A DNA stretch of 55,980 nucleotides, taken from contig NW_027592381.1 in the NCBI RefSeq assembly GCF_964213995.1, positions 1-55,980 of the forward strand, written 5' to 3'. Positions 1 through 55,980 of the stretch are shown one piece after another (within the stretch, counting starts at the first letter, position 1; the number at the start of each line of letters is the position of its first letter). Both the position numbers and the translations under genes were made by a program. Source of the stretch: Mustelus asterias. Its lineage: Eukaryota. Below the pieces are notes generated by a model that did no database searches, was not told the DNA's origin, and worked only from the letters and a program-made list of their open reading frames with translations.

Positions 1-23
1 CTCTGTCGTCTCAGCTCCCTGGC

Positions 24-30
24 ATATAAA
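24..30 (+). promoter_or_regulatory. TATA-like box of NAR-TCR V cassette 1
   Basis: ATATAAA about 25 bp upstream of the leader ATG at 55; the same motif precedes the paralogous leader on the minus strand (~10834-10840). Confidence 0.55.
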
Positions 31-54
31 CCGTCAGCTCCAGACAGCAGAACG

Positions 55-94
55 ATGGGAATCCTTGTTTTCACCCTGTGTGCCTGTTTACCCT
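55..94 (+). pseudogene. Leader exon of NAR-TCR V1 (MGILVFTLCACLP), splice donor disrupted
   Basis: Hydrophobic leader homologous to 10768-10810; the donor reads T|GATGAGT instead of C|GTGAGT, giving an in-frame TGA. Confidence 0.8.
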
Positions 95-244
95 GATGAG
101 TACCGATCAAACTAACCCACATTGTGTGGATTGAATATAAAGCTGCCTCGTGTTCATCTCAATTACAGACACTGTCTCGGATTTTAGCCCCTTTGTTTGG
201 TTCGGCTCTGATGGTCCATTAAACTCTCTGTGTTTAATTTCCAG

Positions 245-535
245 GATCTTTCAATCAGCCAGTGACACAGAGCCTGGCAGCGTTGACCAGGAAGGAGTGT
301 CAGTCTCTTACCATCACCTGTGTTTTCTGTGAAGTTCATGATTTAGAAAATGGTCATTTTTTCAGACAAATCCAGACCGGGATGGAGCAGGAGCGGGTCA
401 CCAGCGGAGGGAGATTTATTGTATTGGTGAATAAAGCAGAAAAGACATTTTCACTGGAAATTCGGGATGTGAAAGTTGAAGACAGTGCCACCTATTACTG
501 TAACGTTCAGCACTGGTACTACTCACATAGGACAC
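245..535 (+). pseudogene. NAR-TCR V segment 1 (IgNAR-like V, open frame, defective signals)
   Basis: Acceptor ttccag|GA (phase 1); VTQS..KECQSLTITC..GHFFRQ..ERVTSGGRF..TFSLEIRDVKVEDSATYYC; short C'-C'' region as in VNAR; non-canonical FR1 Cys typical of NAR-TCR V. Confidence 0.85.
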
Positions 536-563
536 CGCATTCGGAGAGAGTTCGACAAAAACC
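536..563 (+). other. Degenerate 12-RSS of NAR-TCR V1
   Basis: CGCATTC + 12 bp + ACAAAAACC; aligns with the intact CACAGTG-12-ACAAATACT of cassette 2. Confidence 0.8.
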
Positions 564-897
564 TCAGGATAATCAAAACAGTAATTCCCATCAATTCCCA
601 TGTTCGGTAACTTGACTTGTCGGTTTGATGTTATTCCCAGTTCAATCTAGTTTAATTTCATTTTAATTTCCACCTATCAGTAATAATTCTTCCAGGTTTT
701 TCGCCATTAATAAGAATCTTGCATCTCTGCTCCTGTTCCTGGGATATTTTACCAGGAACTCAGAGAGTCACAAGGAAAAGTTTGATCCAATGAGGTTTTT
801 TTTAAACAACCAATGTTCATTATGGATTCAAATCCCCTGAATAACCGAGAAACACTGATTGCTCGGTAATGGCTGCTCGGCAGTTTGAGGTGTCAGT

Positions 898-936
898 CAT
901 TCTTGTGCTGGGCTGACTGAGAGCGCTGACACTGTG
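898..936 (-). other. 23-RSS 5' of NAR-TCR J1
   Basis: Plus strand reads CATTCTTGT + 23 bp + CACTGTG immediately before the J coding sequence. Confidence 0.85.
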
Positions 937-988
937 GGGAGAATGGAGATTGCAGATGGGTCTGGGGCGGTGGTGACTGCCACAGCCG
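937..988 (+). CDS. NAR-TCR J segment 1 (GRMEIADGSGAVVTATA-G)
   Basis: DGSGxVVT motif like IgNAR J; phase-1 donor G|GTAGGT matches the phase-1 acceptor of the supporting Vdelta at 4134. Confidence 0.85.
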
Positions 989-1283
989 GTAGGTGACTCC
1001 TAATCCTATTGTGTTGCAGCCTGTTTAGGCTAGTGTTCACCGTCAGTTTAAATTCGTTATCAGCATCACTTCAATTCTCTGCTTCTAAAGCAGGGTGCTT
1101 TCCAGTGGAAGATTTTCAATTGCAGATTTAGACTTGGGAGCAGATTAAGAAACCGAAGAGTCTCACTACTCGAAGAGTCAGGCTATGAGACCAGATTGAA
1201 GCAATGTGAGAACCCGAAGGACAGGTATCCCACAGGGAAGGAGGTTCAGCTCACTCGATCTGGACTATTATTGGTTTAAGGAA

Positions 1284-1830
1284 CAGTAAAAAGTCTCACA
1301 ACGCTAGATTAAAGGCCAACGGGTTTATTTGGAATCACGAGCTTTCGGAGCGCTGCTCCTTTCTCAGGTGAGTGGAGAGTTGGGTTCACAACACGGCATA
1401 TATAGACAGAAACACAATTGCAAGACAATGGTTGGAATGCAAGTCTTTACAGGTAATCAAGTCTTTACAGGCGCAGAGAACGCGAGTGGAGAGAAGAATA
1501 ATCACAGGTTAAAGAGGTGCGAATTGTCTCAAGCCAGGACAGATGGTAGGACTTTGCAAGCCCAGGGAAAATGATGGAGGTTACATGTATTGTGACATGA
1601 ACCTAAGATCCCGGCTGAGGCCGTCCTCAAAGATTCGCATTCCAACCATTACCTTGGAATTGCGTCTATGTGTATATGTGCCGTGTTTGCAAACCCAACT
1701 CTCCACTCACCTGAGGAAGTAGCTGCACTCCGAAAGCTCGTGATTCCAAATAAGGCTGTTGGACTTTAACCTGGTGTTGTGCGACTTCTTACCGTGCCCA
1801 CCCCATTCCAACGCCGGCATCTCCAAATCA
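1284..1830. mobile_element. Penelope-like 3'-end fragment with inverted arms and hammerhead motifs
   Basis: Arms similar to the 3' end of the element at 4489-6901 in both orientations; flanked by direct repeat TGGTTTAAGGAA (1272-1283, 1831-1842); CTGAGGA...GAAA at 1711-1735. Confidence 0.75.
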
Positions 1831-2439
1831 TGGTTTAAGGAAGGCATCGGTTAATCCTCACAACTGCCTGCACTCTCACACTCCTAACTGGTTTCAGTGA
1901 GCGCCCATTAGGGGAGGCCGTGACCAAGAGGAATTATCACTGGACAATGAATTCAAAAACACAGCTAAAGTTCTGGGAACCCGCCAGGGCAGATGGTGGA
2001 ATTTCAATTCAATAAACATATCTGGAATTATGAATCTACTGATGACCATGAAACCGGTAAGACATGAAAAACGGCATTGAAACACCGAACATTATGTTGT
2101 AGTTTCAAGGAGTTCCATGTGCAGAAACTGGTCCTTCGGTGGGAGAGCTGTTTCTTTCTTTAAATCATTCGTGTGAAATGGCGTCGCTGGTTGGCCATCA
2201 TTTATTGTGCATTCCTGGTCGCCCTTCAAATCAATGGCTGGCTTGGCCATTTTTAAGGGCAGTTGAGAGTCAATCACATTGCTGTGGCACTTTCTAAACA
2301 TCCGAAATGGTTTCACGGTCAGCAGCAGATACTTAACTTCAGATTTTTAAAATTGAAGTCAAATTCCACCAACTGCCGAGGCAGGATTCGAACCAGGGTC
2401 CCCAGAAGAACTGGATATTTATATATGAAATATGAAATG

Positions 2440-2652
2440 TCTATCAGAAGAGATAGACATGTTTAGAATATGTTTAAATCACGGGTAGATAGTTTTCTGA
2501 TCGATAAGGGAATTAGGGGATATGGGGAGCAGGCGGGTAAGTGGAACTGATTCGCTTCAGATCAGCCATGATCTTGTTGAATGGCGGGGCAGGCTCGAAG
2601 GGCCAGATGGCCTACTCCTGCTCCTATTTCTTATGTTCTTATGTTCTTATGA
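2440..2652 (+). mobile_element. CR1-type LINE 3' end
   Basis: ...gatcttgttgaatggcggggcaggctcgaagggccagatggcctactcctgctcct followed by a (ttcttatg)n tail. Confidence 0.7.
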
Positions 2653-3711
2653 TAGAAACATTCGGGTATATTTACACGGAGACACATCAGAATGTGAAAC
2701 TCGCTCTTTGGAGAAACGGCGTGATGCATTTATGGCACAGCTTGGGAGAGAGGAATAAAAAGACACACAGCTCAGGATGTAAATGGTTATTTCGGGTTCG
2801 AGAGGTGAACGGGCGTCCGAGGACAATCTTCGACCAGCTGGACTGAGTGGCCTATTCGTGTTAAGTGGAAAGTGTAGAATGTTAAACTCAGAGACTATTG
2901 TGTTCGGAAAGGACAGGGAACAATCAGCCAATGGACTAAAAGGATTGAAATTCTCACATACCCTGAAGGCAGTTCCCAGTGAGTAACAGTAAAACCACTG
3001 CGGAAACTGAACAGACTGAACCAACCGACAACTGAGAGAAATTAGGGCAAGTTTTCATGACGGTTAGAAACCGCCATGAACAGACAGAAAACAACTCAGA
3101 TGTAGAAATAAAATGAAATCAACTTGCAAATATTTCTAATGGAAGTAAAACGGTAGAATTGATGGACGGAAACAGACAAAGAGCCCAACGGCAGACAGGA
3201 GTTACCTTGTAGTGTTGAACTGCGGCCAAAGGTCGATTTTTGACCCACAGGTATACATTGTCATTTCGGATTAATAGGTGCGGACGAAAATCTCTATTCT
3301 GTGCTGAACCTTGAGATTTACAGGTTCACAAGACTGCCCGATTTTCTTTCGGGCAATCAAATCTAGACAGCAATTAATTCACTGAAAAGAAGAGTGAACT
3401 TTACGATTTAGTTTTCTGGTTCGCACTTCACCAATATATTTATTAGAAGATATTTAATAAAAATAGAATCATACTCCGCAAAAAAAACACAATTCTGTCA
3501 GTAATTTGAAGGTTCTGCCAATGTACCTATTCGCTCTTCTTTGGTCCCCACTGGAATCCTGTCCTGTCCCAGAAGTTTCTCCCCCTCAATTACCGTTTGA
3601 AAGTTAATGCTAAGTCTGCTCCCAGCATCAGCCCTTCCGCATGCCCTTCAGGTGACTGCAATTCTCTGTGCAAAAAGGTCTGAAGATCTGCCACGCTTGT
3701 TTATTTCCAAT

Positions 3712-4026
3712 TCAAATTCACAGAATCCCAACAGGGCAGAAAGAGGTCATTCGGCCTATCGAGTCTGCACCGACCACGTCCCACCCAGTCCCAGGCTCTA
3801 TTCCCATAACCCCACATATTTGCCTTTCTAATCTCCCTCTGGCACGAGGGTCAATGTCGATCAACGTAATCTGCACATTTTTGGACTGGGGGAGGAAGCC
3901 AGAGCACCCGGAGGAAACCCAAACGGTCACGGGGAGAACAGGCAAGCAGTGACCCGAGCGTGAAATTGAACCTGGGTCCCTGGCGCTGTGAGGCAACATT
4001 GGTAACTGTGTCACTGCGCCGCCCCC
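3712..4026 (-). mobile_element. tRNA-derived V-SINE (HE1-like)
   Basis: A/B-box head and the conserved TGGGTTTCCTCCGGGTGCTC..TTCCTCCC core on the minus strand; similar copies at 20465 and 53280. Confidence 0.75.
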
Positions 4027-4133
4027 AAATTCAATTAAACAAATTGCTGCAACAGCCAGGTATTAACCCGATTGACAAGTTTCCAGGATAAACGGCGACG
4101 AAACAAACAATTCATTTTATTTCTACACTGCAG

Positions 4134-4439
4134 ATTCCAGCTCACCTGTGTCACCAAGTTCCCTTCTACAAACATCTGCTGCCGGCGACACGGTTATGTT
4201 AAGTTATGAATATTCAGGTTTCTGTCAGGACACAGTACACTGGTACCGTCAGACCAGAGGACAGACTCCGAAGTGCCTGCTTCAGACATACACTTCAGGA
4301 GACGAGAATAAAGCAAACGCTGTCGCGGGGAGAATTTCTGCTTCTATCGAATCTTCAGTCAAAATCAGCCGGTTAAAGATCTCCAAACTTCAACTGAGCG
4401 ACTCCGCTGTTTATTACTGTGAAATGAGTTGGCGCACAG
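4134..4439 (+). pseudogene. Supporting TCR delta V segment 1 (leaderless, CDR1 Cys); first canonical Cys lost
   Basis: Acceptor ctgcag|AT; GDTVMLSYEYSGFCQDTVHWYRQ...LQLSDSAVYYC; no leader exon seen; Cys23 replaced by Tyr; RSS CATAGTG-23-ACAAAAACC at 4440-4478. Confidence 0.85.
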
Positions 4440-4478
4440 CATAGTGTCACAGAACACGGAGACAGCTGTACAAAAACC
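4440..4478 (+). other. 23-RSS of supporting Vdelta 1 (unit 0 of the tandem array)
   Basis: CATAGTG + 23 bp + ACAAAAACC, followed by TGAACATGGT, the start of the array linker. Confidence 0.85.
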
Positions 4479-4488
4479 TGAACATGGT

Positions 4489-6901
4489 TCAGAGGAATTC
4501 ATCAGGCGAATGAGGCTGCGGGAGTTCTTCCACAAACCCCAAGAGGCCAACAGCGAACACAATGAGACAGCTAATGAACCGGAACAGCAGACAGAGAGAC
4601 CCGCAGTGCAACCGAAGAGGAAAGAGTCGAATTGGACTCCTCTGGAAGGCCGCTGCCCTCGACTTGACATGTATGCCCAAGCCATCAGGAGGTGCGTCAA
4701 CACCAAATTCATCAGCCGAACTCACAAGACAGCACCGAACATCACCCAAGCACAACGCAACGCCATCCACGCTCTCAAGACCAACCGCAACATTGTCATC
4801 AAACCAGCAGACAAAGGAGGGGCCATCGTCATACTGAACAGAACGGATTACTGCAAAGAAGTGCACCGACAACTAAACAACGAGGAACACTACGGAGAGT
4901 TACCCACAGATCCGACCAAAGAACACACCCGTCAACTCAACACTCTGATCAAAACCTTTGATCCGGACCTTCAGAGCACCCTCCGTGCTCTCATCCCACG
5001 TACTCCACGCGTTGGAGATCTCTACTGCCTCCCAAAAATACACAAGGCAAACACACCCGGCCGTCCCATCGTTTCAGGAAACGGAACCCTGTGCGAGAAC
5101 CTCTCCGGCTATGTCGAGGGCATCTTGAAACCCATTGTACAAAGAACCCCCAGCTTTTGTCGCGACACTACGGACTTCCTACAGAAACTCAACACACGTG
5201 GAGCAGTTGAACCAGGAGCACTCCTCGTCACAATGGATGTCTCGGCGCTCTACCACCAGCATCCCCCACGATGATGGCATTGCTGCAACGGCCTCAGTAC
5301 TCAATACCGTCAACTGCCAGTTTCCAGATGCAATTTTACAACTCATCCGCTTCATCCTGGACCACAATATCTTCACCTTCAACAGCCAGTTCTTCATCCA
5401 GACACACGGAACAGCCATGGGGACAAAATTCGCACCTCAATATGCCAACATCTTCATGCACAGGTTCGAACAAGACTTCTTCACCGCACAGGACCTTCAA
5501 CCGATGCTCTACACTAGATACATCGATGACATTTTCTTCCTTTGGAGCCATGGTGAGCAATCACTGAAACAACTATATGATGACATCAACAAGTTCCATC
5601 CCACCATCAGACTCACCATGGACTACTCTCCGGAATCGGTTGCATTCTTGGACACACGCATCTCCATTAAGGATGGTCACCTCAGCACCTCACTGTACCG
5701 CAAGCCCACGGATAACCTCATGATGCTCCACTTCTCCAGCTTCCACCCTAAACACGTAAAAGAAGCCATCCCCTACGGACAAGCCCTCCGAATACACAGG
5801 ATCTGCTCGGATGAGGAGGATCGCAACAGACACCTCCAGACGCTGAAAGATGCCCTCATAAGAACAGGATATGGCGCCCGACTCATCGATCAACAGTTCC
5901 GACGCGCCACAGCGAAAAACCGCACCGACCTCCTCAGAAGACAAAAACGGGACACGGTGGACAGAGTACCCTTCCTCGTCCAGTACTTCCCCGGAGCGGA
6001 GAAGCTACGGCAACTCCTCCGGAGCCTTCAACATGTCATTGATGAAGACGAACATCTCGCCAAGGCCATCCCCACACCCCCACTTCTTGCCTTCAAACAA
6101 CCACGCAACCTCAAACAGACCATTGTCCGCAGCAAACTACCCAGCCTTCATGAGAACAGTGACCACGACACCATACAACCCTGCCACAGCAACCTCTGCA
6201 AGACGTGCCGGATCATCAACATGGATGCCATCATCTCATGTGAGAACACCATCTACCAGGTACACGGTACCTACTCGTGCAACTCGGCCAACGTTGTCTA
6301 CCTGATACGCTGCAAGAAAGGATGTCCCAAGGCATGGTACATTGGGGAAACCATGCAGACGCTACGACAACGGATGAATGAACACCGCTCGACAATCACC
6401 AGGCAAGACTGTTCTCTTCCTGTGGGGGAGCACTTCAGCAGTCACGGGCATTCAGCCTTGGATCTTCAGGTAAGCGTTCTCCAAGGCGGCCTTCACGACA
6501 CACGACAGCGCAGAGTCACTGAGCAGAAACTGATAGCCAAGTTCCGCACACATGAGGACGGTCTAAACCGGGATGTTGGATTTATGTCACATTATCAGTA
6601 ACCCCCACAGCTTGCCTCCTGGACTTGCACAATTTCACAAGCTGTACTGTCTGGAGACAATACACATCTCTTTAACCTGTGTTGAATGCTCCCTCCACCC
6701 ACATTGTCTGTACATTTAAGACCTGGCTGGCTGTAGAGATTTGCATTCTAATCAGTATTCTGTAACTTGATTTCTGTGTCTGTGCCCTGTTTGAGAACAG
6801 AGACCACTCCATCTGACGAAGGAGCTCTGCTCCGAAAGCTTATGGTATTTGCTACCAAATAAACCTGTTGGACTTTAACCTGGTGTTGTGAGACTTCTTA
6901 C
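4489..6901 (+). mobile_element. Penelope-like retroelement (RT + GIY-YIG endonuclease), 5'-truncated, one frameshift near 5255
   Basis: KPADKGG, LPKIHK, GRPIVS, GTAMG, RYIDD RT motifs; VYLIRC..YIGET..RMNEH GIY-YIG motif; stop at 6601; 3' region with hammerhead core and AATAAA. Confidence 0.95.
6805..6846 (+). ncRNA. Minimal hammerhead ribozyme motif in the Penelope 3' repeat
   Basis: CTGACGA - GGAGC/GCTCC stem - GAAA - GCTTA; minimal hammerheads are an established feature of Penelope-like elements. Confidence 0.7.
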
Positions 6902-7211
6902 GATGATTACAGACACAGTGATTTGGTAGACGGAAAAAGCTTTACAAAAACCTGAACATGGTGATGATTACAGACAGAGTGATTTGGTACACGGAAACAG
7001 CTTTCCAGAAACCTGAACATGGTGAGAATTACAGACATTGTGATGAAGAACACGGAGAGAACTGTACAAAGGCCTGAATATGGTGAAGTTTACAGGCACA
7101 GTGATTTCGAACACGGAAACAGCTAGACGGAGACCTGAACATTGTGAGGATTACAGACATAGTGATACAGAACACGGAGAGCTGAACAAAAGCCTGAAGA
7201 TGAATTACAGA
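6902..7211 (+). repeat. Tandem array of 23-RSS units, 61-bp period (5 further units of cassette 1)
   Basis: Heptamers at 6914 (CACAGTG), 6975 (CAGAGTG), 7036 (CATTGTG), 7097 (CACAGTG), 7158 (CATAGTG), each followed after 23 bp (21 in the last) by an ACAAAAACC-like nonamer and a 22-bp linker. Confidence 0.92.
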
Positions 7212-7215
7212 TTCT

Positions 7216-7518
7216 TGTAGTCCTCACCATGTCCATGTTTTTGCACAACTCTCTCCTTGTTCTGTATCACTGTGTCTGAAATCCTCACCATGTTCAGGTT
7301 TCTGTCCAGCTCTCTCCGTGTTCTGTCTGACTGTGTCTGTAAGCCTCACCATGTTCAAGTTTCTGTATGGCTCTCTCCGTCTTCTGCATCACTGTGTCTG
7401 TAAGCCTCACCATGTTCAAGTTTCTGTACAGCTCTCTCCGTGTTCTGTCTCACTGTGTCTGTAAGCCTCACCATGTTCAAGTTTCTGTACGGCTCTCTCC
7501 CTGTTCTGCATCACTGTG
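7216..7518 (-). repeat. Tandem array of 23-RSS units, 61-bp period (5 units, cassette 2)
   Basis: Heptamers at 7512-7518, 7451-7457, 7390-7396, 7329-7335 (CACAGTC), 7268-7274; nonamers ACAGAAACT x3, ACAGAAACC, GCAAAAACA, all at 23 bp. Confidence 0.93.
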
Positions 7519-7824
7519 CTGTGTGCCGACTCAGTGCACAGTAATACACAGCGGAGTCGCTCAATTGCAGCTTGGAGATCATTAACCAACTGATTTTTTC
7601 GACTGGGTCGACAAAAGCAGAAATTCTCGCCCCGGCAGCGTTTTCTTTGCTCTCCTCGCCTGATGTGTGTCTCATAAGCAGGTATTTTGGAGTTTGTCCT
7701 GGAGACTGACGGTACCAGTACAGTGTGTGTTGACAACGTCCCTGATATTTGCAGTTTAAAGTAATGGTGTCGCCAGCAGCACACGTTTGGAGAGACGAAT
7801 TCTGTGCCACAGATGAACTGGATT
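7519..7824 (-). CDS. Supporting TCR delta V segment 2 (leaderless, CDR1 Cys), apparently intact
   Basis: Acceptor ctgcag|AA; GDTITLNCKYQGRCQHTLYWYRQSPGQTPKYLL...LQLSDSAVYYCALS; canonical Cys/Trp/Cys; CACAGTG-23-ACAGAAACT. Confidence 0.9.
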
Positions 7825-7979
7825 CTGCAGAACCAATAAAATAATGCACAATATTTCTATGATGCCATTACCTGCGTTGCATGTTAGTTTGCCCGGGGAA
7901 ACATAATCGCGTCAATAGCTGACCATTTTGCCGCAATTGTTTCATTGAAGGGTGTTCGACATGTATTAGCTATAATTGA

Positions 7980-8365
7980 GGAGACGGTGCCATAGTGGTA
8001 TTGTCACTGGATTAGTTAATCCAGAGATTTAGTAATCCACGGAATGCCCTGGGGACACGGGTACGAACGGTACCACGGCCGATGGTGAAATTTGAATTTC
8101 AATTCAATCTTGAATTAATTCAAAAAAAAATGTTGAAGCAATGTCTAATGATGACCATGGAACCATTGCCACTTGTCGTTAAAACCACATCTGTTTCTCG
8201 AAGGTCCTTTTGGGAAGAAAATCTGCCATTCGTATCTGGTCTGGCCGCCATGTGACTCCAGGTCCACAACAATATGGTTGCCTCTTAAATGCCCTCTAAA
8301 TGGGCTTCACAAGCCACCCAGTTCAAAGGCAATTAGGAACACCCACATCCCGAGAATGAATTGAA
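7980..8365 (+). mobile_element. tRNA-headed SINE (Deu/SacSINE1-like), degraded
   Basis: tagtggtattgtcactggattag head and ctaatgatgaccatg...aatgtggttg-type core; related fragments at ~1895-2410, 11100-11500, 19720-19850 and 24960-25045. Confidence 0.55.
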
Positions 8366-9877
8366 CAAATGGCAAAAGAGCGAGGGGCAAATATTTAGAT
8401 GATTTTTATTTTATCACACAGCGAATTTTGCTCAATTGGATCCTTTGGAGATGTGATTTTGGGAACATATTCAGCACTCATTTTAAAACCGCCAATGGAA
8501 GAAATATACAGAATCAGATTAGAATTCCGGTGGTTTTGAAGAGTAGGAAGGTAACAGAGGTAAAGTTCAGTAGCACCTGCAAATAATCGCCACTTGGTCA
8601 GAATGATGTCCTTTTCCGGTTTCTCGTTTTATGTTTTATATTTAGTGTCTGCTTCTGTGTATATTGGCGATTTACAAACCTGAGGAAATTACATGAAAGT
8701 TCACTTTTCTCACTATAACAATTGCTGTCCAGAGTTGATTGACTGAGAGTAACCCTACCTTTTTATATCCTGGGTCACATCAAGATTCAAGCGAAGATGG
8801 TCATACTCGCCCAGCGAAACTAATTATGCGAAAATGATATTGCATATCTGTGTCAAAGATCAACCTTTGACTACCGTTTAACTCTTTGCACAGTTTCGTC
8901 CATCGATTCTACAATTTATATTATATATTAGAATGATTTTCAGTTAATACCAGTGGATTTCTAAATCTGAGTTGTTCTCTTTGTGCTGCTTGCGATTTCT
9001 TGCCACCATGAGAACCGGTCCCAGACACTCTCCAATATCAGTTGAGATCAGCATGCTCAGTTTCCCCGATTGACTTGCTCACTGTTACTCACTGTGAAAA
9101 TTGCCTTTTCAAGGTGCCTGAGATTTTCAATTCATTCCATCCATTGGTTGATTGTTCCCCATGCTTTCTGGGCAGAATCCTCTCTGTATTTTATATTATA
9201 TAGACTCTACAGAACAGAAGTAGGCCAGTCGGCTCACAGTACGCTTGTCCTTGCACTGCGCACGTACCTACGCCCCTGTCACACTCGATCCCTAACGAAA
9301 CCTTTGTACACTGAGCACTGTGTCCTTCTCCCTCCTCGATTTTTCACGCCGTCAGAAAAATTCCTTACGCCATTTACTGCAACCACTCCATGTGGTAGCG
9401 CCCTCCACATGCCTCCTAATTTCTTTTTCTTTTATCTCACTGGCATCATATTAAATGTTTCGTTAATCTGAATCGTTTTCTCCACACGTACATTAATGAA
9501 CCTATAAATTAATGCTAAAGATTTATATCAACAACAAAAACTGTAAAATGTTGGCAAACCTCAACAGGTCTGACAGCATCTGTGGAGACAGAATAGAGTC
9601 AACGTTTCCAGTCGGGATGACCCTTCGTAAGAGCCACAGAGGGAATCAAAGTTGACACTAGGACAGAAGTCATAGCTTCAAAATGTGGACCCGACTCCAG
9701 TTTCCTATTCTGCTCCCAAATCTAAAACTGCAATTGAAAATCTTCCACAGAAACCCCCCTTCCCCCACGCTGCTATTGTAGTCACAGCGGATTGAAGAGA
9801 GGCAGACTACAAGAATGAACTGACGGCGAAAACGAACCAGGACATTCTGCAATACGGGGGGATTTGGAGTCACTTAC

Positions 9878-9930
9878 CAGCTGAGACAGTCACCACCGTC
9901 CCAGACCCATCTGTAAATCTCCACTCTCCC
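9878..9930 (-). CDS. NAR-TCR J segment 2 (GEWRFTDGSGTVVTVSA-G)
   Basis: DGSGTVVTVS motif; donor G|GTAAGT; heptamer 9931-9937, 23-bp spacer, nonamer ACAAGAATG at 9961-9969. Confidence 0.9.
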
Positions 9931-9969
9931 CACAGTGTCAGCACTCTCAGTCAGCCCAGCACAAGAATG
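9931..9969 (+). other. 23-RSS of NAR-TCR J2
   Basis: CACAGTG + 23 bp + ACAAGAATG. Confidence 0.88.
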
Positions 9970-10300
9970 ACTTACACGTCAAACTGATGGGGAAAAAATT
10001 ACCGAATAGTCAGCGTTTATCAATTATTCAGGGGTTATAGATCAGCAATGAAGTATGATAGTTTTATAATTCCCATTGGAACAAACTGTTCCTTGGGACA
10101 CTCTGAACTCTTGGCAAAATGGCCCAGGAACGGAGCGGAGATGGACGCTTCGTAGAAATGGAATAAAAAAGTTAAAGAAAGATAACTGAACGGAGGAAAT
10201 TACAACGAAATTAAACCATGTTGCAACGATAATAACCACAACCCGACAAGCTGTGGTCCGTGTCCTGGAAATTATTGCTTCGCTTGTTCAGAAATACTTA

Positions 10301-10328
10301 AGTATTTGTTCTCCTCTCTTCCACTGTG
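10301..10328 (-). other. 12-RSS of NAR-TCR V2
   Basis: CACAGTG + GAAGAGAGGAGA (12 bp) + ACAAATACT on the minus strand. Confidence 0.9.
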
Positions 10329-10619
10329 GTGTCCCATGTGTGTAGTACCAATGCTGAGCTTTACAGTAATAGGTGGCAGGGTCTTCAATTCTCATGTCCC
10401 GAATTTCCAGCGAAAATGTCTTTTCTGCTTCATTCACCGACACAACAAACCTCCCTCCGCTGGAGATCCGCTCCCGCTCTGTCCCAGTTTGGGTTTGTCT
10501 GAAGAAATGGCCATTTTCTAAATCGTAAACACCATTGAAAACACAGGTGATGGTGAGAGACTGACACTCCTTCCTGGTCACCGCTGCCGGGCTTTGAGTC
10601 ACTGACTGACTGAAACATC
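10329..10619 (-). CDS. NAR-TCR V segment 2 (open frame; canonical splice acceptor mutated)
   Basis: VTQSPAAVTRKECQSLTITCVFNG..GHFFRQ..ERISSGGRFVVSVN..TFSLEIRD..TYYCKAQHWYYTHGT; the acceptor position reads TT instead of AG; alternative CAG sites lie just downstream. Confidence 0.85.
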
Positions 10620-10767
10620 AAGGAAATTAAACACAGAGAGTTTAATGGAGCATCAGAGCCGAACCGCACAACGGGGCTAAAACCCCAGACAGTGTTTGTA
10701 ATTGAAATGGACTGGGGCAGCTTTATGTTCAATCCACACAATGTGAGTTAGTTTGATCGGTACTCAC

Positions 10768-10810
10768 GGGGTAAATAGGCACACACGGTGAAAACAAGGA
10801 GGATTCCCAT
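10768..10810 (-). CDS. Leader exon of NAR-TCR V2 (MGILLVFTVCAYLP)
   Basis: ATG, hydrophobic leader, phase-1 donor C|GTGAGT, upstream ATATAAA. Confidence 0.85.
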
Positions 10811-12368
10811 CGCTCTGCTGCCTGGAACTGAGGTTTATATGACGGGGAGCTGAGACTGCAGAGCTGGACTGCTCTTGGAGACTGGACCTCAGAGCTGAAT
10901 TGAAATACTTCAGACCCGAACACTGGTAAGATAGGCCACGCCCATCCTTCAAATTAAATTCAAGGATTTAAATGGTGAATGCAGCTGTGAACTTTCAGTC
11001 AAAACTACCCGGCAGCCAGAACACAGAGACTCATCCCGCTACCCACAGCAGTGTCTGCCATGCTCTACTTGCTCTCGAGTAGATTATTTATTGTTATTAA
11101 TTCAGGGGATGTGGGCTTGGCTGGCGATGGCAGCAGCCATTGCCAATCTCTAATTGCCCTTGATAAGATGCTGGTGAACTGCGTTCTTGAACGGTTGCAG
11201 TCCCTGCGGTGTAAGTACACCCTCCGCACGATTCGGGAGGGAATTCCAGAATATTAACCGAGACCGACGGACAGTAAAGGAACGGAGGATATTTCTAAGT
11301 CTGGATAGTGGTGGTGTTCGCATGGCCTTCTAAATTGTAGCTGTTTTGTGTCTGAAATGAAGCGCCTAAGGAGGCTTGGTGAGTTCCTGCAGTTCATCGT
11401 GTACATGGTACAGAAGGTTGCCACTGTGCATCGTTGGTGGAGCGAGTGAATGCTGGTGAAAGCGGCACCAATCAAACGGGGCTGCTTTGTCCTGAATGCA
11501 ACGCCCTGTAAATTGGAATCTCAGTGTGCAACTTTAGAACCACCTCCTTTGTCTGAGTAAGAAGGACAGCTTCACTGGAGGCGCATCCGACTAATTGTAC
11601 TTCCTGTGTTATTCAGAGCAGCTGACTCAGTTTACACTCCTTATTCGCCGGAGTCAAACAGCGGCTGATAGGATCAAATGAGATCAAACCCACAATAGAG
11701 ATATTAACTGCGAAACAGCGGGATACTTAGGAGGATTCGAACAGTTGGATTCTAGTTCGACTTCCGGAACCCTTCAAAGTCTGTGGGAAATTTAATTTTA
11801 AGGGAACAAAAATGTGAAAGAATTTATGGGTTCCCCTTTTGATTCTTGTTCTGAAGCTCGATGAGTCCTTTAGCTTGCAATAGAACGAAGTTTTGTCACA
11901 TAACTATTGAACGAGGGGTGGGTGTGTAAACAAGGAGTGAACATTGGGGCATTTAAGGGGATAATAGAGGATGGATGGATGAACGGACCGACAGTAGGAT
12001 GAATGGAGGGACGGACGGATGCGAGTTTTGAATGACCATTCACTTTGATTGAGTGAAATTTACAATAGTTTGCTGCAGTGAAAAATTAGGTAATTGGAGG
12101 GAAAGAACATTGGATGTATGTATGGAAGACGCTGAAGGTGTTGGTTCAAATTGCACTTTAAAAACTATATAGAATTCGTGCCTCTATTTATAATGTGCAA
12201 ATATAAAAACAAAAGGTTTTTTCACAGGTAAACAGGCTTCACTTGAAGTATGTCAATCACGAGAGAAAGAGAGTTAATGTTTCGAGCCCAAATGATCCTT
12301 CTACAGAATCTGAACAAAAGTCATATGGACTCCAGATGTTAACTCTGCTTCTGTCTTCACAGATGCTG

Positions 12369-12636
12369 TATGAAGTCTCACGTTGTTTGTATCTTAAAGA
12401 CTTGATTAGCTGTAAGTATTCGCATTCCAACCATTATTCATGTAAATTGAGTCTGTGTCTTTATATGCCCTGTTTGTGAACAGAATTCCCACTCATCTGA
12501 AGAAGGGGCTTGGAGCTCCGAAAGCTTGTGTGGCTTTTGCTACCAAATAAACCTGTTGGACTTTAACCTGGTGTTGTTAAACGTCTTACTGCGTTTACCC
12601 CAGTCCAATGCCGGCATCTCCACATCATGCCTACCA
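12369..12636 (+). mobile_element. Penelope-like 3' fragment nested in an older repeat
   Basis: Matches 6720-6900; hammerhead core CTGAAGA..GAAA at 12497-12523; direct repeat TTCACAGATGCTG at 12356-12368 and 12637-12649. Confidence 0.75.
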
Positions 12637-12961
12637 TTCACAGATGCTGCCAGACCGGCTGAGTTTATGCAGAAGATTCTGTTTCCAAATGCTGATTGAA
12701 AGGTTAGTTAAAGTAAATTTTATCTCAACTGTTAAGAAATTGCATGAATATTTGAAGGCAATAGATTTTCAGCGCTATGCGGAAAGAACAGACTGCGGGA
12801 TAAAATAGTAACTCCATCGTCTGTCAATGCGGGCAATATGTACTGAATATTCTCGTTATTTTTTGTAACATTCAATGATTCAATGTCGAGGAGAATGAAT
12901 GAATTTTGACTGAGGTTCCCCATATCTAAACATGTATTTATTTTCTGGTTACCATTTGAAG

Positions 12962-13305
12962 GACTGTGTTATTCTGATACTGTTAAGCAAACTGCACCGT
13001 CACTATTATGTTTGGAGCAAGAACCTATTCATTGCCCTATTCATTCTCCATAGCCAGTCGCCGCTATGATCTGCTCTAGTACCGACAAAAACCGAGGGAA
13101 GAGCCGGTATTTTTAATCAAAAGGAATTCGGAGGGAGAAACAGAGAAAGTTGAGCGTGTGGGAGGCCGATTTTCTTCAACGCTCTGAGTATTGGATCGTT
13201 TCTTCAGTTTAACCTTGACAGACATACAGCTGAGTGACATTGGGGTGTATTATTGTGCGCTGATCATTCGCAGTGATACAAACTAACAAACTAACTACGG
13301 AAACT
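12962..13305 (+). pseudogene. TCR alpha/delta V pseudogene with degenerate RSS
   Basis: DTVKQT.., frameshift, LL*YRQKPREEPVFLI..GRFSSTL*..FSLTLTDIQLSDIGVYYCALI; CGCAGTG-21-ACGGAAACT. Confidence 0.8.
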
Positions 13306-14126
13306 ATCACTGGAATGCCATATCAGCCGAGTGATGGAAGCTCAGTTTGTGAAATCTGAACCTTCACCTCTGGCAGCTGCAGAATCAGACCGAGACCGTT
13401 TATTGCTGTGTGAATGTAGTCGAAAATAGAGTTAATCGATGTGAAAAGACATTCTGAATGATTGAGCTCCTGACAAAATAGGGCGAGGGAAAGGCAAGGA
13501 AAAATAAACAGGAAGATAGAACGGCAGCGAAAAAAGGGAGTAAAAGGCCGTGAGACACAAAGAGGTAGCGCGCGGGATGCCAGAGAGTTAAAGAAAGACT
13601 CTCTGAGAGTTAGGATCAGAAAAATAGAAAATAAGAAAGTAAGAAGAATATATAGAAGTGGGAGAGGGAGAAATAGGGAGATAATAAGAGAGAGCGAGAC
13701 AGGGCCTTAGACAAAGACAGAGAGGCAAAAATGCAGTCTAATATCATCTTATTCGATTTCTGATGTGTGATTATATTTTATCAGTGGCTCCACTAAATAT
13801 AATCACACATCAGTGGAATAAGATCAGTGGCCCCAGGAAATAAATCACAGACCTCAGTAAAGACAGTTAACTTACTGGTTTGAGTGGACTCACTGAATGA
13901 CTGACCACGAGGAAATATTTAATCCTGTCTGTGAAAGAACATCAGCTCACCCAGGACCCGCATTTGAATCTGATTTAAATATCTGGCGGGTATCTTGTGG
14001 ATTGCGTCATTGCCGGCAAATGATTGCAGGAGGAAGAGATTTTGACCAAATCAATCCTGTGTGGGTTTTTAAACTGCTCCGGGTTTGACATTGTAAAGGG
14101 AGAGAGGATCGGGCTCGGCAGCGGCC

Positions 14127-14172
14127 GTGCAGATATTCAGAGTCTGGATTGTGTTTGGGATAATTTTTGACG
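14127..14172 (+). pseudogene. Leader exon of a TCR V with GTG in place of ATG
   Basis: gccGTG CAG ATA TTC..(VQIFRVWIVFGIIFD-G)|GTGAGG. Confidence 0.65.
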
Positions 14173-14261
14173 GTGAGGACGATTTCAACAGTGTTCCATT
14201 CAAATTAAAGTTTTACTTTTTTGTTAATGCCCATCTTGTCTTGTTCCTGAACACATTACAA

Positions 14262-14571
14262 ATCAGAGTGATGGAGATTCAATTCCTCAGTCCATCGCAT
14301 CAGTGAGCGTGAAAGAAGCTGAAGCCGTGACTATAAAATGTATCTATAGCACTACAGAAGAAAGGTATTATGTATATTGGTACTTGCAGCAAGCAACGAA
14401 AGAGCCCCAGTTTGTTGTGTGGAGATGGTCTTGTGATGTTGTGGAATGGAAAGGCTCGGCGTTAGGAAATCGTTTTGCATCAGACCTCCAGCTGTCAGAC
14501 TCCACCACAAGATTAACCATCATGGACCTGCAACCGACTAACGCCGCCGTTTATTACTGCGCCCTGGGACT
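14262..14571 (+). CDS. TCR alpha/delta V segment (open frame; start codon and acceptor look mutated)
   Basis: DSIPQS..VTIKCIYSTT..YVYWYLQQ..PQFVV..RFAS..LTIMDLQPTNAAVYYCALG; good RSS CACAGTA-23-ACAAAAACT at 14572-14610. Confidence 0.85.
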
Positions 14572-14737
14572 CACAGTAATAGAAAACAGTACCTACGCTG
14601 TACAAAAACTGTCTTCCGATTGAAACTGCGATTCCTGCCTGGTGAGATTGTCTAAAATCTCGGAAAGGTGCAGTCACAACGAGGCTGTCAGCCACTCAAA
14701 CACATAGAGGGGAATTCAATTACCCTCTGTTAATTGA

Positions 14738-15660
14738 TACATAGAAACATAGAAACTAGAAGCAGGAGTAGGCAATTCGGCCCTTCAAGCCTGCTCCGCC
14801 ATTCATATTGATCACAGCTGATCATCAAATCCAATATCCTGGTTACCCCCTTCCTCCCACATCCCTTGATCCCTTTAGCGCCAAGAGTTATATCTAATTT
14901 CATCTTGAAATCAGACAACGTTTTGACCTCAAATACATTCGCTGATAGGGAATTCCACCCATTCACCTCCCCCCGAATGAAGACATTTCTCCTCACTTCA
15001 GTTCTAAATAGTTTACCCCTTATCCTCAAATATGACTCCTAATTCTGGAATTCCACACCATTGGGAACATTCTTTCTGAATCTATCCTGTCTCATCCTGT
15101 TAGAAGTTTCAAAGTTTCTATGAGATCCCCTCTCACTCTTCTAAACTCCAATGAATATATTCGTAACCGACTTAATCTCTCCTCTTAGAACAGACCTGCC
15201 TTCACAGGAATCAGCCTGGTAAACCTTCGCTGTACTCCCTCGATAACAAGGACATCCTTGCTCAGATAAGGACACCAAAACAGTACTCCAGGTGTGGCCT
15301 CACCAACGCCCGATAGAATTGCAGCAAAACATCCCTATCCCTATACTCAAATCCTGTCGCTATGAAGCCAACATACCATTTGCCTTCTTTACTGCCTGCT
15401 GTACCTGCGTGCTTAATTTCAGCTATTAATGCTCAATGTCCAAGGTCTCGTTGAGTATCCAGCTCTTTCAATTTATACCCATTCAAGTAAAAATCTGTCT
15501 TCCTATTTTTGCTATCAAAGTGGATAACCTCAAATTGATCCACATTATATTGCATCTGCCATGCACATGCCCGCCCACTCAGCCTGCCCAAATCACACTG
15601 AAGCATCTCTGCATCCTCTTCACAGCTCACCCTCCCACCCAACATTTTATCACCTGCAAA
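14738..15660 (-). mobile_element. CR1-type LINE 3' fragment
   Basis: RT C-terminal remnants (WQMQYNV..VIHF, FRTEVRRN) and a (tttctatg)n tail. Confidence 0.85.
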
Positions 15661-15849
15661 CAGCAGATCAGGTAGATAATCCCAAAAACTCTTTGTCGCT
15701 TACATCGCGCCTGTCGATGCCGGTCACATTCAGAAGCTAACTGTTTTCCATTGCACTACATTGCTTTATGATATACTGTAACATTTCCATGATTGCTGTT
15801 ATCCATCTTTTACTCAGTTCTCACCGCTTTACAACGCCCCCTCTCTAAC

Positions 15850-16030
15850 TCCCACACAGGGAGCACAATAACAGCTGAAAATCTCGAGTTTAATGCTGCC
15901 ATCTTCACGATTTCTTAACAAGCATTTGTCAGAACAAAATGCTCTTGTTTGCAAACAGCCAGATAAATTTCTGTTGAAATCATATATTTCATCAGAATTT
16001 TTTCCTGATTGGTATAATTGACATCCTGTG
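15850..16030 (-). pseudogene. Possible highly degraded V remnant
   Basis: YQSGKNSDE..DF.RN.SG and KLEIFSCYCA resemble CDR2/FR3 and YYCA; no RSS found. Confidence 0.3.
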
Positions 16031-16821
16031 GCTTTCATTGTCCTTTGCTCAAAGAATAGCAACGAGGTCATTGAAAACGCTCTTGTGTAAAAGGTGGATG
16101 ACGAGAAGGTGGAGGATAAAGCTTGAGCAGGTTAATGAGACAAATGACCTTAAAGCTGTTTGGAATCCAGTCAAATGTTGCACGCTAGGAATTAGGTACA
16201 GAAACCCCAATTTGGTTATTTGAAAAGTTAGCGCCCCAGGGCCGGGCCTAAGGCCCAGTCAGGCAATTGGCCTTGTCTGGGCGAATGTTGAGTGGGAAAC
16301 CGAAAATGATGTGTGCAGGCCCGCAAGTTGCAATATTTATTATTGCTGCCAACCATGACGGACAGAGAAGGACGGCCGAGTCCCTCCAGTCTGCCCACAA
16401 TAAAAATGACATAAATCTGAAGTGCAGTCACTATTGCAATGGAGGAAAGAGTCGCTATGAACAGAGCAAGATCCCTCGTCACGTGGTCATCTGTTGCAGA
16501 TTGTCGACTGGCGTTTGAATGTCTTGGAAAATTGCCCTGCTTTAGAGGCTAGTGCGGTGAAATGTTTAGGATCCTCCAGAATGGCCAGACGGAGCCTCTA
16601 TTTAGTAGTTTATCTGAGCAATTCACTGCGGAGACGCTCGGACTCCATTACCACTGGCAGTGGAAGTGGCAGCTAGAATGTGCGCTCAGGTCTCTGAAGG
16701 GACACCTGAATCCACAGTTTCCTGAATAAGAGGCGATTGAATTGAGAAATGTAACAGTTAACACGGAACTGCAGATAGAACTTGAACTGGCGACACCACC
16801 TGTGCCAGTTCTGTTTGATGA

Positions 16822-17296
16822 GGTTTTTGTACAGCGATAGATGACCTCTGTGTCTCTCAACACGCAGAAATAGACAGCGATATCTTGGATTTCTGCTCGA
16901 GTAATAGTTAAAGAAAAAATATTTTCTGCATTCGTCTGACTGGCCTCGAATTTTCCCGTGGCAAAACCTGCGTCTCTTCTGTTGCTTCAATCTCGGTACA
17001 AAATAAAATGCGGAGCCTGGTCCGTGTGCTCTCTGTAAAGAAAGGGATTTCTGTGACTTGTCGTGTAGCTGCAGTCCATTTTCATTCTGTCTCCTTCAGT
17101 AATAGACAATTCAATCTGAGGTTGCGCCACAGAATCTGCTTGAATCAACCCTGAATAAAATATAAGGAAAGTTTAATGCAACACTGATTGCTGAGTCCAT
17201 TAACATCACAATACTGCCAGCAGATAAGAAGTTATTGTTTTACATACCGAACCCCAGCCACAATATAACCAGATGACAAAACCAGAAGAGCCCCAT
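16822..17296 (-). pseudogene. TCR alpha/delta V pseudogene (leader 17248-17296, V 16853-17150, RSS 16822-16852)
   Basis: Leader MGLFWFCHLVILWLGF-G|GT; DSVAQPQ..MDCSYTTS..FLYRE (Trp missing)..YRD*..IQDIAVYFCVLR; RSS CACAGAG-15-ACAAAAACC. Confidence 0.88.
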
Positions 17297-18603
17297 TATT
17301 TCTTGGCCAGTGATCTCCTTGAATCGTATGTTTGGAGATATAGATATATTTACTATTGCAATCCTTTAAATTAAGCGACTGTTGTACAGAAAGCTAAAAC
17401 AGAAGGAGAGGAAGAGTCCCGGGAAATTGTTTACCAATATAAAGTCGCAATGTGATAACTGGGTAGCAGCATGTTAACAAGAGTGCTGATTGGTCAGATA
17501 CCATCTCTCTAGTTCCTGTTCCACCATCTGATCGCGTCACTGCTCTGGGCGGCACTTGTGTTTGGAATTCAGCCCCGCCCCTTCCCTCCTCACGCTACTT
17601 GTTCAGAAAAGAACACATTTGGCCATGTAATCTGTCATTGAACTTTATTATAGATGCAAAGAAATGAAAATGGTGAATGAGAGAAACTGGCAGAGCGGCA
17701 ACAGTCCTGAAATAGAGGAAAAATGCAGAGCAAACAAGACACAAATGAAAAAGGAAAGGATGAGTTATGCAAACGGAGGAATAAATTATGTGCTGATATT
17801 CATAAGGTGCCATATATTTTTGTGTTGTTCTATCTCTTCGCGAGTTATCGGCGATTATAGCAAGGCCACTATTTATTGTCCATCGCGAACTTCACAAAAA
17901 TACGTTGTGCTCTCATCCTGAGTACCACGCCAGTGTGACTGTTGAAGGTGCTTCCACGATGTTATTCTGGAGGCACTTCTAAGATTTTGAACGAGAGACA
18001 AAAACAGGAACGGTTGTTTATGCCGGAGTTAGGATTGGATATGATTTATTGAATCACTGGATAAAACGACACAGAAGGAAAGCATTCGGCTAAGTTGTTT
18101 GCACTTCTAATCTGCAAGAGCTATTCCTTCAGATCAGATACATATTATTTGTCCTCTACTTTGGTCTTTTTCCAACGTGCTGTTGCTTCTATTTATCACT
18201 GCATATGCCTCCACCAGTCTTTCAGGCAGTGTTTTGAAGATCATAAGGCGTGCTTTGAACATAATCATAAATTTCTCCAGCATTTCTATTTACCGATGAT
18301 CTTTAATCAGTATCTTCTCATTGTCATCCCTGCTGCCCATGTAAATAATTCCTCGTCATATATTAGTTAAAACCCTTTCATTAATTTTGACACTTCATTT
18401 TAAATTCACGTGAACCTTCTCTTTTCCAAAGGAACAATTCAGTTTCTCTATTCACTAAGCGGAAGTGATGCCTACAATCCTCGACAACAATTTGTCAGAA
18501 CAAAACTGTTAGTTTTTTAAATCATCATATAAACGAGGGATTTTATTTTTCGTGGTTGGAAGATGCCTTTGTTGAACTCCCCGGTTTCGTTGTGTTTTAA
18601 CGA

Positions 18604-18934
18604 GGTTTTTGCATGGGTCGCAGCCGGTTTGAAGCACCATGATACTCAATCCACAGAAATAGAAGACGCTGTCTTTAGTCTCCATTTGCAAAACTTGACA
18701 AAGAGAAAACCTGATATTGAATGAAATATCGAGCATCGAATTTTCCTTTGGAAAACACGGTGTTCTTGCGCCTGGTGTTATCCTGATACAATATAAACTG
18801 GAGCGGCTGGTTCGGGTACAGCCCGTGCTAGTAGCAATCCGGATCAACGGAACTGGAGTTCAATTGCACATCAGCTCCCTCAGGTACCTTTAACTTAGGT
18901 TGACATTGTGTAACCGAATTCCATTGTATTTTAC
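18604..18934 (-). pseudogene. TCR alpha/delta V pseudogene
   Basis: Acceptor ttgcag|GT; NSVTQ.., PNQPLQFILYQD.., KDSVFYFCGLS with frameshifts and stops; CATGGTG-22-GCAAAAACC. Confidence 0.75.
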
Positions 18935-19590
18935 CTGCAAAATAACATTTAAAACATTAGAAAACCGCTTTGTTGATTACGAGCGTATCTCTCCCTCTTC
19001 GAAAATGAGGACAATCAATCGCAATCTAACTATTACAGGAGGCATTTGGATTATGTACCCGAGAGAAAGGAGTACATCTCAATATTTGGATAGTATAGGG
19101 GACAGACTGACAATTCACATCAATGAAGGCTTCACATATTCCTTTATACCCATTAAAAAGGAGATGAGGGAAAGTTGAATAGATGTCATTTCTACAGTGC
19201 TGCCAATATATTCCAGAATCTAACGTGCAATTCTTTTTGACCACGTGCCCACAGTGAGTTTAGTTTCCTTGAGACACGATCATTCCGTTGATGCTCCGAA
19301 ACGCTTTTCAGAACAAACAGCAGAAATGCCTCCGTGAAAGATAGAAACAAAAAACACACATGAGCGCTGGTCCGTTTCGATCGAAAGTATCACGCATGTG
19401 CGTGCTGAGGGGATGGTCTAGTGTAGTGTTAGTTGACACAGAAAGCAGAGTAATATAAACAGACAAATAATCCAGTGTTTTATAAATAAATGCAAGGTAC
19501 CTTGCTGCATTAATGAATGCAAACCTTGTGTAATATAAACATAATCAGTGTCCAATACATTTTAACAGGAACGTATTCTAGTAAAGCACT

Positions 19591-19594
<4 letters not shown>

Positions 19595-19658
<64 letters not shown>

Positions 19659-19690
19659 GTATGTGTGTGCGTGGGTGTGTGTGTATGCTG
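19595..19690. repeat. Compound microsatellite (TA)n(GA)n(TG)n
   Basis: Seen directly in the sequence. Confidence 0.95.
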
Positions 19691-20464
19691 TAATTGTATT
19701 TTTAAAATAATGGATCAGGTATGGGCGTCACTGGTCAGACCTGGATTTATTGTCCATCCCTAGTTGCTCTTGAGAAGGTGGTGTTCCGCTGCCTTCTTGA
19801 ACCTCTGCTGTCCCCGAGGTGTAGGTACACGCACAGTGCTGTTAGGAATCTGAGGAAGCGTCTGGTATAATTGAAACAAAGACATGGTTTAGTTCTGATT
19901 TAATTGACACAGAGACGATGTTTACGGACTGACAATCATTTAGGAATGGAAAAACATATCTTCTTCATTGCAGTAACTACTGATACAGGGTATAGTGTAT
20001 TCAGGACGCGGACATGTCTACTACAGTAATAACTGCGACAGAGACGGGACTTATATCGACAAGATACACCTTTTTCTAATGTAAGTAGTGCATTGTCTTG
20101 TGCTGTAATAAGTGAGCGAGGTCCAAGCGCAATATTAGCAGCTGCCAGGCTAGAAACAGGGCACAGCAATACAGCACGGTAACGACATAAGTTACAGATA
20201 AGGAGACATGGTGCAGAAATAATAGACAACTCGGCAAATGACATGTGCAATATCCAATACAACAGAAATGTAGACAAGCTCTGTACTGTCGTAGAAACAG
20301 AGGCAGGGCCTAGTCTTTTAAAAACAGATACATATTCTGGTGCACGCATAGCTGAGGCAGGGTTTTACTGAAATATAAACTGAGGTAATTTGCGTGCATT
20401 AATAACTGAGGGAGGATGATTGTAATATACACATTTGAACGGCATAACATTAATAGATAGAACA

Positions 20465-20810
20465 CGGCACCCTAGCACAGTGGTTAGCACAGCTGCTTCA
20501 CAGCTCCAGGGACCTGGGTTCGATTCCCGGCTTGGGTCACTGTCTGTCTGGAGTTTGCACATTCTCCTCGTGTCTGCGTGGGTTTCCTCCGGGTGCTCCG
20601 GTTTCCTCCCACAGTCCAAAGATGTGCGGGTTAGATTGATTGGCCATGCTAAAATTGCCCCTTAGTGTCCTAGGATGCGTAGATTAGAGGGATTAGCGGG
20701 TAAAATATATAGGGATATGGGGGTAGGGCCTGGGTGGGATTGTGGTCGTTGCAGACTTGATGGGCCGAACGGCCTCTTTCTGTACTGTAGGGTTTCTATG
20801 GTTTCTATGC
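20465..20810 (+). mobile_element. V-SINE (HE1-like)
   Basis: tRNA-like head (cagtggttagc..ggttcgattcc), V-domain core, CR1-like 3' tail ending (tttctatgg)n. Confidence 0.85.
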
Positions 20811-23461
20811 GACCATATAGTGTGATACAAACAGGGTGCGATATGAGCAGAGAGAGAATCTTATGCAGCAGAAATTGGGAATGGCCTTAAGCATTATGAA
20901 CAATAACTTGTTCTCGTGCACTAAGTAATGCAGGCCTAAGACTAACACAAGGAAAGCAATGAATCAGGCCCCAGTGTAATAAATCTGCAGCATAATTCAG
21001 TGCACTTATGTCAAAGAACTGGCCAACTGTAACATTAACAGAGATGTGCTCTATAGAAGCCGATTCTTCTCTAATGCAAACAGGGACACAGTTGAGCTGA
21101 GTGCATGGAAAAGGGACGATCTGACTTTACATTATCATGGAGTGATACCATATAGTATAAACAGAAAGTTGTCGAGTGTAATATGAAATCAGGCAATGGC
21201 CTCAGGAAACGTGGGCAGGGAGAACGTCCAGTTTAATAATAAATTAGCTAAGACATATAATAAAATGTAAAGATATATTTTGCTGCTTACAACAGACACA
21301 AACCCTCAGTTAAGCACAAGGATGATCCAATGAAGTATTACATGAGGCAGGATCTGGTTGTTATCACCAGAAGCCTACTCGTATGCCAAAATAAAGAGGA
21401 CTTCTTGCAATATCAACAGAAATACATCTGGTGCAAAGTGACTAGAGACATTGCCTGATAGAGCAAAAACTGGGAGAGGACCTCCTTTAAAAATCATTGA
21501 CATGGGAAAGGTCGACAGTCTGGAAACATAGCTTGAACCAACTGCCACCAGGTGGACGTAGACTGCTATGACACGAGTTTCTCTGACCTCGACTGCTGAT
21601 GGATGTCTCCGGTAAACGTAGATTTGGCTGAGCACCAATTTCTCTGTTCTCGTTCGCAGCGCAATTCCGACCAAACTCTTTCACCCAGGCCCGAACAACG
21701 TAGTGTACAGATGTCAGGACTCCCCTGAACAAGGCCTTGGCCTGCCTCTCCAGTTCAGAATGGAGCCACTCTCAACTGTCGTCCCCAGAACATTACAAGA
21801 TTTATAAATATAAAGATTTAAATTCAAATTTGGATAAAATAAATTGAAGGATTGGAAAAATAAAAGTACATCTATCTGAAGGGGTTTTTGATATGCGAAT
21901 TAGCAAAGCAGCAGGGAAACAATTGTTTACATGAGTAACTATGGATTGAAATGAAGAGTTGTACTTAAGATAGCATAACATCAAAAGGAATGGAAACTAT
22001 AGCCATGGGAGCAGAGTACAGGAGGAGAGGCTTAGCGGCTACAATAGCCACAGCCATCTGTAGGAAGCAGACTCTGCAGAAAGGCAATGTACTGAAATAA
22101 GCTGCTGTAAAAAAACTCTAACACAGAAGAACCGCTACGCGGGACTGAAAAAAGTTTTCCCAAACCGAAAAGTAACCTGTGGGTGGTCACTGTAATCTGC
22201 ATTAAACTCATAGTCATATAATTTCGAATGATGTTCGGGAGAGGGGCAGTTCTCAGAGGTCAGGAAACTGGGCAGCTGGGAAAAGGGGTCAACCTCATGA
22301 GATACTTTGTGTGTGCAGCCATCATTGAAGTTAACGGTTCTGCTGAAGTGCCTTTTTTGATGTGTGCCTGCTTTAATTTAATAATTATCCATTACTAATT
22401 ATTTGCAACAAGGCTGGGTCATGTCTCACTCATTTCCTTTTTTATATACGTTATGTCAAATTGAAAATTTCCACAACTAAAAATTGGTGTTCCAAATAAT
22501 TCTTGTGTACTTTGGGATGCCCTCACATTTAACATCAGAGAGGTTCTTAACAAACACCATAGCATTGGGTGCCTTTACAGGTTAAATTGAATCGAGGAGT
22601 TAGCTGCCCCATAATGTTCCGAGAGATCAATTTTCTTTCTCAGGAGGTCAACCTTCCGGCCTCAGAATTTCTATTTACCGAAAATAACCCTATCCACCAC
22701 TCTCGTAGGCAAAGTGTTCTGGGTGCTTAGTACTCACTGCGGAAAAATGTTCCTCCTCCATCGTCCTCACCCCCTCTGTCCATTGCCCATAACCTTAAAA
22801 ATATGTTCCCTTCCATACCCCTACCCTATCTTCCGTTAGCACCACCAGCTAATGGGAACATCTTTTCTTTATCTACCTGAGCGAAACCTGGCCTAATTTC
22901 ATCCACCTCGATTACATCTCTCCTCAATCTCCTCCGCTCCCTTGGAGAACACCTACAGCATCATCACCTTCTGGCTAATTTGTGAACGTTTCAAAACGAA
23001 ACTTATTCAAAGATATTTCTCCATGGGGTTTAACTAGAATTGGTCAACTTTTGAAAAACTGGTATCGAACTGAAATATCTTGTGAACTTCTTAGCACTAA
23101 ACAGACTTAAATAAATTCTTCCCTCGTATTTGACAAGTGTTGGTCAACTTTTTCGAAACTCGTTTCAGCATTTTCCAAAGTAACTTTTCCATACCATCAT
23201 CCAGGCGGCTCCAACTTTTTAAAAAATAGCTTAAACTTATCAAAATGTTTTCCAAACAATATAGCAAAAGTTCGTTAAAAAAAGCTCGTTTTAAACATAT
23301 TTAAGGCTCATCTTTCAGTAGAATTTAACTTTAAATACACGGTTTATGTTGAAAAACTAAGATAAATCTCTCCAGAGAAATTTATCTGAGTTGGTCTAAA
23401 GTTATTAAAGACAGTCATCAAAAGTAACATGGAATTTGTAAACTTCTTTTAAAAGTTGCAC

Positions 23462-23534
23462 CGAACAAGTCAGAAATCGAACTTGGAACCATCTACCCCA
23501 TAGTCAGACACTTCATCCATTGCGCCACTGGCCC
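23462..23534 (-). pseudogene. tRNA-Arg(ACG) pseudogene
   Basis: 73 nt GGGCCAGTGGCGCAATGGAT..TCTGACTATGG..GTTCGA..TCG, colinear with vertebrate tRNA-Arg-ACG; anticodon decayed to ATG; stems mismatched. Confidence 0.8.
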
Positions 23535-23785
23535 ATATGCAAATGTATGGCAGTTGTTCCATATTGGCTCGACGCTTCGGAATAGGGCAGAAGCTTTGTC
23601 AAAATTATTTGTTTACTTATGAGGATAGGTTCCATCATTGTGATTTTCTTTATTCATTTGTAGTCATCCCTAATTGCCCTTGAATTGAATTGCTGAGTTA
23701 ATCTGCCATGTTGCAATTAAAGACAATAATTCTGTCCAACCACTAACCACTCCCCTCACTGGATCAATAATCGAATATTACTTGA

Positions 23786-23955
23786 GGTGGAGATGTCCGG
23801 CGTTGGACTGGGGTGGGCAAAGTAAGAAGTCTCACATCAGGTTAAAGTCCATCACGTTTATTCGGAATTTCGAGCTTTCGGAGTGCTGCTCCTTCATCAG
23901 GTGAGTGATTCCAAATAAACCCTTTGGACTTTAAGCTGGTGTGAGACTTCTTACT
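23786..23955. mobile_element. Short Penelope-like inverted-arm insertion
   Basis: Penelope-like 3' terminus in both orientations; hammerhead CTGATGA..GAAA on minus (23870-23907); near-perfect 13-bp flanking repeat GAATWTTACTTGA. Confidence 0.7.
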
Positions 23956-24099
23956 GAATTTTACTTGAAAAGAATATTTTACAAGCATATGACACTGGCT
24001 GTTACATATGCCTCAAGATGCATTCGGAAAAAAGAATAGAAGTGCTGAAAATCCACTACAAACTGAGCACGAAAAGAGATGCTCATATTGTTGCTCAGC

Positions 24100-24570
24100 A
24101 CACATTTTATCAGTTCGTGCAGTGGCTACAAGAGCAGGTCAGAGGCTGGGAATCTTGCGGTGAGGAATTCACCTCCTGAGTCACTAAAACCTGGCCACCA
24201 TTTACAAGGCACAAGTCAAGAATGTGATGGAATATTCTCCACTTGTCTGGATGATGCATGAACTCACCAAATGCACCTTAGAGAGCAGCTTCCAAACCCA
24301 AGACCACTATCACCTGGAAGCTCCCCTCCAGGCCAATCACCACACTGTCTTGGAAATACATCGCTGTTCCTTCACTGTCACTGGGACAACGTCCTGGAAT
24401 AACGAAGCCCTCCCACCCCACCCCCAACAGCTCTATGGATGTGCCTAAACCAATAGACTGCAGCGGTTCAAGAAGGCAGCTCACCAACACCTTCTCAAGA
24501 GCAATTACTGATGGGTAATATTGCTGACACAACCAGCTACACCCACATCTCGTTATTGAATAAAAAGAAA
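24100..24570 (+). mobile_element. Degraded LINE 3' end (CR1/L2 group)
   Basis: YKAQV..VMEYSPLVWM remnant and ggactgcagcggttcaagaaggcagctcacc..ttctcaag tail shared with local SINEs. Confidence 0.6.
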
Positions 24571-27202
24571 CATCCAGCCGGATCCCTGAAAGGGCAATCA
24601 TGGTGTCCCTTGAACAGGTGAATGGTGATAAAATGAATGTCTCCTTACAAGTCAAATCTTTTGAAAATATTTTTCTAGCGAGTGTGTTGTGCTGACGGAT
24701 TCCCTGCAGTTTGTACTTAGATTCTCAAACCAAACCACATGTGAACGCATCTCGAAGTCTCTATCGGAAAGAAATGAACAAAACCTGCGGATTGGGCAAT
24801 AGAAATCAACATTACGTGGCTCGCCCTAGACCAACGAGCGTGCCCTTCCGGTGCATTAACCAAAATATAACTAATTTGTTTGTATCCAAAGCAGCGCAGA
24901 CATTTCTGATAAAAGCCATCAGTGTTGGAAAAAATCAGCACGTCAGCATTTGAGGACTGAATGCACAGTGGTATTGTCACTGGACTAATAATGCAGAGAC
25001 ACAGGGTAACGTCCTGGGGAACTGCTTTAGAATCCCACTCTGGCATTCATATCAGAGTTATGCATTGATGATGGTTTTGGGTGACATGTTCCCCCTGCGC
25101 TGCGTGGGTTTCGTCCTGTTGCTCCGGTTTCCTCCCACACTCCAAAGATGTGTCTGTTAGGAGCATTGGCCACGCTAAATAGCCTCTTAGTGTCCGGGGA
25201 TGCGGAGGCTAGCAGTGTAAATATGTGGGCCTACGAGTCTGTTGTTGGTGCAGACTTGATGAGCCAAATGGCCTACTTCTGCACTGGAGGGTTTCCATGA
25301 TGTTGCTAACTCGAATGTTAGGAACTGGACGCTTTTGAGTATGAAGTACACATTTTACCCGCTACACAGCACAAACAATGCCGAGCGCCAAGCTCAACGG
25401 AGGTGATTTGTTTTCAGCATACCAACAGTAATACCAACCTTGACAACTCATCATAATATGTCACGTCAAACAATATAAGTTCGCTATCAATGCTAAAATA
25501 ATATTTCTGCTTCGACATTTGTTTTTAATGACGTTTTCTCCGTCTTGTTACTGGCTGCGGTTGTGAGCCTGCAATTCATGTCCCTATCAGAGTCCATGTC
25601 CCTCAATACAAGAAGGCAACCGTTACTTTCAACGTGATGCCTCAACGTATCTGGAATTTCAAAATTTAAAAGCGTTCATCCCGCAAATGTCTAAGGGAAC
25701 AGTGATTTCTGCTGTAAATCATAGAATCATCGAATATGCTCAGTCATTAATGCATCATTCTCATCTTCCGTCGAACAATTTCAAACAGTATTTGTTCTTC
25801 ATTCAACATTTAAAATCTATACATTTAATTAACATATATGTCCTCATTCCGAATTGAATATCTCTGAAATGTACAAAAATGGAATGCAAACATGACTGAC
25901 CAACAAAAGAAATCGAGCCACCGGGTCATACACATACCAATCAAGGAATGTCTTTCTATTTGTCTCATTCAGTGAATTCATAATGATCAGAGAGTATGAG
26001 GATGCCGCAGTAAATATGAAACGGATAAGTGAAGTCAGCAACACTCATTTCAGGTCATTTGTGATCTCTGCTGATGCATTGGTTGGAAATGAACATTCTT
26101 CACCTGATATAAGGAGAGATGGACTTAGGCGCATAGGATTCACAGAATAATAGGGAGTGAAATGGACAGAAACACAATGACAATGACAAGTCAGTGAAAG
26201 AGTTAGGGGGAGATACAGTGAGAGAAGCAGATAGAAAAAAGGAGAAGCAATGATTGAGATGGCAGAAGAAATTCAAGGAAGGCATAAAATCAACAGTATA
26301 AAGTACAATCTGATATGGGAAAGATTTATCTTGAAATATCATTTAAATTGAACTCTGATTGTGGAGCATAAGACCACAGGTTCATTTAAATAAATTTAAA
26401 TTTGGGGCACAGATCAAGGAAGTTGACGAATGTAGCAGAGTCCAAAAAAATATCGTGGTCTCCTAACAAGTAAGGCAAATTATAAGGATGGGTGCAGTTT
26501 TCTGAATTGGCGACTTATGATGAGAATTATGAGAGTCCCCATTCCCCCAGTGCCATGCGTCTTATTGATTGATTAGGTGCAGTGGTCAGGAATACGTAAT
26601 GAATGGGCTCCCTCTGTTGGCGGTGACTGTTAAATTGCCTTATTTCTGGAGATTCACTGTATTCATTATATTCTCAAATTATGTGAATGCCAAATGTTCC
26701 CTGATTTGGATTATTGTTATTGTGATGTAAACTATAGGTTGTAGGACTAGTGTGAAACTGAATGCGAGTTGTTTTCTGCACAAATAGCTTTGAAATTTGC
26801 TGTTGAGTGCAATGACGTTGGGTTCAACGCCTGCAATGTTCTGCGAACATTCCCCAATTTAAAAGTAATTCTTTAATTCAAACCGTGGTCGCAAACAATG
26901 GGTATATTCCCATTACCATGACATTAATTGTATCGCAGCTCGATGCATTTCCATTCTCTGGTTTCCAGCCCACCACCGACTTGTAGAGCAAGAGCACAAA
27001 AGTGGCCTGATTGTCTTTTGGAAGAATGAGTCGAGTATGGTTCTGTGCTGGATCTGCCTGCCAGGTTGGATTTTGGGTGGTGGTTTCATCTGAGGTTAAC
27101 TTGGTTTCCTCTGTGTGTGTGTTTGAGAGGCTGACAGCTCAGATAACATCTGGCCATTAAGCAATCCTCAATCGTCACGGGATCGTTCCTCCAGTGTAAG
27201 CA

Positions 27203-27374
27203 GGCTTTTGCACGAAGGTGGGCCTTCTTTCTATCATTGTGCGTCTGAACACGCAGTAATAAGCGGCAGCATCAGTCAGGCTCAGGTCTAATATATTTAA
27301 ACTGATGAATTTCTTCGAGGCCTGGAGATCTACATAAAACCGACTTTTAGAAACATCTGCTTTATATTCATAAC
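27203..27374 (-). pseudogene. 3' half of a TCR alpha/delta V with 23-RSS, truncated at an LTR
   Basis: YEYKADVSKSRFYVDLQASKKFISLNILDLSLTDAAAYYCVFR; CACAATG-23-GCAAAAGCC; the LTR starts at 27375. Confidence 0.85.
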
Positions 27375-27947
27375 TGTCAGGGGAAGTTTCTTGCTTCATA
27401 CCACCAAAAATGACAAGCAGACATGAGTACAGTACAAACAGGCAACACAAGCTTTATTCCCTGTCCAAATAAAAAGCCACAGGCTTGGGGGAAGACAGCT
27501 GCTAGCCAACAGCTTTCTGTGGCCATTGTGCGCTTTACAATTTATAGGGTTTTGAACTTCGCGCCAAATGTATGGTAATGGGCTCATTCAAAGTGGTTGC
27601 TGATAACATGAATGGAACCCACGTGGGTTATTGTCATTCACTACAAGTTATGTGATCAGTAACTACTAAAACAAATAACACAAAGCAGTGACACAAAAGC
27701 GAAGTATTGAAAAGCCATTATAGATAGTTGGAGTTGATCTGTGGCTAATGATGAAGTGATCATATTTCCCCTGAGCTGATCTCATTCTGGAGGGTTCCCT
27801 TTGTGATTTGAAGTTCTTGCATAATCGAATCAGTTGAGCTATTGTCTATGTTTTCCCTGCCTGGAGTCTACAGTGATTAAGACTGAAGTGATTAGGGGGT
27901 GCAAGGAGCCTCTCCATGAGTCATTGTATTGCTGTGAGGTGCTGACA
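27375..27947 (-). mobile_element. ERV LTR (3' LTR or independent related LTR)
   Basis: TGT...ACA termini; colinear with 36876-37389; TATAAA and AATAAA on the minus strand. Confidence 0.85.
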
Positions 27948-27972
27948 ACATTTCCCATCATTCATTACCGGG

Positions 27973-29527
27973 CAAAGAACAACAAAGAACAAAGAACAGT
28001 ACAGCACAGGAAACAGGCCCTTCGGCCCTCCAAGCCTGTGCCGCTCCTTGGACCAACTGGATCATTCGTTTGTATCCCTCCATTCCCAGGCTGCTCATGT
28101 GACTTTCCAGGTAAGTCTGAAACGATGCCAGCGTGTCTGCCTCCACCACCCTACTTGGCAGTGCATTCCAGGGCCCCATCACTCTCTGTGTAAAAAACGT
28201 CCCTCTGATATCTGAGTTTTACCTCGCCCCTCTCACATTGAGCCCGTGATGCCTCGTAATCGTCACCTCCAACCTGGGAAAAAACTTCCCACTGTTCACC
28301 CTATCTATACCCTTCATAATTTTGTACACCTCTATTAGGTCTCCCCTCATTCTCTGTTTTTCCAGGGAGAACACGCCCAGTTTACCCAATCTCTCCTCAT
28401 AGCTAAGACCTTCCACACCAGGCAACATCCTGGTAAACTTTCTCTGCACTCTCTCTAAAGCCGCCACGTCCTTCTGGTAGTGCAGCGACCAGAACTGGAT
28501 GCAGTACTCCAAATGTGGCCTAACCAGCGTTCTATACAGCTGCAACATCAGACGCCAGCTTTTATATTCTATACCCCATCCTATTAAGGCAAGCATACCA
28601 TATGCCTTCTTCACCACCTTCTCCACCTGTGCTGCCATCTTCAAGGATTTGTGGACTTGCACACCTAGGTCCTTCTGTGTTTCTATACTCTTGATGGCTC
28701 TGCCATTTATTGTATAACTCCCCCCCCCCCACATTAGATCTTCCAAAATGCATCACTTCGCAGTTATCTGGATTAAATTCCATCTGCCATTTCTCCACCC
28801 AATTTTCCAGCCTATCTATATGCTGCTGTATTGTCCGACAATGTTCATCGCTATTCCCAAGTCCAGCCATCTTCGTGTCATCCGCAAACCTGCTGATAAC
28901 ACCAGTTACACCTTCTTCCAAATCATTTATATATCTCACAAATAGCAGAGGTCCCAGTACAGAGCCCTGTGGAACAGCACTGGTCACAGATCTCCAGCCG
29001 GAAAAAGACGCTTCGACTGCTACCCTCTGTCTCTTGTGGCCAAGCCAGTTTTCTACGCATCTAGCCACCTCTCCTTGTATCCCATGAGCCTTAACCTTCT
29101 TAACCAACCTGCCATGTAGGACTTTGTCAAATGTCTTACTGAAATCCATATAGACGACATCCACGGCCCTTCCTTCGTCAACCATTTTTGTCACTTCCTC
29201 AAAAAACTCCACCAAATTTGTAAGGCACGACCTCCCTCTTACAAAACCATGCTGTCTGTCACTAATGAGATTGTTCCGTTCTAAATGCGCATACATCCTG
29301 TCTCTAAGATTCCTCTCCAACAACTTCCCTACCACGTACGTCAAGCTCACTGACCTATAAATACTCGGGTTATCCCTGCTACCCTTCTTAAATAACGGTA
29401 CCACATTCGCTATCCTCCAATCCTCAGGGACCTCACCTGCGTCCAACGAAGAGACAAAGATTTCCGTCAGAGGCCCAGCAATTGCATCTCTTGTCTCTCT
29501 GAGCAATCTAGGATAGATGCCATTAGG
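27973..29527 (-). mobile_element. CR1-type LINE, 5'-truncated ORF2 (RT)
   Basis: PEDWRIANVVPLFKKG, QHGF, YMDFSK, VPQGSVLGP, FADD; (ttctttg)n tail. Confidence 0.92.
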
Positions 29528-29833
29528 CATCATGAATTCGATATAACCGCGCAAAAATGTCCATGACATTAAGCATCAAAGTCGTCCCCTTCCACACCTC
29601 CTCTTGCTCCTGGGCGCCCTCCTTGCACCCCAGTGAGCACACCATCTTGATTGAAGAGTTCGATGATTTCTTAGAGATTCCAGAGTGTTTAAAAGATGTT
29701 CAATAATTCGTCAAAGAGTCTTTGGTTTCCTTCAGTTGACAGACCTGGCGTGAGCCATGCTCCTCCGAGCTCCAATGATGGGTGTCTGCTGGAGGTGTCT
29801 CCATGGCGGTCTTTAAATAAATCTTGTCGCTGC

Positions 29834-31157
29834 CTAGGCAGTGTAGTCGCGGAGCTGCGGTTGAGAAGGAGTCTCGGTGCGATACGCGGCGACAGCAGTT
29901 AGCCTGGGCACAAAACCTTTACAAATTGCACTCAGACAGTCAGTCAGCACACAGCAAGCAATGACTATGCCAATTAGAACCATGGCTCCCTGCATTAAAA
30001 ATACCCCCCATGAGCCCCCCATCAGCCAATCCATCCAACTGCTGTTGGGGATCTCATGTAGTTTGTCACTTCGTTGTGAATGTGTTCCGCTAAATTCGTA
30101 AGGTTCTCTGAGGCGTCAGGGATATATGTACAGCATTCTGTTCCTATTAAGGCACAGGTACCTCCCTTACTCGCAAGGAGATAATCTAAGGCTAGGCGGT
30201 TCTGTAGGGCTACTGTACTAAGGGCTATTAGCTCGCTGTTTACCTCTGCCACAGCCTCCGCAGTAGCATTAGCAACTTCTTCCAGAATGCGATTTTCCTT
30301 TTGCACTCGTGCTGTGAGTTCGCCCATCTGTAATCCTAGCCCTCCCAGGGAAGGAATAAGGATTCCCAGGTACGGAAAGGCCCCCCTCCTCTGGATACCC
30401 TCCTTCCATCGGCGATGCTCCTTTAGGGTGGGGATGTGGTGTATGTAGGGAATAGCATAGCCTAGATAGCATGACCCTGCCCAATCATGGGGGAACCAAG
30501 GGTATGCCCTGTGACCGCAGACAAAGTAAGTTCCATTATAAGCAGCAGGGCTGTTTAAAATTCCTGGCTGCAGAAGGATCTGCACCGTGCTGTTTGGTGC
30601 ACACTGGACTCTAAGGGAACTATCAGGTGCTGCTGGCGTAATGTTGAAGGCGTGGCTACAGTCGCTCTTCCCTACTCTGAGGGCCCTGTCTGTCCCTGTT
30701 TTGGATATACAGACTGGCCTGATTGGGCGCCCTGTCCCAGTGGTGTTCGTCAGGGTCAGGGAGGGTGACTGGTGTGTGCGGTCATGACCCAGCAGTCGCC
30801 ATCTACCGAGTGTCCCTGCCTTGCACCCAGCAGACTGTAGCTTCTCCTGTATAGATTTAAGGTGGTGCGTGAGGCTCCTGCCTGCTTCCTGTATAACCCA
30901 CTCTACGGTCTCTTGGGCTCTCAAAGGGATTGGCCTGAGGGGGATTCCAACTTTGGAATGTGGGTACATATCCAGCATTTCGATGCATTCCATTTCTTAG
31001 CATATACACGCGACATATACAAGTACGTATTTACATTCAACTCGCGTCGGTAACGTTTTGAGAGACAGTCTCCCCTGCCACGCAGTAAAGCATAAAAACA
31101 AACAGCGATATACATCTTCCTGTCCGGTGCTGTGACCTGCCTGAAAAACAGGTACAA
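29834..31157 (-). pseudogene. env: ERV envelope, gamma-type, frameshifted
   Basis: CWIC (CxxC) in SU; fusion peptide AFPYLGILIPSLGG; ISD LQNRLALDYLLA; CX6CC (CALIGTECC); TM anchor in the adjacent frame. Confidence 0.9.
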
Positions 31158-31183
31158 TGAGCTTGGAGGTACAATTATTCTTA

Positions 31184-34100
31184 TTAGACTCGCATTACTG
31201 GATCATTGCTGTTCTCGCATCTTTTTAGTTGTGACCAATGCTTCCATTGCCCCTTTCCCCTGATTTCAACGCAGGCGCAGGTATCCCCACTAATGAGGAC
31301 TCGGTGTCGTCCCGACCACCGGGGCGCTAGACCAGGCCTTTCAGGTAGCAATGTAACCATTACATGGGATCCTGCTTTTCGCACTGTGGCCTGTTCAGGG
31401 TACTGCCTTTCTTTATCTTTAAGTTCCTGCTGTTCTCTCGCCTGCTGTCTCATTTCTTTTAGCTGCTCACTCAGTTCTAAGACATATCTGCTGATTTTGT
31501 CTGTTAAGGGTCCAAAATCTTCCCCTCCGGTAATTATGCCTGGGGGCAATTGCGTGGCCCGCCCGGTCATCAGTTCGTAACGCGATTAGGGGATGAGTTT
31601 CATAAGCACAGTGGGTAGGACCTCTGTCCTCCTGTTGTGTTTTCCATGTCAAGCCTTTGCGAGAGCGGACTGCAGGGTCCGATTCATCCTCTCGACCATA
31701 CCTGAACTCTGTGGATGGTAGGGGATGCGGAACTTCTGCTTTATTCCCATCGACTCGCACGTCTTTTTCATAACTGTTCCCGTGAAGTGGGTGCCCTGAT
31801 CGGAATCGATCTGCAAAGGGACCCCCATCTGGGAAATACTTCACTCGCTAGGATTTCTGCAACAGTGGAAGCAATGCAATCCGGGTGGGGAATGCTTCCA
31901 CCCACCGGGTGAATAGGTCAATTATGACTAAACAATATCTCTTGCCCCCTGATGCGGGAAGTGGTCCTGTGAAATCTATCTGGAGATTTTCCCAAGGCCT
32001 CCGGGGTCTTGGATGGTGAGCCATTCGGATCTTTATGGGTAGCCCGCGGTTGTGCTGCGCGCATATGAGACATCGCTGACAGTATTCAGCTATGTCTCTT
32101 CCCATCGCCGGCCACCAATCCCTACTCAGGAGATGATTCATGGCGTTTCTGCCAGTGTGATCACGGCCATGGTTTAACTGCAGCAGGGTGCGCCTGATGC
32201 AATCTGGGGCTATTACCTTTCTTTCCTTCCTCCAGGCGCCCTGGGCATCTGGTTTCCCGCCTCTTTCTTCCCAGACCTGCTTCTCTGCCTCGGGGGTGTC
32301 CCGGTGTAACTGGACTATATCCACACTGTCTGTGGTGATACTAGGTGTTGGGAGAGCGTCACTTAAAACCTGCTGCGCTGCCTTATCAGCTGCAGCGTTC
32401 CCTGCTTGTTCTGGAGTTTCTATTTCCCTATGCACTTTGACTTTAATTACTGCTGCTTCTTTGGGCAGCTTTGAGGCGCGGGATAGAGCTTCAATCCTTT
32501 CCTGGTGCTTTATCCTGTCCCCTCCCGACGTGACAAGCCCCCTGCGATCCCAGGCGGCCATATAATCATGTATGACTCCGAACGCGTATTGGCTGTCGGT
32601 ATATACATTCACGGTTTTGCCCTCTGCCAGGGTCAGGGCCTGTGTTAAAGCCTCTAATTCTGCGACTTGTGCTGACAGGGTGCTGGCTAATCGCCCTGAG
32701 GCTTCCACTTCTAACTTGTCGATAACTGCTGCCCACCCTGTTTTGGGGGTACCGTCAATATATTTCCAGGACCCATCTACATAGAATCTTCAATCAGCCT
32801 GTCCTCAGGGGAATTCTTCTACTGGGGCTGCATCTACCTCTAGGTCGATTTCAGCGCACACATGTAATTCGCCAGTGGCTAAAATCCCTGCAGCGGGGTT
32901 TACTCCTGTGTCCCTTATTATAGTGATTGATCGACCTTTGGGGAGCAGAACTGATTCCCACTTAGCTCTCCTTTAATTAGAGACTGCTCTGAGCTTACTA
33001 TTGTTAAGCATTTCAACGATGGTATGCCTGGTGTGGAGGATGATTTCCCCCGTCATCACCGTGGGCTCGCTAATACTAACTGCCCATGCAGCACAGTCAA
33101 TTGCTGCAACGCAGCAGGACGAGCCGGCTGCCACTGGTGACTGCTGTGTGGAGCAGTAAGCTACGGGTCGCAGGGTTTCCCCATGTGTTTGGGCTATTAC
33201 TGCGGCATAGAATCCCTCCTCATTCTCACAAAATATATGGAAGGGCTTCCTCGGGTCAGGTAAACCGAGACTCGGAACTGCTATAAAGGCTTGTTTTAAC
33301 CTTGCATAAGCTTCCTCCTGTTCGGGTCCCCATTCTATCAGTTTGCCCCCCGGGGCCTCCCCCATTTACTAGCCGCTGTATGGGCTCGGCTAAGGTGGCA
33401 AAATTGGGAATAAAGGTTCGGCTGTAGTTGAACGGTCCCAAAACCTTGCGGACTCCCCTCAGGGAGACTGGCCTGGGCATGACCTGGATGTGGAGATGCC
33501 AGCGTTGGACTGGGGTAAACACAGTAAGAGTTTTAACAACACCAGGTTAAAGTCCAAAAGGTTTATTTGGTAGCAAATGCCATTAGCTTTCGGAGCGCTG
33601 CTCCTTCGTCAGATGGAGTGGATATCTGCTCCATCTGACGAAGAACCAGCGCTCCAAAAGCTAATGGTATTTGCTACCAAATAAACCTGTTGGACTTTAA
33701 CCTGGTGTTGTTAAAACTCTTACCATGACCTCGATGGAAACCCTCCTCTCGTGAGGCATGGTCCGAGTACCCTGGGATATCTCCTGTCCTAAGTACATGA
33801 CAGTGTCTCTTCCTGTATGGGCCTTTTTGGGGTTCATCGTCAACCAGCCCCTTTCTAAGGCTCGCAGCACCTCAATCAGGGCTACAGGATGTCCTTGCCT
33901 GTCTTCTGAGGCAATTAGGATGTCGTCCACATACTGAAGGACAGTGAAGCGGTCGGGGGTGAGATCTACTCCCTCTAATATCCTATTCATAACCTGGTGG
34001 AAGATGGCGGGACTGTTGTGGAACCCCTGAGGGAGTCTCGTCCAGGTATATTGCTTTTCGCCCACAGTGAATGCAAATTTGTCCTGAGACTCCGTGTCTA

Positions 34101-34945
34101 ACGGCACCGACCAGAAGCCATTTGCTATGTCTAACACCGTGAAAATGCTGTACTTAGGGCCCTATCCATTCAGGATTATGGAGGGGCTTGCCACTATGGG
34201 ATGTACTTTTGGGGTGACTTTGTTAAGCTCTGTATAATCGATTGTTAAACGGAAGGTTTTATCGGGCTTTGCTACTGGCCATACTGGGGAGTTTGTGGTA
34301 CTAGTAGTGGAGCGTATTACCCCCCTCCCTTCTAGGTCCTGTACACGAGCCCACACGGCTTGGTATGCCTCCGGCTTTATGGGGTACTGTCTGTGTGGTT
34401 TGTGGTCTGGGGTGGGAACATGGACCGGATCCATAGGAACCTTTCCTGTGTCCTGCTTATCCCTGGCCCATACTTCTGTCAGTACTTTACAAATTATTCC
34501 AAAAGGCTGGGGCTCTGTGTCCCAGTCCCTCTGAAACATTTTAACGCTCCCGATCATTGCGATGCTTTGGCAGGATTGGTGGAGCTTACATTTGTTCCCA
34601 TTACTGTGGGACCAATGAATCTTATGATTCCTGGGGTCTATGAGTATGCTTAATTCCTCTAAAATATCCATTCCTAGCATAGTTCCCTCGTTGTTCTGGA
34701 ATACAAAGAACTGGACCGGCACCGGTCGCCCTGCTACCTCTGAGACTACCGTCTTGCTCTTGTAAGCCTTAATACAAGTTCCCCCCTACCCCAACTAGGT
34801 GGGTGTAATCCTTGGTCACGGGAAGGGGTAGGTCGGTCAGGGATACAGAGGCTCCTGTGTCTACTAACATTTCGCAAGGCAGGCCCCCCAGGAGGGCAGG
34901 CACGTAGACAAACTTGTCTCCCTCTGTGTCTATGGGAGCCGCCTG
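31184..34945 (-). pseudogene. pol: ERV pro-pol (protease, RT, RNase H, integrase), multiple frameshifts
   Basis: LVDTGAS (~34855); LDIANGFWS, LPQGFHNSP, QYVDD; AELEAL..VYTDSQYAFG, GNAAAD; H..H..CQRCLIC, WENLQIDFTGP, IIDLFTRWVEAFP. Confidence 0.93.
33491..33723. mobile_element. Palindromic Penelope-derived insertion inside ERV pol
   Basis: Two inverted ~100-bp arms, each with a hammerhead-type core; flanking repeat CATGACCTSGATG at 33478-33490 and 33724-33736. Confidence 0.85.
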
Positions 34946-34948
34946 TGC

Positions 34949-36320
34949 TCATGCCTTCCCCTGGTCCCTCAGCCATTTCAGGAAGGCTTCCTGCATGTCT
35001 AAGTGGGGTTCGGGCTTGGGCTTGAGCCTGCACTGCTCAGCTGAGTGACCTGTTCTGCCACAGGTCCCACAAGCTTGTCCAGGTTCTGATCGACAGTGCC
35101 GAGCTATGTGCCCGGGTCTTCCGCAGCGGAAGCACTTAGATGTTGGTTTAAAGTTAGGGGCATCTATTTTTGAAGAGGCTGTCCGGGACCAGGGTGCGGT
35201 TCGGTTGCTCCCTGCCCCGGCCCTGGCATCTACCCGGCGTGCCCACTGGACTGCGGTATCGTAGGCGTCTGCAGTGACGATTCCGAATTTTAAAACTTCC
35301 TGATGTGTCGGGGAAAGCCCGTCTAAAAACATTTGGATGCACGGGGCATCGTTAGGGTCGGGGTTTTCCTGCCCGGACGACTCATAATAAGCCTCATGCA
35401 GGCGAGTAGCATAGTTGCTGCTGGATTCTCCCTTTTCCTTCCTACAGGATTGGAGTGTTCCCCAGTTGGTGGCAGGGTTTCCCAGAGCTGTACAGACTGC
35501 ACGTTTAAAGGCATTATATGCGTCCCTGGATGGCCCTGGAGGCATTGTTAGGGACTCCGTTCGCCCATGCCCCATCCTGGATCGTGGAGGTGACAGGGTT
35601 CTCCGGGTCAGTGCTGGTTAGAGTCCTCCATTCATCTGAGAGGCACTTCGCTCTGACTATCTGGTGGATATCACGGGGGTGGAGATCGTGGACATCCCAC
35701 ATCTCCTCAAGAGTCCTACAGAACTCTGTATTTTTACTTCGGGTGCGCAGAGTACCTAACTCCTTTCGGATAGTCTGCTTTTCTAAGGGAGTGAATGCTT
35801 TATAGCGATCCTGGCCATTAGCTGTCCTCTGTACTGGGGCACATTTCTGTACGCTGCCGGGTTCGTACTCGGGTGGTGCACTAGGAAGTGCGGGGTACAC
35901 CGAAGACGTGGTGGTCTCCGGGGCGCTAATTTTACGGGTTTCGGCTCATAATTCTGGGATCCGAGCCTCTAAACTTGCAATACTCTTCGTCTTTTCCTCT
36001 AACTTTTCCTGGTAAACCAGGTTCATACGGACCGCTATCATTAACTGTTTAACTAAAATTACTGCAGCCTTTTTAGAAGCGTCCCGCTGGTGGCTATTCC
36101 ACCATTCCCTTTGTAGTGGGAAGGACGCACAGGAGTCCCATCCCTCCTTTCACATTTTCCTGATTAGTTTCTGCTGTTGCATCCCAAATATAAGAGATCC
36201 TTCTGGCCCCCATTCTAGGGAGAGGCTATCCTCTTGCTCCCTTCCTCCCCTTACGTATGCGCAACCTACTTCAGAATCTCTGTCCTGGGGTAATCTTTCC
36301 TCGGGCTTTCCTTCATGGGG
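34949..36320 (-). pseudogene. gag: ERV gag with two CCHC zinc knuckles, frameshifted
   Basis: CFRCGRPGHIARHC and CGTCGRTGHSAEQC; PSAP and PPEY late-domain motifs; MHR-like KEKGESSSNYATRL; 5' boundary approximate. Confidence 0.85.
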
Positions 36321-36854
36321 CATTCTGTCTCTCTTTCTCTCTCTTGCCTTTCTGTACCTTTCACATTCCCTGAGCCCGTACCCCACTCCTATTTTGAGTG
36401 CTTCTGGAATCTGTCAACCCTTTCGGTTCCCTAAGTTCCTGGCTGACAGAGGTATGCCTAACCTACCCGGTCATCCAATAAGGCCTTTTTCTTTATCACC
36501 CTTATTGGCGCACCGGGTGGTTAGCAGGGATATGAAGGCCTGCCATGACAATGGTCCACCTCTTGTGGATGCTTACAAGGCCCTCTCACAATAGGTAGCC
36601 GACCAATAGGTAGCCGACAGCAGTGTACCTAACCGTGTTACAAATTCAAAGTTCTCAATCAGTGAAATTTGTGCAGTAGCCAATCAGTGTATGTGCACTT
36701 TTTGTACCCACTCAGTCTACAGCTGTTATCCAGGTTGGAGGAAGTCCCCTCCTGGTCCCGACGGCGCTCGGATCCTTCCGGACTCTGGACGTCTGAAATT
36801 GACTTCTCACCCACTTGATCCTTGTCACCGTGGGTCCAGCAAGTGGTCGCTTCC

Positions 36855-36872
36855 TCCCGGGTTTTGGCACCA
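36855..36872 (-). promoter_or_regulatory. Primer binding site, tRNA-Phe
   Basis: TGGTGCCAAAACCCGGGA, one mismatch from the complement of the tRNA-Phe 3' end, 3 nt from the LTR. Confidence 0.85.
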
Positions 36873-36875
36873 AAC

Positions 36876-37389
36876 TGTAAGGGGAAATTACTCGCTTCCT
36901 ACCAGCATAAAAGACAGGCAGGCATGAGCACAGTACAGAAAGGCAACGCAAACTTTATTCTCTGTTTAAAATAACAGAAACAGCAGGCCTGGGGAGAGAC
37001 AGCTGCTCGTCAACTGCTCTCCCTGGACATTCTGCGCTTTACAATTTATAGGGCTTTGAACTTCGCACCAAACAAACGGGAATAGGCTCATCATGTATTA
37101 CCTGTTACATGATCAGTGCCTGCTAATAACAAAAAGCAGTGGCACAATAGCAAGATATTAAAAAGCCATTACAGATAGGTGGAATTGACCTGTGGCTGAT
37201 GATGTTGTGAACCAATTTCCCGAGGCTGATCTCTTTCTGGAGGGTTTCCTTTGTGTCTTGAGCTTCTTGCATAATCTAATCAGTTGAGCTATTGTCTATG
37301 TTTCCCCTGCTTTGAGTCTAAAGTGATGAGGCTGTCTGAAGTGATTAAGGGGTGCCCATGAGTCATCGCATTGCTGTGAGCTGCTGACA
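36876..37389 (-). mobile_element. ERV 5' LTR
   Basis: TGT...ACA termini, adjacent PBS, homology to 27375-27947. Confidence 0.9.
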
Positions 37390-37473
37390 ATATTTTAAAA
37401 TAAATTTGATATACACGTGTAAAATTTCCATGGTATTAAGCATAAAAGTCGTCTTAAGAATAAAGGTCGCCCC

Positions 37474-39775
37474 CTTCACCCTCCATACCAGGCAACATCC
37501 TGGTAAACCTTCTCTGCACTCTCTCCAAAGCCTCCACATCCTTCTGGTAGTGTGGCGACCAGAACTGGACGCAGTATTCCAAATGTGGCCCAACCAACGT
37601 TCTATACAGCTGCTACATCATATGCCAACTTTTATATTCTATGCCCCGTCCAATAAAGGTAAGCATGTCATATGCCTTCTTCACCACCCTCTCCACCTGT
37701 GCTGCCAGCTTTAACGATCTGTGGACTTGTACACCCAGGTCCCTCTGTGTTTCTGTACTCCTGATGGTCCAGCCATTTATTGTACAGCTCCCCCTTACAT
37801 TAGATCTCCCGAAATGCATCACTTCGCATTTATCTTGATTAAATTCTATCTGCCATTTTTCCGCCCAATGTTCCAGCCTATCTATATCCTGCTGTATTCA
37901 CTGACAATGTTCATCACTATCCGCAACTCCAGCAATCTTTGTGTCGTCCGCAAACTTACTGATCACACCAGCTACATCCTCCTCCAAATCATTTATATAT
38001 ATCACAAACAGCAGAGGTCCCAGTGCAGAGCCCTGCAGAACACCACAAGTTACAGACCTCCAACCGGAAAAAGACCCCTCCACTGTTACCCTCTGTCTTA
38101 TATGGCTAAGCCAGTTCTCCACCCATCTAGCTAGCTCACCTTTTATCCCGTGAGATTTAACCTTTTGCACCAGCCTGCCATGAGGGACCTTGTCAAACGC
38201 TTTACTAAAATCCATATAGACGACATCCACGGCCCTTCCCTCGTCAATCGTTTTTGTCACCTCCTCAAAAAACTCAACCAAATTTGCGAGGCATGACCTC
38301 CCTCGTACAAAACCATGCTGTCTATTGCTACTGAGATTATTCAGTTCTAAATGCGCATATATCCTATCTCTAAGAATCTTCTCCAACAATTCCCCTACCA
38401 CCGACGTCAAGCTCACCTGCCTATAAATGTCCGGGTTATCCTTCCTACCCTTCTTAAATAACGGGACAACATTTGCTATCCTCCAATCCTCTGGGACCTC
38501 ACCTTTGTCCAGCAAAGAGACAAAGATTTCTGTCAGAGGCCCAGAAATTTCATCTCTTGCCTACCTGCGGAGTCCAGGATAGATGCCATCCGGCCCTCGG
38601 GATTTGTCTGTCTTAATGTTTCCTAAAGAACCTAACACTTCCTTCCTTGTAATTGAGATTTTTTCTAACGGGTCAACACATCTCTCTGAGACACTACCAG
38701 TGAACATGTCCCTCTCCTTTGTGAATACTGATGAAAAGTATTCGTTTAGGATCTCACCTACTTCCTTTGCTTCTCAGCATAATTCCCCTCCTTTGTCCCT
38801 GAGTGTTCCGATTCTTTCCCTAACAACCCGCTTGTTCAGAACATATGTATAAAATGCCTTAGGATTCTCCTTAATCCTGTCTGCCAAGGACATTTCGTGA
38901 CCCCTTTTTGCCCTTCTATCTCCCTGTTTAGGTTATTTTCTGCTTTCTCTGTATTCCTCCAGTGCTCCATCTGTTTTTAGCTGCCTGGACCTCATGTATG
39001 CCTCTTTTTTCTTTTTGATTAGACCCACAATTTCACTGGTTATCCACGGCTCTCGATTCCTACCTTTCCTATCCTTCCTCTTTACAGGCGCATGCTTGTC
39101 CTGCAGTCCTATCAACTGCTACTTAAAATACTCCCACACGCCAGTTGTGGATTTATCCTCGAACTGCCTCTCCCAATCAACAGCCACCAAATCCTGCCTA
39201 ATCCGGCTTTAGTTAGCCTTCCCCCTATTCAGCACCTTACCCAAAGGACAAGACTCATCTTTTTCCATTACTATCCTAAAGTTTACAGAATTGTGGTCAC
39301 TATTTGCCACATGTTCCCCCACTGAAACTTTGATGACCTGACCGGGCTCATTCCCCAGGACTAGGTCCAGTATAGCCCCCTTTCAATTGCCCTGTCAACA
39401 TATTATTCCAAAGGACCTTCCTGTACGCATTTTATAAATTCTTCCCCGTCCAGGTACCCAGCCCTAAGCGATTTCCAGTCTATGTGAGGGAAATTAAAGT
39501 CTCCCACTACAACAACCCTATTTTTTCTGTACCTGTCCAGAATCTCCTTACATATCCGTTCTTCAACTTCCCGTGGGCTGTTGGGAGGCCCGGAGTATAC
39601 CCCCAGCATAGTGACTGCGCCCTTCCTGTTTCTGAGCTCCACCCACAGTGACTCGTTACCTGACCCTTCCAAATTGTCCACCCTCTGTACCGCTGTAATA
39701 TGCTCCCTAACCAGCATTGCTCTCATAGCCCCTCCTCTGTCTCGCCTAAAACACTTATACCCTGGAATATTCAAA
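37474..39775 (-). mobile_element. CR1-type LINE ORF2 fragment (APE + RT), decayed
   Basis: VVVGDFNFP, VPEDWRIANVVPLFKKG, FSKAFDKVPH, KFADD; stops and frameshifts. Confidence 0.92.
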
Positions 39776-41400
39776 TCCTAATTGAATGGCGCATGCCTAA
39801 TTGACAGGGGGCACTCCTAATTGACAGGTGGCACGCCTAACTGACAGGGGGAACTCCTAATTGACAAGGGCACTCCTGATTGACGGGGGGCCCTCCTAAT
39901 TGACAGGGGCACTCCTAATTGAGACTCAGCACTCGTAACTGAAAGAGTCGCTGCTCCAAATCTAAATAAGTTGCATTCCAAACCGCTATAAGTGCACTCC
40001 AAATCGAGATAGGGGGCACTCCAAATCGAGATAGGGGGCATTCCTAATGGAGATATAGGTGGCATTCCAATCGAGATAGGGGGCACTCCAAATCGAGATA
40101 TGGCGCGCACTCCAAACCAAGATAGGGTGGGCACTCCAATTCGAGATAGGGGGCACTCCAAATCGAGATATGGGGGGCATTCCAAACCGAGATATGCAGG
40201 GCACTCCAAATCGTGATACGGGGAGGTTGGAAAACTCCAAATCGAGATATGGGGGGCACTCCAAATCGAGGGATTGGAGGATCTTCAAATCGAGATATGG
40301 GAGGAACCGCAAACCCAGATATGGGGGCACTCCAAATCGGGATATGGGGGTGCACTCCAACTCGAATGGGGGAAATCCAATTCGAGATAATGGCACACCT
40401 AGTCAAGGTAGGGGCATGCCTAATTGACAGAGGGCACTCATAATAGACAAGGGACACTCATAATTAACAAGGGGCACTCATAATTGACCCAGCCTCTCCT
40501 AATCGAAATAGTGAGCACTCCAAATTGAGATGGGAGCATTCCAAATCAAAATAGGGGGCATTCCAAATCGAGATATAGGGCATTCCTAATTGACCCGGGG
40601 CACTGGAAATTGACATTTGGAACTCATAATCGATCGGGGGCACTCCGAGTTGACACTGGCACATAATTGACAGGGGGCGCACCTAATTCACCCAGGTATT
40701 CCTGATTGGCGGGCCACCCCTAATTGACAGGGTCACCCCTAATTGACGAGGCCACCCGTAATTGACAGGGGGCCCTCCTAATTGACATTGGGGCACTCCT
40801 CATAGTCATGGGGGGGGGGGGGCGGGCACTTGTCATCGAGATGTGGGGCACTTGTCATCGAGACAGGGAACACTCTAAATCGAGATGGGGGTCACTCCAA
40901 ATCGAGATAGGAGATGCTCCTAATTGAGATCGGGGGCACTCCAAATCGAGATAGGGGTCACTACAAATCGACACGTGTACTGGTAATTCACAGGGGGCAC
41001 ACCTAATTGACCTGAGCAGTCAGAAATGACAGGGGGTACTCATAATGGAGACTGGTATTCCTAATTGTCTGGTGGCACTCAAAATGGGCAGGGGGCACTC
41101 AGAATTGACAGGGGGCAATCCTAATTGACCAGGGCACTCATAATTCACCCGGAATTGACAGGGGTCACTCCTAATTGACTCGGGCACTCATATTTGAGAT
41201 TCGGGCACTCATAATTATTCGCTGCTCCCATAACTGAAATAGTCGGTCTCCAAATCTAAATTGAGATAGAAGGCTCTTATTCGAGTTAGGGGATGCTCCA
41301 AATTGGGATGGGGTACTCTAAATCAGGATAGTGAGCAATCTAAATTGAGATAAGGCACACTTCAAATTGAGATAGAGGTCTCTCTTATTGGAGATGGGGG
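39776..41400. repeat. Degenerate ~20-22 bp satellite with two alternating unit types
   Basis: Blocks of CTAATTGACAGGGGGCACTC and CCAAATCGAGATAGGGGGCACT. Confidence 0.9.
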
Positions 41401-41574
41401 AAGCCGGGAGTTGTGGGTGTTGCTGGATGTTTACTCTGGGCTCTGAGAGCCTCATTCCCCCATCATTAAGAGCAAAGGTGCTGCAGCAGGAGCATCAAGA
41501 GCACCCGGGGCAGCTGCCAATGAAATAAATAACAAGACACTGTTTGTGGTGCTGCCCAAATGGAAGAGTAGTGG

Positions 41575-42053
41575 GAGTAGTGGTCTGGGTAGTGGGGCGG
41601 TTGGGGGGTGAATAAGGGATACACACACAGATCACTGTTTCCCTTATTCACCACACCCCGCTACCCAGACCGATCGCCACTCCTGCCCCCTTCCCCCCAC
41701 CGATCGCCCGCAGAGTGACAGCGGACCCCCTGCACCCCCACCAGAGATCCATCTGCGCCCCCGCCCCCACCGCCCGAGATACACCCTCGCTCCTGCTTGT
41801 CACTCCGGGTCCGCTTTCTGTGCTTTCTGCGGGTCGGGTGCGGTCCGACACGGGCGCACTTTCTCCAATTTATTTCTAACTGCGCATGATCAGTTCCGAG
41901 ATCTGATCGTTCCGGCCGCACTAAGCCCCGTCCACAGCGGGAATAGGACTGGAGATGGCTGAAAGTGTATGGGGGCGTCTGGAAGCAGACTTCTAAGTCG
42001 GATCCGTACTTTACCCAGATTTCACTTAGAATGAAAATAGTAAAATCGGGCCC
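41575..42053. mobile_element. GC-rich non-autonomous repeat (same family as 51011-52330, opposite orientation)
   Basis: 41930-42053 is the reverse complement of 51011-51135; terminus GGGCCCGATTTTAC. Confidence 0.6.
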
Positions 42054-42317
42054 TCTGTGTTAAATGCAAATATAATTCTCTAAGTTGAGAGAGACACCAA
42101 TCTTGTAAATGCATTTTCGTGAAATCTAATACAACTGGGTCCAATTCATTACAAGCATTATCATACAGTATCTTGTTTGTATTTATTATAACGAAACCAT
42201 TTTGAGGTGCAGGACACGAATACTTAATTGGTGGAGATGAGGGAGTAGAGCAAAATTCATATTCAAATGTACCATGTGCCAAGGAGGGTACCGAAGGGTT
42301 AGGTTAACTATCTAATG

Positions 42318-42740
42318 TACTGACCCTCTGACATTGCAGCACCAGCTCAGTACTGACTCTCTGACAGTGCGGCATTCCCTCAGTACTGACCCTCTGACAG
42401 TGCGGTGCTCTCTCAGTACTGACCCTCTGACAATGCAGCACTCCCTCAATCTGACCCTCTGACAGTGCAGCACTCCCTCAGTCCTGATCCTCTGGTAGTG
42501 CAGCACTCCCTCAGTACTGACCCTCCCACAGTGCAGCACTCCCTCAAACTGGCCCTCTGACAGTGCGGCACTCCCTCAGGACTGATCCTCTGACAGTGCG
42601 GTGCTGTCTCAGCACTGACCCTCTGACAATGCAGCACTCCTTCAATCTGACCCTCTGACAGTGCGGAACTCCCTTAGTACTGATCCTCTGACAGTGCAGC
42701 TCTCCCTCAGTACTGATCCTCTGACAGTGCGCCCTCAGTA
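42318..42740. repeat. ~33-bp minisatellite
   Basis: (CAGTACTGACCCTCTGACAGTGCAGCACTCCCT)n, about 13 copies. Confidence 0.92.
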
Positions 42741-42769
42741 GTGCACCAGTGTTTGCCTCAAGTGTTCAG

Positions 42770-44220
42770 GTCTCTGGAACATTCCCAGTGAACTACCACT
42801 GCTAGACAGAGACAAACACATTGTGAAGAGCAAGGGCAATTGACAGAGACTGGAGAAGAATTGAACAGGTAACTTGCTGGAATTCAGGAACATTCAATAC
42901 AGTAAGTGGTTTCTCGACTCTGTTGGTGAAGCAGTTGATGTAATCCAGGCCTGTGTTAACTCGAGTGAGGCGAGGTGCTCTCCCTATCTCTTTCTGTAAG
43001 GTAGCACTGAGTTCCCTGTCACTGATATGGACAATGGGCCAACTTCTCCCCACAGTAACAAAGTCAGAGTGTTGGAAAGAGGACCATTACCTTCGTTCAC
43101 GGGGAAAAAATTATCCGGGAGATCTCCTGGTTTCTTCAACTCCTGGCAATCCTCCCTGGTATCCACCCCCATAGACGGCAGCCGGAGCAGATGGTTTTTC
43201 GGGGTCGGGACATTCCCCTCATCTCTCTCTCACATTCTGAACTCCTTTCAGGATGAAGAACCTCCTGGGGTTCCCCTTAATAGCTTTCCAAAAAAGCGAT
43301 GGAGACTCAATTAAGGAAAGTTGGCCTGTCAGCTACAACTCTCACCAGCTTCTCCAGATGCAGCAGATAAAACATTCTTTCTGATTATATCACAGCTTGA
43401 TATGGTTGCTGCTCTGCCCAAGACAGCAAGAAACTACAAACGATCATGAACAAAACCCAGTCCATCACTCAAACCAGCCTCCCATTCATTGACTCCATCG
43501 ACACTTCCCGCTGCCTCGGGAAAGGCAGCCTGTATAATTAAGGACCCTACGCACCCCGGACATTCACCCTTCCACCTTCTTCCGTCAGGAAAAAAGATAC
43601 AAAAGTCTGAGGGTACGTACCAACGGACTCAAACACAGCTTCTTCCCTGCTGCTGTCAAACTTTTGAATGGTCCTACCTTGCATTAAGTTGGTCTTTATC
43701 TACACCCTTGCTGTGACTGTAACACTACATTCTGCACTCTCTCGTTTCCTTTTCCTCTACGTACTCTATGAACGGTATGTTTTGTCTGCATAGTGCGCAA
43801 GAAACAAAACTTTTCGCAATACATGCGACAATAATAAATCAAATTAAATAAGGGTTTCACGATTCTCCAACCTTTGTAATCCCTTCTGAGTTATTCAAGG
43901 TTCTCCAGGGTCAAAAGTTTTACCTTCAGCTTCAGTGTACGCCTCGCCCACTTTGTGGGTTTTCAGTTGGTGATGCTCGTCCAGGAGGAGACAGTGGTCA
44001 GAAGAGAATGCCGGCTTGGCATCGGTGGACATTACTGTGAACTTTTGCGACAGGAGGGCCATCCTGGAGCGGACAGACCCATCTGGCAGCAACCATGCTG
44101 ATCTATACTGCACTCCATCTGCAGGGTTGTTGAAGACATCGTATTTCTTTGATTCTTTCTCTCATTGCTGACAGTGCGTAGTTTGCTGTCAGCCCTGCCT
44201 TATCTTCGAGTCTCCATCTT
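42770..44220. mobile_element. Degraded Tx1/L1-like LINE remnants (minus) interrupted by a Rex1-like 3' end (~43370-43850, plus)
   Basis: W..PDGSVRSR and FSSDHCLL endonuclease remnants; IIKDPTHPGH..F.LLPSG C-terminal motif. Confidence 0.5.
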
Positions 44221-45169
44221 GTGCTTAATCCTGCCCCAGCTGTGTGAGTTTGCTGGGTTAACCCCACACTCCAGTGACAGTTTACACAGGGCTTTTATTT
44301 GTTTGAAATCAAAATGTTAATCAGTCATTGTCTGTTTCTTTGCCACCATGTTTTGTGTGTGCGTGTGTGTGTTTTCTATATGTGTGTGCGTGTGTGTGTG
44401 TGTTCTATATGTGTGTGTGTGTCTCTGTCCAAGTTTATGTGTGTGTGCTTCTGTGTTCCGCAGTGTCAATTTTCCAGAATGTCACTCCATGATGAAATTG
44501 GTCATGAATTCTAAAACTGCCTGTGGCCCATTGCAAATCCACAATCATTTTAATATTAGCGAATCTTTCCCTGCGTCTCTCTGTGTGTCTGTCTCCATTA
44601 GACACTTGGTCAATTTGTCCGTCTCTGTCTCTCCCACATTGCCAGTCTCTCACATGCAGAGCTCTCGCTCTCTCACACACAGACAAAATCTCGCTGACAC
44701 GCACACCCTCTCACAAACACATTCTCTCACACTATCTCACACAGCCAATCACACACTGAGTCAGTAAATCTTACACTCTCACACTCAAAGACAGATACTC
44801 ATACACATGCACACACGCATGCACGCTCAGAGTAACAAACTCTGACACCCAATCACACATCTCACACTCAATTGGAGATTAAAAGGGTTAGAATGGATCT
44901 TATATCAATGATAAATTTCTAACAGGATTAGACAGGGTGGATTCCGAAAGACTGTTCCCGATGGTGGGGGCGTCCGGAACTAGGGGTCATAGTTTGAGGA
45001 TAAGGGGTAAACCTTTTAGAACTGAGGTGAGGAGATTTTCTTTTCATCCAGAGGGTGATTCATGTGTGAAATTCGCGACCACCAACTCTCTCACACATAC
45101 ACACACGCATAGGCTCACTCACACATGCTCACAAACACAATCTCACTGATAATCTCTCTCTCTCTCTCG

Positions 45170-45204
<35 letters not shown>

Positions 45205-45244
45205 GCACAAACAGACACAAGAGAACGCAAACATACACACAATC

Positions 45245-45550
45245 AAAGAACAAAAAACACTGCAGCACAGGAACAGGCCGGCCCACCAAGCCTGCGCCGA
45301 TCATGTTTACCTATCCTGATCAACCGCTTATATCCCGCTATTCCCCGCTTGTTCATATGCCTATCAAGATATGTCTTAAATGTGGCTGAAGTGACTGCAT
45401 CAGTTGGCAGTGCGTTCAAGGCCCCCACCACCCTCTGTGTAAAAACCTTCCCCCGCACATCTCCACTGAATCTTTCCCTCCTTATCTTGAACTTCTGACC
45501 CCTTGTAGTTGTCACGTCTGCCCTGGGAAAAAGCTTACAACTGTTCACCT
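45245..45550 (-). mobile_element. CR1-type LINE 3' end
   Basis: FTQRVVGALNALP..TFKTYLDRHM plus tail. Confidence 0.8.
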
Positions 45551-46166
45551 TATGTATAGAACATAGAACAGTACAGCACAGAACAGGCCCTTCGGCCCAC
45601 GATGTTGTGCCGAGCTTTATCTGAAATCAAGATCAAGCGATCGCATTCCCTATCATCCTGGTTTGCTCCATGTGCCTATCCAATAACCGCGTAAATGATC
45701 CTAAAGTGTCTGACTCCACTATCACTGCAGACAGTCCATTCCACACCCCAACCACTCTCTGCGTAAAGAACCTAACTCTGATATCCTTCCTATATCTCCC
45801 ACCATGAACCCTATAGTTATGCCCCCTTGTAATAGCTCCATCCACCCGAGGAAATGGTCCTTGAACGTTCACTCTATCTATCCCCTTCATCATTTTGTAA
45901 ACCTCTATTAAGTCTCCCCTCAAGTTCCTCCGCTCCAGAGAGAACAGCCCTAGCTCCCTCAACCTTTCCTCATAAGACCTACCCTCCAAACCAGGCAGCA
46001 TCCTCGTAAATCCCCTCTGCACTCTTTCCAGCGCTTCCAAATCCTTCTTATAGTGAGGTGACCAGAACTGCACACAATATTCCAAATGTGGTCTCACCAA
46101 GGTCCTGTACAGTTGCAGCATAACCACACGGCTCTTAAACTCCAACCCCCTGTTAATAACAGCTAA

Positions 46167-46666
46167 GCTGTGGAGATGCTGGCGTTGGACTGGGGTAAAC
46201 ATAGTAAGAAGTCTCACAACACCAGGTTAAAGTCCAACAGATTTATTTGGTAGCAAATACCATAAGCTTTCGGAGCACTGCTCCTTCGTCAGATGGAGTG
46301 CAAATGTGCTCTCAAACAGTGCACAGACACAGAAATCAAGTTACAGAATACTAATTAGAATGCGAATCTCTTCAGCCAGCCAGGTCTTAAAGGTACAGAC
46401 AATGTGGGTGGAGGGAGCATTCAACACAGGTTAAAGAGATGTGTATTGTCTCCAGACAGAGCAGCTAGTGAGATTCTGCAAGATCAGGGGGCAAGCTGTG
46501 GGGGTTACTGATAATGTGACATAAATCCAACATCCCGGTTTAGGCCGTCCTCATGTGAGCGGAACTTGGCTATCAGTTTCTGCTCAGCGACTCTGCGCTG
46601 TCGTGTGTCGTGAAGGCCGCCTTGGAGAACGCTTACCTGAAGATCCCAGGCTGAATGCCCGCGACT
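46167..46666 (-). mobile_element. 5'-truncated Penelope-like element nested in CR1
   Basis: Reverse complement of ~6440-6900; hammerhead at 46261-46300; flanking repeat ACAGCTAA (46159-46166, 46667-46674). Confidence 0.9.
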
Positions 46667-49000
46667 ACAGCTAACACACCATAGGCCTCCTTCACAGCTC
46701 TAACCACTTGAGTGGCAACCTTTAGAGATCTGTGGATATGGACCCCAAGATCTCTCTGTTCCTCCACAGTCTTCAGAACCCTACCTTTGACCCTGTAATC
46801 CACATTTCAATTCGTCCTACCAAAATGAATCACCTCATATTTATCAGGGTTAAACTCCATTTGCCATTTTTCAGCCCAGCTTTGCATCCAATCTATGTCT
46901 CTTTGCAGCCGACAACAGCCCTCCACCTCATCCACTACTTCACCAATCTTGGTGTCATCAGCGAATTTACTGATCCACCCTTCAGCCCCCTCCTCCAAGT
47001 CATTAATAAAAATCACAAAGAGCAGAGGACCAAGCACTGATCCTTGTGGCACTCCGCTAGGAACCTGCCTCCAGTCCGAAAATTTTCCATCCACCACCAC
47101 CCTCTGTCGTCGATCAGATAGCCAGTTACCTGTCCAATCGGCCAACTTTCCCTCTCTCCCACACCTCCTTACTTTCATCATAAGCCGACCATGGGGGACC
47201 TTATCAAACGCCTTACTAAAATCCATGTATATGACATCAACTGCCCTACCTTCATCAACACACTGAGTTACCTCCTCAAAAAACTCAATCAAATTTGTGA
47301 GGCACGACTTGCCCTTCACAAATCCGTGCTGACTATCCCGGATTAATCCGCATCTTTCTAAATGGTCGTAATTCCCATCCCTAAGGACTTTTTCCATCAA
47401 TTTACCAACCACCGAAGTAGGACTAACCGGTCTATAATTACCAGGGTCATTTCTACTCCCCTTCTTAAACAGAGGAACAACATTCGCCACTCTCCAGTCC
47501 TCTGGCATCATCCCCGTGGACAGTGAGGACCCAAACATCAAAGCCAAAGGCTCTGAAATCTCATCCCTTGCCTCCCAAAGAATCCGAGGATATATTTAAT
47601 CAGGCCCACGGGACTTATCGACCTTCAGTTTATTCAAAACTGGCAGTACATCCTCCCTCCGAACATCTTTTTCCTCCAGCCTATTAGTCTGTAACACCTT
47701 TTCTTCCTCAAAAACATGGCCCCTCTCCTTGGTGAACACTGAAGAAAAGTATTCATTCATCACCTCGCCTATATCTACTGACTCCATACACAAGTTCCCA
47801 GTACTGTCCATGACCGGTCTTAACCTCACCCTGGTCATTCTTTTATTCCTCACATAAGAGTAAAAAGCCTTGGGGTTTTCCTTGATCCGACCCGCCAAGG
47901 ACTCCTCATGCCCCCTCCTAACTCTCCTGAGCCCCTTTTTCAGCTCATTCCTTGCTAACTTGTAACCCTCAATCGAGCCAACTGAACCTTGTTTCCTCAT
48001 CCCTACATAAGCTTCCCTCTTCCTTTTCACAAGACATTCCACCTCTTTCGTGAACCATGGTTCCCTCACTTGGCCATTTCCTCCCTGCCTGACAGGGACA
48101 TACCTATCAAGGACACCCAGTATTTGTTCCTTGAAAAAGTTCCAGTTTTCATTAGTGCCTTTCCCTGACAGTTTCTGTTCCCATCTTATGCCCCCTAATT
48201 CTTGCCTAATCGCATCATAATTACCTCTTCCCCAATTGTAAACCTTGCCCTGCCGTACGGCCCTATCCATCTCCATTGCAATAACAAAAGACTCCAAATT
48301 GTGGTCACTATCTCCAAAGTGCCCTCCCACAACCAAATCTTAGACTTGGCCCGGTTCATTTCCCAGTAGCAAATCCAATGTGGCCTCACCTCTTGTCGGC
48401 CTATCCCCAGATTGTGTCAGGAAACCCTCCTGCACACACTGCACAAAAACTGCCCCATTCGAACTATTTGACCTACAAAGGTTCCAATCAATATTTGGAA
48501 AGTTAAAGTCCCCCATGACAACTACCCTGTGACCCCCACATATATCCATAATCTGCTTAGCAATTTCTTCCTCCACATCTCTATTACTATTTGGGGGCCT
48601 ACAGTAAACTCCTAACAATGTGAGCGCTCCTTTCCTGTTTCTAACTTCAGCCCATATTACCTCAGTGTGCAGATCCCCCTCGAAGTGCCTTTCCGCAGCC
48701 GTTAAACTATCCTTGATTAACAATGCTACTCCTCCACCTCTTTTACCAGCTTCCCTACACTTACTGAAACATCTATGCTCTGGAACGTCCAACAACCATT
48801 CCTGTCCTTGTTCTACCCACGTCTCCGTAATGGCCACAACATCGCAGTCCCAAGTACCAATCCACACCCCAAGTTCATCTACCTTGTTCAGGATGCTCCT
48901 TGCATTGAAGTAGACACACTTCAACCACCTTCTACTGGTACCCACCCTTGACCTTGATACCTTCCCCAATACCTCACCACCCTCAACACTGACTTCTGGA

Positions 49001-50008
49001 CTACAACTCCTTTTCCCACTCCCCTGACAAATTGTTTAAACCCCCCTGAAGAGCCGTATCAAATTTCCCTCCCAGGATATTGGTGCCCCTCTGGTTCAGG
49101 TGCACCCCGTCCTGTTTGTACAGGTCCCACCTTCCCCAGAATGTGTTCCAATTATCCACGTATCTGAAACCCTCCCTCCTACACCATCCCTGCAACCACA
49201 TGTTTAACTGCACTCTCTCCCTGTTCCTCAACTCGCTAGCACGTGGCAACGCACCAGAGATGACCACATATTTTGTCTTGGCTCTCAGCTTCCTGCCCAG
49301 CTCCCGAAATTCCTGTTTCAAATCCCCGTCCCTTCTCTTACCTATGTCGTTGGTACCAATGTGCACCATGACTTGTGACTGTTTCCCCTCCCCCTTAAGA
49401 ATCCGGAAGACACGGTCCGAGACGTCACGGACCCCGGTATCCGGTAGGCAACATACCATCCTCGAGTCTCTTTTGCTGCCACGGAACCTCCTATCTATCC
49501 CTCTAACTAACGAGTCCCTAATAACTATTGCCCTCCCGCTCTCCCCCTTACCCTCCCGAGCCACAGAGATGGACACAGTGCTGGAGATCCTCTCACTGCG
49601 GCTCACCACTGGTATGTCGTCTCCCTCAACCATATCGAAAGCGGAATACTTGTTGCTAAGGGGAACGACCACAGGGGATCCCTGCACTGACTGCTTCCTC
49701 CCAGCCCCTCTCACCGTCACCCATCTATTTTCATTCCTTGGAGTAACTGTATCCCTAAAGCTTCTGTCTATGGCCACCTCTGCCTCCCTAATGTTCCGAC
49801 GTTCATCCAACTCCAGCTCCAGTTCCCTAACACGGCTTTGGAGGAGCTGCAGATGGGTGCACTTCCCACAGATGTAATCAGCAGGGACACTGACGTCGTC
49901 CCTCACCTCAAACATAGTGCAAGAGGAAGATTGCACTGCTTGCACATCCATCCCCTCGAGATACCTTGCCAGTACCAGGTAGAAACAGCAAAAATGAATT
50001 AAGCTCAC
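49001..50008 (-). CDS. CR1 ORF1 (zinc-finger/leucine-zipper + SGNH esterase)
   Basis: CGKC..LQLLQSRVRELELEL; DSLVR, VHIGTND, DGVHLN motifs. Confidence 0.85.
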   Translation of the reverse strand: MSLIHFCCFYLVLARYLEGMDVQAVQSSSCTMFEVRDDVSVPADYICGKCTHLQLLQSRVRELELELDERRNIREAEVAIDRSFRDTVTPRNENRWVTVRGAGRKQSVQGSPVVVPLSNKYSAFDMVEGDDIPVVSRSERISSTVSISVAREGKGESGRAIVIRDSLVRGIDRRFRGSKRDSRMVCCLPDTGVRDVSDRVFRILKGEGKQSQVMVHIGTNDIGKRRDGDLKQEFRELGRKLRAKTKYVVISGALPRASELRNRERVQLNMWLQGWCRREGFRYVDNWNTFWGRWDLYKQDGVHLNQRGTNILGGKFDTALQGGLNNLSGEWEKEL

Positions 50009-51010
50009 CCCTGCTCGCCCTTTCTGCCTATGCCCTGTGAGCCAAAGCCCTTACAGCTTTCACTCAGCTTCCCACTCACTCCACTGCCCGCTCCCAACGC
50101 TGCCCGCTGTATAGAGTGACCTTTATACTAAAAAACACAATCTCCCAGAATCCCCTGCAGCCTACTCCCACTTCCTTTAGTTTAAACCCTTGAAAAAAGC
50201 CCGCGAAAAAACGGATTAAATAAATAAATAAATCACAGCACTTTACTCACCCTCAGTACTCCTGCTGAGAATCTCTCCCTCTGTCCTGCACCACTTCGAA
50301 CAAAAAAAATATACCTCTCATAATTTTTTTAACTTCTATCCGATGGTTCCTCAGCCTCCGTCTTTCCAGGGACAACAATCACAGTTTATTCAATCTCCCC
50401 TCATAACTAATGCCAGGCAACGTCCTGGTAAACCTTTTCTGTACCCTGTCCGCATCCTTCTGGCAGTGTGGTGACCGAAATTGGACACAGAAAACCATGC
50501 ACACACATGCACACACTAACAGACAAACGTAAAGTTTTGCACGCGCGCACGTGCACACACACACACACAAACACACACACACTAGTTCTCCGATGATTAT
50601 TTACGTGCTCACTAATTTCAAGCACTAGCATGACCTCAGTAAACAGCCAGTCTCTGTAATAAGATGCCCAGTGTTATGAATAAAACTGATGCCTGGCGTA
50701 AACAGAAGAAGATAAGAACATAAGAACGAGGAGCAGAGTAGGCCTGATCCGCCATTCAATAAGATCATGGCTGATCATTTCGTGGACTCAGCTCCACTTA
50801 CCTGCGCGCTCAACATAGCTAATAGTTCCTTTCCTGTTCAAAATCTATCTATCCTTGCCTTAAAAACGTCCAATGAGGCAGCCTCAACTGCTTCACTCGG
50901 CAGGGAATTTCACAGATTCACAACCCTTTGTGTGAAGAAGTTCCTCCACAACTCAGTCCGAAATGTGCTTCCCCTTATTTTGAGGCCTTGCCCCCTACAA
51001 CAACAGACCA

Positions 51011-52330
51011 AGGGCCCGATTTTACCATTTTCATTATAAGTGCCGAATCTGGGCAGAGTACAGATCTGACTTAGAAATCTGCTTTCAGGTGCCCCCATAC
51101 GCTCTCAGCCATCTCCAGTCCCATTCGCGCTGTGGGCGGGACTGAGCGCTGCTGGAACGTTCTGAGTTCTGAACTGTGCATGCGCAGTTAGAGAAAAACT
51201 GGAAAAAGCGCGCCTGTGTCGGATCATTTCCGACCTGCAGAAAGCAGAGAGCAGAGAAAGCGGCCCGGCAGTGACAAGCGGGAGTGAGGGTGCATCTCGG
51301 AGCAGGACGTGGGGGGGGGGGGGGAGGGAGCGCAGATGGATCTCTGGTGGGGGGGCAAATGGATTTCTGGTGGGGGTGCGGGGGGCTCAGGGGGGTCCGC
51401 TGCCACTCTGTGGGCGATCGATGGGGGGGAGGGGGGTGAGGGGGGCAGGGTGGCCATCGGTCTGGGTAGTGGGGGGTGGTAGATAAGGGGGACAATGTTG
51501 TGTGTGTGTCCCCATTATTAACCCCCCCACTACCCAGACCGATCGCCACCACTGCCCACTTCCCCTGCCACCGATCGCCCGCAGAGTGGCAGCGGACCCC
51601 CTGCCTCCCCCACCAGAGATCACTTCCCCCCCGCCCCCCCATCACCTCGGCTGCGTCTGACCCCCCACCAGAGATCCATCTGCCCCCCCTATCCGAGATA
51701 CATTTTACCCGCCTCCCTCCCCCCCAAGACAACGATCCGGCCTCACTCCCTTCCCCCCAATACAATGATCTGGCCTCACTCCCTCCCCCCCTTCCCCCAC
51801 AGAGACTGGTTCGGCCTCAGCGCCCCCCCCTCCATACAACGATCTGGCTCACTCCATCCCCCCACCCTTATACGACGATCTGTCCTCCCCCTCCCCTCCC
51901 AGATAATGGTCTGGGCTCACTCCAACCCCCCCCCCCCCCGCCAGAGATGCATCTGACCCGCCTCCTCCTTCTTCCCCCCCCCCCCCAACCAGACAACTAT
52001 CGGCCCTTTCCAGCCCCCCCTCCCGCCAGAGATACATCTGACCCGCCTCCTCCTCCTCCCCACCCCCCCCCTCCCCAAACCAGACAACGATCTGACCTAA
52101 TTCCCCGCCTCCCCCCTCCAACCAGAGAATGAGCTGGCCCGCCTCCCTCCTCCCCCCCCCCCCTTCACTGGTCTGAGCCAGAGAGCCGTTGGAAACACTG
52201 AACGCGCTCTTCAGAGTCTGGAGCACCCGCTTCAGACTTTTATTTAGCAAGTCGCTAAAAGCGCGATTTGGGATCGGCAAACGCGGTGGTACAGTCGGGA
52301 ATGTTGATAGAGTTGGGCGGGCAGTTCATT
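51011..52330. mobile_element. GC-rich non-autonomous repeat with internal inverted and C-rich tandem repeats
   Basis: Homologous to 41575-42053; inverted arms around ~51500; C-run repeats at 51650-52160. Confidence 0.55.
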
Positions 52331-52334
52331 AATT

Positions 52335-53150
52335 CGATTTAAATGCCACCAGACGATTGTGATTAAGGCACGCTGCTTGTTTTATCTTTTCTACTGGGAT
52401 AATGGTCGTATTCTTGAAGCAGATCGGGAACTCAGATTGTTGTAAAGAGAGTTTGAAGATGACTGTGAATACCCTCGCCAGTTGATCCATGCAGGGTGTG
52501 AGTGCTTGTCCGGGGACCCCATCCGGGCCAGTCGCTTTCCATGGGTTGACTTTCGAGTATGCTGTCCTGACATCTGCAATGGTGACCTCAGACACAGCTT
52601 CATCCGAGGTGTCCGGGGTGGAGGGCATGTTACCGCTGACCTCATGCTTAACACAGGCATAGAACACATTGAGCTTATTAGCGAGGGATCCGTTTGAGCC
52701 AGCGATTTTACATGCCCTGATCTTGTAGCCTGCTATGTCTTGCAGACTTTGGCATAGCCGGTGGGGGCCCGTGTGGCTCGGATGGGACAAAAGCTTGGTC
52801 CGGTTCTGGCTTCTTGACATTTTTGATGGACTTGTGTGGATCATATCTGGCTTTCTTTTATCGGTCAGAGTTGAACGCCTCAGACCTAGACCTCAGTAAC
52901 CAGTTGATATCCCTGTTCATCCATGGTTTCTCGTTGGCAAACACAGGGAATATCTTGTTGGGCACACAGTCTTCTACACACTTCCTCATGAAGTCAGTTA
53001 CTGTAGTGGCGTTCTCGTTCAGGCTGGTCGCAGAGTTTTTAAATACTGACCAGTCCACGGACTCTAAACAGTCACATAGGAGATCTTTCGATTCCTCAGA
53101 CCAACATTACATGACATTATTTGATGGATCATCCCGCTTTAGCCTTTGCA
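52335..53150 (-). mobile_element. Rex1/Babar-like LINE ORF2 fragment
   Basis: DWSVFK..VTDF..CVEDCVP..NEKPWMN; KATGPDGVPG..DQLA.VF..IF..SL..CFK.TTIIPV. Confidence 0.75.
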
Positions 53151-53279
53151 TGTAAGCCTGTAGCAGGAGCACAGCCTTGCGGTCTCTCTCTTACCCCAGT
53201 TGCGTGTTTCCTGATGCACACACTCTCAAAGAACAAAGGGCAAAAAAATGGACAGCACAGGAACAGGCCCTTCGACCTA

Positions 53280-53625
53280 GGGCAGCAGGGTCGCACAGTC
53301 GTTAGCACTGATGCTTCACAGGTCCAGGGACCTGTGTTCGATTCACAGCTTGGGTCGCTGTCTGTGTGGAGTTTGCACATTCTCCTCGTGTCTGCGTGGG
53401 TTTCCTCCGGGTGCTCCGCTTTCCTCCCACAGTCCAAAGATGTGCGGGTTAGGTTGATTGACAATGCTAAATTTGCCCTTAGTGTCCTGAGATGCGTAGG
53501 TTGGAGGGATTAGTGGGTAAGTATGGAGGGATAGGGGGGTAGAGCTGGGTGGGATTGTGGTCGGTGCAGACTCGATTGGCCGAATGGCCTCTTTCTGTGC
53601 TGTATGGTTACTATGATTCTATGAC
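53280..53625 (+). mobile_element. V-SINE (HE1-like) nested in a CR1 3' end (~53228-54015)
   Basis: Near-identical to 20465-20810; CR1 tail sequence on both sides. Confidence 0.8.
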
Positions 53626-54942
53626 CCTCCAAACCTGTGCTGATCATGATGCCGTATTTTAAATAAAAACTGCTGTGCTTACTCGGTCTGTATCCCTCTT
53701 ACCTCCTATTAATGTATCAATCCAGATGCATCTTAAAAGTTGCTAATGTGCCTGATTGAACCACCTCCTCTGGCAACACATTCCAGGCACCGACACTCTC
53801 TGTGTGAAATACATCCCCCACACATCTCCTTTAATATTTCCTCGTGCATTTGGAATCACGGCACGATTGTAATTGACACTTCCACCCTTGCAGAAAAGCT
53901 TCTGACTATCCAAACTGTCTGTGCCTCCCACAATTTTGTAAACCTCGATCAGGTCACCCCTCAGCCTCCGTCTTTCCACTGAAAACAATCCTGGTTTATG
54001 CAACCTCTCCTCATAACCAACGGAGCTGACTTCTCTCTAAGTTGTTACTGTCATGAACACCATTCCTCTCACAATAACTGCTTCCCCCATCATCACGCCC
54101 GCAATCCCGCCCTATCTATCCTTCTGTCTTCCTCTTTTTCACTTTCACTCACTCAGTCTTTCTCTCTCACTCTTATCCTTTCATTTTCCCAGCCTCGCAC
54201 CCTTTCTAGATTCAGCCCATCCCACAAATTGTCCCTCTCTCTCGTACTTATCTCTCTCCTTCCACATCTGAGCACATTTCTGAACACTGTATCAGATGTA
54301 GGTCCAGTGCCATTTGGAGCCTGTGTATTGCTCATCACAGTTAAATCTGTTATTTTACCGCTCTCAGAGGTGATGTGTTGGTATCAGCTGCAGGGTCTGA
54401 ATTTTCTGAGATGTCCCATTGTTTCTGAATATTTTCTCAGTTTGAGAAGCTGCATTAGATTTCGGGATAAAAAACAAATTTCTTTGCAGACTAAATAGTT
54501 CCAAATTATTGATCAACATAATTTTGCAATTCATGCCAAACTCTAACCCACTTAAATCACATTGCAGAATGCCCACTGTTAAAAATCATACAGAGAGACA
54601 CGGTAACAATTGAAACTCAATCACTGAAATATCACAGTCCAGTGACAGATGCCACTGAAACTTTCTGAGATCTCGAGATGGGACTGAAGGTGTTTGAATG
54701 GACAGCATCTTTCCACTCAAAGTAAGTCAGTACTAAAAATAAATATTTTCCATCACTGAACTCAATGTCGTAATCTGTTTGTTCATATATTTTAAAAAAA
54801 ACTTCAAACCAGGTTGCTGCCGCAATGTCCCTCAGGTGACATTACGGCGTATAAATTAAAGGCTTTGGGAATATATAACGTCAGATGTTAAAGTCAGAGA
54901 GACTGTCAGCAGCTCGAAGGGACACATCACTTCACACCGAAG

Positions 54943-55009
54943 ATGCTGTATCCAGTTCAGATAGCTGAGAAAATATTCTACCCAATCATCGCCATTATTG
55001 GTGTTCCCG
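54943..55009 (+). CDS. First coding exon of a GPR139/GPR142-like GPCR (MLYPVQIAEKIFYPIIAIIGVP)
   Basis: ATG, TM1-like FYPIIAIIGVP, phase-1 donor G|GTGAGT, TATATAA at 54872-54878; resembles exon 1 of the GPR139-like family expanded in cartilaginous fish; exon 2 not in window. Confidence 0.7.
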
Positions 55010-55980
55010 GTGAGTGATTCTAATCATTGAGGTTGTGCAAATCTGTGTGTGAACGGCTCTCTGATTTAAAATCTGACTGACAATGCTCCATGCTGATCTC
55101 ATGGTCACTGTTATAAAGAGACCAGGTCAACGATGTAATTTACTGAAATCAAATGGCTTGAAATATCTCTGTGGTTTTAATCCTTTTTATCAACTGAAAA
55201 TGAGTCTCTGTATGTTATTCACGGGCTCACTACTCAATGAAATTAATGTATTGAGGAGTGAACGACTCAATCTTATCTATTGTAAGATTGGACCTCAGTG
55301 AAGGCGATCTCTCTGAAATAATATTTAGTGGGAGTAAGAATATAATCGAAATTTGAATGTGGATCACTAACCAGAGTGGAAGACCTGACACCCAGTGAAC
55401 AAGTATTGCAGGGTATATTTGTCAGTGTAAAATTGCACTGATTGTGGTTCTTTCACCTGAGTAGGATATCTGATCGAAGTCTCCATTTATATCTGTCGAT
55501 GTAGAATTGTATTGTGTTTAGGAAAAGAATTGGAATGAAATAAGTTGGTTCAATTTTAAAGAACTACTATTTTAATTTGGTGAGTGAGATGCCCATTCTG
55601 TGGAGCTGCCTCAGTCTTTTATCTCTGGAATTTGCTGAAAACAGGAAGAGTTTGGCTTTGTTTGGTGGTCAGTGTATGATGTGAAATTTCTCCATACCTC
55701 GGCTTTGTATTGAAAATAAAGAAGTTTCAGCTCGTTCCTGATATTTAAACAAACCAATTACAAACCGTGCAGTATTCAGTGATTGTCAAATATATTGTGA
55801 TTTGTTCACATTTCCATTAATCTATAAATGAACTCCAATGTTTTTTTTCTGGATTGTTGTGGTTCTGTCTAAACTGTGCTGCTTCTTAAAGCGATTTGTG
55901 TATCTGATCACCTGAAGCCCGAAACTCCTCGAAAGCATTCAGATACTTGATTTCAACAGACTGATTGGGAAACATATTGT

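Follow-up and report, generated by a model that had tools for sequence, protein, structure and literature searches.

The NAR-TCR of cartilaginous fish was reportedly described by Criscitiello et al. in 2006. In the available portion of PMC1845163, its hallmarks are a V segment with a leader, a cysteine in the a-b loop and no WYRK tryptophan, and a leaderless second V with a cysteine in CDR1, and the standard form is assembled somatically from V, D and J (PMC1845163, PMC5931798 and PMC3457774, in the portions available). Several antigen receptor genes are, by contrast, already rearranged in inherited DNA. Shark immunoglobulin (Ig) includes partially germline-joined clusters (VD-J), which the available parts of PMC4279169, PMC6795676, PMC8355894 and PMC2193156 attribute to RAG activity in germ cells. 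In the excerpted text of PMC12269197, the opossum segment MODOVH3-1 / GRAG3-1 is a partially germline-joined VH-DH with the 12-RSS of D, reported to be used in V(D)J recombination and present in two species. Among T-cell receptors, the marsupial TCR-mu has a germline-joined Vmuj (PMC7615758, PMC3457774), called the only such TCR case in the accessible text of PMC7615758, and the newt TRD has a fully germline-joined V-J (PMC12698447, accessible text). Leaving the primary NAR-TCR papers aside, the available portions of PMC12227049, PMC3457774, PMC5931798 and PMC3149040 contain no partially joined TCR and no joined or D-less NAR-TCR cassette, and the term NAR-TCR is absent from the available part of one elephant shark supplement (PMC3964593).

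Here, we analysed a stretch of 55,980 nucleotides of the Mustelus asterias genome (hereafter, the window) holding a NAR-TCR cassette with a germline fusion of V and D, likely the result of one old germ-cell RAG join, so that intact members of its lineage would need a single VD-J join; we hold this reading with good confidence. The cassette shares with the standard NAR-TCR its leader, a VNAR-like V (a-b loop cysteine, no WYRK tryptophan), its own J and a leaderless supporting V-delta with a CDR1 cysteine, but its V is pre-fused to D and flanked by a 12-RSS. Like the VD-J genes of shark Ig, it is a gene of the cluster type that is inherited with V and D already joined and one somatic join left; those genes, however, serve B cells, whereas this is a T-cell receptor cassette whose joined form makes up the majority of the loci found. 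The closest working model is the opossum VH3-1, likewise a V fused to D and flanked by the 12-RSS of D, yet that is a single IgH segment of a mammalian translocon, neither a TCR nor amplified. With TCR-mu and the newt gene, the cassette has in common a TCR V with germline-fixed recombination, and with TCR-mu also the two V domains. Both of those genes are, however, fully joined and invariant, and the joined domain of TCR-mu is the supporting one, probably retrotransposed, whereas in the window lineage it is the outer, presumed antigen-binding domain that is half joined, with its leader intron kept. The second and better preserved of two cassettes in the window (cassette 2) is laid out as follows.

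10839-10834, minus strand: TATAAA ahead of the leader
10810-10768, minus strand: leader exon of the NAR-TCR V (MGILLVFTVCAYLP), with a GTGAGT donor at 10767-10762
10621-10620, minus strand: position of the V-exon splice acceptor, TT here and AG in the 11 other loci of the sub-lineage
10619-10329, minus strand: V exon, terminating in YYC-KAQHWYYTHGT
10619-10363, minus strand: NAR-TCR V up to the second cysteine, VNAR-like, in an open frame, with the a-b loop cysteine (RKECQSL) and HFFRQ replacing WYRK
10362-10329, minus strand: tail of 34 nt after the cysteine codon
10362-10339, minus strand: V-encoded portion of the tail (KAQHWYYT), 22-24 nt, where unjoined Vs end
10338-10329, minus strand: junction and putative D remnant, CA then TGGGACAC, translated in frame as H-G-T, with an uncertain boundary between junction and D
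10328-10301, minus strand: 12-RSS, consisting of CACAGTG (10328-10322), a 12-nt spacer and the nonamer ACAAATACT (10309-10301)
10300-9970, minus strand: former D-J spacer, 331 nt, D-free
9931-9969, plus strand: 23-RSS of J, CACAGTG-23-ACAAGAATG, with the nonamer at 9969-9961 and the heptamer at 9937-9931
9930-9878, minus strand: NAR-TCR J (GEWRFTDGSGTVVTVSA) with a DGSGT motif and a GTAAGT donor
7824-7519, minus strand: leaderless supporting V-delta, in an open frame, with the CDR1 cysteine (GRCQH) and a heptamer at 7518
7222-7522, minus strand: five tandem 61-nt units behind the supporting V, each with a 23-RSS

The V of this cassette carries the NAR-TCR marks of leader, a-b loop cysteine and missing tryptophan, and in a PDB sequence search its top 16 matches were all VNARs (best E 1.5e-18). 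C33 is invariant in 34/34 aligned proteins, the downstream supporting V-delta has both its CDR1 cysteine and a 23-RSS, and related two-V models are known in many sharks and rays. The outer V is without a separate D in the window cassette, while separate V, D and J segments are present in 15 sister cassettes.

The first-pass annotation had read cassette 2 as a V tail whose 12-RSS is directed at a J with a 23-RSS, the interval being free of a D, and the located signals agree with it. In 100 dinucleotide shuffles of the 56 kb, a 12-RSS of equal quality turned up at a rate of 0.01 per shuffle, and this one is the only one of such quality in the window; the J nonamer has 3 mismatches to the consensus. 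The annotation had staked its reading on the absence of a D between 9970 and 10300, and a relaxed RSS scan of 9938-10300 (spacers of 11-13 and 22-24 nt, at most 6 mismatches) revealed no signal-flanked D, its sole match being weak and borrowing the J nonamer. A cryptic RSS with a 24-nt spacer, starting from CACATGG within the tail, was rejected, as it has 2 heptamer mismatches and is unable to pair with the 23-RSS of J. The same layout had been proposed for cassette 1; there, the tail and the overall design are present, but the 12-RSS is one by homology only, because its heptamer has decayed.

55-988, plus strand: V and J of NAR-TCR cassette 1, V-D lineage, decayed, with the leader donor lost and the heptamer CGCATTC
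502-535, plus strand: tail of its V, NVQHWYYSHRT, followed by the decayed heptamer CGCATTC at 536-542
4130-4475 (start approximate), plus strand: its supporting V-delta, decayed, with tyrosine for the first cysteine and the heptamer CATAGTG

Searches of the own genome, together with fetched stretches, gave at least 65 NAR-TCR V loci whose V end is complete, some of which may be haplotype duplicates; this set omits 2 partial matches, and a protein search gave two more partial matches on contig C122, left unclassified. Forty loci are joined like the window cassette, 15 are unjoined, 3 have D joined to J and 1 carries a separate V-D join, the rest being 2 inversions, 3 loci cut by repeats and 1 truncated locus; a completed VD-J join was found in 0/65. 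The standard V-22 / 12-D-12 / 23-J form coexists with the joined one in the same genome, in the 15 unjoined loci, although J spacers there are of 22 or 23 nt (V-22 / 12-D-12 / 22-23-J), with 22 nt in one sub-family. The V RSS spacer is likewise 22 nt, not 23, in 22/22 NAR-TCR Vs of this genome with their own RSS. Three NAR-TCR Vs with an intact 22-RSS have a V-D spacer interrupted by repeats (G000:C89:1479830, C128:282843 and C325:250692), and no D or J was found within ~9 kb of them.

The joined form is germline and not somatic: its 40 loci occupy 22 contigs, some of them on the 20-Mb contig C71, and comprise 29 distinct sequences, and the same tail occurs in an ENA record (P0064, see below). 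Some singleton joins in the family do have unjoined counterparts of almost identical sequence and are perhaps somatic, which would be in keeping with the view that the window form, too, arose in a T cell as a V-D intermediate or is an artefact of assembly. With spacers diverged down to 72% identity, copies on C71, and a Logan contig of run X1, possibly the very sample behind the assembly, that crosses the fusion junction and differs at 3 of 380 nt, we give that view a negligible probability.

The origin of the joined form is best read from the sequence between V and J. The 398 nt from the V heptamer to the J heptamer of the window align over their whole length with the D-J spacer of 15/15 unjoined cassettes, and the alignments begin at position 0 of both heptamers, i.e. 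that of the window 12-RSS and that on the 3′ side of D. Scores were 152-180, against a mean of 25 and a maximum of 34 in 200 shuffles, whereas the V-D spacers of the same 15 cassettes scored 20-33, which is shuffle level. The nonamer ACAAATACT of the 12-RSS also shares the signature of the D 3′ RSS of unjoined cassettes, which end in GCAAATACC. Because the V-J spacer is a D-J spacer from the D 3′ heptamer onwards and the V-D spacer is absent, the cassette is inherited with V already fused to D; the same alignment places the origin of the 12-RSS on the 3′ side of D, with the V's own 22-RSS, a V-D spacer of ~400 nt and the D 5′ RSS lost. In an unrooted spacer tree (28 distinct rows, of which two were shortened to 110 nt), 40/40 joined loci stand on one side of a 100/100 branch, as do the joined loci in an unrooted tree of J plus intron (J was matched in 54/64 loci), and both topologies fit one old joining event. 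A germline V-D fusion that preceded amplification, as the first-pass annotation had proposed, is therefore upheld by the spacer identity and by the grouping of the 40 loci. Neither tree contained an unjoined sister of the joined lineage, and no parent D was found.

Since the trees are unrooted, they alone do not give the direction of change, and the joined form could in principle be an ancestral D-less design, with V-12 facing J-23 as in a light chain and D inserted later elsewhere. We consider this highly improbable, as the 12-RSS and the spacer belong to D, NAR-TCR V is described as VDJ-rearranged in the available portion of PMC1845163, and Vs of distant sharks and a skate end 24 nt after the cysteine, with a heptamer-like read-through. 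Specifically, H-S-D stands 8 codons past the cysteine in 10 of the 71 first proteins (Cetorhinus, Hemiscyllium, Amblyraja, Chiloscyllium) and is likely a heptamer read-through, and P0068 of Chiloscyllium punctatum is an unjoined V ending in KARYWYYT, followed by HSD and by an onward frame that fits a 22-RSS. The possibility, raised at first pass, that a 12-RSS without D is ancestral in all sharks is thus contradicted.

The junction is short, and most of the tail belongs to V. Unjoined Vs end 22-24 nt after the cysteine at 22/22 loci with their own 22-RSS, and these ends include KADYWYY, KAQYWYW and KAQHWYG. The aromatic stretch is therefore V sequence, as the unjoined Vs and P0068 already end with it, and two ideas of the first-pass annotation are not supported, namely an origin of the tail GGTACTAC..TGGG from D and the creation of the aromatic CDR3 by the fusion, as its QHWYY is V-encoded. 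Only the last ~8-10 nt of the tail (H-G-T) are D-like. Among 8 distinct Ds, TGGGACA lies inside TAGTGGTTGGGACAGT and TGGGAC inside TAGTGGTTGGGACCACT, while 8.8% of random 12-mers would share a stretch of 6 nt or more with at least one of these Ds. There are no P nucleotides at the junction, and its 2-4 bases (CA or CACA) equal the heptamer start, the sub-lineages having CACA, CGCA, CTCA or CAGA. This structure may reflect trimming of the D 5′ end plus 2-4 extra bases, as would result from a RAG coding join in a germ cell in which the 5′ part of D was lost, V stayed untrimmed and 2-4 nt were added or kept.

RAG is the likely agent of the fusion, given that the breaks lie at RAG sites, that the family contains D-J joins and exact signal joints, and that joining in germ cells has been reported for shark Ig, where N addition is scarce according to the available portion of PMC2193156. 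The same product, working alike, could have come from a plain germline deletion with breaks 2-4 nt into the V heptamer and inside D. That the junction bases CA/CACA are the heptamer start is in keeping with such a deletion, as are the short homology it could have used (the V RSS spacer starts with ATGGG and D has TGGG) and a young V-D join that likewise has C after an untrimmed V. Nevertheless, both breaks would then have fallen within a few bases of RAG sites across an interval of ~430 nt, the junction bases differ by sub-lineage, and the exact signal joints in the family show that RAG cuts these signals, which makes a plain deletion unlikely.

The other rearranged loci of the family are RAG-type products, although the singletons among them may be somatic. 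The separate V-D join (G000:C110:85037; L087, L132) consists of an untrimmed 23-nt V end, one C and a D minus its first 7 nt, with the 12-RSS kept, and has an anatomy like that of the joined lineage with the parent known; its upstream 470 nt are identical to the unjoined cassette C71:14347738, and it is crossed by one X1 contig (72 nt, 0 differences, depth 3.5) and by none among the matches listed for X2-X4. At three loci (G000:C173:94620, C90:1134569 and C119:339193), D is joined to J and V is free, with three different junctions, two of which have a single A fitting a P nucleotide. One inversion (G000:C122:392718-399100; L130) has fused the coding end of a NAR D to that of a supporting-type V and contains at 398928/398929 an exact signal joint of the 12/23 type, beyond which 23-RSSs are stacked. 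In the other (G000:C110:114505; L073, L131), a V coding end sits on the J RSS in a hybrid-joint-like arrangement, the D region is inverted and the V 22-RSS forms an exact signal joint with another 12-RSS.

Whether T cells use the joined lineage is a separate question. Checks of intactness (leader, donor, acceptor, frame, CAC heptamer and J) were all passed by 15/40 joined loci, i.e. 9/12 of the window sub-lineage and 6/6 of a second one; 25/40 fail at least one check, 2 of these only because the leader pattern missed the leader, and a dead heptamer is common to 16/40. The spacers of the two intact sub-lineages are 72% identical (28% of sites differ), whereas their Vs have dN/dS values of 0.077/0.261 and 0.066/0.289 (Fisher p 0.006 and 0.0008; ratio ~0.25), and of the 33 bases of their tails only 2 or 4 differ (binomial p 0.002 and 0.024, if the rate of the spacers is assumed). 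Between the second sub-lineage and a decayed one, dN/dS is 0.141/0.126. The V-region tree does not unite the joined lineage (3 changes, weak base), and V exons have probably been exchanged among cassettes, which could mimic purifying selection.

Beyond this genome, the ENA record P0064 reads EAQYWYYTHGT and then PQWNGEGQIP in an open frame, that is, the joined-lineage tail and a read-through of the 12-RSS. Its top-scoring matches in the M. asterias genome are 77-80% identical and none exceeds 85%, so that P0064 is not encoded in the assembly and likely comes from another shark. The CDR1 of P0064 resembles the unjoined GGF(F/Y)ARAL family, unlike its joined-lineage tail, a combination that hints at V-exon exchange between cassettes. 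P0064 was the single record with the joined tail outside the own genome (one of four matches in protein searches); among the 206 proteins examined, only P0001, P0009 and P0064 have the tail, and a metagenome scan for it returned 3 unrelated loci (24 residues at 54%).

The fusion may be real and its descendants nonetheless a neutral relic, spread by segmental duplication and unused by T cells, a view that concerns use and overlaps with the other explanations. The failed checks at 25/40 loci, the dead heptamer shared by 16, the missing acceptor of the window copy and the many near-identical copies on unplaced contigs all accord with it, and gene conversion may account for the conservation of the V exon. 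However, two deeply diverged sub-lineages have kept leader, splice sites, frame, CAC heptamer, J and tail, and P0064 shows the same form with an open frame; on balance, we regard a neutral relic as somewhat improbable.

Several gene models were considered as signs of use and rejected. The RefSeq models P0004 and P0009 on the window contig are annotation artefacts and not rearranged CDR3s, as their extra residues lie in the spacer itself (10146, 673). P0001, in which the tail is spliced to J at the GT of the heptamer, might suggest expression without RAG, but it combines a weak donor with a purine-rich acceptor and appears to be an artefact of the same kind. In an AlphaFold model of P0001 (mean pLDDT 83.6), KAQHW forms part of a strand while YYAHGT occupies the apex of the loop, the junction being an annotation product, and a fold search with this model gave generic two-V constructs only.

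If intact members are used, RAG would, in T cells, pair the former D 3′ 12-RSS with the 23-RSS of J, and this single cut-and-join would complete the domain because V and D are already fused. The VD-J product would then be spliced to the supporting V-delta, itself rearranged separately to delta D-J. The predicted CDR3 has a single N region, a D read in one frame only (H-G-T) and some three additional fixed residues, its aromatic start being that of an ordinary V, so that CDR3 diversity in the joined lineage would be lowered, not abolished. A more speculative reading, less likely than not, is that an old germ-cell RAG join has become a selected, semi-invariant, innate-like gamma-delta receptor in more than one shark, with a germline W-Y-Y-x-H-G-T loop in its outer domain, favoured early in life by having one join fewer, and that RAG still edits the locus in the germline, of which the separate V-D join, the D-J joins and the inversions would be signs. 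Germ-cell activity of RAG is recognised in the antibody clusters of sharks; a NAR-TCR lineage that is half joined, amplified and, it seems, conserved would add to these a TCR locus and, with it, a presumed antigen-binding domain. As joined and unjoined sisters share one genome, ordinary repertoire sequencing could test whether the skipped join biases use, timing and CDR3 diversity, and the partly fixed CDR3 offers a handle on NAR-TCR ligands.

The window copy itself differs from the copies on C71 and C153 at 6 positions over 9850-10900, among them TT for AG at the V-exon acceptor, overlooked at first pass and unique to this copy (1/12 loci in its sub-lineage), and a Thr-to-Pro change near the second cysteine. 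Owing to these two changes, this copy is likely non-functional or poorly spliced, and it is likely to represent either an allele or paralog that has died or, on this small contig, an error of the consensus.

Two stacks of 61-nt units with 23-RSSs stand tail to tail behind the supporting Vs of the window, with 4.5 copies on the plus strand (6905-7202) and 5 on the minus strand (7222-7522), and a reverse-transcriptase element (~4480-6900) sits between the plus-strand stack and its V. Other TCR-like V segments of the conventional type, or RSSs with spacers of 23 nt, are found at 14339-14610 (plus), ~27200-27500 (minus) and 55840-55878 (minus). Judging by the list of open reading frames, ~30000-35600 (minus) holds broken frames like gag, pol and env of an endogenous retrovirus-like element. 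Two degenerate tandem arrays lie further on, one at 39776-41217 with units of 19-24 nt, many containing TAATTGAC, and the other at 42317-42730 with 12.6 copies of a 33-nt unit.
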